A stretch of 61,846 bases of DNA, from positions 1-61,846 of the forward strand of contig CAVHUN010000066.1 of NCBI GenBank assembly GCA_963639175.1. The letters run 5' to 3'. Source of the stretch: an uncultured Prevotella sp. (GTDB lineage Bacteria > Bacillota_I > Bacilli_A > RFN20 > CAG-288). Below the pieces are notes generated by a model that saw only the letters and a list, made by a program, of their open reading frames with translations, did not search any database and was not told where the DNA came from. Positions within the stretch are counted from its first letter, which is position 1; each line of letters starts with the position of its first letter. The translations under genes and the position numbers were made by a program. Positions 1-61,846 of this stretch are shown piece after piece.

Positions 1-874
1 CAATTTTATTTGAAAACTCATATTTACTTAATGAAAGCATTTGCTTAACAATTAAATTCATTCTATTTGTTTCAGCTAATATTCTTTCTAGAGCAAAATC
101 TTGTTCTTGTTTAGTATCTAAAAAGCCTTCTTTTAACATCTGAGCATATCCACTAATTGAAGTTAATGGAGACTTTAATTCATGAGAAGCATTAGCAAAA
201 AAGTCTCTTTTTGTATTTTCTAATTCTTTTCTAGAAGTAATATCAGTAAAAAATAATCCAACAAAATTATTTTTAGATTTAGAAATCAATTCATCATGAT
301 TAATTGAATAAATTGAAACGATGTATGTTTTATTTGAAATAGCGTATTCAAATTGAGTTTTATATTCTTGAATTAAGCATTTATTAAATCCATCTAATAT
401 ATGTTTAGAATCAATAAATGTGTTTAATTTAACACCTATTTTTCCATAAGGAAATATGGAATTTAAATACGAATTTACTAATATTATTCTTCCTTCTCCA
501 TCAGTTAAAATAATTCCTTGGTTTGTAGTATTAATTATCTTAGTTAGTTCTTCAGAAGATAATTTATACATTTTTAAATAGTCTAAATAAACAAGTTGAA
601 GATTAGTTTGATTTAGATTTTCAATAGTTGAATCTTTTAATATTTCGTTTAATTCCTTTTTTAAATTTTCTTCTTCTTTTTCCATCTTTTTATAAGAAGA
701 ATAATTAAAAATTACTATTAATAAAACAAATACAATTAAGAAAATAGTCAAGCTTAAAAAGATGACTAAGAAATTATTAAAACTGTAATAAATAGTAAAT
801 ATTAAAGAAATAATATATATTATAAACAAGCAAACACAAGATAATATACCATTCTTTTTAAAATCAGTTTTCAT
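1..874 (-). CDS. sensor histidine kinase, N-terminal ~291 codons (3' end beyond the window start); PhoR-like
   Basis: Absent from the ORF track because it runs off the window. My translation from the ATG (revcomp of 872-874) reads MKTDFKKNGILSCVCLFII... It has two hydrophobic segments, a PAS-like stretch, then the HisKA H-box FANASHELKSPLTSISGYAQML (around nt 150-200). The start abuts the stop of the response regulator at 876. Confidence 0.8.
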   Translation of the reverse strand, partial: MKTDFKKNGILSCVCLFIIYIISLIFTIYYSFNNFLVIFLSLTIFLIVFVLLIVIFNYSSYKKMEKEEENLKKELNEILKDSTIENLNQTNLQLVYLDYLKMYKLSSEELTKIINTTNQGIILTDGEGRIILVNSYLNSIFPYGKIGVKLNTFIDSKHILDGFNKCLIQEYKTQFEYAISNKTYIVSIYSINHDELISKSKNNFVGLFFTDITSRKELENTKRDFFANASHELKSPLTSISGYAQMLKEGFLDTKQEQDFALERILAETNRMNLIVKQMLSLSKYEFSNKI

Positions 875-875
875 A

Positions 876-1541
876 TTAACTAACTATATATCCTACTCCA
901 TATATAGTTTTAATTATTTTAGAATCTTTATCATCAATTTTCTTTCTTATGCTTTTTACATGCATATCTAAAGTTCTTGATTCTATCATTTCAGTTCCAT
1001 AAAGGTGATTGAATAGTTCTTCTCTAGTTATTGCTCTACCTTTATTTTTAAATAAATAAGAAATTATCTCAAATTCCATATTGGTGAGATTAACTTCTTT
1101 TTCTCCTATTTTTAATAAATGCTTATCTAAATCAATTTCAAAATTATCGTACTTTATAATGTTTTTATTTTTGTTTCTTCTTAATCTAGCATTTACTCTT
1201 GATAATAATTCTAAAATATTAAATGGTTTTTCAATATAATCATCAGCTCCACTATCTAGACCATCTACTTTATCAAGGGGATTGCGCTTAGCTGAAATTA
1301 TAATTATTTGAATATTATCGTTAGAACTATCCTTTTTAATTTCTTTTAATATATCTATTCCAGAACAATCAGGTAACATTAAATCAAGTAATACCATATC
1401 TGGTTTTACTTTATTAAATTCCTTTTTAAAGTCTTCACCTAATTGAAAAGATTTTACTTGATATCCAACTTTAGTTAATGTTGTAGAAATTATTTTTGCA
1501 ATATCAATATCATCTTCTAAAGAATATATTAATTCAGACAT
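876..1541 (-). CDS. OmpR/PhoB-family response regulator (receiver domain plus winged helix)
   Basis: Receiver motif DMVLLDLMLPD. The C-terminal wHTH ends in RTLDMHVKSIRKKI...YGVGYIVS. It lies immediately upstream of the kinase in the same operon. Confidence 0.9.
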   Translation of the reverse strand: MSELIYSLEDDIDIAKIISTTLTKVGYQVKSFQLGEDFKKEFNKVKPDMVLLDLMLPDCSGIDILKEIKKDSSNDNIQIIIISAKRNPLDKVDGLDSGADDYIEKPFNILELLSRVNARLRRNKNKNIIKYDNFEIDLDKHLLKIGEKEVNLTNMEFEIISYLFKNKGRAITREELFNHLYGTEMIESRTLDMHVKSIRKKIDDKDSKIIKTIYGVGYIVS

Positions 1542-1616
1542 TTTGACCCTCTTTACGTAATTAGTATATTAAATATTTAAATATATGTGATTATAAATTG
1601 TAAAAAGGTTGTAAAT

Positions 1617-2411
1617 TTATTCAAATTTCAATTTCTCAATGACATTTAAATTGTATTTTTTAATGTAATTTACCACAATATCGTTAGCAAGTTGATTATC
1701 GATTTGATTAGGGGCATGAGCATCTTGACCAACTATAACTTTAGCGTTAAATTTCTTGCAGGTTTTTAAAAATAATTCTGTAGGATAAAAATATCTATTT
1801 TCTTCCCCTATTCTTTGTTTGCCATTTCTAATTCCAGCTACATTTATTTCTAAAGGAATATCTAATTTAACACATAAACCAACTAAATCATCCATGACTT
1901 TTTTAACATCTTTATCAACTGTTTCAATATTAGACATAAAATAATCAGGATGAGCAAAACAATTAAAGCATCCAGTTTGTAAACTTGAAAAAGCTAAGTC
2001 TCTATATAAATATAATTCAGATGCATTAGTAATTTTAGAAAAATGGCAGAATAATTGCTTATTTTCATTCATAGCAAAATGATTTCCTAATATTAAATAA
2101 TCTATCTTTTTAGAAGAGATAATCTCTTTATAAAATGGATAATAAAGTGGAAAGGCTTCTGCTTCAAATCCAACATATATTTTCATTCTATCTTTGTATT
2201 TTTCTTTTAAAGAATTAATTGAAGAAATATAGTCTTCCATTAAAGAATAATCTCCTCTAATTCCAACTTGAGAAAAGTTAGGTAGCATAATATGATCAGA
2301 AAAGCCTAATTCATACATACTAGCTCCTAAAGCTTGTTTAACATAATCTTCATCTTTACCACTTGCATGGCCACATCTAGATGTGTGAGTGTGATAATTA
2401 GTCTTCAACAT
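1617..2411 (-). CDS. PHP-domain phosphatase, HisJ (histidinol-phosphatase) family
   Basis: N-terminal NYHTHTSRCGHASG, plus internal HPDY and DAH motifs typical of PHP/HisJ phosphoesterases. Confidence 0.7.
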   Translation of the reverse strand: MLKTNYHTHTSRCGHASGKDEDYVKQALGASMYELGFSDHIMLPNFSQVGIRGDYSLMEDYISSINSLKEKYKDRMKIYVGFEAEAFPLYYPFYKEIISSKKIDYLILGNHFAMNENKQLFCHFSKITNASELYLYRDLAFSSLQTGCFNCFAHPDYFMSNIETVDKDVKKVMDDLVGLCVKLDIPLEINVAGIRNGKQRIGEENRYFYPTELFLKTCKKFNAKVIVGQDAHAPNQIDNQLANDIVVNYIKKYNLNVIEKLKFE

Positions 2412-3144
2412 AATAATATACCTTATCTAATATTAACCCATTTGCCTCAGCTTTTAGACTAATATGTTGTTTATTTTTTCCTTCTAATTTATCTATTATA
2501 TCATCTAAAGAAAGCTTATTCATGCTTGTTAATAAGCTAGCACCTATCATGTATCTAATTTGATAACGTCCAAATGCTCTTCCTGTAATTAAAACTTTGT
2601 ATCGGGTTTGATCAACTTGACTTACACTTACATCTTCAATTTTTTTATATTTATCTTCTTTATCATCTTCTAAAGAAAAAAAGCAAGAAAAATCATGTTC
2701 ACCTTTAAAAAGTAAACAGGCTTTTTTAAATAATTCAACATCACATTTATATACAAAATTAGCGCAAAATCTATCTTTTAAAGGATCGTTAGGTCCAAAA
2801 TTAATATTGTATTCATATCTTTTCATATAAGAATTAATTCTAGAAACAAAACTAAGCTGAACAAATTTACAATCCAATATTCTTATATAATTTGGTAACA
2901 ATCTATTTAACACATATTTTAATTGTTTTGGCTCAAACTTTTCTTCAACTATAAAATTAGCAATAAATTCTCTTGCAGAGACTCCTTTATCTAATCTTGA
3001 TCCCATTTTTAAAGGAACTTCTATATTAAAAAGCTTTTCAAGAGTCTTTTTTAATAAGCCTTGAACAGTATAATAATTCGATTGAATTTGAGTACCAGTA
3101 AAATAAAGGCCATCAAATGTAAATATCAATAAATAATTAACCAT
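2398..3144 (-). CDS. truA: tRNA pseudouridine(38-40) synthase TruA
   Basis: N-terminus FDGLYFTGTQIQ, an Asp loop SRLDKGVSA (variant of RTDxGVHA), ~248 aa, and the conserved position after ecfT. Confidence 0.75.
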   Translation of the reverse strand: MVNYLLIFTFDGLYFTGTQIQSNYYTVQGLLKKTLEKLFNIEVPLKMGSRLDKGVSAREFIANFIVEEKFEPKQLKYVLNRLLPNYIRILDCKFVQLSFVSRINSYMKRYEYNINFGPNDPLKDRFCANFVYKCDVELFKKACLLFKGEHDFSCFFSLEDDKEDKYKKIEDVSVSQVDQTRYKVLITGRAFGRYQIRYMIGASLLTSMNKLSLDDIIDKLEGKNKQHISLKAEANGLILDKVYYYVED

Positions 3145-4000
3145 TAATCATTCCTTTTATACAAGTTATAAATTCAACTTGATATACACTTAATAATATC
3201 ATGCCAGTAAAAAATAATAGATTTACTAATGTTAATATACTATCTTTTATATTCCATTTTTTATAGTCATATCTAGTTCTTTTCCCAAGTGGATTATATC
3301 CTCTTGCATCCATTGCATCAGCTAAATCTGCTGATTTTCCTAAACAAGAAATAAAAAGTGGAATAATTAAAGAAACTAAGCCTTTAAATCTATCTTTTAA
3401 TTTGCCGTTTTTTAAATCAACTCCTCTAGAAGCTTGAGCTTGAATTATTCTATTTGCTTCATCAGCTAAAGTAGGAATAAATCTAAGTGCTAAAGATAAA
3501 GTCATTGAGAAAATATGAATAGCAACTTTCATTCCATTGCAAAATGCTAAAAATGATAATAACCATTCTAAAGCAAAAGTAAGCTCCATAGGTTTAGTAG
3601 TCGCAGTTAAAATTGATGTGATAATTACCATTAAAATCAATCTAACTACTATATAAATAGTCCTATATAAGCCCTCATCATAAAAATCAAATTTCCCTAT
3701 TGAAAACAATATATTTCCTTGTTGAACTAAGAAAAAGTTTAATATTAATAAAATTATCATCATAATCCATAAAGCCGACACACTTTTTAAAATAGAAAAT
3801 AAAGAAACTTTACCAATAATTACTATTGTCATTAATATAATAAAGAAAATTCCATACATGATAAAATTTTGAAAGTTAGAACCATAATTTAAAAATACAG
3901 CTACTAACATAACAATAAAAGATATAAGTTTAACTCTTGCATCAATTTTATGAATTGGAGTTTTTATAGGAACATATCTTCCAAGTACAATATCATTCAT
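3137..4000 (-). CDS. ecfT: ECF transporter transmembrane component EcfT
   Basis: Polytopic membrane protein with an ARG-type coupling helix (SRGVDLKNG, MDARGYNP). It directly follows two EcfA ATPase genes, with overlapping stops and starts. Confidence 0.8.
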   Translation of the reverse strand: MNDIVLGRYVPIKTPIHKIDARVKLISFIVMLVAVFLNYGSNFQNFIMYGIFFIILMTIVIIGKVSLFSILKSVSALWIMMIILLILNFFLVQQGNILFSIGKFDFYDEGLYRTIYIVVRLILMVIITSILTATTKPMELTFALEWLLSFLAFCNGMKVAIHIFSMTLSLALRFIPTLADEANRIIQAQASRGVDLKNGKLKDRFKGLVSLIIPLFISCLGKSADLADAMDARGYNPLGKRTRYDYKKWNIKDSILTLVNLLFFTGMILLSVYQVEFITCIKGMING

Positions 4001-4904
4001 CTTTTACCCTCTTAATTTCTAAGGCTAAACTTGCAACATCTTTGATGTTTTTTAAATCCAATTTCAATCCGTTTTCTATCAATTTATTTGCTAAATTGAA
4101 GACTTCTGGTGGTCTAATTGCTGACTTTTCTAATATTTGACTATTTTGGAACAAGCTTAAAGGATCTCCATTAAATATTATTTTAGAATGATCCATTACT
4201 ATAGCTTGTTTAACATATTTTAAAACAATATCCATATTGTGAGTGACTAAGATAATGTTTTTTCCTTGATTATATATAGAATTAAATAATTCCATCATTT
4301 GTTTTTCACCAAGAGGATCTAACCCAGCTGTTGGTTCATCTAAAATTAATACATCAGGATCTAAAGCTAATATTCCTGCAATTGCTACTCTTCTTTTTTG
4401 TCCACCCGATAATTCAAATGGACTTTTTGAATATAAAGATTTATCTATTCCAACTAATTCTAAGGCTTTTTTAGCTTGTTGTTCAGCCTTTTGTTTATCC
4501 ACTTTAAAATTTAAAGGGCCATACATTACATCTTCTAAAATAGTAGGTTCAAAGAGTTGATATTCAGGAAATTGAAAAACTAATCCGGCTTTTTTTCTTA
4601 ATAATTTAACATCAAATTGTTTATTTTTTCTAAACATTTTCTTTTTTGTTAATTTAGTATCAATAAAGCAAGCCTTTTTACCTTTTGTGTAGATTTGGAA
4701 ATTATCTAAACTAACATTCCCTTGAGTTGGTAACAATAAACCATTTATATGTTGAACTAAAGTGGACTTACCTGAACCAGTTTGACCAATTAAGCTAGTA
4801 AAAAAATGCCCTTCTAATTCTAAATTAATATCATTTAAAGCTTTGTATTCAAAAGGAGTCTTTTTTGAATAAGTATGATAAACATGTTCAAATTTTATTT
4901 GCAT
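3993..4904 (-). CDS. ecfA2: ECF transporter ATPase EcfA2
   Basis: Walker A GQTGSGKST, signature LSGGQKRRVAIAG and Walker B LILDEPT. It is the second ATPase of the ecfA1-ecfA2-ecfT order. Confidence 0.85.
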   Translation of the reverse strand: MQIKFEHVYHTYSKKTPFEYKALNDINLELEGHFFTSLIGQTGSGKSTLVQHINGLLLPTQGNVSLDNFQIYTKGKKACFIDTKLTKKKMFRKNKQFDVKLLRKKAGLVFQFPEYQLFEPTILEDVMYGPLNFKVDKQKAEQQAKKALELVGIDKSLYSKSPFELSGGQKRRVAIAGILALDPDVLILDEPTAGLDPLGEKQMMELFNSIYNQGKNIILVTHNMDIVLKYVKQAIVMDHSKIIFNGDPLSLFQNSQILEKSAIRPPEVFNLANKLIENGLKLDLKNIKDVASLALEIKRVKDE

Positions 4905-5722
4905 AATATCTTAATTAACTCCTCAGTTGAACTAGCACCTTTTACATCTATTCCAAGTTCTTTTAATTTTTCATCTAATTCCATGAAAAATGGAATATCT
5001 AATTGATATTGCTTTAATAATTTAGAATCTTTAAAAACGACACTAGGAACATCATCTAAGACTTTTTGACCATCATTTAAAACAATTACATGGTCAGATG
5101 AATAAGCTTCTTGAATATCATGAGTGATTGAAATTACTGTTAAATCTTCATTTTCTTTTTTCAATTGTTTAATAAAATACAAGATTTCTTCTTTACCTTT
5201 TGGATCTAACATAGAAGTTGCTTCATCCATTATTAAAATAGAAGGGTTTCTTGCTAAAACACCTGCAATGGCCACTCTTTGTTTTTGACCACCAGATAAC
5301 AAAGAAGGAGATTTTTCTAAATAATCTTGCATATTGACTTTTTTAGCGTATTCAACAACAAGTTCTTTCATTTTATTTTCTTCTACACAATCATTTTCTA
5401 GTCCAAAGGCAATATCATCTTTAACACTAGAGGCGATAAATTGATTATCTGGATTTTGAAATACTATTCCTAACTTCTTTCTAAGATCATATAAATTATC
5501 TTCAGTTAATTTTTCGTTAAATATTAAAATATCTCCTTTATTAGCTTCTAAAAGTCCCATGATTAATCTAGCAATAGTAGATTTACCAGAACCATTATGG
5601 CCTAATAAACAAGTGTATTCCCCTTTATATATTTTAAAAGATACATCTTTAACCGCTTTTAAAGAAGTAGAAGGATAGGAAAATTCAAGATGATTTACTT
5701 CTAATACGACTTGTTTATTCAT
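4895..5722 (-). CDS. ecfA1: ECF transporter ATPase EcfA1
   Basis: Walker A GHNGSGKST, signature LSGGQKQRVAIAG and Walker B LIMDEAT. Confidence 0.85.
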   Translation of the reverse strand: MNKQVVLEVNHLEFSYPSTSLKAVKDVSFKIYKGEYTCLLGHNGSGKSTIARLIMGLLEANKGDILIFNEKLTEDNLYDLRKKLGIVFQNPDNQFIASSVKDDIAFGLENDCVEENKMKELVVEYAKKVNMQDYLEKSPSLLSGGQKQRVAIAGVLARNPSILIMDEATSMLDPKGKEEILYFIKQLKKENEDLTVISITHDIQEAYSSDHVIVLNDGQKVLDDVPSVVFKDSKLLKQYQLDIPFFMELDEKLKELGIDVKGASSTEELIKILCK

Positions 5723-5999
5723 CTATTTTGTCTTCTTTCTTTTTGACTCTTTTTAATTTAGATTCCCTTTTATAAATATTGTATTCTCTACAAAATCCAT
5801 ATATCCAATATCCAACAATGCAAGCTAAACAAAAACAAGCAAAGCAAATAAAAAATATCTTTCTAACATAAGTGTTAGATTTAAAAGCGATTGGATAAAA
5901 ACAAACAAGAACAATTATTAAACATAACATGATAATAAATGTTCCTCTTAGATAATATTTGTAATTGAATTTAAATTTCATTTCCATCTCCAAAGTCAA
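5715..5999 (-). CDS. small membrane protein, unknown function (2 predicted TM segments)
   Basis: Two hydrophobic helices and a basic C-terminus. Internal Met codons (MEMKF) may be the true start, because the 5' end overlaps the deaminase gene. Confidence 0.4.
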   Translation of the reverse strand: MTLEMEMKFKFNYKYYLRGTFIIMLCLIIVLVCFYPIAFKSNTYVRKIFFICFACFCLACIVGYWIYGFCREYNIYKRESKLKRVKKKEDKIDE

Positions 6000-6459
6000 T
6001 ATTAGGTACTCTTCCTACATATCTTCTTATTTTTACATCAGCATTTTTTAAAATTAAACAACTTGCTAAACCAAGTCCATCATTCATGTGTTTATCAGAA
6101 AGATAAACTACTTCAACTATACCAGATTGAACAATAGCTTTTGCACATTCATTGCAAGGAAATCTAGTTACATAAATAGTTGTGCCAGTTAAATCCTTAT
6201 TTGCATTTAATATTGCGTTTAATTCAGCGTGAACTACATATGGTTTTTTAGTTTTTAGAGGATCTTCATCTTCTTTTCCCCATGGCATTAATCTATCATC
6301 ACAGCCTTTAGGCATACCATTATACCCTAATGAATAGACTCTATTATTTTTAATAATAGCAGCGCCAACTTTACAAGCCGGGTCTTTACTACGCATAGAA
6401 GATAGTAAAGCTATTCCCATAAAATATTCTTCCCAATTAATAAACTTTCCTTCTTCCAT
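5971..6459 (-). CDS. comEB: dCMP deaminase (ComEB family)
   Basis: Zinc motifs HAELNAI and PCNECAKAI. The product is 162 aa. Confidence 0.85.
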   Translation of the reverse strand: MEEGKFINWEEYFMGIALLSSMRSKDPACKVGAAIIKNNRVYSLGYNGMPKGCDDRLMPWGKEDEDPLKTKKPYVVHAELNAILNANKDLTGTTIYVTRFPCNECAKAIVQSGIVEVVYLSDKHMNDGLGLASCLILKNADVKIRRYVGRVPNIDFGDGNEI

Positions 6460-6573
6460 ACAAATAAGCTCCTAACTTTATTATTATATTATAAAAATAA
6501 TATAAATTAGAAAATATACTTATAAAAACGTTTACTTTTAATATGATTTCTTTTATCAATTTTAAAAATTTGC

Positions 6574-6611
6574 TTTACATTTCCTTTACAATTGTTTGCT
6601 AAATCTTGAAA
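6574..6611 (+). promoter_or_regulatory. Pho-box-like direct repeats upstream of pstS
   Basis: TTTACA (6574-6579), TTTACA (6585-6590), TTGCTA (6596-6601) and TTGAAA (6606-6611) fall at 11/11/10-nt phasing. TATAAA follows at 6619-6624. This matches the Bacillus PhoP consensus TT(A/T/C)ACA repeated about every 11 bp. Confidence 0.5.
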
Positions 6612-6677
6612 TTTTTCTTATAAAAACAAGTTTACACTATAAATGTAAGCAAATAGCTTACTAAGGAGAAAGAAAAA

Positions 6678-7757
6678 ATGAAAAAGAGTTTATCATTATT
6701 AACTGTCTTATTTAGTTTATCTTTATGTTCAAGTTGTTCACCTTCTTCAAACACCTCTAGTGTTGATTCAAGTAGTTCAGCTCAAACAAAAATCAATGTT
6801 TATACACGTGATGGAGAATCAGGTACAAGAGAAGCCTTTACAGAAAAATTAGGAATTTCAGAAGCTAAAAATAAAAACGATTTATTAGTAAGTGGGGCTA
6901 GCCAAGTTACTTCTAATGGCGATATGATGACAAAAATTAAAGCTGATACAAAAGGAATTGGTTATGCTTCTTTAGATGGAATTACTCCTACAAGTGGAGT
7001 TAAAGCCTTAAAAGTTGAAGGAGTTGCTCCTAGTGAAGATTCAGTCTTAGATGGCACATATAAATTACAAAGAAACTTTGTCTATGCAATAAGTAAAACT
7101 AAAGGAACTAGATCTGATGCAAAATGGGCATTAATTCAATCTTATGTTGATTTTATGACTAAAACAAAAGAAGGAATCGCTGCAATTAAAGCTGATGGTG
7201 GAATTGTAAAAAGTGAAGTTAGTAAAGCTGCAGTAAGCTATGCCGATTTAATTTCAAGTGAAAATAAACCAAGTTGGGTTACTACATTAAATTTAGGAAG
7301 TGATGGTAAAATACCTGCTTCATCAACTGCTTTAAATGAAAAGATCAACTTTGTTGGTTCTACTTCAGTTGAAAAAATTTCAAAAAGTGTTGGTACTGCT
7401 TGGGCAAGTTATATAGGCTTTTCTACTGATGGAGATCATCAATATCATAATCACCAAGGTTCAGGAACAGCTGCAACTAGCTTAGAAAGTGGTGAAGGCG
7501 ATATTGGTTTTACTAGTAGAGATTTAAAAGATGCAGAAAAAGAAAAAGTCGGTACTAATGGGTTAATTTGTTTAGATGCAGTTGCTACTATTGTTAATAG
7601 TTCTAATAATTATGTCTCTGACATAACTATTAAACAAATTAGAGATATCTATTTTAACCAATCTAAGATTGATTCTTATAAAGGTAAAGATGCTAATGGA
7701 AATAGTGTAGATAGCTTAGAAACTCAAATCAGTTATTGGGAAGAACTTAGTAAATAA
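6678..7757 (+). CDS. pstS: phosphate-binding lipoprotein PstS, apparently circularly permuted
   Basis: Signal peptide plus lipobox (LSLCSSC). PstS motifs are present in swapped order. RDGESGTREAF...IGYASL...GTYKLQR comes first. VGSTS...QGSGTAAT...DIGFTSRDLK...IKQIRDIY follows. It is the first gene of the pstSCAB-phoU operon. Confidence 0.8.
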   Translation: MKKSLSLLTVLFSLSLCSSCSPSSNTSSVDSSSSAQTKINVYTRDGESGTREAFTEKLGISEAKNKNDLLVSGASQVTSNGDMMTKIKADTKGIGYASLDGITPTSGVKALKVEGVAPSEDSVLDGTYKLQRNFVYAISKTKGTRSDAKWALIQSYVDFMTKTKEGIAAIKADGGIVKSEVSKAAVSYADLISSENKPSWVTTLNLGSDGKIPASSTALNEKINFVGSTSVEKISKSVGTAWASYIGFSTDGDHQYHNHQGSGTAATSLESGEGDIGFTSRDLKDAEKEKVGTNGLICLDAVATIVNSSNNYVSDITIKQIRDIYFNQSKIDSYKGKDANGNSVDSLETQISYWEELSK

Positions 7758-7833
7758 TAATTATTAATAAAAAATCATTTAGAGTGACTTATTTTTATAA
7801 GCCACTCTTTACTAGTTATAAGGAATTTATTTT

Positions 7834-8883
7834 ATGGACGTAAATATAAATAAAATTGAACAATCTGCTTCTAGAAAGCACATTATAGATAACATTGTTA
7901 AATTCATTTTCTTTTTTATCGCTTTAATTTGTGCTTCTAGTATTATTTTTATAGCAGTTTTCATTTTAATAAAAGGTTTAACTCCCTTTTTTAAGACATA
8001 TACTTCATCTTCAGGAGAACAAATTAAAGAATCATTTAGCGTTTTCTTTTTTGAAACTACTTGGTCACTTGGTGATCAATTTGGTGTTTGTTATTTAATT
8101 ATTAACACTTTATTTGCTACTTTTTGTTCTTTAATTATTTCTATTCCAGTTTCAATTTTAACTGCTCTTTTAATTGTTCAAATTGCCCCTAAATATATTA
8201 GTATTATCCTTCAAGCAGGAATTGAATTACTCTCTTCAATTCCAAGTGTAATTTACGGTTTATTTGGAGCTGGATATATTACAAAGATTGTCTTAGCAAT
8301 TTCAAATGCTTTTAATTATTCATCATTTGGAGGAGCTAGTTTATTATCTGGGGTTATTGTTTTAGCAATTATGTCAATTCCAACTATGACTTTGATGTCA
8401 ATTGGAGCTATTAAAGGAGTAGATAAAAATCTAATTCAAGCTAGTTTAGCTTTAGGAGCAAGTAAAACCCAAACCAATTTTAAAATAGTTATTAAAGCAG
8501 CTAGTAGTGGAATATTTGCAGGAATTATTTTAGGAGTAGGAAGAGCACTTGGAGAAGCTAGCGCAATTCAAATGGTTATTGGAAATGCTACTAGTGGAAT
8601 TAGCTTTGATTTATTAGCACCTAGTTCTACTTTAACTACTAATATGTTAATGGGCATGGGTGAAGCAGTTATCAATTCACTTGGATATGATATTAGATTT
8701 ACTGCTGGCATTTTATTAATCTTAATTATCTTTATTATTGATGTAATCTTAAATTCTATTAAAAATAGCATTTATTATAAGCAAACTGGCAAAGGTAAAA
8801 TTGGACTATTTAATAAATTAATTATTCAAATAAAAAGTAATTTCACTAAACCAAAAATTGAAAGTTTAAAACAAGGTGAATAA
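7834..8883 (+). CDS. pstC: phosphate ABC transporter permease PstC
   Basis: Polytopic permease with an EAA-type loop (ASLALGASKTQTNFKIV). Confidence 0.85.
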   Translation: MDVNINKIEQSASRKHIIDNIVKFIFFFIALICASSIIFIAVFILIKGLTPFFKTYTSSSGEQIKESFSVFFFETTWSLGDQFGVCYLIINTLFATFCSLIISIPVSILTALLIVQIAPKYISIILQAGIELLSSIPSVIYGLFGAGYITKIVLAISNAFNYSSFGGASLLSGVIVLAIMSIPTMTLMSIGAIKGVDKNLIQASLALGASKTQTNFKIVIKAASSGIFAGIILGVGRALGEASAIQMVIGNATSGISFDLLAPSSTLTTNMLMGMGEAVINSLGYDIRFTAGILLILIIFIIDVILNSIKNSIYYKQTGKGKIGLFNKLIIQIKSNFTKPKIESLKQGE

Positions 8884-8884
8884 T

Positions 8885-10228
8885 ATGGAAAATATAGATA
8901 ATAATTATAAGCAAGAATATCTAAAAAAGTTAGAAAAGACTAAAGAAAGAAGAAATAAAAGAAGAATTATTTTTGATGTAATTAGAAATAGTCTTACTTA
9001 TATTGCTTCATTTTTTTCAATAGTAGTCTTATTAGGAGTTATTTCATATTGTATTATTAATGGTAGTTCTACTCTTTCTATGGAATTTATTACTAGTCCA
9101 ACTATTGAATCTAATGAAAATTACATCATGAGTAAAGATGATATTTTAATTAGTGATTCTACTTTTAATTACAATCCTAGTAAGGATGAATATTTCTCTT
9201 CTAAATGGGGTGTATCATTTAAAGATTCTACTAATTCAGATGGTTCTTATAAACTAGTTGTTTCTTATATTGATACTTCTTCCCCATTTTTAAAGCTTTA
9301 TAATTCTAGAAATTTAAATCAAGATGAACTTTATTTAACTCATATTAATAATGGTGATTCAATAAAAAGTCTAATTGGAGTTGATAAAGATAATGAAGAT
9401 GTTGAAATATATGCTAGAAATGGCGCTGAAGTTTTTGCAACTAAATTAAATAAATGCGTATTAATTACTCAAGCCGTTGTTCAAATTTCTCGCACAGGAA
9501 TTATTGGTCCATTATTATCTACTCTTTTATTTATTTTATTTGCTTTATTAATTAGCTTACCTTTAGGAATTGGAGGAGCTATATATTTAGGAATATATGC
9601 TAAAAATAATTTTATTACTAGAGCAATAAGATCATTAATAGATATGATAAGTGGCATTCCTTCAATTATATTTGGTTTAGCTGGGGCTATTATATTTATT
9701 CCAATCTTTGGTGGTACTGGTTCAATTATTTCTGGTTCATTTACTTTAGCAATTATGGTACTTCCTACCTTAATTAAAAATATTGAAGAATCAATTAAAT
9801 TAATTCCTACTAGTTTAACTCACGCATCAATCGCTTTAGGAGCTAGTCAAACTCAAACAGTATTTAAAATAATTATTCCCAATTCAATTAAAGGTATATT
9901 AACTGGTAGCTTACTTTCAATAGGAAGAATAATCGGAGAATCTTCAGCATTAGTATTTGCTTGTGGAGTTGGAATTATTAATTCCCCTAATTTAAATAGT
10001 GGAGCAGCTAGTTTAGCAGTCTATATTTGGAAAATCATGCAAGTGGAAAATCCAAATTATCAAGCTGCTAGTGCTACTGCCTTATTAATATTAATTATTG
10101 TCTTAATATTAAATATTTCAGTTAAATTCATCGCCTATAAATGTGATAAGTTCACACCAAAGAAAAAATCTAAATTAATGACAAATATTAAAAATATATT
10201 TAAAAAGAAAGAAATAGTTAAGGAGTAA
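8885..10228 (+). CDS. pstA: phosphate ABC transporter permease PstA with an enlarged extracytoplasmic loop
   Basis: EAA loop [20 protein letters not shown] prefer the ATG at 8885, which has AAGGTG 6 nt upstream, over the GTG at 8876 used by the ORF track. Confidence 0.85.
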
Positions 10229-10230
10229 AT

Positions 10231-11040
10231 ATGGATAATTTCAACAATATAATTGAGCAAGAACAACAACTAGATTCATTTGAAAAAGATGAAGATATTA
10301 TCTTTCAAGCTAAAAATCTAAATTTATACTATGATACAAAACACGCTTTAAAAGATATCAATATTAAAATATTTAAAAATAAAGTCACTGCCTTTATTGG
10401 ACCATCTGGATGTGGTAAATCAACATTTTTAAGATGTTTTAATAGAATGAATGATTTAATTGATGGATGTAAAATTGATGGTGATCTATTATTAAATGGA
10501 CAAGATATCAATAAAATTAATCCAATATTATTAAGAACTCAAGTAGGAATGGTCTTCCAACAACCTAATCCATTCCCTATGTCAATTAAAGACAATATTA
10601 CATATGGTCCTAAATGCCAAGGAATTAAAGATAAAAAATATCTAAATATGTTAGTAGAAGAATCTTTAAAAGAAGGAGCCTTATATGAAGAAGTTAAAGA
10701 TAGACTAAAAGAATCAGGTATGGCACTTTCAGGAGGTCAACAACAAAGACTATGTATTGCTAGATGTGTTGCTATGCGACCTGATGTTATCTTAATGGAT
10801 GAACCAACTTCGGCTTTAGATCCTATCGCTACAAAAAAAATTGAAGACTTAATAAAAAAATTAAAAGAAAAATACACCATAATAATAGTCACTCATAACA
10901 TGCAACAAGCAACTAGAGTTTCAGATTATACTGCCTTTTTCATGCTAGGAGAAATAGTTGAATATGGTAAAACAGAACAAATATTCTCTAGACCTAAAAA
11001 CAAAAAGACAGAAGATTATATTACTGGTAGATTCTCTTAA
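10231..11040 (+). CDS. pstB: phosphate ABC transporter ATPase PstB
   Basis: Walker [10 protein letters not shown], signature [13 protein letters not shown] and Walker [12 protein letters not shown]. Confidence 0.95.
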
Positions 11041-11063
11041 TATTAGAAAGGACAATTTAAATT

Positions 11064-11708
11064 ATGCAAAACAATGAAGAAATTAATATCTTAAAACAAG
11101 ATGTTTTAAAAATGTACAAGGATGTAAAAACAAACTTAGAACAAGCCTTTGACTGTTTATTAAAATTTGATTCAAATAAAGAATACACCTTAATTGATGA
11201 TACTAAAATTGATGCTCAAGAAAGAAAAATAGAACAAAAATGTCTACACTTAATGCTAACAGAAAGACTATTTGCTTATGAAATTAGATTTGTCCCAGGA
11301 GTTATGTGTTTAGTTCAAGATTTAGAAAGACTAGGAGATCACGCCCAAGATATTCAACATTTTGCCCTTAAATTAAAACAAGAAAACATCTCTAGCTGGA
11401 TAAAACTTAAAAAATTAATATCATTTGTATTTGAAATGGTCGAAAACGCTATAAAAGCCTTTGATACATCTGATGCAGAACTAGCAAAAAAAGTCATAAG
11501 TGATGATGACCATGTTGATCAAGTGTATGAATTAATCTTAAAAGAATTAATTGAAAAAGATCAAGAACATATAATTACATCTAGTTATGCTTTATATACA
11601 ACATTAATAGATAAATATATAGAAAGAATAGCAGATCACGCAACTAACATTGCCGAATGGTCTATATTTATTATCCTAGGCTATTATAAAGACGCACAAA
11701 TAATTTAA
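11064..11708 (+). CDS. phoU: phosphate signalling regulator PhoU
   Basis: Two PhoU repeats carry LGDHAQDI and IADHATNIAEW. It is the last gene of the pst operon. Confidence 0.9.
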   Translation: MQNNEEINILKQDVLKMYKDVKTNLEQAFDCLLKFDSNKEYTLIDDTKIDAQERKIEQKCLHLMLTERLFAYEIRFVPGVMCLVQDLERLGDHAQDIQHFALKLKQENISSWIKLKKLISFVFEMVENAIKAFDTSDAELAKKVISDDDHVDQVYELILKELIEKDQEHIITSSYALYTTLIDKYIERIADHATNIAEWSIFIILGYYKDAQII

Positions 11709-11736
11709 TTAAAATCATAAAATTTTCAATCACAAT

Positions 11737-11775
11737 AAAAGATGAAAGCTATAATTAACTTCCATCTTTTAATTT
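11737..11775. terminator. hairpin terminator between the convergent phoU and lipoprotein genes
   Basis: AAAAGATGAAAG (11737-11748) pairs with CTTCCATCTTTT (11758-11770) with one mismatch. It is flanked by A/T runs. Confidence 0.6.
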
Positions 11776-11807
11776 TGAATATTTATTTATAATTTTAAGT
11801 CTACTAA

Positions 11808-14105
11808 TTAAGCAGCTGCTTTATCAGAGATTACTAATGACATAGATTTAATGTTATTAGTAATTTCTACACTATTAATTTCGTAGAAACCCCAACTAAA
11901 TGTTGCAGCTAAATCTTTTGAAGTATTATCATTATATGTAATAGTTAATTTCACATCTAATTCCGATAAATATACTGAATAATTGCCACTAGAATCATAT
12001 TCAAAGGCAGTGATTGATACATTTATTTTATTACCAACTGTAATAGTATTTGTACTTGTTGTGACTTCAGAAGTTGCAACATTTTCCTTGCTTATTTCGA
12101 ATTGATTATTAACATCATAAATTCTAAGTTCAGGTATTCTATTTACACTTTCATTCTTATATGAGAAATCAATACTAATTTTTTCTGATTCAACAATTGT
12201 AGATTTTAATGAAACATCACCATCTGGCATTATAAATTCAACATACTTACCACTATAAGAAGATTGAATTGTTAATTCGGTTGTTATATCACCATTAACT
12301 AATTCAATTTTAGATAATTCATATCCAAATTGAACACTAAGTTCAATTTTAACAGTATCACCTTCAGCAAATGTAGAAGTATTACTTTCAAAATTTGCTC
12401 TTACTTTTGTTTCATCTTTTAAATCAGCATCCAATGTAACTGTATGGGCTGTTGCAAATGTAAATGTAACGTTAGCTACACCATTTTCAGGCATTTTACA
12501 TTCAACATATCTAGTACCACCATATTTTACTTTTGCATCATATTTTATAGCTTCACTACTAGTTCCATCAGAAATTGTAGCACCAGTTAAAACAAATCCA
12601 GTATTAACTGTTGGGAATAATACAAATGTATCACCAGCACCAAAACTATTTAATGAACTTTCACCAGATGAATCAACTGAATCTTTAACTGATACCTCAC
12701 TAAAATGTGTTGTATCTTCAGTTATTGTAATTGTACCACATGAAACTGCATTTATAACTATAGTGAAATCATTTCCATCACTAGGAGCTGTGAAACTATA
12801 AGCTGTTGCACTTACTGCATTTTGATAACTTGCAATAACGGCGGCTGATTCAGCGCCTTTAAAATATGCAGTTCCTAATTTGAAACCTTCTTTTGCTACA
12901 GCAACTACATAAAATTCACTTCCTGGAGCTACTTTATTATCAGTAACCTCATTATAGTAATAACCATTTCTAGCAAAGATTTTATAAGAAGAAATATTAT
13001 TATCAGCTTCTATAGTAACTGTTGGATATGCAGTAGCAGTAAATGTAATTGTTACATCTTTACCAGGCATTGTAAAACTTACATTAGTACTATATCCACT
13101 ATTTTGAATTTCACCATCTTCAGTTGTTATTTTACAAGTGACTGAAACTCCACTAATAGGAGTATAGTAGAAACTTACTGTTTCACCTTCGATATATGAT
13201 GAACTAGGAGTTTGTGAAAATGTTACATATTCTCCACCAACAATTGTTAATGAATGAGCACTAACTTCTTTAGCTTCAACTTTAATTGTAATATCATCAG
13301 TTATACTAGCACTTAAAGAAATACTTGTAAAATCTTGATACCAACTTGTATAAGTAATATTGACTTCATTAAAATCACCATCACCTATTTTATAGCTAAC
13401 CTTTGTTAAAATCATAGTTTTAGATCTATATAAACCAAAGCTATATAAGTTAGTTCCTTGTTTTAAACTGCTAGGCAAAAATGCTACTAATCCATCAGTT
13501 ACATCTAAAGTAACTGTTTTATCAGTATCTGTTGCTTCAGTTGTATATGCATCATACATACCAACAATAAAGTCAACTTCAGTTTTATCACCTACTTCAG
13601 GCATAATAAATGAACCAACAAGATCACTTCCACTTACTTCAACATTAAATGCAATCTTATGTCCTGCAATATCAATTAAAGCACCTGAATTATAGTTATC
13701 AACTCTACTTGCCATACCTTGTATTGTATAAGTTACTGTATCACCAGTAGAATAACCATCTGCTTTATCAAATGTAAATGTAGCATCAATTGATGCATAA
13801 CATATTACATTAAATGTATGCTTAACCTTTTCTTCTTCACTTGAAGATGAACTAGAGGAAGAAGATTCACTACTAGATGTACTTGATGAAGATTCACTAC
13901 TTGATACTGAGGAAGAACTAGAAGATGAACTTACACTGCTAGGGGTACTAGATGAAGCAGCACTACTTGAAACTTGAGCACTAGATGCAGAGGATTCTGG
14001 TGCTGAAGAGGATGTAGAAGAGCTTGTTGAAGAAGTATTATTATCACATCCAGCTAATAATAATATTGCCATTAATGGCAAAACGAATAATTTAGATTTT
14101 TTCAT
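11808..14105 (-). CDS. Ser-rich surface lipoprotein with repeated beta-modules (paralogue A, 765 aa)
   Basis: MKKSKLFVLPLMAILLLAGC lipobox, then a ~65-aa poly-Ser/Thr/Ala tether. Repeated ~90-aa modules follow, each ending in an F-x-MP-x-x-D/G-V-x-I/V-x-F motif (SFIMPEVGDKTEVDF, SFTMPGKDVTITF, CKMPENGVANVTF, EFIMPDGDVSL). These resemble divergent InlB B-repeat-type modules. Confidence 0.75.
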   Translation of the reverse strand: MKKSKLFVLPLMAILLLAGCDNNTSSTSSSTSSSAPESSASSAQVSSSAASSSTPSSVSSSSSSSSVSSSESSSSTSSSESSSSSSSSSEEEKVKHTFNVICYASIDATFTFDKADGYSTGDTVTYTIQGMASRVDNYNSGALIDIAGHKIAFNVEVSGSDLVGSFIMPEVGDKTEVDFIVGMYDAYTTEATDTDKTVTLDVTDGLVAFLPSSLKQGTNLYSFGLYRSKTMILTKVSYKIGDGDFNEVNITYTSWYQDFTSISLSASITDDITIKVEAKEVSAHSLTIVGGEYVTFSQTPSSSYIEGETVSFYYTPISGVSVTCKITTEDGEIQNSGYSTNVSFTMPGKDVTITFTATAYPTVTIEADNNISSYKIFARNGYYYNEVTDNKVAPGSEFYVVAVAKEGFKLGTAYFKGAESAAVIASYQNAVSATAYSFTAPSDGNDFTIVINAVSCGTITITEDTTHFSEVSVKDSVDSSGESSLNSFGAGDTFVLFPTVNTGFVLTGATISDGTSSEAIKYDAKVKYGGTRYVECKMPENGVANVTFTFATAHTVTLDADLKDETKVRANFESNTSTFAEGDTVKIELSVQFGYELSKIELVNGDITTELTIQSSYSGKYVEFIMPDGDVSLKSTIVESEKISIDFSYKNESVNRIPELRIYDVNNQFEISKENVATSEVTTSTNTITVGNKINVSITAFEYDSSGNYSVYLSELDVKLTITYNDNTSKDLAATFSWGFYEINSVEITNNIKSMSLVISDKAAA
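14043..14105 (-). repeat. conserved signal-peptide cassette, copy 1 (matches 16505-16567)
   Basis: Codons 1-21 differ from the copy at 16505-16567 at a single synonymous position (TCT vs TCA). The mature parts are strongly diverged. Confidence 0.9.
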
Positions 14106-14160
14106 ATTAATTTTTCTTTCCTTTATTAATGGTTTTATTTTAACATTAAAAAATATGCGA

Positions 14161-14239
14161 ATATATTGAAACCGCTTTCATTTAAAAGAAAAATTAAAGG
14201 CTACTAATAATTTAATTTTATTTAAATTAGTTAGTAGCC
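14161..14239 (-). repeat. terminator-plus-upstream-region cassette, copy 1 (homologous to 18264-18329)
   Basis: ATATATTGAAACCGCTTTCA...GGCTACTAATAATTTAATTTTATTTAAAT..TAGTAGCC aligns with TATATTCAAAACGCTTTCA...ACCGCTAATAATTTAATATTATTTAAAT..TAGCAGTC. Confidence 0.75.
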
Positions 14240-14240
14240 T
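14198..14240 (-). terminator. rho-independent terminator of the 773-aa lipoprotein gene
   Basis: On the minus strand, the stem GGCTACTAA/TTAGTAGCC is followed by TTTAATTTTTCTTTT. Confidence 0.7.
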
Positions 14241-14269
14241 ATGTTTTATTTTTTGGATTATGTTATTTA

Positions 14270-16567
14270 TTAAGCAGCATGATCATATACTGCAATTTCT
14301 ATAATTGCAATATCTGAAGTAACTTTTATATTTTCAATAGAATAATTTCCATGAACATAGTTTGCATTTATTTCCTTATAAGATTTATCTTTATAAATAA
14401 CTGTAACTTTAACATCAAATCTTTGAGTTGTATTAGTATCACCTATTGAAATAATAATTACTCCACCTTCTTCAATTTCAGCAGTTGTTTCTTTATAATC
14501 TTGTTTAGATATTCCTTGACTAAAAATATAACTATTCATATTTTGTATTGAAACTGAATCAATATCATATGAACTATAATTATTTACTTCAAACTTAATT
14601 GATGCTTTAGGTGCATCTTCTAAAGTTGCTGAAATAGTAATATTCTTTTCTGGCATATTAAATTCAACATATTTTTGATTATATTCATTAGTTTTTATTT
14701 CTAATTCAACATCATTTTCACCATCGTTGTATTTTACTGATTTAAGTACTTTGCTAGAATTTATAACACTAATTCCGACTTTAACTGTATCATCTTTTAC
14801 ATGTTTTGTATTGTTATTTTCACAAGAGAAATATACATCATTTGTATTTTCAAGTGTTATTTCATATGTCTTTTCAAAAGTAAATGTGAACTTACAAATT
14901 CCACTATTTGGCATGGTTGCTTCAATATAATATCCATTATTATCATATTTAGAATATGAAAGATTACTATCACTACCATCACTTACTAATGCACTTACTA
15001 ATTGATAACCGCTAATTACACTAGGTTGAATTTTAAATGTTTCACCAATTCCAATATTATCTAAAGTAGATGTATTTCCATTATTATCAATGATATTCAC
15101 TTTATTAAAATATGTTGAATCTTCTGTATAAGAAATTTTACCTAATTTAACTGTATTAATAACTATAGTAATACTTTCAGTTGCATTAGAAGGCATATAG
15201 AAATTAAATCCATATAATTTCATTGATGCATGTGAACTTGTAGCAGAAAATGTTTGTTCATAAGGAGTAACTTTATTAGTTTCATCTCCTTTAATATAAG
15301 CAGAAGTAACCTTATATCCTTCTTTTACTTTAGGAATAACATAGAAAGATGAATAATTATTTGCTTTATTTGTTTCTATATAATAACCTGCAGTACTATT
15401 TGGCTTAGCATAAATAGTTGTAGATTCAATATTTTCATTATTTTCAATAATAATTGAAGGGAAAGAAGTAGGAACAAATGTAATAGTTACATCATTAGTA
15501 GGCATATTAAAGCAAATGGAAGTTCCACCACGAGTATTTGTAGCACCTTCAATTGTATAAGTTACATTATATCCATCAACTGCATTATAAGATAAATCAA
15601 CTGTTTCACCTTCTAAATAAGTAGCACTAGGAGTAGAAGTAAAATTAACATATTCTCCACCAACAATATTTAAATTGCGCTTTTGAGCAACTTTAGTCTC
15701 AATCTTAATTGTTAAATTGTCATAAACTTCTAAAGAAAGATCAATAGAAGCAAAATTATTTTTCCAAATTAAAGAAGAATCAACACTTATATATTCCCCT
15801 TCTCCTAATTTATATGAAATCTTGCTAATAACAATATCTTTAGATCTATATAAAGAAAAACCAGATATTCTAGAACCAGTTTTAATAGTTTCAGGAGCAA
15901 TAGCCACAATTCCATCTCCTAAATCAAAAGATATATTTTTAGAATCGCTAGCTTCTGTATTTGTATAAACACTATATTGACCAATAATAAAATCAACTTC
16001 TTTTTCTTCACCTACTTCAGGCATAGTAAATGAACCAACAACATCATTTCCACTTGCTTCAACATTAAAAGCGATATTATGGCCACCAATATTTATTAAT
16101 GCATAATTAAAACTACTAATTGAACTTGCCATATTTAATATAGTGTAATTTACACTATCGCCAGTTTTATAAGAAGTCTTATCAAATAAAAATGAATCCT
16201 TAGAAAGACCATAAACAGCATTTTCTTGAATCTTAATATTAAATGTATGCTTACCTTGTTCATCTTCACTTGAAATAGAAGAAGATGATGTTGAAGTAGA
16301 ACTACTAGAAGAACTATAAGCTGATGAAGAGCTAGTACTACTAGAAGAACTTACACTGCTAGAAGTAGATTCACTACTTGAAAGTGAAGATGAACTAGAA
16401 GAAGGTGAAATTGCACTACTAGATGTACTAGATGAAGATGAGCTAACTAAACTAGAAGGAGTTTGAGAATTAGAAGATGAAGATGTACTTGAAGAAGTTT
16501 TATCATCACATCCAGCTAATAATAATATTGCCATTAATGGCAAAACGAATAATTTTGATTTTTTCAT
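14270..16567 (-). CDS. Ser-rich surface lipoprotein with repeated beta-modules (paralogue B, 765 aa from the ATG)
   Basis: Same architecture as 11808-14105. I place the start at the ATG at 16567, which gives an N-terminus identical to the paralogue (MKKSKLFVLPLMAILLLAGCD), not at the TTG at 16591 of the ORF track. Confidence 0.75.
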   Translation of the reverse strand: MKKSKLFVLPLMAILLLAGCDDKTSSSTSSSSNSQTPSSLVSSSSSSTSSSAISPSSSSSSLSSSESTSSSVSSSSSTSSSSAYSSSSSSTSTSSSSISSEDEQGKHTFNIKIQENAVYGLSKDSFLFDKTSYKTGDSVNYTILNMASSISSFNYALINIGGHNIAFNVEASGNDVVGSFTMPEVGEEKEVDFIIGQYSVYTNTEASDSKNISFDLGDGIVAIAPETIKTGSRISGFSLYRSKDIVISKISYKLGEGEYISVDSSLIWKNNFASIDLSLEVYDNLTIKIETKVAQKRNLNIVGGEYVNFTSTPSATYLEGETVDLSYNAVDGYNVTYTIEGATNTRGGTSICFNMPTNDVTITFVPTSFPSIIIENNENIESTTIYAKPNSTAGYYIETNKANNYSSFYVIPKVKEGYKVTSAYIKGDETNKVTPYEQTFSATSSHASMKLYGFNFYMPSNATESITIVINTVKLGKISYTEDSTYFNKVNIIDNNGNTSTLDNIGIGETFKIQPSVISGYQLVSALVSDGSDSNLSYSKYDNNGYYIEATMPNSGICKFTFTFEKTYEITLENTNDVYFSCENNNTKHVKDDTVKVGISVINSSKVLKSVKYNDGENDVELEIKTNEYNQKYVEFNMPEKNITISATLEDAPKASIKFEVNNYSSYDIDSVSIQNMNSYIFSQGISKQDYKETTAEIEEGGVIIISIGDTNTTQRFDVKVTVIYKDKSYKEINANYVHGNYSIENIKVTSDIAIIEIAVYDHAA
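16505..16567 (-). repeat. conserved signal-peptide cassette, copy 2
   Basis: 62 of 63 nt are identical to 14043-14105. Confidence 0.9.
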
Positions 16568-16634
16568 GTTAAATATTAATTTCCTTTTCAAAACATTTTT
16601 ATTTTATCATGAATATATATTTATAAAATATATA

Positions 16635-18263
16635 TTAAGAAAACTTTGCACAAAGCACTATACAAATTTAACTAAATAGAATAAACAAAATGTTGAAGCA
16701 TGTATTTTTAAACTTTTATAGAGGAAATACATGCTTTTCATTGGAAAAATATAAGCAAAATGTTATAATGTATAGTGTAAATACACCACTATACAAAGGA
16801 TACAATTATGGCAATACCAAAAGAAATATTAGATATTAAAAGACCTAAAAATACTAGAGTTAAAAAGAATGGAAATCATTATGATGTTATTAAAAGAACA
16901 TGTGTTTATAAAGATGGTAGAAGAGTTCCTAAAGAAATCGGAAAGATAGGTGAAATCATAAATGGTAAATATTATGACAAATCTAAAGATAAGATTGAAT
17001 CTTTGTCTTTTTCAAATATAGATATTAAAGAATTTGGCAGAACCAAATTATGCCATAAGCTAAGTGAAGAAATCTTAACTTCTTTAAGAACTTGCTTTTC
17101 TGAAAGTGATTCTCAACAAATATATGTTATGGCACTTCTAAGAAGTGCATATCCTCATATTACAGATAGAGATATGAAATATCGTTATGACACTTCTTTT
17201 ATTTCAACTCATTATCCAAGTGTTCATCTATCAGAAGTTAGCATTTGTAAATTTCTAGAATTACTTGGCAGGAACTATAATAGCCTTCATAAATATATGC
17301 AAGAAAGATTAGATGAAAGAGATAAAGATTGTATTACTATTGTGGATGGTATGTTAAAAGACACTACTGGAAAAGAAAGTAGCTTTGTACAATGGTCAAG
17401 AAAATCTAGAATAAAAGGAACAAAAGAAATATCTGTTCTTTACGCCTTTGATGCAGTTAAAGGGGAACCAATATGTCATAAAGTATACCCTGGAAATATG
17501 CTAGATATGTCTTCTTTTAATGATTTTATAGATAAATTTACATTAAAAGATTGTATGGTAATGGGGGATAAAGGCTTTTTAAGCAAAGAAAATATTGCTG
17601 ATTTAAAACAAAAGAAGCAAGTTCACTTTTTGCTTCCTTTAAAAAGATCTGATAAAAGAATTAACAATTTAAAACTTCTTTGTTTTCAAGGGACATTCAT
17701 TGACGAAGATGATGTTATTGAATATTCTAAAATTGAAAAAGATAAAATGTTTTATTATTGCTTTAAAAACAGTACAGATGCAGCAAGCGAAAGAAAAGGT
17801 TATCTTTTAAAGACACAAAAAGAGGAAAATTATAATAAAGAAAAATTAGATAAAAAAGATGATAAGTTTGGAATTATATGTTTTGAATCAGATCAAGATA
17901 TGAATCCAAAAGATGTATATTCAATGTACGATAAAAGATGGGAAATCGAAATATTTTTCGGATTCTATAAAAATATAGTTGGACTAAATAATGTAAGAGT
18001 AGATGGTGATTTAAGTATAATTGGTTCTGAATTTATCAATATGATATCAACAATAATATCATTAAAGTTAAAAAGAAAATTCATTGAAAAGAAACTAGAT
18101 AAAAAGTATTCTTTCTCACAAATAATGAACTATTTAGATCAAATAAAAAAGTTCAAAGATTCTGAAGGAGTTTGGAAAGATACAACAACTTTGAAATATA
18201 TTTCTGAACTCAAGGAATCCTTAGAACTTTAAAGTATAGTGGTGGGATTTAAAGTTTTATTAA
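16635..18263 (+). mobile_element. insertion sequence, IS1634/IS4-superfamily-like, ~1.63 kb
   Basis: Imperfect terminal inverted repeats. The left repeat is TTAAGAAAACTTTGCACAAAGCACTATAC (16635-16663). The right repeat, revcomp of 18234-18263, is TTAATAAAACTTTAAATCCCACCACTATAC. It holds a single DDE transposase ORF and is flanked by TATA on both sides. It interrupts a sequence that is contiguous in the paralogous intergenic region at 14141-14180. Confidence 0.75.
16808..18232 (+). CDS. DDE transposase (IS4 superfamily, IS1634-like)
   Basis: Candidate DDE residues lie in TIVDGML and VMGDKGF. The C-terminal motif YDKRWEIEIFFGFYKN matches Y-x2-R-x3-E-x6-K. An extended -10 TGTTATAAT sits at 16761-16769 and the RBS AAAGGA at 16795-16800. 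Confidence 0.8.
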   Translation: MAIPKEILDIKRPKNTRVKKNGNHYDVIKRTCVYKDGRRVPKEIGKIGEIINGKYYDKSKDKIESLSFSNIDIKEFGRTKLCHKLSEEILTSLRTCFSESDSQQIYVMALLRSAYPHITDRDMKYRYDTSFISTHYPSVHLSEVSICKFLELLGRNYNSLHKYMQERLDERDKDCITIVDGMLKDTTGKESSFVQWSRKSRIKGTKEISVLYAFDAVKGEPICHKVYPGNMLDMSSFNDFIDKFTLKDCMVMGDKGFLSKENIADLKQKKQVHFLLPLKRSDKRINNLKLLCFQGTFIDEDDVIEYSKIEKDKMFYYCFKNSTDAASERKGYLLKTQKEENYNKEKLDKKDDKFGIICFESDQDMNPKDVYSMYDKRWEIEIFFGFYKNIVGLNNVRVDGDLSIIGSEFINMISTIISLKLKRKFIEKKLDKKYSFSQIMNYLDQIKKFKDSEGVWKDTTTLKYISELKESLEL

Positions 18264-18329
18264 TATATTCAAAACGCTTTCAATAAAAAGACCGCTAATA
18301 ATTTAATATTATTTAAATCACTAGCAGTC
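18264..18329 (-). repeat. terminator-plus-upstream-region cassette, copy 2 (split from its promoter-proximal half by the IS)
   Basis: See 14161-14239. This copy begins exactly at the right IS boundary. Confidence 0.7.
18290..18329 (-). terminator. rho-independent terminator of the 5-gene lipoprotein operon
   Basis: On the minus strand, GACTGCTA...TAGCGGTC (one mismatch) is followed by TTTTTATTG. Confidence 0.6.
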
Positions 18330-18372
18330 AACCCATTAGTTTATATATTAATAATCAAATATAAACTATGAA

Positions 18373-28479: not shown

Positions 28480-28836
28480 TTATTTTGCTAAAGCGGCTTT
28501 AGCTTGGCTAACTAAATCAGAGAAAGCCTTAGGATCAGCAATAGCGATTTCAGATAACATCTTTCTATTTAAATTGATGTTAGCTAACTTTAAGCCATTG
28601 ATGAATCTTGAATAAGAGATATCATTAGCACGGCAAGCGGCATTGATTCTTGTAATCCATAATTTTCTGAAATCTCTTTTTCTATTCTTTCTACCAACAT
28701 AAGCATAAGCTAATGCTTTGATTCTTGCTTCGTTAGCGGTTCTATAAAGAGTGTGTTTTGAACCAAAATAACCCTTTGTGAACTTTAAAACCTTTTTTCT
28801 ATGTGCGTGTTTAACTGTTCCACCTTTTACTCTCAT
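28480..28836 (-). CDS. rplT: 50S ribosomal protein L20
   Basis: [25 protein letters not shown]..., 118 aa, in the infC-rpmI-rplT order. Confidence 0.97.
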
Positions 28837-28851
28837 ACTTTATCCTCCTAA

Positions 28852-29052
28852 TTATCTAGCGATAAGACGGCTTAAACGTCTTCTATCGGCACGGTTTAAT
28901 TCACCGGCTTTTCTTAAATGCATTTTTCTTTTATGTGATTTGGATAAGGCAAGATGTGATGTATTGGTGTTACCATTTTTCATGATTTTGCCTGAACCAG
29001 TAACATGGAAACGTTTGCTAACTGCACGTTTGGTCTTTTGTTTTGATTTCAT
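28852..29052 (-). CDS. rpmI: 50S ribosomal protein L35
   Basis: MKSKQKTKRAVSKRFHVTGSGKI..., 66 aa. Confidence 0.95.
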   Translation of the reverse strand: MKSKQKTKRAVSKRFHVTGSGKIMKNGNTNTSHLALSKSHKRKMHLRKAGELNRADRRRLSRLIAR

Positions 29053-29066
29053 AATTTTTCCTCCAA

Positions 29067-29624
29067 TTAATTCTTCTTTTTAATAGGTGACATGTAACAG
29101 AAGTACTGTCTACCTTCTTTAGTAGGTTGCTTATCGATAGTACCATATGGTAAAAGAAGATCTATCATCTTTTGTAAAGCTTGTTGAGCAACATCAACTT
29201 TATCAACCATTCTACCCTTTAAGAAAACAACTAATTTAAGCTTATAGCCTTTTTGCATTAACTTGATTGCTTGATTAGCTTTAGTTTCAATATCGTGTTG
29301 AGAAGTGAATGATGTGATTTGAATTTCCTTTTCAGGATTTGGCTTAGCTTGTTTTGACTTAGCCTCTTTATCAGCTTTTTTCTTTTCAAACTTATATTTT
29401 GAAAAGTTCATAATTTTACACACTGGTGGCTTAGCACTAGGTGCAATGCAGAATAAATCAAGATCTTTATCATAAGCCATTTCTATGGCTTTATTTCTTG
29501 ACATTACTCCAATTTTTTTACCTTCTTCATCAACAACTAATACTTGTTGAAATGGAATGTTTTCATTAACTAAATCTTTTTGGACCTTTGGTAATGGTGG
29601 TCTTTTAACTACTGGCGTATTGAT
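29067..29624 (-). CDS. infC: translation initiation factor IF-3, probable non-AUG (ATC) start
   Basis: IF-3 core sequence VNENIPFQQVLVVDEEGKKIGVMSRNKAIEMAYDKDLDLFCIA...PPVCKIMNF. AAGGAGG lies 8 nt upstream of ATC (29622-29624). The ATG used by the ORF track (29666) sits inside the leader terminator hairpin. Confidence 0.85.
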   Translation of the reverse strand: MNTPVVKRPPLPKVQKDLVNENIPFQQVLVVDEEGKKIGVMSRNKAIEMAYDKDLDLFCIAPSAKPPVCKIMNFSKYKFEKKKADKEAKSKQAKPNPEKEIQITSFTSQHDIETKANQAIKLMQKGYKLKLVVFLKGRMVDKVDVAQQALQKMIDLLLPYGTIDKQPTKEGRQYFCYMSPIKKKN

Positions 29625-29639
29625 AAGACTTTCCTCCTT

Positions 29640-29772
29640 GTAAAAATAAAAGCGGGCATAAGTCATATGTCCGCTATAATAGTTTCAATAATTTAATTAT
29701 TTTGGCTATTTACCTAATCTTAATTAGACTCAGGTGCAAGTAGACAACTTGACTTTCCATGTTTTATTTACT
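29640..29772 (-). promoter_or_regulatory. infC leader with terminator-type attenuator (L20-leader-like)
   Basis: A ~130-nt untranslated leader lies between the promoter and the RBS. The hairpin GCGGACATA-TGACT-TATGCCCGC (29652-29674) is followed by TTTTATTTTT just before the RBS. Its position matches the Firmicute L20 leader. Confidence 0.5.
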
Positions 29773-29777
29773 GAATA

Positions 29778-29806
29778 ATCTTACACTATCCACATTTAAG
29801 TGTCAA
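29778..29806 (-). promoter_or_regulatory. sigma-A-type promoter of infC-rpmI-rplT
   Basis: On the minus strand: TTGACA (29801-29806), 17 nt spacer, then TAAGAT (29778-29783). Confidence 0.6.
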
Positions 29807-29863
29807 GAAAAATCATTCAATTAATTAAAATCTTTCTTAATAAGGCTATATTAGCCTATATAT

Positions 29864-31054
29864 TTAGAATATATCTTCTTTTTCTTCTTGGTTATTAATA
29901 TGTACTATTTCCATAGTGTTATAGGCTTCATCAAGAAGTGGTTGAAAATCAAACTTTGCTTCAAATTCATTAACTTTATCAAAATGAGGGCAAGTAGTAG
30001 GATCTTTTACTGTAAAAATAGTACAACAATCTTCATATGGTCTAATTGAAATATCATATGTATCAATCATTTTAGAAATCTTAATTATTTCTAATTTATC
30101 ATATGTAGCTAATGGTCTAATTACTGGTAAAGAACAATCTTTTTCAATACATCTAATTGATTGAAGAGTTTGAGAAGCAACTTGACCAATTGATTCGCCA
30201 TTACATAAAACTAAATCTTTATGTGAAATAGCAACTCGCTGAGCAATATTTAACATCATTCTTCTCATGATTGTAATTGCATATGATCTATCTGCTACTT
30301 CATATATTTTCTTTTGAATTTCAGTAAATGGAATAATATACAATTTTATATCTGGTTGAAAAACATTTAATTTATGGCAAATATCTTTAATCTTAACAAT
30401 AACTTGACTAGAAGTATAAGGAGGAGCAGCAAAATGAATCATTTCTAATTTCACTCCTCTTTTCATCATTAAAAATGAAGCCACAGGAGAATCAATTCCT
30501 CCAGATAATAACATCAAGCCTTTTCCAGCAATTCCAACTGGATATCCACCTAGTCCACTAATAGAATCAGAATAAATATAAGCTATATCTTCTCTAATAG
30601 AAATATGAATTTCAAGTTCAGGATTATGAACATCGACTTTTAAATTCTTGCAGTTAGATAAAATCTCGCCAGCCACCATTCTATTAATTTGATCAGAAGT
30701 AAATGGAAATAATTTATCGATTCTTTTAGTAAACACTTTAAAAGTTGACTTAGTAGAATTTTTAGCTAAATTCAAACAATACTCTTTAATCTTAGAAATA
30801 TCTTTTTCAACTGCTTGGCATAATGAAAAAGATAATAAACCAGGAACTAAAGCTAAACGTTTAGAAACTAAATCAAAGTCTTCTCCATTTAAATATATGT
30901 AAATATGGTCATGTCTAATTTCAAATTTAAGATTTTTATATTCGCTTAATGCAATCTTAATATTATCACCTAATTTTCTGATGAAATCTTTCATGTTTTT
31001 GCCTTTGGTGGATAATTCACCAAATCTGACCATTATAATATTTGATTTTTCCAT
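29864..31054 (-). CDS. thiI: tRNA 4-thiouridine synthase ThiI
   Basis: N-terminal ferredoxin-like/THUMP region and the PP-loop LLSGGIDSPVA. The product is 396 aa and the gene follows a cysteine desulfurase gene. Confidence 0.9.
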   Translation of the reverse strand: MEKSNIIMVRFGELSTKGKNMKDFIRKLGDNIKIALSEYKNLKFEIRHDHIYIYLNGEDFDLVSKRLALVPGLLSFSLCQAVEKDISKIKEYCLNLAKNSTKSTFKVFTKRIDKLFPFTSDQINRMVAGEILSNCKNLKVDVHNPELEIHISIREDIAYIYSDSISGLGGYPVGIAGKGLMLLSGGIDSPVASFLMMKRGVKLEMIHFAAPPYTSSQVIVKIKDICHKLNVFQPDIKLYIIPFTEIQKKIYEVADRSYAITIMRRMMLNIAQRVAISHKDLVLCNGESIGQVASQTLQSIRCIEKDCSLPVIRPLATYDKLEIIKISKMIDTYDISIRPYEDCCTIFTVKDPTTCPHFDKVNEFEAKFDFQPLLDEAYNTMEIVHINNQEEKEDIF

Positions 31055-31055
31055 G

Positions 31056-32210
31056 TTATTCCCTTTCTTTTAAAATATTTAATTCTTCTTTTAAACTGGA
31101 GATAAAATAATTAACATCATCTATACTCTCATCTCCAGAAAAAGAGACTCTAATTGCGTTTTCACTTATATTTTTAGAAAATCCCATATTATCTAAAACA
31201 TAAGAATAAGCAGCTTTTTTAGAAGAACAAGCTGACTGAGTAGAAACATAAACTCCTTTAGAAGATAAATCTTCAACTACTACACTTGCTTTATGCTTAA
31301 TTAACGAGAAATTTAATATGTAATAAGAAGTGTTCTCTTTAGAAGAATTTATACATATATCTTCTTTCATTTCTTCTAATTTTGAATATAAATAATTGTA
31401 TATTTTTTCTACATTTTCTTTTCTTTTATCAAAACTAGCAAAATACAATCTAAGAGCACTAGCTAAAGCGCAACTAAGTGGAGCATTTATTGTCCCAGCC
31501 CTTAATCCATCTTGTTGATGGCCTCCTATAATTAAAGGATCAATTTTTACATTTGGTTTTATACAACAAAAACCAGATGATTTAAGTCCGTGGATTTTAT
31601 GAGCAGACATACTAAATCCATCTAGGCAAGAATAATCAATCTTTGTTTTACCAATTCCTTGAGTAACATCACTTATAAAATATGCTTTAGAATTTTTATG
31701 GACTAATTCACTTATTTTATTAAGAGGAAAATTATTTCCAACTTCATTATTTGTAGACATGACACACACTAAACTAGGATTTAATTTTAATGTATTATTT
31801 AACTGTTCAAAATTTAAATTACCATTTCTATCAACATCTAAATAAATAACTTTAAAGCCTTCTTTTTCAAGTTTATAAAAGCATTCTAATATAGAAGCGT
31901 GTTCAACTTTACTAGTTACAATCACATTTGAAAAAGATTTATTTCTATAAGCAATTCCATTTATTAATAAATTGTTAGCTTCAGTTGCCCCTGAAGTAAA
32001 AATAAGTCTATTTTCTTGACAATTTAACTGTTTTAATATTTGTCTAGTCGCCTTTAATTGATATTGACTAGCTTCAAATCCAAGTTGATGATTAGAAGAA
32101 GGGTTTCCTATTAAAGATAATGTAAGCTTATTAAAAACATCTAAAACTTCTTTGCTAATTTGGCTAGTAGAAGCATTATCAAAATATAGCATTTTATTAA
32201 TTACCTTCAC
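31056..32210 (-). CDS. cysteine desulfurase (NifS/IscS class V aminotransferase)
   Basis: PLP-lysine motif SAHKIHG and catalytic Cys loop STQSACSS. It is paired with thiI. Confidence 0.85.
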   Translation of the reverse strand: MKVINKMLYFDNASTSQISKEVLDVFNKLTLSLIGNPSSNHQLGFEASQYQLKATRQILKQLNCQENRLIFTSGATEANNLLINGIAYRNKSFSNVIVTSKVEHASILECFYKLEKEGFKVIYLDVDRNGNLNFEQLNNTLKLNPSLVCVMSTNNEVGNNFPLNKISELVHKNSKAYFISDVTQGIGKTKIDYSCLDGFSMSAHKIHGLKSSGFCCIKPNVKIDPLIIGGHQQDGLRAGTINAPLSCALASALRLYFASFDKRKENVEKIYNYLYSKLEEMKEDICINSSKENTSYYILNFSLIKHKASVVVEDLSSKGVYVSTQSACSSKKAAYSYVLDNMGFSKNISENAIRVSFSGDESIDDVNYFISSLKEELNILKERE

Positions 32211-33912
32211 TTACTTCTGTTTTATAAATTTGACTTGCAATCATACTAGCTCTTCCAAAATCACCTTCAATAAAGGATTTTTCAGCTTGATATAAAGAAT
32301 TTTTGCAAGAATCAGAAACATCTCTAAATCTATTGTCGTAAACAATTAAATCTTCTGCACGTGCCATATTTTTCAAATTCTCATCTAAATCTTCATATAA
32401 TTTATCAAATTTAGCCTTATATTCTTGATAAATTTCATTTAATTCCAAAACATTTATTGGATAAGAAGATAATCTAGAATTTAAATCGAGTAAGCAATTC
32501 ATGCAGTCATTTAATTTATCTAAATATACAACTGCAAAGTTAACAACATGAGCTTGATTAATCTTAAATTCATATTCTTTGATTTTCTCATAAGAAGTTC
32601 TAATAAATGTATAGACTGTTTCAGTATCTTGCTTTAATGAGACTAAATAATTATGGAAATCATCAAAGGCGTTTTGAATCTTATCAATCTTATTTTTTAA
32701 ATCTTTAATAGTTGCCATTAAAACTGAATAAGGTTGTTTAGTTTCTGAATTAATAAAACCATCTAACATTCTCTTTTTAGTAGTCATATCATTAATCATA
32801 TTTCCTATATTAGTCATTTGAGTAATATAAGTTTGAGAAATGACATATACTTTCATGTATTTAGGTAAACTGCTACTTAAATTAGCGTATTGTTTTGTGG
32901 CTTTATAATTTAAATTATTAACAATACCTTGCATGGAATCGAATTCTTCTTTAGCGTTCTTTTCTTTTTCAAAATCATTGAAAAATTGAGTAATTCTCAT
33001 GCTAATTCCATCTAAAGTAGCACTTACATTACTAATAGAAAGCTTAGCTAATTTACCTTTACAATATTCAAGTTGTTCATTCATTTCTTTAATTGCTTGG
33101 TTAGCTAATAAATGATGTAAAGGATAACCTTCTTGTTCCATCTTATTGTAATTAATTTCTAATTCTTCAATTTTTTGAGGAACAACAACAAATGTCAAAG
33201 TAGTTAAAGTAGGTAAATCAACCATAACTTTATTTCCAGCTTCAATTAATTGTTCAATCTTAGGAATTAAAGCGTTAGCTTGTTGATAATTAGCACTATT
33301 TAAATAATCTTCAAAAGAAACAAATAAATCAGTTAAATGATTAATTAAAGTATCAAAACTTTCTGAGATAGGTTCTAAAGCTTGACTGTTATCAGAATAA
33401 GAATTCTTCAATGTTCTAAATCTTTCTTTTAGAGCCACCATTCTTGCTCTTAATTCTTCCTCATTTTTTAAAACCATTTGTAAATCGTTATTTAATAAAG
33501 TAGCTTCTTTTGCAAATGAATCCATACTTAATTTAGTAGAATTAATAATCGATTTAATATCTTTGTAGTTTTTCTCTTCTACTAACTTTTTTAATGATTC
33601 AACTGCAATATAACAGCCCTTATCGTTATCAGTTAAAACGTTAGAAAATCTTAAATTAACTGAATCGTAGACAGATTTATAATCTGAATTATTTTTAGAA
33701 ATAATTTCGATTCTTTTTATCATGTTAGAACAATCAGTTGAAAAAGAATCGTGAATTTCATCATATCTAGTTTGTAAATCCCTAATGGCCATTTTACATG
33801 AATGTCTATAAATAAATACAAACAAAACCACGACTAAAACTGCTGCTAATATCGCACTAATAACAGCAATTAAAATGATAAACCAAGTTTCTTGATAAAA
33901 CTGAGTAAACAT
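32197..33912 (-). CDS. ezrA: septation ring formation regulator EzrA
   Basis: Single N-terminal TM segment, then ~540 aa of coiled-coil repeats. Length (571 aa) and architecture are typical of EzrA. Confidence 0.7.
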   Translation of the reverse strand: MFTQFYQETWFIILIAVISAILAAVLVVVLFVFIYRHSCKMAIRDLQTRYDEIHDSFSTDCSNMIKRIEIISKNNSDYKSVYDSVNLRFSNVLTDNDKGCYIAVESLKKLVEEKNYKDIKSIINSTKLSMDSFAKEATLLNNDLQMVLKNEEELRARMVALKERFRTLKNSYSDNSQALEPISESFDTLINHLTDLFVSFEDYLNSANYQQANALIPKIEQLIEAGNKVMVDLPTLTTLTFVVVPQKIEELEINYNKMEQEGYPLHHLLANQAIKEMNEQLEYCKGKLAKLSISNVSATLDGISMRITQFFNDFEKEKNAKEEFDSMQGIVNNLNYKATKQYANLSSSLPKYMKVYVISQTYITQMTNIGNMINDMTTKKRMLDGFINSETKQPYSVLMATIKDLKNKIDKIQNAFDDFHNYLVSLKQDTETVYTFIRTSYEKIKEYEFKINQAHVVNFAVVYLDKLNDCMNCLLDLNSRLSSYPINVLELNEIYQEYKAKFDKLYEDLDENLKNMARAEDLIVYDNRFRDVSDSCKNSLYQAEKSFIEGDFGRASMIASQIYKTEVSEGN

Positions 33913-33958
33913 ATTAAATCTCCATAGAATTTACACATATATTTATATATGTTCTTAA

Positions 33959-34984
33959 TTAGTTATTAGAAGTAGATCCTCTTTTTACTAATTTAGCATT
34001 GAATTTGAAAATCTTATTTTTATCTTCAAGTTCACCTTTTAATAATTTAGTGAGCATTCTAACTGCAATTGAACCAACTTCAAATAAGTCAATATCAAAG
34101 CTTGTAACTTGTGGTCTAACAATATAAGAATATTTAGTACCAACAACTGAAACAACTTCAATATCTTCAGGAATATTAACATTAGCTTCTAAAGCGGAAT
34201 TAATAACAGCACAAGCTAAAGAGTCTCTAGGACAAATAAATAATCCTTTTCTATTAGAAGGAGATTCAAAATAGACTTTCATATCTGCATAAATTCTTTG
34301 ATATGAATCTTCAGAATGAACTAAAGAAACTTGTTTTCCTAATTCTCTAGCAAAATGAATCATATTATCTCTAACATCATCCATCATATTACCAGCCATA
34401 GAAACATCTACATAATGAACATCACCACAATTTGGCTTTGCATAATATTCTTTTAAAAGGTTATTTAAAGGATTTGAATAATCCATTACAATACTTGCTA
34501 AGTTTTCATTTTTCATTTCATGACCGATAACTACTAAAGGAATATTGTAATTTTGGATGTATTTAATTTCTTCTACATCTAATTCGTCATCAAAAATAAT
34601 AGCTCCATCAACATGGCTTGAAACTAATTTTTCAATTGTTTGTTGAGTGTCTTCTTTTGAACGTCTTGCAACAAATAATGTTGTTTGATAACCATAAATT
34701 TTAGCAATATCAGTCATACCAGCTAACATATTGCAAATGTAAATGTAATTAACACCTGGTAAAACAATACCAATATTAGTAGATTTATTTGTAGCAAGTC
34801 CTCTAGCTAAAGCACTAGGTCTATATCCTAAATCTTTAATAGCTTCTTGAACTTTAATTTTTGTTTTTTCAGTGACATTGTCTTTGCCATTAATTACTCT
34901 ACTTACAGTAGCTAAACTGACTCCTGCTCTTTTTGCAACGCTATATATAGTAGCTCTATCTTTTAAATTGTTGTTAATAGACAT
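33959..34984 (-). CDS. LacI-family transcriptional regulator (CcpA-like)
   Basis: N-terminal HTH ATIYSVAKRAGVSLATVSRVING plus a periplasmic-binding-protein-like sugar-binding fold. Confidence 0.8.
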   Translation of the reverse strand: MSINNNLKDRATIYSVAKRAGVSLATVSRVINGKDNVTEKTKIKVQEAIKDLGYRPSALARGLATNKSTNIGIVLPGVNYIYICNMLAGMTDIAKIYGYQTTLFVARRSKEDTQQTIEKLVSSHVDGAIIFDDELDVEEIKYIQNYNIPLVVIGHEMKNENLASIVMDYSNPLNNLLKEYYAKPNCGDVHYVDVSMAGNMMDDVRDNMIHFARELGKQVSLVHSEDSYQRIYADMKVYFESPSNRKGLFICPRDSLACAVINSALEANVNIPEDIEVVSVVGTKYSYIVRPQVTSFDIDLFEVGSIAVRMLTKLLKGELEDKNKIFKFNAKLVKRGSTSNN

Positions 34985-35074
34985 AATCGCTTTGACTCCT
35001 TTTTGTTACATTTTCAGAAAATGTTCTCATTTATAAGATACTCTTTTTCAAGTCAAAAATAAATATTAACACTT

Positions 35075-35099
35075 AAAAAAGGTGGAATAAATTCCACCT
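35075..35099 (-). terminator. terminator after the rubrerythrin gene
   Basis: On the minus strand, the GGTGGA...TCCACC hairpin is followed by TTTTTT. Confidence 0.6.
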
Positions 35100-35121
35100 A
35101 ATTAATTAAAGATATTTATTT

Positions 35122-35682
35122 TTAGAATAATTCGTGTCCTTGTTCATCAACTTTGCAAAAATATGCTCTATCGTGATTACAGACTGGACATTTCATAGGA
35201 GCTTGTTTACCTACATGGATATATCCACAATTCTTACATTTCCAAATTTGAACTTCTTCAGAGATAAATACGTGATTAGATTGTAAATTTTCTAATAATT
35301 TTCTATATCTTTCTTCGTGTTTTTTCTCGATTTGTCCAACTCCTCTAAATTGAGCAGCGATATCTTTAAATCCTTCTTGATCAGCGACTTTTGCGAATTC
35401 ATCATACATTGATGTCCATTCGTAATTTTCACCTTCAGCAGCAGCTAATAAATTAGAAGCAGTATCTTTAACTCCTCCTAAGGCTTTAAACCATAATTCT
35501 GCGTGTTCTTTTTCATTTGCAGCAGTTTCTAAGAATAATTCAGCAAATTGAACATAGCCTTCTTTTTTAGCAACTGATGCGAAAAATGTGTACTTATTTC
35601 TAGCTTGTGATTCACCACTAAAAGCTGTTTTTAAATTTTCTTCTGTTTTTGTTCCTTTTAACATTTCAGGTGTAGTAGCCAT
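35122..35682 (-). CDS. rubrerythrin
   Basis: Di-iron ExxH motifs ([17 protein letters not shown]) and a C-terminal rubredoxin-like CKNCG...CPVCNH. Confidence 0.9.
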
Positions 35683-35759
35683 TTTAATTCCTCCTTACTA
35701 CAACTTAATTGTATAAATAAAAATTGGCTAATTCAAGTGTAAATTAACCCGTATTTTTG

Positions 35760-36185
35760 TTAGTTATTTCTAATAATTTTATTAGTCTTTAAATATTTAA
35801 CATCTACATAAATAGCATAAGCAAAATCAAATAACATACATAGACAAGATAAGCCAAATAAGACATAAGAAATAACGCTAATTGTTGTAGATATATTATC
35901 TTTTGAAAGTAAGGTAATATTAACTGCTTCAATAATTACATATAAGATAGTAAAAAACAAAGTGAAATAAATACCGATTAAATTTCTAAATGAGATGATA
36001 TTGGCTTCTCTTAATGACCAATATAAAGAAAATACTCCTAATGCTAATCCCATCATATAAAAAGGTAACATCTTTGGAAAAGTTGAAGATTCGCTTAATT
36101 TAAAACCATAAAGAATAAAAAACAAAGCCACTAATCCAATTGTTGATAATATGCAAACAAAATTTTTAATTACTACTCTTTTCAT
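35760..36185 (-). CDS. membrane protein, unknown function (4 predicted TM segments)
   Basis: Hydrophobicity pattern only. Confidence 0.4.
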   Translation of the reverse strand: MKRVVIKNFVCILSTIGLVALFFILYGFKLSESSTFPKMLPFYMMGLALGVFSLYWSLREANIISFRNLIGIYFTLFFTILYVIIEAVNITLLSKDNISTTISVISYVLFGLSCLCMLFDFAYAIYVDVKYLKTNKIIRNN

Positions 36186-36195
36186 ACCTACTCCT

Positions 36196-36924
36196 TTATT
36201 TAATAAACATATTAATTATTTGCCAAGCTAAATTATAAAATATTCTAGAAATTGAGAAACTGGTACTATCAATGTTAACTTGATTATTTAACCAATTTGA
36301 TAAATCACTACTTGCATAAGATGAACCAACTAATATTAACATTATTACTAAACAAGTAAATCCACCTATAAATAAATATACAAAACTACCAGTTAATCTA
36401 TCAACTATTCCCTTCTTATTTTTAGTAGAAAAGCCATTTAAAACAAATCTAATTAATAAAGTGACAATTATACTTGTAACAATAAATAAGCAAATAAATG
36501 TCACTAAATAAGTGATACTAGCAGCAATTGAAGAACCAATTGCAAGACTAACACTAGAATTAGAAATATATATTTTAGAAACAAAGAAAGAAGAAAATAA
36601 GCTAGGTACTCCAGCATATTCATACATTTGTTTTACTAAAGATGGATCATCTTTAATTAAAGCATATGGTGATTTTAAAGCAATTTGACTAGCTGTATCT
36701 GAATTACTTGCATTAACTTTATCTGACCAGTAACTAGCCCAAGTAATACTTGCATCAATATTATTTAAAATATAATTTGAAAGCAAAGAATAAAATAAAA
36801 CAGCAACTACTATTCCAATTATTATTCCACCTAATTTAGAAATGCTCTTTTTAACACCTTTTAAAAAGCCAAATATTAATCCGATTAATAATATAACTAG
36901 AATTACGCCATCTAATATTGTCAT
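36196..36924 (-). CDS. CvpA-family membrane protein
   Basis: The N-terminus MTILDGVILVILLIGLIFGFLKG is typical of the CvpA family. The protein is polytopic. Confidence 0.55.
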   Translation of the reverse strand: MTILDGVILVILLIGLIFGFLKGVKKSISKLGGIIIGIVVAVLFYSLLSNYILNNIDASITWASYWSDKVNASNSDTASQIALKSPYALIKDDPSLVKQMYEYAGVPSLFSSFFVSKIYISNSSVSLAIGSSIAASITYLVTFICLFIVTSIIVTLLIRFVLNGFSTKNKKGIVDRLTGSFVYLFIGGFTCLVIMLILVGSSYASSDLSNWLNNQVNIDSTSFSISRIFYNLAWQIINMFIK

Positions 36925-37031
36925 TATCTTATCTCCATGTTTAATTATATTATATTAGTTCAAATTATTGTTAATTAAAAAGTAAAAATAAGAGTATAAT
37001 AAAAACATTAATTAATAAGGAGAAACTAACT

Positions 37032-38282
37032 ATGGTAAATCCAATAGATTTAGAAAATGAAGATAAAGAAATATTTGATGCAATAAAAGGCGAATATAAT
37101 AGAGAACAATTTTCAACTGAATTAATTGCTTCTGAAAACTTTGCATCTAAAGCTGTTTTACAAGCTCAAGGATCAATTTTAACTAATAAATATGCAGAAG
37201 GTTATCCTTCAAAAAGATATTATGGTGGATGTGAATATGTCGATATAGTTGAAACACTTGCTCAAGAAAGACTAAAAAAATTATTCAATGTAAACTATGT
37301 AAATGTTCAACCTCATTCTGGTTCTCAAGCTAATATGGCCGCAATTAGAACTTTAGTAGAAAAAGGTGACACAATTATGGGAATGTCAGTAAGTGCTGGT
37401 GGACATCTAAGTCATGGTTATTTTCTCTCTTTTTCTGGGCAAGATTATAATTCCATCTCTTATGAAGTAAATAAAGATACTTTCTTATTAGACTATGATC
37501 AAATTCAACAACAAGTTTTAGAAATTAAACCTAAATTAATTATTTGTGGTTGCTCTGCTTATCCTAGAGTTGTTGATTTCAAAAGATTTAAAGAAATCGC
37601 TGATTCAGTAGGAGCTTATTTAATTGCTGATATTGCTCATATTGCTGGATTAGTATGTACTTCCTTACATCCATCTCCAATTCCTTATGCTGATATTGTA
37701 ACTTCTACTACTCATAAAACCTTAAGAGGACCTAGAGGTGGAATAATGATGACAAATAATGAAGAAATCGCTAAGAAAATGAATAAAGTCGTCTTCCCAG
37801 GTGTCCAAGGTGGTCCTTTAGAACATGTAATTGCTGCAAAAGCTGTCGCCTTTAAAGAAGACTTACAACCTAAATATAAAACCTATATGGAAAATGTAGT
37901 AATTAATGCTAAAGCTATGGCCAATGAATTTATAAATATGGGATATGATGTATTGACAAATGGCACTGATAATCACCTCTTCTTATTAGATGTATATAAA
38001 TCTAAAGGAATCACAGGATTACAAACTCAAAAGTTACTTGAACAAGTTAATATCACTGCTAATAAAAATTCCTTACCATTTGATCAATTAAAACCATTTA
38101 TTGCTTCTGGAATTAGAATTGGAACTCCAGCAATGACAACTAGAGGCTATTCAAAAGAAGACTTTATCTTAATTGCTCATTTAATTGATGAAGCCATTAA
38201 AAATAAAGATGATTTAGCTCAATTAGATGCAATTAAAGAAAAAGTAATTGAAATAAATAAAAAACATCCACTTAATTACTAG
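37032..38282 (+). CDS. glyA: serine hydroxymethyltransferase
   Basis: ELIASENF and the PLP site [14 protein letters not shown]. The product is 416 aa. Confidence 0.97.
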
Positions 38283-38289
38283 AAAACAA

Positions 38290-38337
38290 AAAATAGAATT
38301 CACACTACAAAATGAATTCTATTTTTTATTTTTTTAA
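38290..38337. terminator. bidirectional terminator between glyA and the GNAT gene
   Basis: The ATAGAATTCA / TGAATTCTAT stem is flanked by an A-run upstream and a T-run downstream. Confidence 0.7.
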
Positions 38338-38412
38338 ATCTCTATCCTATTTTCATTTTATTTGAATCTAAGTAGATATGTTATTAAAAAATAAGAGAAA
38401 ACCCTAAGTTTA

Positions 38413-38919
38413 TTAATTTAAATCAATTTTACTTATCACTTTTTTAAAATAATGTACGCTAATAACTTTAGAAAATTTAACTGCTACATCTTTAATTGTC
38501 CCTTGTAATTCAAATCCATTTTTAATATGAAATTTGAAAGAATTTTCATTTTCACTTGTAACAATAGAAATAATATTTTTAATTCCTTGTTTTAAAGCTA
38601 ATTTTTCAATTTGGTTAAGTAATAAGCTTCCTACATGTTCACCTAGATGATCTTTACTAATATAAATAGAAAGATCAGCAGTAATTTTATATGCACTTCT
38701 AGAATTAAAAGTATTTAAATAAGCATAGCCAATAACTTCTTTAGCATCATTTTCAACAACTATATAAGGAAATTTAGCGTTAATAGATTCAACTCTAGAT
38801 TTAAAGTCATCTAAGCATAATTTCTTTTCTTCAAGTGTGTAACATGTATTTTCAATATAATAATTATATATTTTACAGCATTTTTCTATATCTTTTGATT
38901 CAATATTTCTAATTTTCAT
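38413..38919 (-). CDS. GNAT N-acetyltransferase (phosphinothricin-acetyltransferase-like)
   Basis: The pattern IRNIESKDIEKCCKIYNYYIENT and the 168-aa length are typical of PAT/YwnH-type GNATs. Confidence 0.65.
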   Translation of the reverse strand: MKIRNIESKDIEKCCKIYNYYIENTCYTLEEKKLCLDDFKSRVESINAKFPYIVVENDAKEVIGYAYLNTFNSRSAYKITADLSIYISKDHLGEHVGSLLLNQIEKLALKQGIKNIISIVTSENENSFKFHIKNGFELQGTIKDVAVKFSKVISVHYFKKVISKIDLN

Positions 38920-38952
38920 ATATTTTATAAAATCCTATCTATATCATTTATT

Positions 38953-38979
38953 AAAAAAAGATGTGAACTAACACATCTT
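38953..38979 (-). terminator. terminator after tRNA-fMet
   Basis: On the minus strand, AAGATGTG-TTAGTT-CACATCTT is followed by TTTTTTT. Confidence 0.65.
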
Positions 38980-38990
38980 GTAATTTACAA

Positions 38991-39067
38991 TGGTAGCGGG
39001 GGCAGGATTTGAACCTGCGGTCTCCGGGTTATGAGCCCGACGAGATAGGCCACTTCTCTACCCCGCG
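38991..39067 (-). tRNA. initiator tRNA-fMet (anticodon CAT), CCA encoded
   Basis: The revcomp reads CGCGGGGTAGAGAAGTGGCCTATCTCGTCGGGCTCATAACCCGGAGACCGCAGGTTCAAATCCTGCCCCCGCTACCA. It folds as a cloverleaf with three G:C pairs closing the anticodon stem and an unpaired 1:72 position. Confidence 0.9.
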
Positions 39068-39097
39068 ATATCTAAGCACTTTCTTTGTGCAGTATTT

Positions 39098-39126
39098 ATA
39101 TTACCACGCTCTTTTTAATAAATCAA
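39098..39126 (-). promoter_or_regulatory. sigma-A-type promoter for tRNA-fMet
   Basis: On the minus strand: TTGATT (39121-39126), 17 nt spacer, then TAATAT (39098-39103). Confidence 0.5.
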
Positions 39127-39296
39127 GATATATTTAATAATTAACAACTGCGCCAATTTTCAAGCGCTTTCATAATCTATTATTTACATTTTGTTGAACA
39201 AGTGTGAAAAAATAATGTAAAATTATCTTGTTATATAAAAATTTAGATACACTTATTTAAATAATATATTTTATATTTCAATTTGGAGGACCAATA

Positions 39297-39845
39297 ATGA
39301 TTCTTATCACAGGCGCAAGCGCATCTGGAAAAACTGAAACCGCAAAAGAATTAGGAAATTTATATGGTATTAAAAAAGTAGTCACTCACACAACAAGAAA
39401 TCCAAGAGTTGGTGAAGTAGATGGAATTGATTACCACTTTGTTACAAAAGACGAATTTGAAAAATTAAAACAAGAAGATGCTTTTGTAGAAACAACAACA
39501 TATAACAACAATTATTATGGAACTTCTAAAAAAGAAATAGGTGATGATAAAGTCTTAGTTGTTGAAACTAGTGGGGCAAGAGTCTTCCTTTCATTAAATG
39601 ATGAACATATTATGGTCTATAGACTTCATGCTAGTAATTCAACTCGTGCTATTAGAATGAGAAATAGAGGCGACAAAGAAGAAGACATTCAAAAAAGACT
39701 AAAAAATGATGTCACTAGATTTGCTGATGATCAATTAGTAGATAAAAGAATATTTGAAATTGATACTGAAAAATATGACATTAAACAAGTAGCTGAATTA
39801 ATATACAAACATTACATTAATTATTTACAAAATTTAGGCAAATAA
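39297..39845 (+). CDS. guanylate kinase family protein
   Basis: P-loop GASASGKT and THTTRNPRVGEVDGIDYHFVTKDEFEKL, which matches the Gmk core. Confidence 0.6.
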   Translation: MILITGASASGKTETAKELGNLYGIKKVVTHTTRNPRVGEVDGIDYHFVTKDEFEKLKQEDAFVETTTYNNNYYGTSKKEIGDDKVLVVETSGARVFLSLNDEHIMVYRLHASNSTRAIRMRNRGDKEEDIQKRLKNDVTRFADDQLVDKRIFEIDTEKYDIKQVAELIYKHYINYLQNLGK

Positions 39846-39884
39846 ATAGCAAGTAGATTTAATTTTCTACTTGCTATTTTAATT
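39846..39884. terminator. bidirectional terminator between the gmk-like gene and glgA
   Basis: The AGCAAGTAGA / TCTACTTGCT stem is followed by TTTTAATTTT. Confidence 0.65.
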
Positions 39885-41312
39885 TTAACGTTTTAATAAA
39901 TATTTATACAATTCGATGTATTCATTAGCTTGTTTAGACCAAGAGAAATTAGCCTTCATAGCATTTTTAATCATGACATCTAATTCAGGATTCTTACTAT
40001 AATACATATCAATTGCTAAACCAATTGAATAATCAAAGCAGTTTTCATCCCAGCTTGCAAATGAAAAGCCTGTTGATTTTTCTTTATTATCATAATAAGA
40101 AACTACTGTATCATTTAAGCCACCAACTTTACTTACAATTGGTAAGCTACCATAATGCATAGCGATAATTTGACCAAGTCCACATGGTTCAAACATACTA
40201 GGCATTAAGAAGAAATCACTACCTGCATAAATTAAATGTGATAAGCCTTCATTGTATCCAAGATAGACTCTAATGTTATCTGGATATTTTTCTTGCATTT
40301 GCTTTAATTGAGATTCAATATCGTAATCTCCTTGTCCTAAAACAATTAATCTTGCATCTTTTGAAGCAATATTTTCTAAATTTCTTAAAATTCTATGAAC
40401 GCCTTTTTGAGATGTAAGTCTTGAAATTACTGCAAATAATGGTTTATCAATATCATCAGTTTTAAATCCAAATGCTTCTAAAACTGCCTTTTTATTTAAA
40501 TATTTACCATCTTTATATGTATTAATATCGTAATTTGCACTTATAGATTTATCACTTTTTGGTGAAAAGAATGTATAATCAATACCATTAACAATACCAA
40601 ACATATCTGATTGTCTATTATTAAGAATATATCCTAATCCATTAAATGCATTAAAATCAGATAAGAGTTCTCTTGCGTGTGTTATTGAAACAGTTGTAAT
40701 AGCATCACAAGTACAAATACCACCTTTTAATAATGAGACTTGATTATTGAATTTTAATAATCCACTAGAATAATAATATTCTTGTAAATTTAAATATTCA
40801 CCTAAATTATATGAATTAAAATATCCTTGGAACAATGGATTATGAATTGTTAATAATGACTTAAATTTCATACCAGCATCTGCACATAATAATGGTAAAA
40901 TTGCTGTTTGCCAGTCATTAACATGGATGATTTGAGGTCTTAAGTCTAATCTTAAGATAGCTTTTCTAACAGCTTGGCAGAAAAATGAGAATCTTTTTTC
41001 ATCATCTTGATAACCATAAAATCCATCTCTTTCAAAATAAGTGCCACATTCAACAAAATAATAGTCAACACCTTGTTTTGTATCTTTTAAAATGTTTGCT
41101 CCTATCATTTGATTTCCTTGAGGAATTTGAAATGAATCGACAAATTTATAATCATCTAAAACATTGCGTTTAGTTTTTAAATAGAAAGGTAAAAATACAC
41201 TGACTTTATGACCTTTCTTTTTCAAGGCTAAACTTAAACCACTAACTACATCTCCAAGTCCACCAGTTTTAGAAAATGGTACGGCTTCAGATGCTGCTAA
41301 TACTATACGCAT
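39885..41312 (-). CDS. glgA: glycogen synthase GlgA
   Basis: N-terminal AASEAVPFSKTGGLGDVV. The product is 475 aa. Confidence 0.92.
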   Translation of the reverse strand: MRIVLAASEAVPFSKTGGLGDVVSGLSLALKKKGHKVSVFLPFYLKTKRNVLDDYKFVDSFQIPQGNQMIGANILKDTKQGVDYYFVECGTYFERDGFYGYQDDEKRFSFFCQAVRKAILRLDLRPQIIHVNDWQTAILPLLCADAGMKFKSLLTIHNPLFQGYFNSYNLGEYLNLQEYYYSSGLLKFNNQVSLLKGGICTCDAITTVSITHARELLSDFNAFNGLGYILNNRQSDMFGIVNGIDYTFFSPKSDKSISANYDINTYKDGKYLNKKAVLEAFGFKTDDIDKPLFAVISRLTSQKGVHRILRNLENIASKDARLIVLGQGDYDIESQLKQMQEKYPDNIRVYLGYNEGLSHLIYAGSDFFLMPSMFEPCGLGQIIAMHYGSLPIVSKVGGLNDTVVSYYDNKEKSTGFSFASWDENCFDYSIGLAIDMYYSKNPELDVMIKNAMKANFSWSKQANEYIELYKYLLKR

Positions 41313-41313
41313 A

Positions 41314-42438
41314 TTAAACTATATCTCCTCTTTTAATATATTGGACATTTTCTTTTGTACCAACAATTTCCTTTTTATGAATAATTCTAGATTCTTTATC
41401 GCAGACTGCATTTTCAATGTGAGTTGATTCAGAAATATATGTACCTGTTAAAACAATAGAATCTTTGACTACACTACCAGCCTTAATTACAACATTTCTA
41501 CCAATAATAGAATTAATTACTGTACCTTCAATTTGGCTACCATTACCAATAAAGGAATTTTTAATATTAGCGTGAACTCCATATTTAGCAGGAGGAGTAT
41601 CAAATGATTTTGTATAAATTGGCCAGCTAGGGTCAAAATATGTTTCTCTCATTTTTGGATCAAATAAGAATTCTTGTGAATATTCTAAATAATGAGCTAA
41701 TGAATCAAAGCATCTTACAATTCCTTTATATTCATAACAATGAATAGGAATATCTTTATAAATTGTTTTAATAACATCTAATAATGAGAATAAAGAAGAT
41801 TCTTTTTTACCTAATTGAATTAAGCCTTTTAAGACTTCTTTATCAATAATAAAGGTTTGTAAATAAACATTTTCTTCATCTTGAGTTGCTAAATTATCGT
41901 GAATATCAGTTAAGATACCATTTTCATCGACTTTAACTACTTGTTCACCTAAAAATGTTGATTTAGCTTTATTAATCTTGGAATAGAAAAGTGAAATCTT
42001 ATTATTTTTAGCAATGTGGTCTTCAATATATGGTCTAAAATCCATCTTATAAATGATGTGGGTAGGAGCAAATACAAAGACATCTACATCTTCATTTACT
42101 GATTTTATATACCATTCGTTTTCAATTAAATTGTTAATATCGTGATTGTATAATTCATTTGAGGCAAATGGTTCATCATATAAAATGCTAACACCACCTA
42201 ATTTGGAGTTTTCATTATACATATGACCATCACCAATATGTTGAATAATAGAACGTAAATTTTTCTTTACTAAGACTGCCATTCTATCAATTCCAGAATT
42301 AGAGAAATTTGATAATGGAAAATCCATAAATGCATATCTACAAATAACTGATGTAGAAGCAAGTGATCTTGAAGAATTTAATAATCCGCAAGTTGCAGCA
42401 TAATGTAAGTTAACAATACCTATAGCTCTTGAACTCAT
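41314..42438 (-). CDS. glgD: glucose-1-phosphate adenylyltransferase regulatory subunit GlgD
   Basis: GlgC-like fold with a left-handed beta-helix C-terminus, but it lacks the GGxGxRL motif. It sits between glgC and glgA. Confidence 0.8.
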   Translation of the reverse strand: MSSRAIGIVNLHYAATCGLLNSSRSLASTSVICRYAFMDFPLSNFSNSGIDRMAVLVKKNLRSIIQHIGDGHMYNENSKLGGVSILYDEPFASNELYNHDINNLIENEWYIKSVNEDVDVFVFAPTHIIYKMDFRPYIEDHIAKNNKISLFYSKINKAKSTFLGEQVVKVDENGILTDIHDNLATQDEENVYLQTFIIDKEVLKGLIQLGKKESSLFSLLDVIKTIYKDIPIHCYEYKGIVRCFDSLAHYLEYSQEFLFDPKMRETYFDPSWPIYTKSFDTPPAKYGVHANIKNSFIGNGSQIEGTVINSIIGRNVVIKAGSVVKDSIVLTGTYISESTHIENAVCDKESRIIHKKEIVGTKENVQYIKRGDIV

Positions 42439-42453
42439 AATCTTTCCCTCCTT

Positions 42454-43566
42454 TTAGTTATTTACAAGTAAGATGGGTTCACCATCTTTACCTACATATT
42501 CACCTTCAACTTCAATATCAGGAGCAACTATACTTCTTCTAATATGAGCTCCTTTTTTGATTGTTGTATTTGGCATAATAACACTATCTTCAACTATAGC
42601 GCCTTCTTCAATTGTGACACCATGGAAAATAACTGAATGTTTAACTTCACCTGAAATTATTGCACCTTGGTTAGCAATTGAATCAGTTAATGAACCAGTT
42701 GGAGTTACATAACAAGGGAAAGAAAGTGTATCTTCAGATAAGATTCTTGCGTTATTTTCATATAAATCAAGAGTGCACTTTTCATCTAATAAATCCATGT
42801 TGGCTTCCCATAATGAATCTATAGTTCCAACATCTTTCCAATATCCATTAAATGGATAAGCATATAATCTTTTCTTTGCTTCAAGCATGCTAGGAATAAT
42901 GTTTTTACCAAAGTCATTTTCAGAATCTGGATTTTTATGATCTTTTACTAATTCAGCTCTTAAGGCTTTGTAATTGAAAATGTAAATACCCATACTTGCT
43001 AAAGTAGATTCTGGGTTTTTAGGTTTTTCAGTAAATGATTCAATCTTATAATCGCTATCTGCTTTCATAATACCAAATCTTTTTGCTTCTTCTAAAGTTA
43101 CTTGTAAACATGCGATTGTTAAATCGGCATTTTTAGATTTATGGAATGAAAGCATATCATCATAATCCATCTTATAAATATGGTCACCAGATAAAATGAT
43201 TACATATTCAGGATCTTCTTGATCTAAGAAATCCATATTTTGATAAATAGCATCAGCTGTGCCATTATACCAGTTAGCACCTTCATCAGTTTGATGAGGA
43301 GTTAAAACAACAGTCAATGATTTTTTACCATCAATACCCCAGTTAGAACCATTTGATACATAAGTATTTAAAGGTGTAGATTCATATTGAGTTAAAACAC
43401 CTACTGTATCAATTCCTGAATTAGCGCAGTTAGAAAGTGGGAAATCAATAATTCTATATTTTCCACCAAAATAGACTGCAGGCTTAGCTAATTTCTTTGT
43501 AAGTGATTTTAATCTTGTACCTTTGCCTCCTGCTAAAAGCATCGCAACAAATTTTCCTTTTATCAT
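42454..43566 (-). CDS. glgC: glucose-1-phosphate adenylyltransferase GlgC
   Basis: LAGGKGTRLKSLT, FPLSNCANSGI, and a hexapeptide-repeat C-terminus. Confidence 0.92.
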   Translation of the reverse strand: MIKGKFVAMLLAGGKGTRLKSLTKKLAKPAVYFGGKYRIIDFPLSNCANSGIDTVGVLTQYESTPLNTYVSNGSNWGIDGKKSLTVVLTPHQTDEGANWYNGTADAIYQNMDFLDQEDPEYVIILSGDHIYKMDYDDMLSFHKSKNADLTIACLQVTLEEAKRFGIMKADSDYKIESFTEKPKNPESTLASMGIYIFNYKALRAELVKDHKNPDSENDFGKNIIPSMLEAKKRLYAYPFNGYWKDVGTIDSLWEANMDLLDEKCTLDLYENNARILSEDTLSFPCYVTPTGSLTDSIANQGAIISGEVKHSVIFHGVTIEEGAIVEDSVIMPNTTIKKGAHIRRSIVAPDIEVEGEYVGKDGEPILLVNN

Positions 43567-43576
43567 ATTTACCTCC

Positions 43577-44623
43577 TTAATATATTAAAATGCCATTGCC
43601 TTTTTCTTCTTGTTTAAACACTACTTCCCCATTCAAACCATTTACAATTTTTGAAATAACTTGTTGGAAACCAAGTAATGCTTCAGCTTGTTTTTCTAAG
43701 ATTTGAGGATCTAATTTGTTTTTCAAATCTTTTACGAAATTGAACTTAAATCCTTCTAAGAAAATATATAAAGTGTCTTCTTTTAAAAGAATAATTACAT
43801 CAGTTTTAACATAAAATGATAATTTACTAATCGCATCAGCAACTTTCTTATTAATAATTAAATAAACTTCTTGACCTAATGTGGTATAACAAATAAAGTT
43901 TGTAATACTTGATATTTCATCAAAACCATATTTATTAATTTTCAAGCCATCAAATCTATCAAAGCTAGGTTCCCCACTTGATCTAATTTCTAAAAATGAA
44001 TGAGTTCTAACTTTAGATAACTTAGTAGAAATTAACAATCCATCTTTTTTAGATTCATTGTCATTTTTATATTTATAAGCATACATTTTTAAATCTACTA
44101 ATGATGTCTTTAATTCATATTGACTACCTATTTTAGAATTATAAATAGACATGCTTTCTAATACCTTTTCATTATCTTTAATTACATCTAATTTTTCTTG
44201 GTAATTAGTATCTAACAATATGCCGTTTAATTTAGCTTCACTAATTAAACTCTCTTCATATTTTTTTCTATATTTCTTATTGAGTTTTAAATAATGTAAC
44301 TTAACATACAATAAGCAAATAAATACACAAACTAATATGACTACTAATAATATAACTAATCTATAGATGCTCTCTTTAATAGAAAAGTCAAATAAAGACA
44401 CATTAGTATCAAAATAAGGGATAAAATTTAAAGCGCTTACACTTCCAAAAAAATTATTATTAAACAAAAAATAACCTCTAGATAAGCTAGCTAAAAACAC
44501 ATATGCAAAATAAAGCAAAAATACCCCTAGGCTAATTGATATCCCTTGTAGAATATTTCTTCTGATTAACTTTTTTTGTTCTTTTTTAATATAACTTGTT
44601 CCAGAATATACTGTTTTTCCCAT
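43577..44623 (-). CDS. membrane protein of unknown function (possibly DUF3137-like), first gene of the glg transcription unit
   Basis: Two to three N-terminal TM segments plus a ~220-aa soluble domain. Its stop is 10 nt from the glgC start. The family assignment is from memory of the sequence pattern only. Confidence 0.35.
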   Translation of the reverse strand: MGKTVYSGTSYIKKEQKKLIRRNILQGISISLGVFLLYFAYVFLASLSRGYFLFNNNFFGSVSALNFIPYFDTNVSLFDFSIKESIYRLVILLVVILVCVFICLLYVKLHYLKLNKKYRKKYEESLISEAKLNGILLDTNYQEKLDVIKDNEKVLESMSIYNSKIGSQYELKTSLVDLKMYAYKYKNDNESKKDGLLISTKLSKVRTHSFLEIRSSGEPSFDRFDGLKINKYGFDEISSITNFICYTTLGQEVYLIINKKVADAISKLSFYVKTDVIILLKEDTLYIFLEGFKFNFVKDLKNKLDPQILEKQAEALLGFQQVISKIVNGLNGEVVFKQEEKGNGILIY

Positions 44624-44703
44624 AAGATTAATTTTTCTATGACTTAATTATACACTATTTAATTTATACATGAACTAATATAAATTAATTTTTTACTAAA
44701 TTT

Positions 44704-44738
44704 AAAACACTCTAGGTGTTTTTTTACCCAGAGTGTTA
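44704..44738 (-). terminator. terminator-like hairpin after jetC
   Basis: AACACTCTAGG (44706-44716) pairs with CCCAGAGTGTT (44727-44737) with one mismatch. The flanks are T-rich. Confidence 0.45.
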
Positions 44739-44755
44739 ATTTAAGCGCTTAAATT

Positions 44756-47700
44756 TTAATTATTTGCGTTTAATTTTCTTTTATCAACATATCTATCGAT
44801 TCTAGAACGGTTGTGTTTAGTATCGTGCATTACAACTAAAGTCAAATCTACTTCGTTAACTAAATCGGTAACTTTTTCAGTAGGTGTTGATAATATAGCT
44901 TGTAATCCAAAGCTTCTTAATAATGAGACAGCTTCTTTAATTCTTGAACCATCCATTTTTGAGAAAGCTTCATCAAAGATAACTAATCTAATTGTATCTG
45001 CATTTGAATCGTTACTTCTATAAAGTTGAGCAAAGGAAGCTAATATTGAAATGTAGAAAGGAGTTTGAGTTTCACCACCTGATTGTCTTTTGAATGTTCT
45101 TGCTAAACTTGATTCAGATTCATTAGAGCCTCTTTTAACTAATAAGTCAAAGACTAAATAGGTTCTATAATCAGTGAACTTTTCAACGTTTTGAATAATT
45201 TCTTGTCTAGTAGCTATATCATTAGAAGAACTTGAATCGCTAATTAAAGCGAATAAGTTATTCATAATTGGACCATATTTTTCTAAATAGATATCTTCAG
45301 CATCACCAACATTTAATAATAAATCATCAGTGATCATCTTGTAATATTCAATATAGTCTTTATTAGGTTCAACTGAGAAACGATATGAGTCTCTACCAAA
45401 CTTGACATCTTTTAAGGCTTGGTTTAAATCATCAATTTGAGCTTTAATAGTTTCAAATGAATTTCTAAGTTTATAAATAAAGTCATCTTTGAATTCTTTA
45501 ATAGCTTTATTATGAGCAGATTCAATTTGTTTTAAGTAACTAGGAAGCATGACATTTTGTAAGTTTTCTAATTCCTTATCAAAGTCAGCATTTGAATCTT
45601 CTTTAGTTGTATCATAAGACAAATTATAGACTATGGTGTACTTACTTCTTAAATCAACAAGCTTGTCTTTAGCATTCTTTTCTCTATTTTGCATTTGAAC
45701 ATAAGTAGATTGAGCTTCTTGTTTAATTCTAGTAAGAGGCATATTTTCCATAGCGTTATCGAAAAATGGAGCGTATTTTGTCTCAACTAATTCTTGATCA
45801 AATCTCATCAATTTATCACCAAACATAGTAAGGGCGATATTTTTAGCAGGAATTAAATCATTAACAAGTGTCTTATTAGTATTTTCTAATCCACCTTGTT
45901 CAATTAATAACTTATTCTTTTCATCTTCTAATAATTTGATATCAGCATCAATGTCTGCAATCTTTTTATCAAATGCAGAGACTTCATTTAAATCACCTTC
46001 ATGTAATTGTTGTTCTAAATGTTCAATTTCTTGATTGTAAGAATCAACTAATCTCATATCTTCAATATCAGAAATATAGGTGTTAATTTCAGAAGAAGAA
46101 ATAACTTCTAACATTGAAATAGATTTAACATAGGAATTTAAATCGTTATATAAATCTAATTTTCTAGAGATAACATTTAAATCTTCATTTTTAGAAAATT
46201 CAGATTCATTTGAAACTTTAGTACCAATAAAAGGAACATTTCCCTTTCTTTCATCTAAATAGAACGAAGCGAAGTTTCTATAACCAGTGCAGTTTGTTAA
46301 TAAACCATTTCCAGATTCTCTTGCTTCAGCAAATGTTTCGCATTTTTTAACTTTACCAAGTAAGAAATCTGCATATGCTCTTGCGCCTTTATTTGAAGTG
46401 ATAATTTCTTCAGCAACTGAACCATTTGATGCACTAAATTCTCTTTCAATTAATTTTCTTGTATCAACTAATGAAATTGAATAGACATTATATTGTTTAC
46501 AAATCTTAGCTAACATCTTAGCAGCATCTTCATAATATTGATCATCGACAAATAAATTGAATTTTTGATTGAAGATATAAGCTTCTATTGCCTTAGTCCA
46601 TCTTTTATCTTTAATGTCCCACACATCGCAAAATGAAGTGACTTCAACATAATCAAATTTGTCGTTTAATTCATCTTTAAGAGCTTCTTTAATTTGTAAA
46701 TATGTTAAATTAAATGGTTTTTGACCTGAATGAATAGCGCTAATTTCACCGCTTATTGATTTTACTTTGTCATTTAAAGAAGAAATTGAATTTTCAAGTA
46801 AATGACCCATTTTCAAAGCGTAAGAATGTAAAGATGCCATTTGAGATTGGAAATCTTCTAATAAAGCAGAAGAGACATCTTTGATATTTAAACCATTTAA
46901 TAAATCTTGGCAAATAGAAGAAAAGTCAATAATAACATTTTTAAAATCATCTAAAGTATCATTTTCTTTATCTGACAAAAATGAAACATCTAAATTAGCT
47001 AATCTACTATTAATTGCTTTAATTGCATCATCATATTGTCTTAAATAGCTTTTTAAAGTTGTAGATAATAAATTATAGTTATTTTCTAATGAGGCGATCT
47101 TTTCTAATGTAGCGTTCTTTTTAGCTAAGATAGAACTAGATAAAGAATATCCACTTGAACCGACCTTTTTAGCTAAATAAGATTCAGATTCTTTTTTAAG
47201 TTCATTAATTTGTTCATCTTTTTCTTTTAATAATTTACCAATTTGGATAATTCTTGCATTGTTATTTTCTAAAGTTGATTTGTATTTATCTAATTCAACT
47301 TTACAAGTTTCATAATTAGCTCTATCAGTGACATAATCAGCTAATTGTTTATCTTGTTTAGCTTTTTGTAAATTATCATAAGCTTGTTTGATAGCAGTTA
47401 AAGCATCAATTTTAACTTGAATCTTTTTAGCTTCTACTTCTAATAATTTATATTGTTCAATGTTATTTCTCATTGAAGAAATATCGACATTATAATCAAT
47501 ATCGCAGACAAATTCAGTAATAAAGTTAGAAATATTAGTAATTGGAGTAAATGAAACTGCCTTTTTAAATAAGGAAAGATATTTATCAGGTAAGTCACCA
47601 AAGATTTGTTTTAAGAATGTTTGATAACTTAAATTTGTGTCAAAGAACTTATATTGATTTGATTTGTAATTATTTTGGAAAAAAGTTGATAATTCTTTAT

Positions 47701-48163
47701 AAGATAATGGTCTAGAAATTTGATTATCTAAACTATCTTTATTTGTAAAGTTGTTTTCTGGGAAATTATCTTCTAAATAGAAGAAACGATGTTCTTCTTT
47801 ATCATCTTCATAACAATCAAAGACAACACCTAAAGTGAAATTAGAATCATTAGAAGTATCTTTAAATTGTAAAGCAATATAAGAAGTAAATCTTCCAGGA
47901 CGTAAGCACATTATTTGACCTTGGCTTGTTTCACCAGTTTCGCATCTTAAATATCCTCTAAGTGATCTTCCTGTTTTTTCATTAGCGGCTTTGTTGAAGT
48001 TTCTACCAGAAGTATCACCAAGTAATACTATTTGCATAGCATCGATAATTGTTGATTTACCTGTACCATTAGAGCCAGTTAAAAATGTGATGTTTTTAAT
48101 ATCGACTGTGTCGTTAGCAAATAAATGCCAGTTAATTAATCTTAATTTATTTAATTCTTTCAT
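44756..48163 (-). CDS. jetC: SMC-like ATPase, JetC/MksB family (1135 aa)
   Basis: N-terminus LRLINWHLFANDTVDIKNITFLTGSNGTGKSTIIDAMQIVLLGD...FNKAA. A long coiled-coil middle region follows. The C-terminus carries the signature QSGGETQTPFYI and Walker B LVIFDEAFSKMD. Confidence 0.8.
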   Translation of the reverse strand: MKELNKLRLINWHLFANDTVDIKNITFLTGSNGTGKSTIIDAMQIVLLGDTSGRNFNKAANEKTGRSLRGYLRCETGETSQGQIMCLRPGRFTSYIALQFKDTSNDSNFTLGVVFDCYEDDKEEHRFFYLEDNFPENNFTNKDSLDNQISRPLSYKELSTFFQNNYKSNQYKFFDTNLSYQTFLKQIFGDLPDKYLSLFKKAVSFTPITNISNFITEFVCDIDYNVDISSMRNNIEQYKLLEVEAKKIQVKIDALTAIKQAYDNLQKAKQDKQLADYVTDRANYETCKVELDKYKSTLENNNARIIQIGKLLKEKDEQINELKKESESYLAKKVGSSGYSLSSSILAKKNATLEKIASLENNYNLLSTTLKSYLRQYDDAIKAINSRLANLDVSFLSDKENDTLDDFKNVIIDFSSICQDLLNGLNIKDVSSALLEDFQSQMASLHSYALKMGHLLENSISSLNDKVKSISGEISAIHSGQKPFNLTYLQIKEALKDELNDKFDYVEVTSFCDVWDIKDKRWTKAIEAYIFNQKFNLFVDDQYYEDAAKMLAKICKQYNVYSISLVDTRKLIEREFSASNGSVAEEIITSNKGARAYADFLLGKVKKCETFAEARESGNGLLTNCTGYRNFASFYLDERKGNVPFIGTKVSNESEFSKNEDLNVISRKLDLYNDLNSYVKSISMLEVISSSEINTYISDIEDMRLVDSYNQEIEHLEQQLHEGDLNEVSAFDKKIADIDADIKLLEDEKNKLLIEQGGLENTNKTLVNDLIPAKNIALTMFGDKLMRFDQELVETKYAPFFDNAMENMPLTRIKQEAQSTYVQMQNREKNAKDKLVDLRSKYTIVYNLSYDTTKEDSNADFDKELENLQNVMLPSYLKQIESAHNKAIKEFKDDFIYKLRNSFETIKAQIDDLNQALKDVKFGRDSYRFSVEPNKDYIEYYKMITDDLLLNVGDAEDIYLEKYGPIMNNLFALISDSSSSNDIATRQEIIQNVEKFTDYRTYLVFDLLVKRGSNESESSLARTFKRQSGGETQTPFYISILASFAQLYRSNDSNADTIRLVIFDEAFSKMDGSRIKEAVSLLRSFGLQAILSTPTEKVTDLVNEVDLTLVVMHDTKHNRSRIDRYVDKRKLNANN

Positions 48164-48172
48164 ACTAACTCC

Positions 48173-48790
48173 TTAGTTGTTATCTTGATTTTCTGGATTA
48201 ACAAGCATGTTATACAATGCATTTAATCTAGCATTTGAAATAACATAACGAATGCTTGGTAAGATGTAAAATTCATAATTAGAATCGTTAAATGACCCCT
48301 TAGATAAACAGATGATATTATAAGAAGATAAAGTTCTTAAGCTAGCTTGAATAGTGACATTAGAAATTCTTTTTGAAACTGTAGATAAAGCTAAATCTCT
48401 TAATAACCCTCTTAAACTAGAAGCATCCATTTTTACTTCGTTAGATGAAGTGTTATTGCCTAACTTATCTTCATAATATGAACGTAAAGCGTAAATTACT
48501 AAAGTAGTAACTCCATCAATTCTAATCTTATTTGTATCTAAATCAGAAGTGGTGTAAATTACCCCATTATCTGAATCCATATTTAAACTGATACCTGCAA
48601 AATCTAAATAGTCACTTATTAAATCATAATGTCTTTCAACAAATAAATAAGATGAATTGATTTTGCCTAAGGAAGAAGTTTTATCAAAAGTTCTTCTTAC
48701 TAAATAGCATCTATATAATAAAGTAGAAACAACATCTTGGAATTGAGCTTGTTCGCCCCTACTTAATTTAGAATAATCTTCTTCAAACAT
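48173..48790 (-). CDS. jetB: JetB/MksE-like (DUF4194-type) subunit, 205 aa
   Basis: Assigned by size, by position between the kleisin-like and SMC-like genes, and by a DUF4194-like pattern (FQDVVSTLLYRCYLVRR...YLFVERHYDLISDYLDFAGISL). The RBS of jetC overlaps its stop codon. Confidence 0.6.
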   Translation of the reverse strand: MFEEDYSKLSRGEQAQFQDVVSTLLYRCYLVRRTFDKTSSLGKINSSYLFVERHYDLISDYLDFAGISLNMDSDNGVIYTTSDLDTNKIRIDGVTTLVIYALRSYYEDKLGNNTSSNEVKMDASSLRGLLRDLALSTVSKRISNVTIQASLRTLSSYNIICLSKGSFNDSNYEFYILPSIRYVISNARLNALYNMLVNPENQDNN

Positions 48791-48793
48791 AAA

Positions 48794-50257
48794 TTATTTT
48801 CTTCCTTTCTTTGTAAAGCAGTAATTAGGAACAATAAACTTGTCTAATACATATGTTTCATCTAATCTTTCAATTGTGTAGAACATATCATTAAATTGAG
48901 CTCTAACTGTCGCTAATATCAATAAAATCATATCGTCTAAAGTATTTAAAGAAATATCTTTAGTAGTGATTTGTTTTTTATCGCCAAAGTTTTTCAACAT
49001 GAAATCAATGATTGCATCTTGAGAATATTTATTAACTTCTTCTGCAATGTAATTTGTTAAGCTATCATCATCTGAAAATAGTTCATCTTCAAGTGGCATT
49101 GGTTCACAATCTTCTTTTTCTCCTCTTTTAAATGGCATAGTAAGAGAATCAGAATTTACAAAGCCTTGTCTAAATAAATTAACAGTATCACTTGCTTGAG
49201 AAATAACTTTCAAATTAATGTATTCATCATGATAATCATTTGGTAAGCTATCAATAGCTTTAGCCATAGCAAGAATAATTGTATCTAATTTACCCTTAAT
49301 TGACTTATCTGAATTAGATAAGTAATTAACTTTCTTTTGAACAGCTTGAATATAATTTGAATTAGCCTTATCAATTTCATCAAAACTATTTGAAAGTTTA
49401 GAATAAATATCAATAGTTTGTTGAATCATTCTATTGACAATATCAAATACATCAGATGACTTCATTTTAGAATAGGCTGGATCAAATTTAGCTTGAGAAA
49501 CTAATTTAGCCATTATTCTTTTATCGCGTTGCCATCTTTTTAAAATGTTAGTAACTGGTAAAGCGTAAAGTCCTAATGAGTCATATGTTTTCATTGGGTG
49601 ATAAATTTTATCTCCGATTTGTTTTTGGAAGACATCAAAATGTTGACTTAAAGCGTCATTAGGATTAAATATTGTTGTTAATTTATGACCATATACACAA
49701 ATTGAATGGTGTAATAATGTGACATTTAATTCAAGTTCATCAGCATTCTTTCTTGCAGAAGCTAAAGAGCGGAACATATAATCATCTTCTTTTTCATCTT
49801 CTAAAGACAATTCAGAATATGTTTGGTGAACTAAAGGAATATATAAAGAAGTATCACTAGATAAATCTTCAATTAATTGGATCATCTTAATTGTATAACC
49901 AGGCAAATAAATCATATCGATATTTGTCTTAGTATCTTTTTCAACATCGATCCAACCAGTAGAGACTAATTTTCTAAATATGTAATTAGTCTTAAAATTT
50001 ATTGAATCTTGTTCAGATTCAACAAAGACGTTTTCTTCATCTACTTTATCATCTAATTTATCAAGATTAACATCAAACAAAGCTAATAAATCACTACCGC
50101 GACTTCTTAACATATTGATATAATCTGACTTTTGAATATTAGTCTTATAAGTTTTTAAGCATTCAAATAAAGTGAGTAAAGAATAAACATAAACATTTTT
50201 ATATTTTCTTGAGAGAATTGTGAAAAAATTCTCAGGTATTTTATCAAAAAGATTCAA
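48794..50257 (-). CDS. jetA: JetA/MksF-like kleisin-type subunit, 487 aa, TTG start
   Basis: Assigned by position and size in a three-gene A-B-C arrangement. The stop is 3 nt from the jetB start. A TTG start has AGGAG 8 nt upstream. No diagnostic motif is verifiable by eye. Confidence 0.5.
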   Translation of the reverse strand: MNLFDKIPENFFTILSRKYKNVYVYSLLTLFECLKTYKTNIQKSDYINMLRSRGSDLLALFDVNLDKLDDKVDEENVFVESEQDSINFKTNYIFRKLVSTGWIDVEKDTKTNIDMIYLPGYTIKMIQLIEDLSSDTSLYIPLVHQTYSELSLEDEKEDDYMFRSLASARKNADELELNVTLLHHSICVYGHKLTTIFNPNDALSQHFDVFQKQIGDKIYHPMKTYDSLGLYALPVTNILKRWQRDKRIMAKLVSQAKFDPAYSKMKSSDVFDIVNRMIQQTIDIYSKLSNSFDEIDKANSNYIQAVQKKVNYLSNSDKSIKGKLDTIILAMAKAIDSLPNDYHDEYINLKVISQASDTVNLFRQGFVNSDSLTMPFKRGEKEDCEPMPLEDELFSDDDSLTNYIAEEVNKYSQDAIIDFMLKNFGDKKQITTKDISLNTLDDMILLILATVRAQFNDMFYTIERLDETYVLDKFIVPNYCFTKKGRK

Positions 50258-50298
50258 AGTTTTTTCTCCTAAACTTAGTACTTTTACAGCACAAAAAT

Positions 50299-50328
50299 AT
50301 TATATATTCTACCACCTTATTTATTCAA
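50299..50328 (-). promoter_or_regulatory. candidate sigma-A promoter of the jetABC operon
   Basis: On the minus strand: TTGAAT (50323-50328), 18 nt spacer, then TATAAT (50299-50304). Confidence 0.45.
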
Positions 50329-50396
50329 TAAATAAAATGGAAAAACACGACAAAATGTATCTATTATGGTACAAGATATTAATATTTTCTTTAGAA

Positions 50397-51188
50397 TTAT
50401 AAACCGACAATATTGTGATCTTTTTTACTTCTTTTTAATTTGTAAATATCAACTAATTCTTCATCTGCTTTTTTCATTATTTTTAATTCTTCATCAATTG
50501 AAGATTCGACTTGTTTTATTAAATCATTTGTCTTTATATCTTTATAATAAGAAGGATAATAAGTCTTAATAAAAGTAATTTGAATTGGATAATTCTTCAT
50601 TTTTAATTTCTTATCTAAGACTCTATATCCCCCTTGAATACAAGCTACAACAATTGGCTTATTTGCATTATATGCAATCTTTAATGAACCAGCCTTAAAT
50701 TCATTGAGGCTATGTTCTACATTTTTACTTCTTGTACCTTCTGGAAAGATAACAACATTAGCGTTTGTCTCTTTTAATATCTTGCTAGCCACACTGATAG
50801 ATTTTACTTCTGAACGGAAATCATTTCTATCCATAAACACTCCATCAATTGCTTGTAACATTTTTCCAGCATATGGAAACTTTAAAACCTCTTTTTTAGA
50901 TACAAAGGTTGTAGGATTTTCAAAATAGTCAATAAAGGAAATTGGGTCCATATTTGATTGATGATTACAAACAAGCAAAAAGTTAGAATCTTTAGGAAGA
51001 TTCTCTTCTCCTTTTATAATAAATTTAACATCGAAGTTTTTATTAAACTTTCTTAAAAAGGCTCTAACTTTAGAATATCTTTCATCTAAAAGATATTTAT
51101 CTTTGTGTTTAATGTATTTATTTAACCACCTAGAAGAACCAAGTAAAGGAAATATTTCCTTACAAACTATTTTGAAGTATTTAAACAT
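50397..51188 (-). CDS. plsC: 1-acyl-sn-glycerol-3-phosphate acyltransferase
   Basis: HX4D motif NHQSNMDP and the FPEGTRS motif. Confidence 0.85.
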   Translation of the reverse strand: MFKYFKIVCKEIFPLLGSSRWLNKYIKHKDKYLLDERYSKVRAFLRKFNKNFDVKFIIKGEENLPKDSNFLLVCNHQSNMDPISFIDYFENPTTFVSKKEVLKFPYAGKMLQAIDGVFMDRNDFRSEVKSISVASKILKETNANVVIFPEGTRSKNVEHSLNEFKAGSLKIAYNANKPIVVACIQGGYRVLDKKLKMKNYPIQITFIKTYYPSYYKDIKTNDLIKQVESSIDEELKIMKKADEELVDIYKLKRSKKDHNIVGL

Positions 51189-51190
51189 AA

Positions 51191-53308
51191 CTAGCCTCTT
51201 ATTAAAACCATGACACTTATATTATCGACAACTATATTAGAAGATACAAGTTTATCTTCTACCCCGTTTTTAGAAAAAACTAATTTATAATTACCTTTTA
51301 AAGGATATTCTATATCAGTTAAATTAGGATTTATTAAAATTAGCATCTTCTCTTTATTGTTTTTTGAATATCTAATTAATAAACCTTTTTTAGGAAGTTC
51401 TTCAAAAGAAATCATAGAAGCCACTTTTAATGGACTATCAATTTTAAAATCATCAATATAAGTCTTCTTTATATAATTAGCTTGCTTAAAATATTCAACC
51501 ATGTCTTTTCTTGAATACATCAATTGATAATCAAAACCATTTATATCATCTCCAGCATTATAAGAATTTCTCACCATGTGCTTAGATTGACCAAATTCTT
51601 GTCCCATGTGTATAAATGAAATGCCATTGCTAAATAAGATGACTGTATTTATTAAATTTATTCTATCTAAAGTGATCTCTAAATTAGAATTACAAGTTAT
51701 CAATTTATCAAATAAACAATTATCATCATGACACTCAACATAATTTATTGATTGACTGGCTTTTTTAAATAAAGGTGGGAAAGAAATAGGAAGAATAGAA
51801 CCTTGATAGACATGTTTAAATCCATCTATGTAATTTGTATCCCCATTTAAATACCCGCAAATTGATAAATTCTCAAATTGATTTCTTCCACGTAATACAT
51901 CGCGGAATCTATCATTAAAAAATCCGACATTTTCAAGTTTAAATGTGTTTGCTAAACAAGATCTATGTTCACTAGATAATGGAGATTGCATATCCCATCC
52001 TTCTCCATATACTAAATCATCTTTAGAAAATGAATCTACACATTTTCTTACTTCTTGAATTGTCTTAATATCAATTAATCCCATTAAGTCAAATCTAAAT
52101 CCATCTATACCATAAACTTCTTTAAAATATTTAACATTATCGATAATTAATTTTCTTATCATGTATTTTCTAGTTTCTAATTCATTGCCACATCCAGTTG
52201 AATTAGCTAAGCTACCATCTTCATTTTTTCTATAGCAATAATTTGGTAACAATCTATTTAAAGGATTAGTTTCAGAATCAAAGACATGATTAAAAACCAC
52301 ATCAAGATTCACTTTAATCCCACATTTATGGAAACTAGATATCATGTTTTTAAATTCAATCATTCTTGCATAAGGGTCTTCACTATTTGAAGCATAAGAG
52401 CCTTCAATTGCAAAATAGAACTTAGGATCATATCCCCAATTATATGAATCGCATTTAAAATCATCAGCGATAGTTTGGAAATCATATACAGGCATTATTT
52501 GAACATGAGTTACTCCTAAATCCTTTATATATGATAAACCAGCATTCATCCTTTTATATTTCAAATTAGGATTAGACATAGCCTTAAAAGTACCACTATC
52601 ATCTATATTTAATCTACTAGTCATATCTCTAACATCAAATTCATAAATTAAAGATTTCATTTTAGAAACTTTATTTATACATTCTTGATAAGAATTAATA
52701 GATTTTATTTTTTCAATATCGACAATATAAGCAAATTGAGAATTTGTATCTACACTTGAAGCATATGGATCACAAACTTGAATCATCTTTCCACTTATTT
52801 TAGCAATATATAAATACTTATATCCTTCAAAATCTCCATCAATAGAGCCAATAAAGACTCCACATTCTTCTCTTTTTAAAGTGATTGTATGTTCTTCACC
52901 ATTTTTAAAAATATAACAAAATACTTTTGTGGCTAAAGGTGAAAAGACTCTAAATTCAGTCTTTTCTTTTGAATAAATTGACCCTAAGACTCCATCATAT
53001 CTATATTTTTTCTCAAATTCATCTAAACTTGCTAAATAAGACACATCTAAAGAATAGGCTCTATTTAAACTATCAAATACGCGATAGTCTTTTCCTGGTT
53101 TTATCTTGTAATTAAAAGATAAACTAACTACGCATCTTACCTTATCTTCAGAAATTGAAAATGAATCTAATTTTAAAAAGCAAACAAACTTATTATCTTC
53201 ATATAATCTAACTTTTAATAAATCTTCTTTTCTAAAATAATTAAATAAATATAGAGTAATATGTTTTAAATCTTTTAATATCGCTTGATTCTTATTGTAA
53301 AATTCCAT
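51191..53308 (-). CDS. type I pullulanase / alpha-1,6 debranching enzyme (GH13)
   Basis: YNWGYDP signature and GH13 regions GFRFDLMG, YGEGWD and YVECHDD. Confidence 0.85.
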   Translation of the reverse strand: MEFYNKNQAILKDLKHITLYLFNYFRKEDLLKVRLYEDNKFVCFLKLDSFSISEDKVRCVVSLSFNYKIKPGKDYRVFDSLNRAYSLDVSYLASLDEFEKKYRYDGVLGSIYSKEKTEFRVFSPLATKVFCYIFKNGEEHTITLKREECGVFIGSIDGDFEGYKYLYIAKISGKMIQVCDPYASSVDTNSQFAYIVDIEKIKSINSYQECINKVSKMKSLIYEFDVRDMTSRLNIDDSGTFKAMSNPNLKYKRMNAGLSYIKDLGVTHVQIMPVYDFQTIADDFKCDSYNWGYDPKFYFAIEGSYASNSEDPYARMIEFKNMISSFHKCGIKVNLDVVFNHVFDSETNPLNRLLPNYCYRKNEDGSLANSTGCGNELETRKYMIRKLIIDNVKYFKEVYGIDGFRFDLMGLIDIKTIQEVRKCVDSFSKDDLVYGEGWDMQSPLSSEHRSCLANTFKLENVGFFNDRFRDVLRGRNQFENLSICGYLNGDTNYIDGFKHVYQGSILPISFPPLFKKASQSINYVECHDDNCLFDKLITCNSNLEITLDRINLINTVILFSNGISFIHMGQEFGQSKHMVRNSYNAGDDINGFDYQLMYSRKDMVEYFKQANYIKKTYIDDFKIDSPLKVASMISFEELPKKGLLIRYSKNNKEKMLILINPNLTDIEYPLKGNYKLVFSKNGVEDKLVSSNIVVDNISVMVLIRG

Positions 53309-53313
53309 ATTTA

Positions 53314-54552
53314 TTAATTCTCCTTTTTAAAAACGTACACTTTATTAGATTTATTTAGTTCTACAAACTTTTTATATAAGTTGAAATCTAAATTATTTAA
53401 CATGTTATAAAATTTATTAAAATTGATAGATTCATTTTTAAATTCGCTTATCAAATCAAAAATAAAATCAGGGTCATTAGATTTCTTTTTAGCAATTTCT
53501 AGCAAATAATTTTTTACCATTACAAAGTCTTTTCTTTCAACTTTAGATTTATAAAAAGATGAAATTATATCATCAAAAGAACAACTATCATCTTTTAAAA
53601 ATATCAAACTTGTGTAAAACAATTTACCATAGCAAGTATTTATTTGATTGTTTGAATAAGATATAACATTATCTTTATTTGTTTTCTTTATTATAACTGA
53701 TATAAATCTATTTAAATAAATAGTCTTATATAAATATAAGATAGGATAAATAGAATCATTAAATTCTTTATATAATTTTTTAAAATCATCTAATTTATTT
53801 GCAAGGATTACACATTTATTCTTATAAGATAATTTTAAATTTGACTTTTCAAAATCTAGGGTGAGTACTTCTCTTTTAGATTCTTTCAAAGTTGAAACCA
53901 AATCTTCATTTATAAATTTATAATTATCTAAAATGTTATTGACCTTTTCTAAAGAAGTACTTGTAAATAAATATAAGGAATTAAAATTCTTTAAAATGTA
54001 ATTATTAATAAAAGCAGATATTTCATCAACATTAATATAATCAAGTTCACTTTTTATATCTAAATTGAAATTAGGAAGCTTATTATCCTTATATATATTT
54101 AAATATACATAGGATAAATAATTGTTGTTTATCAATAAATCCAATTTGATATCAACTTTACTTTTAGCCCCTTTTATATCGCATTTTTTAATATCTAAAT
54201 TAAATAGTCCTTCAAAAAACTTATTTAATAAAGATAAGAATTCATTTTCATCTTCACATTTTATTTTAAAATTAAGATAATCAGATTCTAAACAATATGA
54301 TAACTTATTATCTAAATAATATTGATTTAAATAGTCTTTTATAATTTGAGCAACTAAAAAAGATAAGCAAGCGTAATGAGAACTTGTAACTGGAGAAATG
54401 TTTTTATTAACATATCCAAATTTATATGCAAGTACAGCTAAGTTAGACTTCAATTTTGAAGAAAAATACAAATGTATGTTTAAATCATCTTGTTTAAGAT
54501 AAGATGTTGGAATTAAAGTCTCTACTTGATTATCTTCTTTTTTAAAAAACAT
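53314..54552 (-). CDS. M16 (insulinase)-like protein, no HxxEH motif
   Basis: Assigned by length, by pairing with the adjacent M16-like gene, and by weak M16 N-domain-like patterns. No zinc motif is present. Confidence 0.35.
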   Translation of the reverse strand: MFFKKEDNQVETLIPTSYLKQDDLNIHLYFSSKLKSNLAVLAYKFGYVNKNISPVTSSHYACLSFLVAQIIKDYLNQYYLDNKLSYCLESDYLNFKIKCEDENEFLSLLNKFFEGLFNLDIKKCDIKGAKSKVDIKLDLLINNNYLSYVYLNIYKDNKLPNFNLDIKSELDYINVDEISAFINNYILKNFNSLYLFTSTSLEKVNNILDNYKFINEDLVSTLKESKREVLTLDFEKSNLKLSYKNKCVILANKLDDFKKLYKEFNDSIYPILYLYKTIYLNRFISVIIKKTNKDNVISYSNNQINTCYGKLFYTSLIFLKDDSCSFDDIISSFYKSKVERKDFVMVKNYLLEIAKKKSNDPDFIFDLISEFKNESINFNKFYNMLNNLDFNLYKKFVELNKSNKVYVFKKEN

Positions 54553-54560
54553 GTAATCCC

Positions 54561-55802
54561 CTATTTTCTAGAAATTAAATATGTTCTTGGTAAGTTAGTA
54601 AATAATTCATAGAACTTATTAAAACTACCATATCTAGCCTTACAAGCTTTTTCAATTACAGAACAATCAGCAAATGAATTGGCATAGCTATTTAATAATC
54701 TATCATAATATGTATCAACATCTTGTTTATAAATTGAACGATATTTATTTAATAAATTCTTTTTCATCTTATAAAATTCCATTCTCTTAAATGGTTTTTT
54801 AATAGAGAATAATTTTTCTAATTCACCTTGTAATTGTTCTGGTTTATCAGTTTTAAATACTTGATAAAAATAAGCATCTTCTCCACCTTCATGGACACCA
54901 TTATTTCCTAGTTCACTTAAAGAAAGTAAATTAGCTTTAATATTAGGATTTAAGTTAGTAAATACTAAATTTGAAATTAAGAAATAATAAGAGAAAGTCA
55001 TAGCATCAAATTTATCAAACATTTCTTTTCTAGAAGGAAATTTAACACCTAAGACTAAAGTATCTGGATTAGTGATATATCCTAAAGAAGAATTGACTTT
55101 AGTTTGATCTTCTTTTAAAGTCTTTGTTTGAGAATCTTTATATACTTCTCTTTGATTAAATTTATGTCCTTCTAATAAAGAGGCAATATCATTTGGCATA
55201 ACATTTCCAACAATAAAGAAAGTCATATAATTAGTGTTCATAAATTGATTGTAGAATTTTTTAACTGCAGGTAAATGAACACTCTTAATTGAATCTGGAT
55301 TTCCTAAAACAGATTCTTTCATTGGAGATGTAGTATATAAATATGTTCTAAGCAATTCATCTTCACTTATTTTTGTAGATGCTATTTCTTTAATAACATC
55401 TTCTTTTAAGGCTTCTAATTGATCATTATTTACTAATAATTCATCAAAAAAGTGCATAAAGCCTAAGATATAATCAGCTAAGTTGTCGTTATTTTCTACA
55501 CTTACTTCAAAAGAAGTATATGATTCATAAATTTTAATATCAAATTGACATTTACCATCAAAAAGAATATCTGATTCTTTACTATGATATTTTTTCATGG
55601 CGTGAACTAAGACATTTAATGTTCCTGGAAAGATTTTTTGTTTTCCAATAACATATTCTCTAGGATAACCACCTATTCCAATATTCATACCAAACTTTAC
55701 TTTGCTAGCTCCACCAATTGGTGCAACTACAATTGATAAATCGTTTTTCAATCTATCTTGATATAAGTTTTTGTCAATTTTGCTAAATTTAATTTTCTCC
55801 AT
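54561..55802 (-). CDS. M16 (insulinase)-like protein, HxxEH replaced (VHAMK)
   Basis: M16 N-domain pattern (...LGNPDSIKSVHLPAVKKFYNQFMNTNYMTFFIVGNV...). The inverzincin motif is absent. Confidence 0.5.
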   Translation of the reverse strand: MEKIKFSKIDKNLYQDRLKNDLSIVVAPIGGASKVKFGMNIGIGGYPREYVIGKQKIFPGTLNVLVHAMKKYHSKESDILFDGKCQFDIKIYESYTSFEVSVENNDNLADYILGFMHFFDELLVNNDQLEALKEDVIKEIASTKISEDELLRTYLYTTSPMKESVLGNPDSIKSVHLPAVKKFYNQFMNTNYMTFFIVGNVMPNDIASLLEGHKFNQREVYKDSQTKTLKEDQTKVNSSLGYITNPDTLVLGVKFPSRKEMFDKFDAMTFSYYFLISNLVFTNLNPNIKANLLSLSELGNNGVHEGGEDAYFYQVFKTDKPEQLQGELEKLFSIKKPFKRMEFYKMKKNLLNKYRSIYKQDVDTYYDRLLNSYANSFADCSVIEKACKARYGSFNKFYELFTNLPRTYLISRK

Positions 55803-55840
55803 TTTTAAATTGCCTTTCTAATATTATCAAAATCGTTTTA

Positions 55841-58576
55841 TTAATTAACTTCACCATCTTCTGGTTTAGGAGCAATTACTTCTTTTCTGTTATTAGCAAC
55901 AGTTTTAATAACTCCATCAGCTTCTAAAGCATCTAATATGCTTGCAGCTCTAGAATAGCCTATATTAAACCTTCTTTGCAAATTGCTTGTGGAAGCAACT
56001 CTAGAACTAATTACATAATCTTTGCATGTTTGATAAAGTTCATCTTCAAATCCACCTAAGCCTCTATGTTCATCTAGTTTTCCTGTTACTTCTTCTCCTT
56101 TAGTAAAGTTAAGGAAGTTTTCATCATAATAAGGAGCGCCACATTGTTGTTTTAAATAAGAAACTACTTGAATAATATCTTCGTTTTTAACAAAGGCGGA
56201 TTGAACTCTAATTGTAGCCTTTAAAGAAGGAATCTTTGCTAATAAGTCACCTTTACCAATTAAGGCTTCTGCTCCACCTTCACCTAAAATAGTCATTGAG
56301 TCAGTAGTACTAGGAAGCATCAAAGCAATTCTTGCAGGAATATTAGCTTTAATTGTACCAGTAATACAGTTAACTGATGGTCTTTGAGTAGCAATAATTA
56401 AATAGATACCACAAGCTCTAGCTTTTTGAGCTAAACGTTGAGTATAGCTTTCAACATTTTTAGGATCTTGTCCCATCATATCTGCAAATTCATCAATAAT
56501 ACAAACTACTCTTGGAATAATTTCTAAGTTGTTCTTATCTTTTCTTAATGTGTTGTATTCATTGATATTTGCAGCACCAAATGTAGCAAAGATTTGGAAT
56601 CTTCTATCCATTTCTTCACATAGCTTTTTTAACATTGAAACAGCTTGAGCAATATTAGTAACTACTGGGCAAAATAAGTGAGGCATATCTCTATATTTAG
56701 AGAATTCAACCATCTTAGGATCAACTAATATCAACTTAAGTTCATCTGGGTAGTTTCTCATTATCAAAGTCATGATAATTGAGTGAATAAATACTGATTT
56801 ACCTGAACCAGTAGTACCAGAGACTAATAAGTGAGGTAAATCATCTATAGCGACTTTTACCACTTTATTAGAAATATCTTTACCTAAAGGAATAATAGTT
56901 TTAGCTTCATTAGGACTTACTGAATTAAAGCATTCTTTATAAGAAACCATCATAGGAGCTGGGTTAGAAATTTCAATTCCAGAAGTAGTTTCACCTTTAA
57001 CAACTGGTTCAATTCTAACTGACATATCTCCACCTAAATCGATTTGTAATTCAGATAAGACATCGTTTTTAGCAATTTCAGAAACTTTAACACCATCTTC
57101 TCTTATAATGTTAAATCTAGTGACTGAAGGTCCAATTGTATAGTCTCTTACTGAAGCTCTAATTTTTAATTTTCTAAAGACTTCATTAATAATTTCCTTT
57201 TTAGTTTCATCAGCTTCAACATTGATATTGTATTTGGATACATCATTTTGAGTAGTTAATAAATCAGCTGAAGGTAAAGTATATCTAGTAACTTTCATTG
57301 TCTTATGCAAAGATTGCATAGGTGGAGGTGTAACACTTTCACTAGTTTGTTTATTACTAACGTTGTTAGAAAATGGACTGACATTTTTATTTTCTTGAGA
57401 ATGTGTTTCTTGTTTTACAGTTTCTTGACTAGGTTCAGTATTGTGAGATTGATATTCATTCTTAGCTTGACTATTTTCTTCGCTTACAAAATTATTATCA
57501 GTTTTAGATTCTTCTTTAGTGTTGTCATTTGAAGAAGTAAATACACTGCTAGTTGAATAACTAGGAGTAGGATTGCTATTTTCAAATGGTGTTTGTTGAA
57601 TCTTAGTTTCTTCTTGGGTTACTTCTTTATTTTCAAAATGAGGTTCTTGTTTAATTTCTTCTTGTGGTCTAGTTTCATTTGAAGAATTTACATTTACGTT
57701 ATTAAAACTAGTAAATCCACTAAAAGGAGAAGAATTATTTATAGGTTCATTATCTTGTTTTACAAAATCAGTTTCTTGTTCGTTATTAGGTGTAAAAAAG
57801 TTATGTTGTTGTTTACTAGTTTTATTATCTTGACTAGGTTGATTTTCTTGTCTAACAGTAAAACCGTTTGAAAAGTCATTTGAAGAAGTTGAACTTGAAA
57901 AAGGTGAAGGAGATGCTTCATTAGGTTGTTGTATCTTAAGTTCTTCTTTTTCTTTTTGATTATTTTTCTTTTCTTGTCTTTTTCTAGCTTTCGCTTCACA
58001 AATTGATTTGATAAATGCATAAAAAGCCCCAAGAGGTTTTCTTATACAAATCATCACTCCAATAAATAAAAATAGTCCTGCAAATACACTAGTAGCGATT
58101 TTCCCTAAACCTGTAACAAATAAAGATGAGAAAAAGTATCCAATAAATCCCCCAGATAATTTACAAACATCACCTAAAGAATTAATTCTAATTGAGCTTT
58201 CTAAAATGTTTGAAAAGTTTGAATTATACATATCAACAAAATTAGTAAAAGATAATTCTTCAACATGTATACTTGAACAAATGCATCCGCTGATAAATAA
58301 TAAAATTAATCCTAAATATGTAAATGATGCTTTAACTTTTGGAAATTCCATTTTAAACATTAAGTAGATGCCAAATATAGCTTGTAAACTTAAAAATAAG
58401 AAAGAAAAAGAGCCCAAGACATAACTTGCACAATATAAAAGTAAGCTAGATAAACCATTCGAATTAAAAAATGGCAATATAGCTAATACAAGCAATATTA
58501 AGCCAATTAAAATCACAGGAAACTTCTTTCCAAAAAAACCATATTTTATATTTTCATTTGCTTTATTTTCCATCAT
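55841..58576 (-). CDS. ftsK: DNA translocase FtsK/SpoIIIE
   Basis: Four N-terminal TM segments and a ~220-aa low-complexity linker. The motor carries Walker A GTTGSGKS and Walker B IIDEFADMM. The C-terminal gamma wHTH reads LQRRFNIGYSRAASILDALEADGVI. Confidence 0.93.
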   Translation of the reverse strand: MMENKANENIKYGFFGKKFPVILIGLILLVLAILPFFNSNGLSSLLLYCASYVLGSFSFLFLSLQAIFGIYLMFKMEFPKVKASFTYLGLILLFISGCICSSIHVEELSFTNFVDMYNSNFSNILESSIRINSLGDVCKLSGGFIGYFFSSLFVTGLGKIATSVFAGLFLFIGVMICIRKPLGAFYAFIKSICEAKARKRQEKKNNQKEKEELKIQQPNEASPSPFSSSTSSNDFSNGFTVRQENQPSQDNKTSKQQHNFFTPNNEQETDFVKQDNEPINNSSPFSGFTSFNNVNVNSSNETRPQEEIKQEPHFENKEVTQEETKIQQTPFENSNPTPSYSTSSVFTSSNDNTKEESKTDNNFVSEENSQAKNEYQSHNTEPSQETVKQETHSQENKNVSPFSNNVSNKQTSESVTPPPMQSLHKTMKVTRYTLPSADLLTTQNDVSKYNINVEADETKKEIINEVFRKLKIRASVRDYTIGPSVTRFNIIREDGVKVSEIAKNDVLSELQIDLGGDMSVRIEPVVKGETTSGIEISNPAPMMVSYKECFNSVSPNEAKTIIPLGKDISNKVVKVAIDDLPHLLVSGTTGSGKSVFIHSIIMTLIMRNYPDELKLILVDPKMVEFSKYRDMPHLFCPVVTNIAQAVSMLKKLCEEMDRRFQIFATFGAANINEYNTLRKDKNNLEIIPRVVCIIDEFADMMGQDPKNVESYTQRLAQKARACGIYLIIATQRPSVNCITGTIKANIPARIALMLPSTTDSMTILGEGGAEALIGKGDLLAKIPSLKATIRVQSAFVKNEDIIQVVSYLKQQCGAPYYDENFLNFTKGEEVTGKLDEHRGLGGFEDELYQTCKDYVISSRVASTSNLQRRFNIGYSRAASILDALEADGVIKTVANNRKEVIAPKPEDGEVN

Positions 58577-58763
58577 ATTCTCACTTTTAATAACCTTTTT
58601 TATTATACAAGAAAACTTAAATTATTGACCATATATTTAATATTATTTAGATAATTTATTATTTAATAAGACGTAAAAAAGTAATTGCATTAATTTTTTT
58701 GATAATAGTCAATCTAGTTTGATATACTATAAAAGATTAAAAATTCAAGAACGGAGTTTAATA

Positions 58764-60257
58764 ATGGAAGAAAATTCAAAAGATAAGATTATCGTTATTA
58801 CAAATGATCAAGATAAAAAAGAAAACACTTGGTTTCCAAATTACACAAAACAAGTTGCTAGATATAAATATTATGTATTAAGCGCATCCTTAATTTGCTT
58901 AATTGCTGGTTATGTAGCTTGTGAATTTGGATACAATAAGCCAAGAAGAAATTTAGAAGCTAGCTTCTCTATTTCAAATTCTTTCCCTTTTACAAGTTCA
59001 AATGATAATTTATATTATCCAAATGGTAATAAATTCAATCAATCAGATATCATAAATAGTGAAAATATCAAAGCGGTTTTAGAATTAAAAGATGAAAATG
59101 GAAATTTAAAATATTCAAATTTAACCTATGATAAATTAATTAATTCATCTTCTGTTTCTATTTCTAAAATATATTCTACAAGTTCAGAAAACGAAGCTGC
59201 TGATTCTAAGTTTACTATCAAATTATTATTAAAATCATTTTCTAATTCAGAACAAGCTACCTCTTTTGTAAAAGATTTAGTTAATAATTACACAGATGTC
59301 TACTTTAAAACTCAAACAAATAGTTTATATATTGAAGATAATTTAAATTATTATTCTGTTGAAAATTACAATACATATAACGATTTATTCGAAAAATTAG
59401 TTATCTTACAAAACCAATATAATTCTATTGAAAGTGCCTATAATTCTTTAATTAAGAGTAGTCTAGATTCTAAAATTGGAGAAAATGGCAAATCAATTTC
59501 TCAACTTAATAACGAATTTAAAAATGCCTGCGATTTATCTTTATTAGAATCAAGTGCTTATTCAGCTTCTTATTTAATTAACTTTACTTCTGATAATGAT
59601 GCATCTAAAACTAAGACATATATCGAAAATAAAGTAAACGCCTATATTAAAGATTACAATTCTAATTTAGCAAAGATTGATTCTTTAACTACCTTAATTA
59701 ACAATTTAAATATAGGTAGCGATTCTTCTTCTAATATTCCTAGTTCCACTTACGAATTATTAAATGGATATATAAAGCAAAAATCAACTCTCACTTCTAA
59801 GAACTTAGAAATTGAAGCTATCTTAAATCACTATGGCTATTCTTATGATTCTCCTTCTAAATCATTTATTTTAGGAAACCAAGGCGCTGTTATTAGATTA
59901 AATAATTATATCAATGGTAGTGATTCTACTTATTTAGATGAATGTAAAGCATTAGTAAATCAATTTGATTCTTTAAAAGATGAATTAATTAAACAAAAAG
60001 AATTATTAGTTAAATCATATTCAGATATATATTCAAAATGTGAAATTAAATTTGACACTCCTTCAATTGGTAGTGTTACAGGTGGAGTTTCAAATTATAT
60101 TGGAGCTATAGCTGGTTTATTACTTGGATATGTTATCTCATCTTTAATAGCTTCTTATTATGGAAAAAATCATCCTAAAAAAGAAGATGATGATAATTCA
60201 AATTCCCATTCTTCAAATAACATTGTAGAAGTCACTCCTTCTAATCAAGATAAATAA
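58764..60257 (+). CDS. membrane protein with Wzz/polysaccharide-co-polymerase-like topology
   Basis: TM1 is YYVLSASLICLIAGYVACEF. A ~400-aa Asn/Ser/Leu-rich, partly coiled-coil extracytoplasmic region follows. TM2 (GAIAGLLLGYVISSLIASYYG) lies near the C-terminus. I prefer the ATG at 58764, with GGAG upstream, over the TTG at 58719. Confidence 0.35.
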   Translation: MEENSKDKIIVITNDQDKKENTWFPNYTKQVARYKYYVLSASLICLIAGYVACEFGYNKPRRNLEASFSISNSFPFTSSNDNLYYPNGNKFNQSDIINSENIKAVLELKDENGNLKYSNLTYDKLINSSSVSISKIYSTSSENEAADSKFTIKLLLKSFSNSEQATSFVKDLVNNYTDVYFKTQTNSLYIEDNLNYYSVENYNTYNDLFEKLVILQNQYNSIESAYNSLIKSSLDSKIGENGKSISQLNNEFKNACDLSLLESSAYSASYLINFTSDNDASKTKTYIENKVNAYIKDYNSNLAKIDSLTTLINNLNIGSDSSSNIPSSTYELLNGYIKQKSTLTSKNLEIEAILNHYGYSYDSPSKSFILGNQGAVIRLNNYINGSDSTYLDECKALVNQFDSLKDELIKQKELLVKSYSDIYSKCEIKFDTPSIGSVTGGVSNYIGAIAGLLLGYVISSLIASYYGKNHPKKEDDDNSNSHSSNNIVEVTPSNQDK

Positions 60258-60265
60258 ATCGATTT

Positions 60266-60314
60266 AAAAAGATACGTTATTTCTTAATTAAAAGATTAAA
60301 CGTATCTTTTTTTA
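60266..60314. terminator. bidirectional terminator between the Wzz-like gene and yhaM
   Basis: The AAAGATACGTT / AACGTATCTTT stem has an A-run upstream and a T-run downstream. Confidence 0.7.
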
Positions 60315-60315
60315 T

Positions 60316-61254
60316 TTATTTAGTTTTTAAATAAGCTTGACCATCTAATAAGGGTAAACGTTGAGAAAATTCTCCAACATTCACATTTTTTAACGCTGCA
60401 TCAATTATAAACATCTTAGCATCTAATTCATCTAACATATGTAAGACTAATGCTTCAGCCGTTTTTGGAACAATAGGAGAGCCATATTCTAATGAGCCGT
60501 GGTGAGATAAAATCATATGTACAATAACAGCTAATTTATCTTCAGGAGTTTTTATTCTTTCTCCTACACTTTCAACAATAAATGCTCCAATACTTATATG
60601 GCCTTGTAAGTTACCTCTTAAAGTATAACTTGTAGCAGTTATTCCATTCATTTCAACAATTTTTCCAATATCGTGAAGCAATGCACCAACTATTAAATAA
60701 TCTAAATTAAGTTGAGGATATTGACTTGCGATTAATTGAGCATCTTTTGCAATACAAATCGAATGATAAACTATCCCACATCTATATGCATGATGAACAC
60801 TAATTGCTGCTGGATATGAAAAATACTTTTCTTGATTTTCTTTTATTGTTTCAATAGCTAATTTTTTTAAGTCAGGATCACTTACTTTATTTAACAATGT
60901 GTTAATTTCATCTTTAATTTGTTGATCAGATAAAGGACATCTTACATAAAAATCATTTGGATCATAATCGTTAGGTCCTATTTTAATAACAGAAGCAATT
61001 TTTAATTGATTTGCTCCTTTATATTTAAAAACATCACCAATTATTCTAATAACACTTCCAGGAACAATAATATCTAAATCTCCTACTTCAATTGACCATT
61101 TTTTACCAGTTATTGAACCAGAAATATCTTGTAAAACAACAGTTAAATAATTAGAGCCATTGCTTGCTACGCTTTTATCGCATGTTTTAACAAGTAAAGG
61201 CCCATCAAAGCTACCGCCTTCATCTAAATAATCTTTTAAATATTTAATTAGCAT
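60316..61254 (-). CDS. yhaM: 3'-5' exoribonuclease YhaM (OB-fold plus HD domain)
   Basis: N-terminal OB region (NYLTVVLQDISGSITGKKW) and HD motifs HHAYRCG...LLHDIGK...SHHG. The product is 312 aa. Confidence 0.8.
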   Translation of the reverse strand: MLIKYLKDYLDEGGSFDGPLLVKTCDKSVASNGSNYLTVVLQDISGSITGKKWSIEVGDLDIIVPGSVIRIIGDVFKYKGANQLKIASVIKIGPNDYDPNDFYVRCPLSDQQIKDEINTLLNKVSDPDLKKLAIETIKENQEKYFSYPAAISVHHAYRCGIVYHSICIAKDAQLIASQYPQLNLDYLIVGALLHDIGKIVEMNGITATSYTLRGNLQGHISIGAFIVESVGERIKTPEDKLAVIVHMILSHHGSLEYGSPIVPKTAEALVLHMLDELDAKMFIIDAALKNVNVGEFSQRLPLLDGQAYLKTK

Positions 61255-61846
61255 TTTTTATCTCCTCGTATTCTTTTTTAATATCGTCTATTTTATAACC
61301 TTTAGAAATCATTTTGTTAATGCATTTGCTTTTTAAAGTATATTCATCTAAATTCCTAAGCTTGTAATTATTATAAGTTTTAATAAGTTCATTTTTCAAT
61401 TTATAAACTTCTTGTTCATTTAATTTTTCTATTGTTGGATTTATATAAAAATACTTTTGTAAATAATCATTAATGTCTTGGCTAGAATGACCTAATATAG
61501 TCAATTTATTAATAACTGCTTGTTTAATTAAGAAAATATTCTTTTGAGAATTTTTTCTAATTATTTCATTTATTAAATTTTCAATATCAAAATTATCTTT
61601 ATTTTCATTGATGCAATTTTCAATTTCTTGGTAAGAATAATTCTCATTTTCTAATTCTTTAACAATTTTAGAATAAGCATATCCTTTTCTAAGCAATTTA
61701 GAAACATATTCATTTAAAAAGATAGATGGATTATATTGACCATTTTCAATTAAATTATCAATTAATTTATAAATCTTATCTTTGGATATTTCATATTTTT
61801 GATTTACTTTATCAACTAACTGCTTTTTAGAATAAGGTTTATAATT
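61244..61846 (-). CDS. recX: RecX-like regulatory protein, partial (5' end beyond the window end)
   Basis: The frame stays open upstream of the TTG used by the ORF track, all the way to nt 61846 (...KLIDNLIENGQYNPSIFLNEYVSKLLRKGYAYSKIVKEL...). Repeated helical L-x-x-KGY-x-x-x-I units are RecX-like. Confidence 0.45.
   Translation of the reverse strand, partial: NYKPYSKKQLVDKVNQKYEISKDKIYKLIDNLIENGQYNPSIFLNEYVSKLLRKGYAYSKIVKELENENYSYQEIENCINENKDNFDIENLINEIIRKNSQKNIFLIKQAVINKLTILGHSSQDINDYLQKYFYINPTIEKLNEQEVYKLKNELIKTYNNYKLRNLDEYTLKSKCINKMISKGYKIDDIKKEYEEIKNAN

What the first reader, a model, noticed from the sequence alone, without database searches (positions are those of the whole stretch)
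6678..7757. PstS appears circularly permuted: canonical C-terminal half first, N-terminal half second
In canonical PstS-family proteins (for example those of Bacillus and Streptococcus) the motif order runs as follows:
- the N-terminal V-G-S-T motif;
- the Q-G-G-G-S-G-T-G loop;
- D-I-G-x-S-S-R-x-L;
- L-x-x-x-Q-I-x-x-I-F ... N-W;
- R-x-x-G-S-G-T-R-x-x-F;
- S-N-G, then G-A-I-G-Y-x-S-L, then G-x-Y-P-L-x-R.

Here, after the lipobox and Ser tether, the protein opens with the second group. This is INVYTRDGESGTREAF ... SNGDMM ... KGIGYASL ... DGTYKLQRNFVYA, at residues ~38-140.

The first group appears only after a linker. This is INFVGSTSVEKI ... HQGSGTAATSLESGEGDIGFTSRDLK ... ITIKQIRDIYFN ... YWEEL, at residues ~221-359, running to the C-terminus.

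All phosphate-ligand motifs seem retained, and the gene heads an otherwise normal pstCAB-phoU operon. It is therefore likely a functional permutant of a type II binding protein. It probably arose by tandem duplication followed by loss of both outer halves.
Basis: partly seen in the sequence, partly recalled or inferred. Interest (0 to 1): 0.6.

Follow-up and report, generated by a model that had tools for sequence, protein, structure and literature searches.

The report
Circularly permuted phosphate-binding lipoprotein PstS
The phosphate-capturing protein of this gut bacterium really is built in a rotated order, and its relatives have changed that order repeatedly (three different orders, plus doubled and tripled versions), giving a natural series for studying how proteins get rearranged.

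Summary
The 359-aa lipoprotein at 6678-7757 (+) matches PstS profiles in two non-colinear pieces. Residues 33-174 match the C-terminal part of the profiles and residues 216-325 match the N-terminal part.

I call the order A-T-B (canonical PstS is B-A-T; T is the pair of tail helices). The order is not unique to this gene:
- It is colinear with PDB 4H1X, the S. pneumoniae SP_2084 PstS.
- It is the commonest form in the window's own order.
- It accounts for 93 of 144 new cluster representatives.

The gene is the genome's only PstS and heads pstC-pstA-pstB-phoU. It keeps the ligand motifs and is under purifying selection (dN/dS 0.17). It is very likely a working phosphate binder.

The family re-permutes. 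A third order, T-B-A, arose at least twice by AU test and at least four times on the larger tree. B-A-T forms nested inside the A-T-B clade keep a C-terminal "scar" of the A-T-B connector. Two loci with 97% identical flanks differ only in where the 314-nt A module sits. Fused doubles and triples exist, including one in Haploplasma axanthum.

I found no paper describing any of this.

The parts
6678..6737 (+). Signal peptide and lipobox (residues 1-20). Cys20 is invariant in the family alignment; Cys17 is an alternative lipidation site.
   Evidence: Translation. C20 is an invariant column in alignment A1. pLDDT is below 50 for residues 1-32.
6738..6782 (+). Ser-rich flexible tether (residues 21-35).
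   Evidence: Sequence SPSSNTSSVDSSSSA. Low-confidence, unstructured part of the model.
6783..7100 (+). Module A (residues 36-141). It corresponds to the second half of canonical PstS: strand INVYTRD, ligand loop R44/S48-G49-T50, SNGDMM, GIGYASL, YKLQRNF.
   Evidence: TIGR02136 positions 160-291. PF12849 positions 127-264. hhalign against canonical profile positions 164-291. Module HMM.
7116..7205 (+). Module T (residues 147-176). These are the two tail helices (ALIQSYVDFM...GGI) that end a canonical PstS.
   Evidence: hhalign aligns them with the canonical C-terminus. Helices 147-162 and 164-172 in the model.
7206..7325 (+). Connector (residues 177-216). It joins the ancestral C-terminus to the ancestral N-terminus. 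It is helical and confidently modelled, and contains the WVTTLNLG motif.
   Evidence: pLDDT 93-97 for blocks 18-22. The segment is absent from canonical PstS C-termini and is kept as a C-terminal 'scar' in relatives that reverted to B-A-T.
7326..7754 (+). Module B (residues 217-359). It corresponds to the first half of canonical PstS: VGSTS, HQGSGTA, DIGFTSRD, IKQIRDIYF, ...YWEEL. It carries a lineage-specific insertion of about 25 aa before Trp354.
   Evidence: PF12849 positions 5-116. Matches 4GD5 residues 37-145. Alignment A1.
7755..7757 (+). Stop codon of pstS.
7834..8883 (+). pstC (349 aa permease).
   Evidence: ORF list. Conserved downstream of every PstS register in relatives.
8876..10228 (+). 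pstA (450 aa permease with an enlarged loop after the first TM helix).
10231..11040 (+). pstB (ATPase, 269 aa).
11064..11708 (+). phoU (214 aa).

Best explanation
The gene encodes the cell's single phosphate-binding lipoprotein for the PstCAB ABC importer. Its chain is a circular permutant of canonical PstS.

Chain path (shown):
- After the lipid anchor and Ser tether, the chain starts at the strand that carries the Arg / Ser-Gly-Thr phosphate loop. This is canonical position about 150-160.
- It runs to the canonical C-terminal helices.
- It crosses a structured connector of about 40 residues.
- It then runs from the canonical first strand (GSTS) to the Trp-containing loop, where it ends.

Function (inferred): the fold and the phosphate site are unchanged, so it should bind Pi in the inter-lobe cleft and deliver it to PstC/PstA.

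Origin (inferred): the order arose by in-frame tandem duplication of pstS followed by loss of the outer parts (permutation by duplication).

Shown for the family: the same process has run repeatedly in this clade of low-GC Bacilli/Mollicutes-like bacteria. A-T-B proteins gave doubled and tripled forms. At least twice they gave T-B-A, and several times they returned to B-A-T.
For: Permutation:
- Non-colinear HMM hits and hhalign.
- Swapped matches to 4Q8R, 4GD5 and 1TWY, but a colinear match to 4H1X.
- The AF2 model (pLDDT 89.6, pTM 0.83) has 4H1X as its only strong colinear Foldseek hit (E 1.7e-21, target-normalised TM 0.85).

Function:
- Only PstS-family gene in the genome.
- Intact operon.
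- Invariant R44, S48, G49, G227, T229, S230, G261, S262, S280, R281.
- dN/dS 0.17 against the ortholog in L040.
- Independent assemblies carry 98% and 90% identical proteins.

Spread:
- A-T-B in most matching genomes of the order.
- 93 of 144 new representatives.

Duplication route:
- A-T-B/A-T-B doubles P0121-P0124 are the top hits in 1.84 billion representatives.
- 24 further doubles and one triple were found, including the Haploplasma axanthum protein, which heads a pst operon.
- Twelve B-A-T doubles and one triple.
- The two copies inside a double are 57-98% identical.

Re-permutation:
- AU tests reject one clade for all B-A-T (p 2.6e-7) and for the two T-B-A proteins (p 1.4e-5).
- Well-supported branches force at least 4 T-B-A groups.
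- Nested B-A-T proteins keep the A-T-B connector as a C-terminal tail.
- L031 versus L033: flanks are 97.3-97.5% identical and the A module is relocated.
- The T-B-A allele was seen identically in two sequencing runs.
Against: - No phosphate-binding measurement exists for this protein.
- No circular-permutation-aware structural superposition on a canonical PstS could be run.
- No doubled or half-trimmed intermediate was found in the window's own subclade or for the P0004/P0005 pair. The duplication route there is therefore inferred from other subclades.
- Whether A-T-B arose once or twice (main clade versus the 4H1X group) is undecided (AU p 0.073).
- The large trees are quick or FastTree searches on rotated sequences.
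- The T-B-A structure model was too poor to use (pLDDT 61.7).
Confidence: 0.82

Rival explanations
1. The order arose by fission and fusion. An ancestral pstS split into two genes that later re-fused in the opposite order, rather than by duplication and trimming.
For: Some database proteins contain only A-T or only T-B.
Against: On inspection these are fragments. They end inside the next module, start without a signal peptide, or run into frameshifted sequence. No genome searched showed adjacent half-genes. Fused doubles and triples are common.
Confidence: 0.08
2. The protein is permuted but no longer a phosphate binder. It could bind another oxyanion, or be a decaying or moonlighting surface lipoprotein.
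For: TIGR02136 and TIGR04505 scores lie below their curated cut-offs. The protein has a 40-residue connector and a 25-residue insertion that 4H1X lacks.
Against: - The low scores follow from colinear models seeing only half the protein.
- The ligand motifs are invariant.
- dN/dS is 0.17.
- It is the only candidate binding protein for an intact pstCAB-phoU operon.
Confidence: 0.07
3. The apparent permutation is an artefact. It could be a misassembled tandem pstS pair, or cross-matching between the two similar lobes of a type II binding protein.
For: The window comes from a 77-contig draft genome. The two lobes of such proteins share a similar alpha/beta architecture.
Against: - The same order is found in independent assemblies at 98%, 90% and lower identity, with the same synteny.
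- It is found in more than 100 genomes of the order and in a crystal structure.
- The profile coordinates are specific (5-116 and 127-264) and the lobe-specific motifs (GSTS versus R...SGT) are each matched to their own counterpart.
Confidence: 0.02

Closest known systems
PDB 4H1X, phosphate-binding protein SP_2084 ('PstS 2') of Streptococcus pneumoniae. It is a structural-genomics entry; I found no paper citing it.
   Same: It has the same A-T-B chain order. The sequence match is colinear (E 1.3e-19; query 32-136 to chain 4-108, and 181-327 to 114-256). It is the only strong colinear fold match (Foldseek E 1.7e-21, target-normalised TM 0.85).
   Different: Identity is only about 24%. The window protein has a Ser tether, a structured connector of about 40 residues instead of a short one, and an insertion of about 25 residues before the C-terminal Trp. 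On the trees the 4H1X group sits apart from the window's clade, and a common origin of the permutation is neither shown nor rejected.
Canonical PstS (TIGR02136 / PF12849; for example 4GD5 and 4Q8R of Clostridium perfringens, 1TWY of Vibrio cholerae, and E. coli PstS).
   Same: It has the same motifs and, by inference, the same two-lobe fold and phosphate site. It holds the same place at the head of pstCAB-phoU.
   Different: The chain order is B-A-T. The window protein starts near canonical position 150-160, and its ancestral termini are joined by a connector.
TpMglB-2 (Tp0684) of Treponema pallidum, a circularly permuted type I glucose-binding lipoprotein (PMC4990184).
   Same: It is a natural circular permutant of an ABC-transporter binding protein. 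Such permutants are found mainly in tethered lipoproteins of spirochaetes and Gram-positive gut bacteria, and it retains ligand binding.
   Different: It belongs to a different structural class (type I, cluster B) and binds a different ligand. A single permuted order is described, with no doubled forms and no repeated re-permutation.
Glycine-betaine binding proteins OpuAC (2B4L) versus ProX, related by circular permutation along with ModA and CysB (PMC2395249).
   Same: These are type II binding proteins related by circular permutation. OpuAC is the second-best Foldseek match to the model (E about 1e-5), which suggests a similar chain order.
   Different: They are distant families with under 24% identity. 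The permutation was detected only structurally, and there is no evidence of recent or repeated events.
Textbook cases of permutation by duplication: DNA methyltransferases and saposin/swaposin (PMC3320104).
   Same: The same proposed route applies: tandem in-frame duplication followed by new ends. Doubled forms are expected to be functional intermediates.
   Different: Here singles in all three registers, doubles and triples coexist within one orthologous, operon-fixed gene. One change of register lies between loci whose flanks are 97% identical.

Membership tests
PstS / PBP_like_2 phosphate-binding proteins | Match to Pfam PF12849 above the gathering score | tested here: met
   64.5 bits against a cut-off of 27, in two stretches. 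Both stretches were also found by six-frame search.
PstS / PBP_like_2 phosphate-binding proteins | Colinear full-length match to TIGR02136 at its curated cut-off (206.6 bits) | tested here: not met
   104.8 bits. The best stretch covers residues 35-174 against profile 160-291, and the other half lies downstream. The failure is the permutation itself.
PstS / PBP_like_2 phosphate-binding proteins | Conserved phosphate-ligand motifs (GSTS, GSG, SR, R...SGT). By my recollection these correspond to E. coli PstS T10, S38, R135 and S139-T141. | tested here: met
   R44, S48, G49, G227, T229, S230, G261, S262, S280 and R281 are invariant, and T50 is nearly so, in 27 permuted homologues. The residue equivalence to E. 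coli is recalled, not computed.
PstS / PBP_like_2 phosphate-binding proteins | Encoded with pstC, pstA, pstB (and phoU) | tested here: met
   ORFs 7834-11708. The same operon follows every register in relatives.
PstS / PBP_like_2 phosphate-binding proteins | Binds orthophosphate | not testable with these tools
   Needs ITC or MST on recombinant protein.
A-T-B circularly permuted PstS (type structure 4H1X) | Module order A, then tail helices, then B after the signal peptide | tested here: met
   Module HMMs place A at 46-144, T at 157-210 and B at 229-338 of the stop-to-stop frame. hhalign agrees.
A-T-B circularly permuted PstS (type structure 4H1X) | Colinear sequence and fold match to 4H1X | tested here: met
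   phmmer E 1.3e-19, two colinear stretches. Foldseek E 1.7e-21, target-normalised TM 0.85.
Products of permutation by duplication | Fused tandem duplicates of the same family exist | tested here: met
   28 A-T-B doubles (plus P0152), one A-T-B triple, 12 B-A-T doubles and one B-A-T triple. The H. axanthum double heads a pst operon.
Products of permutation by duplication | Half-trimmed intermediates or vestiges of the lost copy | tested here: inconclusive
   - Nested B-A-T forms keep the connector as a tail.
- One T-B-A group ends with a stub of about 20 aa resembling the start of T.
- P0290 is a double broken by a poly-A frameshift that may be a sequencing error.
- No leftover modules lie next to the genes.
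- No intermediate allele was found near P0004/P0005.
Products of fission and fusion | Halves encoded as separate genes in relatives | tested here: not met
   Proteins with only A-T or only T-B are truncated or frameshifted fragments.

The most novel reading that the evidence does not exclude
This PstS clade is a natural hot spot of ongoing circular re-permutation.
- Tandem in-frame domain duplication (doubles and triples) followed by end trimming has repeatedly moved the chain ends among three surface sites. All three registers remain functional at the head of the same operon.
- One switch is recent enough to separate strains whose flanking DNA is 97% identical.
- If so, it is the most complete natural series yet seen for the permutation-by-duplication model.
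- It may also be a way of changing where a lipid-tethered binding protein is attached relative to its two lobes.
Probability: 0.65. Interest if true: 0.78.

Novelty: new variant of a known kind. Interest (0 to 1): 0.62.

Why it matters
How circular permutations arise in nature is usually inferred from a few old, isolated cases. Here one essential, operon-fixed gene shows the starting order, fused doubles and triples, three finished registers, sequence scars that give the direction of change, and a strain-level switch. Each step can therefore be dated and tested.

Practical points:
- Colinear family models such as TIGR02136 under-score these proteins, so they are annotated only generically as 'substrate-binding domain-containing protein'.
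- The permuted and doubled forms occur in tractable organisms (S. pneumoniae, Haploplasma axanthum).
- Natural cut sites and connectors are useful guides for engineering phosphate biosensors from PstS.

Tried and rejected
- A scan of named genomes with the alignment failed because it had no conserved stretch. With the single protein it returned only one locus, 'Bacillales bacterium UBA6449' at 41% identity. Taxon names therefore come from source labels.
- An AF2 model of the T-B-A protein P0004 from a 6-sequence alignment was poor (pLDDT 61.7). I did not use it for fold search.
- P0240, which looked like a 1.5-copy intermediate (A-B-A-T), is an N-terminally truncated B-A-T double.
- Proteins with only A-T or only T-B are fragments.
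- tblastn found no leftover PstS modules beside any register.
- A search for alleles intermediate between P0004 and P0005 found none.
- No informative repeats lie at the rearrangement junctions.
- Literature searches for PstS with circular permutation, for 4H1X, and for tandem PstS found nothing relevant.
- The pseudo-symmetry and misassembly explanations were considered and rejected (see rival explanations).

Full report
**1. What is at the coordinates**

The ORF 6678..7757 (+) encodes 359 aa: a signal peptide with lipobox cysteines (C17/C20), a Ser-rich tether, and then a PstS-like body. It is followed by pstC (7834-8883), pstA (8876-10228), pstB (10231-11040) and phoU (11064-11708). The window has 23-31% G+C. 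It is contig C66 of a 1.36-Mb, 77-contig draft genome that is 91.8% complete. Earlier notes of this scan call the organism an uncultured low-GC gut member of the Bacilli.

**2. The permutation is real**

I divide the protein into three modules:
- A, residues 36-141: INVYTRDGESGTR ... GIGYASL ... YKLQRNF.
- T, residues 147-176: two tail helices, followed by a connector to residue 216.
- B, residues 217-359: VGSTS ... HQGSGTA ... DIGFTSRD ... IRDIYF ... YWEEL.

Canonical PstS reads B-A-T. The profile evidence is as follows:
- Pfam PF12849 matches residues 216-325 to profile positions 5-116 of 267 (64.5 bits, cut-off 27).
- TIGR02136 matches residues 35-174 to positions 160-291 of 295.
- A six-frame search of the genome with PF12849 gives exactly two hits in swapped order and no other PstS gene.
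- A profile of 27 permuted proteins against a profile of 13 canonical ones aligns 33-172 with 164-291 of 297. The probability is 99.9 and E is 8e-36, and the tail helices are included.
- Among solved structures, canonical PstS (4Q8R, 4GD5, 1TWY) match in two swapped pieces. 4H1X (S. pneumoniae SP_2084) matches colinearly in both halves.

An AlphaFold2 model built on the 27-sequence alignment is confident (pLDDT 89.6, pTM 0.83). The connector is also confident, at pLDDT 93-97. Its only strong Foldseek match in the PDB is 4H1X (E 1.7e-21, target-normalised TM 0.85). OpuAC structures come next, and canonical PstS are absent from the top 50, as expected for an order-dependent aligner. OpuAC is itself a published circular permutant among glycine-betaine binding proteins (PMC2395249).

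**3. It is probably functional**

- It is the only PstS-family gene in the genome, and the operon is intact.
- R44, S48, G49, G227, T229, S230, G261, S262, S280 and R281 are invariant across the permuted homologues. By my recollection of E. coli PstS, these correspond to the phosphate ligands.
- An ortholog from another sample (P0002, locus L040) has 86% DNA identity over the locus and the same neighbours. It gives dS 0.48, dN 0.08 and dN/dS 0.17.
- Independent assemblies carry 98% and 90% identical proteins, which excludes misassembly.
- Pneumococcal Pst systems are genetically characterised (PMC4913102). I recall, but did not verify, that SP_2084 belongs to the operon next to pnpRS.

**4. 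The order is common, not unique**

Module HMMs classified 48 of 139 first-round proteins as A-T-B.

In 401 genomes of the window's order, 153 had a match:
- Most matched as one colinear row, which means A-T-B.
- At least 12 genomes showed B upstream of A-T.
- Two genomes showed T-B upstream of A. G004 is in the window's own genus and G101 in its family.

A profile search of 1.84 billion representatives found 12,940 hits at E at or below 1e-3 and 594 at or below 1e-30. Of the 144 new representatives among the best 150:
- 93 were A-T-B.
- 8 were T-B-A.
- 11 were B-A-T.
- The rest were multi-copy proteins or fragments.

Source labels name Acholeplasmataceae, Haploplasma axanthum, Izemoplasmatales, Anaeroplasma, Erysipelotrichaceae and unclassified Bacilli.

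**5. The family keeps re-permuting**

I rotated all sequences to one register before building trees.

Tree results:
- The main A-T-B clade (100% support) contains nested T-B-A and B-A-T proteins.
- AU tests on the careful tree reject a single clade for all B-A-T proteins (p 2.6e-7) and for the two T-B-A proteins (p 1.4e-5).
- On a 118-row tree, well-supported branches force at least four T-B-A groups and several nested B-A-T groups.

Evidence independent of the trees:
- The nested B-A-T proteins (P0010, P0151, P0162, P0172, P0179, P0341, P0355) end with a 20-25-residue tail.
- That tail is homologous to the A-T-B-specific connector of their A-T-B sisters.
- Canonical PstS end about eight residues after the tail helices.
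- This scar shows that these proteins returned to B-A-T from an A-T-B ancestor.

All three registers head the same pstC-pstA-pstB-phoU operon.

The most recent case is P0004 (T-B-A) against P0005 (A-T-B). The two are 85% identical after rotation. Their loci L031 and L033 compare as follows:
- They share the order DUF4186-pstS-pstCAB-phoU-RR-HK.
- Their flanks are 97.3-97.5% identical.
- Inside pstS, the 314-nt A module sits at the 5' end in one locus and at the 3' end in the other.
- Each allele has its own unique junction sequences.

The T-B-A allele is 100% identical over 1,983 nt in a second sequencing run. The moved A module is more diverged (91.7%) than the T-B block (95.3%, p 0.04) and the flanks (p 1.6e-6). 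That fits its descent from the second copy of a doubled intermediate, but does not prove it.

**6. Route**

The top four hits in the representative search are fused A-T-B/A-T-B lipoproteins of 593-642 aa. A further search found 24 more doubles and one triple of 905 aa. One of the doubles is the 591-aa protein of cultured Haploplasma axanthum, which heads a pst-phoU-RR-HK operon. Twelve B-A-T doubles and one B-A-T triple also exist.

In every double, the two copies are each other's closest relatives. They are 57-98% identical. Duplication has therefore happened many times, and some doubles are old and maintained.

These are the intermediates required by the permutation-by-duplication model (PMC3320104):
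- B-A-T/B-A-T yields A-T-B.
- A-T-B/A-T-B yields T-B-A or B-A-T.

The rival fission-fusion model predicts free-standing halves. The half-length proteins found are fragments.

Weak points:
- No intermediate was found in the window's own subclade or for the P0004/P0005 pair.
- P0290, a double broken in its first A module, may only reflect a homopolymer error.
- The C-terminal stub in one T-B-A group is only suggestive.
- Whether A-T-B arose once or twice is open (AU p 0.073).

**7. Comparison with what is known**

Natural circular permutants of binding proteins have been described for a type I glucose-binding lipoprotein (TpMglB-2; PMC4990184) and among glycine-betaine, molybdate and CysB-type proteins (PMC2395249). 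I found no paper that links PstS with circular permutation, cites 4H1X, or describes tandem PstS.

The window's gene is thus one member of a large, structurally sampled but undescribed permuted PstS lineage. What appears new is the repeated, partly very recent switching among three registers, with doubles and triples still present.

**8. Limits**

- No coordinates were available for a permutation-aware superposition.
- The T-B-A structure model failed.
- The large trees are quick searches.

**Verdict**

The gene itself is an ordinary member of an under-recognised family. The family's behaviour is the interesting result.

Noticed in passing
window 8876-10228 (pstA); L031 3001-4623; L033 8312-9931; L039 8686-9897: PstA is enlarged in this lineage: 450 aa in the window, 539-540 aa in L031/L033, and 403-409 aa in L038/L039. 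I did not test whether the size tracks the PstS register.
   Followed up: partly
window 7659-7727 (residues about 328-350): An insertion of about 25 residues (NQSKIDSYKGKDANGNSVDSLETQIS) lies before the C-terminal Trp. It is shared by the window's subclade (P0002-P0010) and absent from most other A-T-B proteins and from 4H1X.
   Followed up: no
L038 4607-6419 (CP076021.1, Mycoplasmatota bacterium): A doubled A-T-B/A-T-B pstS is split by a frameshift at a poly-A run inside the first A module. This leaves a 123-aa signal-peptide fragment and a 472-aa T-B-A-T-B ORF. It could be a sequencing error, a pseudogene or slippage.
   Followed up: partly
P0291 (518 aa, 26 member sequences): An A-T-B PstS runs in frame into a PhoU domain, as if pstCAB had been deleted. 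It may also be a chimeric contig.
   Followed up: no
P0193 (878 aa) and P0134 (789 aa): These proteins carry three canonical PstS repeats. P0193 also has an unrelated C-terminal region of about 280 aa.
   Followed up: no
P0144, P0311, P0326, P0331 C-termini: This T-B-A group ends with a stub of about 20 aa (for example DYDAENGDVEVDAAIIDKFEL). Its hydrophobic pattern resembles the start of the T helix. It may be a vestige of a second T copy.
   Followed up: partly
G008 contigs C24 and C80 (same genus as the window): One genome of the window's genus carries two separate A-T-B pstS genes on different contigs. The window's genome has one.
   Followed up: no

Follow-up and report, generated by a model that had tools for sequence, protein, structure and literature searches.

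Two tandem genes, here called A and B, encode putative surface lipoproteins in an uncultured gut bacterium of the Bacilli type (roughly 27% GC, standard genetic code), and carry a nearly identical 63-nt leader-coding segment joined to strongly divergent bodies. We think it probable that A and B are old tandem duplicates whose leader was homogenized by short recombination within the locus, and that the locus recombines at the population level without a programmed high-frequency switch. From the sequence comparisons, the identical 5' end on a divergent body appears to be best explained by recombination or concerted evolution and not by chance, and an old, short gene-conversion or chimeric event would most likely have homogenized the leader. 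Coordinates throughout refer to the window, i.e. the whole 61,846-nt stretch of DNA that was analyzed.

Two tandem lipoproteins and their gene cluster

Gene A (11808..14105, minus strand) adjoins phoU and encodes a lipoprotein of 765 aa, and its paralogue B (14270..16567 counted from the ATG, minus strand) encodes a second protein of 765 aa. The open reading frames and translations agree with the original prediction of two tandem minus-strand genes for ~765-aa lipoproteins at these coordinates, with a common order of lipobox, tether, hinge and KHTFN motif. A TTG at 16591 is a possible start for B that would add 8 codons, but all homologues keep the MKKSKL start. Both proteins contain MKKSKLFVLPLMAILLLAGC, with the lipobox LAGC and Cys20, and A, B and all homologues have the positively charged n-region, the hydrophobic h-region and the lipobox of the form [LVI][ASTVI][GAS]C near residues 15-25 that are expected of a lipoprotein substrate of Sec and SPase II (MKKSK-LFVLPLMAILL-LAGC, Cys20).

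The leader is followed by a Ser-rich tether and an acidic hinge, spanning residues 22-94 of A (13824..14042, minus strand; predicted to be disordered, with pLDDT about 30) and residues 22-105 of B (16253..16504, minus strand). Counted from Asp21 the tethers are 74 aa in A and 85 aa in B and are about 65% Ser, and KHTFN comes directly after the hinge in both proteins. The mature ectodomain of A begins at KHTFN (11811..13823, minus strand) and is predicted to form about seven Ig-like beta-sandwich domains (AF2 pLDDT 80-94), and that of B (14273..16252, minus strand) is 39-40% identical to it at the amino acid level. The AlphaFold2 model of A (mean pLDDT 81) is disordered over residues 1-90 and all-beta over residues 95-765, with about seven domains, and such a disordered N-terminus followed by confidently modeled all-beta Ig-like repeats fits a surface protein. 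Six to seven beta-modules ending in the F-x-MP motif were proposed originally, but this motif is present five times in each protein.

Foldseek searches with the A model returned generic multi-Ig matches only, with TM below 0.15, and a search against PDB sequences yielded nothing above noise. The InlB B-repeat/Flg_new_2 family (PF18998) scores 17.2 bits in A and 20.6 bits in B, compared with a gathering score of 23.6, and is above threshold in the remote homologues P0031 (49 bits) and P0033 (119 bits). TRF reported weak repeats in the Ser-rich regions of A and B only, and no tandem repeats in the mature parts. An exact look-up of protein A gave no record, and profile searches for distant relatives yielded homologues at or below about 42% identity only, none of them with a functional annotation; the closest relatives of A are P0002 (61%) and the mosaic P0003 (57%). 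We infer that the proteins are exposed at the cell surface, where Cys20 would be acylated and a disordered Ser-rich tether of 74-89 aa would hold a rod of about seven Ig-like domains off the membrane; sequence and model together suggest an adhesin or a shield-like surface antigen.

A and B belong to a conserved cluster with five more lipoprotein genes (18373..28292, minus strand), which encode a Big_2 protein (938 aa), proteins of 667 aa and 579 aa, and two M6-metalloprotease-like proteins, with synteny in other species. A/B is the fastest-evolving gene of this cluster, with dN of 0.29-0.38 compared with 0.08-0.12 for most neighbors and 0.21-0.26 for the Big_2 gene. A and B are presumably duplicates of a gene for a lipid-anchored surface protein, which closes the conserved cluster of six to seven lipoprotein genes and evolves faster than its other members.

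An IS1634-family insertion sequence lies upstream of B, about 62 nt from its start codon, at about 16629..18262 (plus strand; boundaries by comparison with strain L005, which lacks the element). It has a DDE transposase gene at 16808-18232 (plus strand; NF033559, 136 bits against a cut-off of 100) and 18-nt terminal inverted repeats at 16630-16647 and 18251-18268 that are 94% complementary. The element had been noted beside the locus and read as typical of variable lipoprotein families; it is real, but is present in this strain only (L005 has an empty site), and since two other strains are without it, it is incidental. Its strain-specific transposase is the sole mobile-element gene in the loci scanned.

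A shared leader on divergent bodies

The leader cassettes comprise codons 1-21 of each gene, at 14043..14105 in A (MKKSKLFVLPLMAILLLAGCD, minus strand) and at 16505..16567 in B (minus strand), and are identical at 62/63 nt; the one difference is synonymous, as first described, and lies in codon 4, which is TCT in A and TCA in B. Outside of the cassette the two genes are 57.7% identical at the nucleotide level and 42% at the amino acid level. The sliding identity profile is not flat and has its 5' window as the top outlier (98% compared with a mean of 58%), in keeping with the original prediction, and dS of the leader is 0.08, with a mature pS of 0.46, a saturated level such as is found between species. 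The longest identical run of A and B is 51 nt, whereas the maximum in 10,000 codon-column permutations was 38 nt. Codons are identical at 20/21 positions of the leader compared with 179/257 elsewhere (p = 0.005), and one synonymous difference is observed in the leader where about 6 are expected (p = 0.004), the synonymous-site statistics drawing on only about 13 sites in all (p about 0.004-0.005). Identity also rises, though less strongly, where 13541-13683 pairs with 15961-16103 (82% over 143 nt).

Judged from the gene cluster, the cassette is not a generic lipoprotein leader of the organism, because the five neighboring lipoprotein genes all carry leaders that differ from it. Scans of GTDB species-representative genomes for DNA encoding FVLPLMAILLLAGC and of JGI metagenomes for PLMA[IM]LLL[AV]GCD each gave 0 matches and hence no further copies or strains, and protein searches with the leader alone (either doubled, or extended by 24 residues) gave no match at E <= 10, an outcome that is uninformative. 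Inside both cassettes there is a perfect, GC-containing 16-nt palindrome, at 14066-14081 in A and at 16528-16543 in B.

A and B are each preceded by a terminator, a promoter-like TGNTAAAAT motif and an RBS. In the B-A intergenic region (14106..14269, minus strand) the hairpin that terminates B (14198-14240) is accompanied by a promoter-like TGTTAAAAT motif and by the RBS of A; this region is paralogous to the one upstream of B, with which it has the terminator hairpin, a GAAAGCG box, the TGNTAAAAT motif and the RBS in common. The terminator hairpin of the upstream Big_2 lipoprotein gene (18290..18329, minus strand) is paralogous to that of B, with 88% identity over 32 nt, and the duplicated unit thus included the intergenic region. 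The relatedness of the 5' UTRs and terminator cassettes that had been noted is therefore genuine, but the upstream regions of A and B are only about 65-70% identical (by eye), with indels, and identity falls at position -1. Because these paralogous regions are no more similar than this, recent duplication cannot explain the identical leader.

Comparison with orthologues shows that leader and body do not group alike. P2 is a single-copy orthologue from a sister species, the phoU genes being 84% identical at the nucleotide level, and A1 is a mosaic A allele from another strain. In a neighbor-joining tree of 629 mature columns A groups with P2 (100%) and A1 joins this pair (87%), with B outside all three, and A, A1, B and P2 are set apart from the homologues P5-P8 with 100% support; four-point and bootstrap analyses likewise put B outside the A-P2 pair. 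Between P2 and A the leader differs by 8 nt and 6 aa, compared with 1 nt between B and A. The mature tree, which places A with P2, and the leader similarity, which places A with B, disagree, and the two are therefore incongruent.

Strain variation and the origin of the shared leader

The strain comparison covers three conspecific MAGs, none of them a complete genome: the window strain, GCA_963651245.1 and GCA_963609905.1, whose flanking DNA is 97.9% identical. The B-A arrangement is present in 3/3, each with the same paralogue-specific TCT/TCA marker, and as this marker is fixed per paralogue, conversion is not ongoing at a detectable rate. The gene A allele is hypervariable between strains. 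GCA_963651245.1 has the mosaic allele A1, which is about 97% identical to A in some segments and 42-58% in others (about 97% in nt 1-300, 42-58% in most of 300-1380, 93-97% in 1441-1560, and 42-82% downstream); B keeps 96-97% identity over its whole length. Tether lengths differ (A 74/74/83 aa, B 85/89/89 aa, from Asp21), and in one strain (L001, GCA_963651245.1) a TAA nonsense codon interrupts B. Together with the IS insertion, these differences provide the strain-to-strain variation that was expected of such a locus.

Two readings of these variants were rejected. The divergent segments of A1 were not copied from B, as their best local amino acid identity to B is 61% and their residues are ancestral states common to P5-P8. 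Nor are the 'truncated' cluster members of 465-466 aa phase-off variants, since the junction is a shared structural variant of a sister species and not a frameshift switch; the contig of P0020 (L029) begins only 51 nt upstream of the truncation breakpoint, and P0021 (L030) has the same junction with upstream flank.

We infer a conversion mechanism for the leader, in that the 63-nt near-identity would be the footprint of gene conversion or of a chimeric join at this position. The event would have taken place after the split from the single-copy sister species and before the divergence of the three sampled strains, and selection on the leader peptide probably helped to keep the homogenized leader. 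Conserved 'joints' (the leader, and the leader, tether and KHTFN block of A) would flank bodies that are swapped as mosaic segments between deeply divergent alleles, the changes in length of the Ser-rich region may result from replication slippage, and copies would be inactivated now and then. The variation would therefore be allelic and paralogous diversification, under diversifying selection by a presumed selective agent, and not programmed switching. Some considerations count against this account. The identical tract extends from the ATG to the codon after the Cys and so matches the leader-coding segment almost exactly; selection would produce such a fit, which a random conversion tract would show only by chance. 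The basal position of B could be due to long-branch attraction, if this copy evolves fast, and with TCT/TCA fixed in the three strains there has been no conversion since their divergence.

The tract borders are also what would be expected if selection were acting without recombination, with the leader peptide, and perhaps a nucleotide element such as the palindrome TTGCCATTAATGGCAA, under strong purifying selection. The perfect palindrome with its GC pairs in both cassettes is consistent with this, as is retention of its 12-nt core in the P2 leader, but the outer pairs are lost in P2, and an Rfam search of 11600-18500 gave no match. The sister-clade homologues P5 and P8, from two species with about 87% identical housekeeping DNA, keep all 20/20 leader residues while their mature parts are 57% identical; however, their synonymous leader sites are as diverged as elsewhere (pS = 0.49), and selection alone thus keeps the leader amino acids and not the synonymous sites. 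Moreover, the closer relative P2 has changed 6 leader residues, so that in this lineage the peptide is under no strong constraint, and the leaders of the five neighboring lipoproteins are unrelated. We therefore regard selection without recombination as unlikely. The original prediction had left the choice between gene conversion and strong constraint; recombination or concerted evolution is favored over chance, whereas selection on its own is disfavored by the P5/P8 control. A young B, copied recently from A and with its body in runaway divergence under positive selection while the leader has yet to diverge, would agree with the high dN/dS of the family (0.3-0.8), and a long B branch is compatible with the three-taxon distances taken alone. 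It is nonetheless very unlikely given the between-species saturation of mature synonymous sites, the divergence and indels of the non-coding upstream regions, and the position of B outside A plus P2. That the shared 63 nt derive from collapsed or mis-joined repeats is suggested by the fact that all of the sequences are metagenome assemblies whose contigs tend to break in or near A/B, but the same arrangement and TCT/TCA marker recur in three independent assemblies, and an artefact is barely credible.

A programmed system of antigenic or phase variation of the mycoplasma Vlp/Vsp/Vpma/Vsa type, in which the 5' cassette serves as a recombination or expression site, would account for two lipoprotein genes with one leader and divergent bodies, for the mosaic allele in one strain, for the size-variable Ser-rich region and for inactivated or truncated copies in some strains. 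We nevertheless hold it to be highly improbable. No more than two copies were found. They point the same way, and each has a terminator, promoter-like region and RBS to itself, with 5' UTRs less conserved than the leader. Pfam/NCBIfam scans of the larger ORFs in the 62-kb window revealed no integrase and no tyrosine or serine recombinase, precomputed Pfam matches of the syntenic loci in relatives revealed no integrase or recombinase, and no significant inverted repeats bracket A/B. The sole homopolymer tract upstream of A is a T6 that is identical in the three strains, and there is none upstream of B; the stable paralogue-specific marker argues against frequent exchange; and no Pfam/NCBIfam match to the mycoplasma families was obtained. 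The earlier view of the locus as bearing the hallmark of a Vlp/Vsp/Vsa-type family is not supported, as apart from the shared leader the defining traits of such families are absent.

A more far-reaching account is also conceivable. In these uncultured gut Bacilli the leader with its palindrome and the tether/KHTFN block might serve a modular system of surface antigens as dedicated joints for recombination. Homologous recombination would then exchange bodies between paralogues, and between strains or species, behind a fixed export/tether module, and would do so fast enough to matter within a host. We consider this account improbable, but if true it would be a functional analogue of the mycoplasma expression-site systems that operates without a site-specific recombinase.

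Comparison with known systems

In their predicted bodies, A and B may resemble the InlB B-repeat/Flg_new_2 (PF18998) surface proteins of Bacillota, which are strings of roughly 70-90-aa beta-sandwich modules, and the AF2 model of A has the beads-on-a-string arrangement of Ig-like domains of these multi-domain proteins. A and B themselves, however, score below the gathering threshold of the family, and the anchors differ, being an N-terminal lipid and Ser-rich tether in A/B compared with LPXTG or GW modules in the PF18998 surface proteins.

The Vsp (M. bovis), Vpma (M. agalactiae) and Vsa (M. pulmonis) loci have a highly conserved 5' untranslated region carrying recombination sites, a gene for a site-specific tyrosine recombinase next to them (xer1, mbr or hvsR), and a single active promoter to which silent genes are switched by DNA inversion, for which inversely oriented genes or sites are needed. 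Their expression switches reversibly and at high frequency, and their products are cleaved at an AAKC motif and carry tandem repeats in the mature region (PMC2268961). A/B share with these families and with Vlp the clustering of lipoprotein genes, much stronger conservation of the leader-coding region than of the mature part, low-complexity or repetitive regions that vary in size, and strain-to-strain variation, in a low-GC genome of the Bacilli/Mollicutes radiation. In contrast to the mycoplasma loci, A/B comprise only two genes, in the same orientation, which do not share a promoter-like region or a terminator and whose 5' UTRs have not been homogenized, and there are no inversion sites or adjacent recombinase of the Xer1/Mbr/HvsR type. 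The lipobox is LAGC and not AAKC, the mature parts are folded Ig-like domains instead of short tandem repeats, the bacterium uses the standard genetic code, unlike the mycoplasma systems, and there is no sequence homology to the mycoplasma families. Phase variation of Vlp in M. hyorhinis depends on a length-variable homopolymer tract in the promoter spacer, and A/B have no such variable tract.

Another parallel is offered by the OspE/OspF/Elp (Erp) and Mlp families of Borrelia, in which divergent or unrelated mature bodies share near-identical leaders, and also upstream regions, an arrangement attributed to recombination with no dedicated switch. The near-identical leader peptides on divergent lipoprotein bodies are as in A/B, but the Borrelia families are many-membered and plasmid-borne and also share the upstream promoter box, whereas A/B are two chromosomal tandem copies in which the leader alone is homogenized. 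The pneumococcal proteins PspA and PspC are mosaic, hypervariable surface antigens maintained by homologous recombination, and like A/B they combine conserved leader, N-terminal and flanking segments with deeply divergent mosaic alleles at one locus of a single species and high dN; A/B differ from these in fold, anchoring and organism, and in having an extra tandem paralogue.

Among the surface proteins of this little-known lineage of uncultured low-GC gut Bacilli, A/B is probably the one that is most exposed and diversifies fastest, and loci of this type are candidates for interfaces with host immunity or for phage-receptor interfaces, for strain-typing markers, and for sites at which metagenome assemblies break. 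No new mechanism is implied, as Mycoplasma and Borrelia already provide examples of divergent lipoprotein bodies behind a shared leader; A and B provide a clean and internally controlled case of apparent concerted evolution limited to a 63-nt leader, in which comparison with orthologues separates selection from conversion.

Architecture and genomic setting of the paralogues

Genes A (11808–14105) and B (14270–16567) lie in tandem on the minus strand of the window, which has ~27% GC and long ORFs under the standard code, and each encodes a 765 aa protein. Both N-termini read MKKSKLFVLPLMAILLLAGC, a canonical lipoprotein signal with a lipobox (LAGC) and Cys20, followed by a Ser-rich tether (74 and 85 aa long in A and B, respectively, and ~65% Ser), an acidic hinge, and KHTFN. 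The ~670 residues after KHTFN are confidently predicted to be all-beta (AlphaFold2, mean pLDDT 81), with pLDDT values of ~30 for residues 1–90 and mostly 85–94 for the remainder. Foldseek comparison with the PDB returned only generic Ig-like strings (for example LILRB/PirB, Gram-positive pilins and gp130) with low TM scores throughout, and the Pfam match to PF18998 (divergent InlB B-repeat domain) is sub-threshold, PF18998 being above threshold in more distant homologues. The original prediction described six to seven modules ending in F-x-MP, but we count five copies of F-x-MP-x-x-[DG] in each protein; from the strand pattern we infer about seven domains per protein.

Seven lipoprotein genes follow one another on the minus strand, with B and A as the last two; from the upstream end they are two M6-metalloprotease-like genes, genes for 579 aa and 667 aa proteins, a Big_2 gene (938 aa), B and A. 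The M6 genes are 'immune inhibitor A'-like, the 579 aa and 667 aa proteins have no assigned family, and all five upstream proteins have short Ser/Thr-rich linkers behind the lipobox. These five genes (18373–28292) are syntenic at the loci of another strain (L005) and of sister species (L002, L004 and L006), cluster synteny is kept in related metagenome-assembled genomes (MAGs), and the cluster has the look of an island dedicated to surface proteins.

The family itself is very small: 5.8 billion sequences contained eight 90%-identity clusters, and a set of 1.84 billion yielded three representatives at 50% identity, other matches being distant multi-domain relatives. A distant relative is present both in 'Clostridium sp. 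CAG:568' and in MAGs that carry the label 'uncultured Bacilli'. Metagenome matches are of human gut origin, and the presence of EzrA and the type of lipoprotein suggest that the uncultured organism belongs to Bacillota/Bacilli. Some ENA MAG contig titles do not fit ('Faecalibacterium prausnitzii' for L008, 'Alistipes communis' for L010, 'Phocaeicola dorei' for L011, which is L006). The L011/L006 contig has 26% GC and is syntenic with the Bacilli-type locus, several titles are plainly wrong for contigs of 26–27% GC, and the odd titles are unreliable names or reflect contaminated bins. The window also holds a Wadjet-type anti-plasmid defence operon (44756–50257) with JetA (48794–50257), DUF4194/JetB (48173–48790) and SMC-like JetC (44756–48163); an ORF adjoining JetC (43577–44623) may be JetD.

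Identity of the leaders and its origin

The first 63 nt (codons 1–21) of the two genes, the leader (14043–14105 and 16505–16567), differ only by a synonymous change at codon 4 (TCT versus TCA), whereas outside the leader the codon alignment has 57.7% nt and 42% aa identity, and the mature parts alone have 39–40% aa identity, as the claim of near-identical leaders on diverged bodies had it. In a sliding identity profile, proposed as a check of the 5' end, the leader window is indeed the top outlier, and its 51 nt identical run exceeds the 38 nt maximum of 10,000 permutations of codon columns. Identical codons number 20/21 in the leader compared with 179/257 at identical residues elsewhere (p = 0.005), and the one synonymous difference compares with ~6 expected (p = 0.004). 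The alternative that the cassette is common to all lipoproteins of the organism fails, since the leaders of the five other cluster lipoproteins are all different and the A/B leader is thus not a standard one.

Each leader includes a perfect 16 nt palindrome, TTGCCATTAATGGCAA (codons 8–13; 14066–14081 and 16528–16543). There are four perfect palindromes of at least 16 nt in the window, of which the leader pair alone has 6 G/C (0.18 expected), and the 12 nt core GCCATTAATGGC is retained in the gene for P2, the family protein of a sister species; the palindrome could be an RNA hairpin, a binding site, or a chance product of the P-L-M-A codons. A second island of A–B identity, weaker than the leader, is located at 13541–13683 and 15961–16103 (82% over 143 nt, and up to 92% in 63 nt windows, third positions included). 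It spans the first F-x-MPEVG module (motif ...AFNVE.SG.D.VGSF.MPEVG...) and could be either the remnant of an earlier conversion or a motif under strong constraint.

The proposed relatedness of the upstream cassettes holds, as the Big_2–B and B–A intergenic regions are alike, most clearly in L005, which is free of the insertion sequence (IS) described below. Both contain a 32 nt terminator hairpin (88% identical), a GAAAGCG box, an RBS, and an extended -10-like motif, TGNTAAAAT; by eye they are ~65–70% identical overall with indels, and upstream A–B identity stops at position -1.

Gene conversion and constraint had both been offered for the homogenised leader, and sister species with a single copy at the same position (P2 at L004, P5 at L002, P8 and P7 at L006 and L007) provide two controls. 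P5 and P8, whose source genomes are ~87% identical in housekeeping DNA, have identical leader residues (20/20) and 57% identity in the mature parts, with leader synonymous sites as diverged as elsewhere (pS 0.49), the picture expected of purifying selection on the leader. In the mature part no relative is closer to A than P2 (63% aa identity, 100% bootstrap), yet the P2 leader differs from that of A by 8 nt and 6 residues. Selection is in keeping with the borders of the identical tract, which are those of the leader, but these controls argue that selection alone does not explain the synonymous-site identity, as P5 and P8 retain leader residues and not synonymous sites, and even the nearest relative of A has changed its leader peptide.

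A recent duplication of A and B is excluded, because the mature synonymous sites are at between-species saturation (pS 0.46, compared with 0.42–0.51 for window–L004 genes) and the paralogous non-coding DNA upstream of each gene has diverged. The tree places B outside the group formed by A, P2 and A1 (the A allele of strain L001), although B might be a long branch, and yet the B leader is 1 nt from that of A. The most economical reading is that a short conversion or chimeric event would have been limited to the leader, whose identity would later have been preserved by selection on the peptide; this favours recombination (conversion or a chimeric join) with a part for constraint, with the caveats that synonymous sites are few and that the tract and leader borders coincide.

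Variation among strains and sister species

Two further strains of the species, L001 (GCA_963651245.1) and L005 (GCA_963609905.1), match the window at 97.9% identity across the pst/phoU flank and also have the B–A tandem. In 3/3 strains the leaders have TCT in A and TCA in B and are otherwise identical, indicating that homogenisation is older than the strain split and that exchange is infrequent. B is 96–97% identical between strains. A1 is a mosaic relative to A of the window, with ~97% identity over nt 1–300 (leader, tether, KHTFN), 42–58% in most of nt 300–1380, 93–97% at nt 1441–1560, and 42–82% downstream; its divergent segments have no close match among known family members, and the partner of A in the mature-region tree (100%) is P2 of another species, not A1 of its own. 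Tether lengths across the three strains are 74/74/83 aa for A and 85/89/89 aa for B. In L001, B has an in-frame nonsense codon (CAA to TAA, L001 190–192) in the Ser-rich tether region, leaving a 620 aa internal ORF that is also recorded in an independent Logan assembly, and B is probably a pseudogene in this strain. Together with an IS present in the window only, these differences bear out the anticipated strain-to-strain variation.

The IS is an IS1634-family element (16629–18262; transposase 16808–18232, 18 nt TIRs, NF033559 136 bits) whose insertion point, ~62 nt upstream of the start codon of B, falls between a possible -35 (TTGAAA) and the conserved TGATAAAAT motif; the insertion may change how B is expressed. 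An IS beside the locus is real but incidental, as the site is empty in L005 and the short L001 stretch upstream of B is also without it.

Between species, the A/B family gene has the highest dN in the cluster (0.29–0.38), compared with 0.04–0.12 for the M6-like, 579 aa and 667 aa genes, phoU and ECF ATPases, and 0.21–0.26 for Big_2; its dN/dS is 0.44–0.76, compared with 0.07–0.24 for the M6-like, 579/667 aa and housekeeping genes and ~0.4 for Big_2. Combined with the mosaic alleles, size variation and occasional inactivation, these values form the signature that diversifying selection is expected to leave on an exposed surface antigen, the selective agent being inferred.

Two assemblies of the P7/P8 species share an identical junction (L029 1–60, ENA ERZ15610538; L030 3782–3840, ENA ERZ15610557) at which the family gene starts at its own nt 739; in L030 it is joined to a reverse-complemented infC leader, and L029 has just 51 nt of that flank. 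The junction reads as a deletion or rearrangement that removed or relocated codons 1–246 together with the five lipoprotein genes upstream, and accounts for the 465–466 aa 'truncated' cluster proteins. L030 also has a small lipoprotein-like ORF (1725–2456, minus strand), out of frame, with an A8 tract right behind the ATG. A7 instead of A8 would yield MKKIYSLLLPLLLLVSCNQ...; either the ORF is a candidate for phase variation at this homopolymer, or the contig, at 5x coverage, contains an error here.

Relationship to known variable lipoprotein systems

A and B represent a new, uncharacterised family with an evolutionary pattern that is already known. They provide a well-controlled case of concerted evolution restricted to the leader and a useful strain-diversity marker in an obscure gut lineage, and the general interest of the locus is moderate to low.

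The observation behind the original prediction is confirmed, and its interpretation as a mycoplasma-type hallmark is partly supported. In the Vsp, Vpma and Vsa systems, leaders and 5' UTRs are conserved, the 5' UTR contains the recombination sites, a tyrosine recombinase lies alongside, DNA inversions serve a single promoter, and the coding region has repeats (PMC2268961). Of these traits A and B have only the conserved leader; their 5' UTRs are not conserved in this way (upstream ~65–70% identical) and do not carry such recombination sites. Domain scans of the window's larger ORFs and of the relatives' syntenic loci found no adjacent tyrosine recombinase, and A and B have neither an inversion-type single-promoter arrangement nor coding-region repeats of the Vsp/Vpma/Vsa kind; unlike Vlp, their promoter regions have no homopolymer that varies among the three strains. 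Judged by its sequence, the locus is not a Vsp/Vpma/Vsa member and has no visible switching machinery, and the mycoplasma systems are resembled in outcome, with divergent bodies behind common leaders. Leaders are also shared by the Borrelia Erp/Elp/Mlp lipoproteins, and these, along with mosaic antigens such as PspA, are analogues as close as the mycoplasma systems.

What the first reader, a model, noticed from the sequence alone, without database searches (positions are those of the whole stretch)
44756..50330. jetA-jetB-jetC (MksF-E-B / Wadjet-like) SMC operon with its own promoter and terminator but no JetD/MksG nuclease gene
Seen in the sequence:
- Three coupled minus-strand genes of 487, 205 and 1135 aa have gaps of 3 and 9 nt, and the jetC RBS overlaps the jetB stop.
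- The large protein has the JetC/MksB-type head: NW-x-F ... GSNGTGKST..DA ... FNKAA at the N-terminus, and SGGE plus FDEAF at the C-terminus.
- The 205-aa protein fits the DUF4194 (JetB/MksE) pattern.
- The 487-aa protein is the right size and position for the kleisin-like JetA/MksF.

Established knowledge: Wadjet anti-plasmid activity requires the Toprim nuclease JetD, normally encoded right after jetC.

Here jetC is followed by a hairpin (44704-44738) and then an unrelated membrane-protein gene that heads the glg operon. Upstream lies plsC. So this is one of three things:
- an MksBEF-type condensin in a small, AT-rich genome;
- a Wadjet whose nuclease is encoded elsewhere or has been lost;
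- a variant that uses a different effector.

The JetA-like protein is also too divergent for me to confirm by motif.
Basis: partly seen in the sequence, partly recalled or inferred. Interest (0 to 1): 0.7.

Follow-up and report, generated by a model that had tools for sequence, protein, structure and literature searches.

The report
Nuclease-less Wadjet (JetABC) fixed in chromosome
This is a genuine three-gene JetA-JetB-JetC SMC operon from the plasmid-cutting Wadjet type I family that has lost its nuclease and the site where the nuclease docks, and has been inherited vertically like a housekeeping gene in a group of uncultured gut Bacilli, so it probably now works as a DNA-loop-extruding chromosome organiser rather than a plasmid cutter.

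Summary
Three coupled minus-strand genes encode JetA (487 aa), JetB (205 aa) and JetC (1135 aa). All three hit type I Wadjet models strongly. They have a conserved promoter block and an intrinsic terminator.

No JetD-like sequence exists in any frame of the 61.8-kb window. This is a clade property, not an assembly gap:
- All 27 related loci with JetC 38-100 % identical lack JetD, and 23 of them have at least 3.4 kb of sequence downstream of jetC.
- 62 more distant type I loci carry JetD directly after jetC.
- The JetD-less JetCs form one clade with 100 % bootstrap support.

The operon behaves like a core gene:
- It sits at a syntenic site (pulA-plsC | jetABC | glgCDA).
- It co-diverges with GlgC, GlgA and PlsC (r about 0.9).
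- Its dN/dS is 0.14-0.25, and its ATPase motifs are intact.

At the position of E. coli JetC F919, the residue that plugs into JetD, JetD+ JetCs keep a hydrophobic L-F dipeptide. Every clade member has a 2-residue deletion and acidic residues there ("GD--AED").

Best reading: a domesticated, nuclease-free type I Wadjet that is functionally analogous to MksBEF.

The concept is already known from P. aeruginosa MksBEF and the Wadjet-to-MukBEF domestication hypothesis. This is a new, unusually clean instance of it. The function itself remains inferred.

The parts
50299..50328 (-). Promoter-like site TTGAAT-18-TATAAT upstream of jetA. It is followed by an AGGAGA RBS and the TTG start codon.
   Evidence: Best consensus match in the region (10/12). 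The -35/-10 block, the following 'ATTTTTGT', the GGAG and the non-ATG start are conserved in L001 and L002, while the rest of the spacer diverges. Function as a promoter is inferred.
48794..50257 (-). jetA: kleisin subunit of the type I JetA family (487 aa).
   Evidence: Pfam PF18982 JetA at 9.7e-68, and PADLOC JetA1 at 2e-92 over residues 1-486. dN/dS is 0.14 against L001 and L002.
48173..48790 (-). jetB: KITE subunit with a DUF4194 domain (205 aa).
   Evidence: Pfam DUF4194 at 4.6e-16, and PADLOC JetB1 at 9e-65. dN/dS is 0.14-0.25.
44756..48163 (-). jetC: SMC-like ABC ATPase with coiled coil and hinge (1135 aa).
   Evidence: PADLOC JetC1 at 1050 bits over residues 1-1130. Pfam AAA_29 and SbcC_Walker_B hits, plus a weak SMC_hinge hit at residues 518-616. 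The best PDB sequence hits are JetC of E. coli (8as8, 8bfn, 8q72) and P. aeruginosa (8dk1-3).
48050..48076 (-). JetC Walker A motif, GSNGTGKST.
   Evidence: Translation. G, GKST are 100 % conserved in the clade.
44963..45082 (-). JetC signature motif SGGE through Walker B FDEAF.
   Evidence: Translation. SGGE and DE are 100 % conserved in the clade and in JetD+ relatives.
45293..45307 (-). JetC 'GDAED' segment (residues 953-957). This is the remodelled site that corresponds to the JetD-docking residue F919 of E. coli JetC. It carries a 2-residue deletion and acidic residues in place of the L-F dipeptide.
   Evidence: The role of F919 comes from paper 10.1101/2023.11.03.565488. The mapping comes from the HMMER profile alignment to 8as8, spacing from the LN..F..DrY anchor, and the 89-sequence alignment. 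The deletion is present in 22/22 clade JetCs, in 120/120 homologues, and only in the top-scoring global representatives. Translation.
44706..44737 (-). Intrinsic-terminator-like hairpin after jetC, followed by a T-rich tail.
   Evidence: Folding energy is -19.2 kcal/mol with z = -6.4. L001 and L002 have non-homologous hairpins plus U-runs at the same place (z = -5.4 and -4.8).

Best explanation
The locus encodes a nuclease-free descendant of a type I Wadjet system.

Proposed mechanism:
- JetC (an SMC-like ATPase), JetA (the kleisin) and JetB (the KITE subunit) should assemble into the usual JetA2B4C4 dimer of motor units.
- The complex should load on DNA and extrude loops using ATP.
- In canonical Wadjet, a stalled complex on a small circular DNA recruits the Toprim nuclease JetD onto the JetC head, and the DNA is cut.
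- In this lineage the jetD gene is gone and the hydrophobic docking residue on JetC has been deleted. The complex can therefore no longer cleave by the Wadjet route.
- It has become a vertically inherited core-chromosome gene set in a clade of uncultured gut Bacilli. It most likely acts on the host chromosome as an MksBEF/MukBEF-like organiser or segregation aid.

Shown here: gene identities; absence of JetD in the window and in syntenic relatives; clade monophyly; synteny; co-divergence with neighbours; purifying selection; intact ATPase motifs; the docking-site deletion.

Inferred: the stoichiometry, the loop extrusion, and the chromosomal role. These are taken from studied JetABC and MksBEF.
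For: Family membership:
- All three proteins hit type I Wadjet models strongly.

Absence of JetD:
- No JetD in six frames of the window or of any clade locus, even at E <= 1.
- The same HMM finds JetD right after jetC in 62 control loci. The stop-to-stop ORFs overlap, with a median offset of -48 nt.
- Every sampled locus with JetC 38-100 % identical (27 loci, GC 25-59 %) is jetABC only.

Phylogeny:
- The 22 unique JetD-less JetCs form one clade with 100/100 NJ bootstrap support.

Vertical inheritance:
- glgC lies in the flanks of 18/27 clade loci and 0/62 JetD+ loci.
- Clade pairs share 52-61 % of flanking ORFs at 50-85 % JetC identity. JetD+ pairs share 0-2 % below 85 % identity.
- JetC distances correlate with GlgC (r = 0.91), GlgA (0.92) and PlsC (0.88), with Mantel p <= 0.0006.

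Selection:
- dN/dS is 0.14-0.25, equal to or lower than for glgD, pulA and plsC.
- Walker A, the signature motif and Walker B are 100 % conserved.

Docking site:
- E. coli JetC F919 inserts into the JetD aCAP pocket, and F919E abolishes restriction.
- That position is an L-F dipeptide in JetD+ JetCs: L in 54/60 and F in 49/60.
- It is deleted or replaced by 'GD--AED' in 22/22 clade JetCs, in 120/120 homologues, and only in the clade among 150 global representatives.

Precedent:
[quoted passage not shown] - JetABC alone extrudes loops.
Against: - No functional data exist for this clade. The chromosomal role is inferred by analogy.
- The whole genome could not be searched, so a jetD elsewhere and the presence or absence of smc-scpAB are unknown.
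- The F919 mapping is good only to within 1-2 residues, because E. coli JetC is about 25 % identical.
- The deletion is a single evolutionary event. It is consistent with loss of docking but is not statistical proof.
- The tree is NJ with a midpoint root and no type II/III outgroup. The direction (loss rather than gain) therefore rests on the established presence of JetD in all Wadjet types.
- A nuclease-free complex could still serve defence, for example by compacting or mis-segregating plasmids.
Confidence: 0.6

Rival explanations
1. A nuclease-independent defence or MGE-control system. JetABC would still recognise small circular DNA by complete loop extrusion. It would then neutralise the DNA without cutting (by compaction, silencing or mis-segregation, in the manner of Smc5/6), or hand it to an unlinked, non-JetD effector that docks on the remodelled acidic patch.
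For: - JetABC confers the DNA shape and size sensing in Wadjet.
- The docking segment is not merely degraded. It is replaced by a conserved acidic motif, GD-AE[DNS].
- Discriminating substitutions are enriched in the hinge: 10 of 27 columns, p = 6e-4. This suggests a changed function rather than a simple loss.
Against: - No conserved partner gene accompanies jetC. The only recurrent downstream genes are the 348-aa membrane protein and glgCD, and these stay together when separated from jetC.
- The locus shows core-gene behaviour (synteny, co-divergence, low dN/dS), unlike the JetD+ defence loci sampled.
Confidence: 0.25
2. An ordinary type I Wadjet whose jetD has moved elsewhere in the genome and acts in trans.
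For: - Only the 61.8-kb window and 6-10 kb flanks of relatives could be inspected.
- Some other JetD-less type I loci (L073-L078) keep the L-F docking motif, so split or recently truncated systems may exist.
Against: - JetD was adjacent to jetC in all 62 JetD+ loci.
- The docking dipeptide is deleted in every clade member, and F919E alone inactivates E. coli JET.
- The three-gene unit has its own terminator, conserved in position in three species.
Confidence: 0.07
3. A decaying remnant of a defence system that has lost its effector and is on its way to pseudogenisation.
For: One MAG (L016) shows a split jetB.
Against: - Full-length intact ORFs are maintained down to 38 % JetC identity.
- dN/dS is 0.14-0.25.
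- The catalytic motifs are invariant.
Confidence: 0.02

Closest known systems
Type I Wadjet / JET nuclease JetABCD (E. coli GF4-3, PDB 8AS8/8BFN/8Q72; P. aeruginosa PA14, 8DK1-3)
   Same: The three protein families are the same: JetA PF18982/DUF5716, JetB DUF4194, and the JetC1 models. Gene order is A-B-C with tight coupling. ATPase motifs are intact. These structures are the best PDB sequence matches.
   Different: There is no jetD. The JetC residue that docks JetD (F919 equivalent) is deleted. The locus is syntenic and vertically inherited rather than sitting in variable contexts.
MksBEF of Pseudomonas aeruginosa (PA4684-4686), a nuclease-less Muk-like condensin
   Same: It is a three-gene kleisin/KITE/SMC operon without MksG/JetD. 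[quoted passage not shown]
   Different: The origin is independent. The present proteins belong to type I Wadjet families and nest next to JetD+ Firmicutes-type lineages. Function here is untested. Coexistence with Smc-ScpAB is unknown.
MukBEF of gamma-proteobacteria
   Same: It shares the dimeric kleisin-KITE-SMC architecture. It is hypothesised to be a domesticated Wadjet that became the main chromosome organiser.
   Different: Only remote similarity exists: a profile hit to the MukB head (3euj) at 5e-14. There is no evidence that this clade lost Smc-ScpAB.
MksBEFG of Corynebacterium glutamicum / EptABCD of Mycobacterium smegmatis
   Same: It is a homologous SMC-like complex.
   Different: Those systems keep the MksG/JetD nuclease and restrict plasmids. 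This one has no nuclease.

Membership tests
Wadjet type I (JetABCD) | JetA kleisin of the PF18982/DUF5716 family | tested here: met
   Pfam at 9.7e-68 (229 bits against a cutoff of 26). PADLOC JetA1 at 2e-92.
Wadjet type I (JetABCD) | JetB KITE subunit (DUF4194) | tested here: met
   Pfam at 4.6e-16 (59 bits against a cutoff of 32.7). PADLOC JetB1 at 9e-65.
Wadjet type I (JetABCD) | JetC SMC-like ATPase with intact Walker A, signature and Walker B motifs | tested here: met
   PADLOC JetC1 at 1050 bits over the full length. Motifs are invariant.
Wadjet type I (JetABCD) | JetD Toprim nuclease (DUF3322 + DUF2220) encoded with jetABC | tested here: not met
   No hit to a 63-sequence JetD HMM in six frames of the window or of 27 clade loci. 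The same HMM finds JetD in 62 control loci. The rest of the genome could not be searched.
Wadjet type I (JetABCD) | Hydrophobic JetD-docking residue on the JetC head (E. coli F919) | tested here: not met
   The L-F dipeptide of JetD+ JetCs is replaced by a 2-residue deletion and 'GDAED'. This holds in 22/22 clade sequences and 120/120 homologues. The mapping is accurate to within 1-2 residues.
Wadjet type I (JetABCD) | Restriction of small circular plasmids by ATP-dependent cleavage | not testable with these tools
   This requires transformation and cleavage assays.
MksBEF-type nuclease-less condensin | Kleisin-KITE-SMC operon without an MksG/JetD gene | tested here: met
   A three-gene unit with its own promoter block and terminator. 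JetD is absent.
MksBEF-type nuclease-less condensin | Stable chromosomal, vertically inherited gene under purifying selection | tested here: met
   Synteny and flank sharing. Co-divergence with GlgC, GlgA and PlsC. dN/dS of 0.14-0.25. No close relative in 72,556 plasmids, where the best hit is 28 % identical.
MksBEF-type nuclease-less condensin | Contribution to chromosome organisation or segregation | not testable with these tools
   This needs Hi-C, imaging or genetics.
MksBEF-type nuclease-less condensin | Coexistence with (or replacement of) Smc-ScpAB in the same genome | not testable with these tools
Smc-ScpAB | Canonical SMC protein (NCBIfam TIGR02169) | tested here: not met
   16 bits against a cutoff of 729.

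The most novel reading that the evidence does not exclude
In this reduced-genome lineage of uncultured gut Bacilli, the domesticated JetABC may have become the principal chromosome-folding and segregation motor, replacing or overriding Smc-ScpAB. That would parallel what MukBEF did in gamma-proteobacteria. JetD+ sister lineages are still only about 35-40 % diverged, so the defence-to-housekeeping transition could be reconstructed residue by residue, for example by restoring 'N-L-F' and adding a sister-lineage JetD.
Probability: 0.12. Interest if true: 0.85.

Novelty: new variant of a known kind. Interest (0 to 1): 0.55.

Why it matters
The field's working hypothesis is that MukBEF and MksBEF arose when a Wadjet defence system lost its nuclease and was co-opted for chromosome maintenance. 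The known examples are too diverged to show how that happened.

This clade offers a much closer comparison:
- It has clear JetD-bearing sister lineages.
- It has a single identifiable lesion at the experimentally defined JetD docking site.
- It has further clade-specific changes concentrated in the hinge.
- It has a fixed chromosomal address.

This makes the domestication hypothesis directly testable by reconstitution and by swap experiments. On the practical side, defence-system annotators should not count such loci as (incomplete) Wadjet immunity.

Tried and rejected
- Adding an E. coli JetC fragment to the alignment with MAFFT --addfragments misplaced it. I discarded that result. I used HMMER's full-chain alignment plus spacing from a confidently aligned anchor instead.
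- I tested whether the JetB N-terminus, which is predicted to touch JetD, differs between the groups. There was no visible difference, so the test is inconclusive.
- I tested whether the short same-strand ORFs after jetC in L042 are a decayed jetD. There was no HMM signal at E <= 1.
- I considered the 348-aa membrane protein as a replacement effector. I rejected it because it always sits directly upstream of glgC, even when other genes separate it from jetC. It is also absent from some clade loci and has no nuclease-like hits.
- I tried to link the clade to a named taxon through GlyA. The nearest named hit is Ca. Enterosoma merdigallinarum (70 %), but its GlyA neighbourhood has no jet genes. 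Taxonomy therefore stays at 'uncultured Bacilli'.
- I looked for SMC in the DNA held and found none, which is uninformative.
- phmmer of JetA and JetB against the PDB gave no hit.
- Petrushenko 2011 and Deep 2022 are not in the paper library.
- One pairwise-alignment script and one alignment timed out and were rerun.


Full report
**1. The observation**

The three minus-strand ORFs exist exactly as described:

| Gene | Coordinates | Length | Note |
|---|---|---|---|
| jetA | 48794-50257 | 487 aa | TTG start preceded by AGGAGA |
| jetB | 48173-48790 | 205 aa | |
| jetC | 44756-48163 | 1135 aa | |

- The intergenic gaps are 3 and 9 nt. The jetB stop is embedded in TAAGGAG, which is the jetC ribosome-binding site.
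- The hairpin after jetC is at 44706-44737. It folds at -19.2 kcal/mol (z = -6.4 against shuffles) and is followed by a T-rich tail.
- The best promoter-like match of the region, TTGAAT-18-TATAAT, lies at 50299-50328 in the plsC-jetA spacer.
- Promoter-like hits in general are no more frequent than in shuffled sequence in this 27 % GC DNA, so the consensus match alone means little. However, the -35/-10 block, the following ATTTTTGT, the GGAG and a non-ATG start are conserved in the two closest syntenic loci while the rest of the spacer diverges.
- Each of those loci also has its own, non-homologous hairpin plus U-run right after jetC (z = -5.4 and -4.8). The three genes therefore form a self-contained transcription unit.

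**2. What the proteins are**

- JetA matches Pfam PF18982 (JetA, formerly DUF5716) at 1e-67, and PADLOC JetA1 at 2e-92 over its whole length.
- JetB matches DUF4194 at 5e-16, and PADLOC JetB1 at 9e-65.
- JetC matches a PADLOC JetC1 model with 1050 bits over residues 1-1130. It also has the AAA_29 and SbcC_Walker_B ends and a weak SMC-hinge match at residues 518-616.
- It is not a canonical SMC: TIGR02169 scores 16 bits against a cutoff of 729.
- The best solved-structure relatives by sequence are JetC of the E. coli GF4-3 and P. aeruginosa type I Wadjet systems.
Its guess of DUF3375 is corrected, because this is the type I kleisin family.

**3. Is JetD really missing?**

- I took two annotated type I JetD genes from plasmids of Cohnella and Rossellomorea. 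I built an HMM from them and enlarged it iteratively to 63 sequences.
- The HMM finds nothing in any frame of the 61.8-kb window, even at E <= 1 with filters off.
- The window is otherwise ordinary core chromosome: ECF transporter, TruA, Pst, ThiI, IscS, EzrA, GlyA, glgCDA, plsC, pullulanase and FtsK.

**4. It is a clade property**

- Public genome and metagenome contigs encoding JetC relatives were collected.
- All 27 loci whose JetC is 38-100 % identical to the window's (phmmer score of 795 bits or more) are jetA-jetB-jetC with no JetD. Of these, 23 have at least 3.4 kb of sequence downstream.
- 62 loci with more distant JetC (703 bits or fewer) have JetD immediately after jetC, usually overlapping it.
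- In a neighbour-joining tree of 89 unique JetCs, the 22 JetD-less sequences form one clade with 100/100 bootstrap support. JetD-bearing lineages surround it under midpoint rooting.
- Clade members range from 25 to 59 % GC, so the trait is not tied to AT-rich genomes.
- In the 1.84-billion-protein representative library, the clade corresponds to about ten full-length 50 %-identity clusters. These are separated by a score gap from the remaining JetC representatives. In total, 813 representatives have E <= 1e-30.
- Smaller, independent JetD-less type I loci also exist. These are L073-L078/L080, L042, and a 252-kb Agathobacter rectalis replicon.

**5. It behaves like a core gene, not a defence island**

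- The neighbourhood pulA-plsC | jetABC | (membrane protein)-glgC-glgD-glgA recurs through the clade. glgC lies in the fetched flanks of 18 of 27 clade loci and of 0 of 62 JetD+ loci.
- Flank sharing differs sharply between the two groups:

| Locus pairs | JetC identity of the pair | Flanking ORFs shared |
|---|---|---|
| Clade | 50-85 % | 52-61 % |
| Clade | 25-50 % | 18-19 % |
| JetD+ | below 85 % | 0-2 % |
| JetD+ | above 97 % | 24 % |

- JetC pairwise distances track those of GlgC (r = 0.91, n = 14), GlgA (0.92, n = 10) and PlsC (0.88, n = 7), with Mantel p <= 0.0006.
- Against the two closest relatives, dN/dS compares as follows:

| Gene | dN/dS |
|---|---|
| jetA | 0.14 |
| jetB | 0.14-0.25 |
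| jetC | 0.22-0.25 |
| glgC | 0.12 |
| glgA | 0.15 |
| glgD | 0.25 |
| pulA | 0.27-0.32 |
| plsC | 0.33 |

- Walker A, the signature motif and Walker B are invariant in the clade.
- No close relative occurs among 72,556 plasmids.

**6. The docking site for the nuclease is gone**

- The cryo-EM study of the E. coli JET nuclease reports that JetD attaches through a hydrophobic pocket of its aCAP domain. JetC F919, on the head 'larynx', inserts into that pocket. F919E abolishes plasmid restriction (paper 10.1101/2023.11.03.565488).
- I fixed that residue as the test site before looking at the alignment.
- HMMER's alignment of the solved E. coli chain to a JetC profile places F919 in the window's 'GDAED' segment, residues 953-957. 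The chain numbering was checked: F is residue 919.
- Spacing from the confidently aligned LN..F..DrY anchor agrees to within 1-2 residues.
- In the 89-sequence alignment, JetD+ JetCs have a conserved G-x-[GN]-L-F-[SA] at this point. L occurs in 54/60 and F in 49/60.
- All 22 clade JetCs have a two-residue deletion of [GN]-L, and A/D-E/D in place of F-S/A.
- The same holds for all 120 homologues returned by the protein search.
- Among 150 global representatives, only the clade shows the deletion. The others have LF (65), IF (14), LM (11), LL (6) or LY (5), among others.
- These three adjacent columns are among only 27 of about 1100 columns that separate the groups.
- Because the deletion is one inherited event, it is a mechanistic consistency check rather than a statistical proof. 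It is nevertheless exactly what is expected if JetD no longer binds.
- The small, apparently recent JetD-less group L073-L078 still has the L-F motif.

**7. What is not part of it**

- The 348-aa two-TM protein downstream has only weak DUF3137 and PspC-TM hits.
- It always sits directly upstream of glgC, even where other genes separate it from jetC (L014, L019, L020, L025). It is absent from other clade loci (L007, L012).
- It has its own conserved extended -10. It belongs with the glg operon.
- No other downstream or upstream gene is conserved with jetC.

**8. Mechanism proposed**

- By homology, the proteins should form the JetA2B4C4 dimer of SMC motor units and extrude DNA loops using ATP. 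JetABC does this without JetD in vitro.
- Canonical Wadjet converts a stalled, fully extruded small circle into a cleavage substrate by recruiting JetD. Here the nuclease and its landing site are both lost, so that step cannot occur.
- The core-gene behaviour argues that the retained activity benefits the host continuously.
- The closest functional precedent is P. aeruginosa MksBEF. [quoted passage not shown]
- I give about 0.9 to 'bona fide, selected, nuclease-free JetABC'. I give about 0.6 to the specific claim that it works mainly on the chromosome.
- The main rival, at about 0.25, is a nuclease-independent role against plasmids, or recruitment of an unlinked effector to the remodelled acidic patch. 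Two observations leave room for this. The replacement motif is itself conserved, and clade-specific substitutions are enriched in the hinge (10 of 27, p = 6e-4).
- A trans-encoded JetD (about 0.07) and a decaying relic (about 0.02) are unlikely.

**9. Comparison, novelty and limits**

- By family the proteins are type I Wadjet. As a system, the locus fails two defining features, JetD and the JetD docking residue, so it should not be filed as a Wadjet defence system.
- It matches the architecture of MksBEF-type nuclease-less complexes, but it is of independent, type I origin.
- Three-gene MksBEF operons without MksG have been known since 2011, and the domestication idea is explicit in recent papers. 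The concept is therefore not new.
- I found no paper linking this lineage or a Firmicutes type I clade to it.
- The organism is an uncultured gut member of the class Bacilli. Record titles read 'uncultured Bacillales' and 'Bacilli bacterium'. The nearest named GlyA hit is Ca. Enterosoma merdigallinarum at 70 %.
- Limits:
  - Whole genomes could not be scanned for jetD or smc-scpAB.
  - The tree is distance-based and midpoint-rooted.
  - The F919 mapping is accurate only to within 1-2 residues.
  - No experiment bears on function.

Noticed in passing
L001 (CAVFIT010000024.1), whole locus: This 26 % GC contig has gene order identical to the window and 83 % JetC identity, yet it is deposited in a 'Phocaeicola dorei' MAG. 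It is almost certainly a mis-binned contig.
   Followed up: partly
window 43577-44623 (-): A 348-aa protein with two N-terminal TM helices and only weak DUF3137 and PspC-TM hits. A homologue sits directly upstream of glgC in 13 related loci, with its own conserved extended -10. It may be an uncharacterised membrane partner of the glycogen operon.
   Followed up: partly
window 44756-48163 (-), JetC residues about 516-650 (hinge): Ten of the 27 alignment columns that separate JetD-less from JetD+ JetCs fall in or just after the hinge domain (binomial p = 6e-4). This suggests that hinge function changed along with nuclease loss.
   Followed up: partly
L073-L078 and L080; L042; L011 (Agathobacter rectalis NZ_CP143948, 197-203 kb): These are independent type I jetABC loci without an adjacent jetD. 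L073-L078 (GC 56-61 %) keep the L-F docking motif. L042 has 'RINAAAF'. In the A. rectalis replicon, jetC is followed by a carbonic anhydrase gene and the docking segment carries a 10-residue insertion. JetD loss appears to be recurrent.
   Followed up: partly
L016 (GCA_948597985.1) 5357-6000: jetB is split or truncated (109-aa call). Loci L014 and L015, which encode an identical JetC, have an intact 215-aa jetB. This is either an assembly frameshift or pseudogenisation in one MAG.
   Followed up: no
window 16808-18232 (+) and 11808-16591, 18373-28292 (-): A DDE_Tnp_1 transposase sits between two blocks of large ORFs that are mostly Pfam-less or carry Big_2 or peptidase-M6-like domains (521-938 aa). 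This is probably a variable surface-protein cluster within an otherwise housekeeping region.
   Followed up: no
L004 and L018 (LAHS01000170.1 and LAHS01000164.1, GCA_000987605.1): One assembly accession holds two different clade loci with different GC (46 % and 40 %). It is therefore a mixed, metagenome-type assembly rather than a single genome.
   Followed up: no
window 39885-53308 and clade loci: Linkage of jetABC to the glycogen genes (pulA-plsC upstream, glgCDA downstream) persists down to about 40 % JetC identity. No functional reason is apparent, so it may simply be frozen ancestral gene order.
   Followed up: partly
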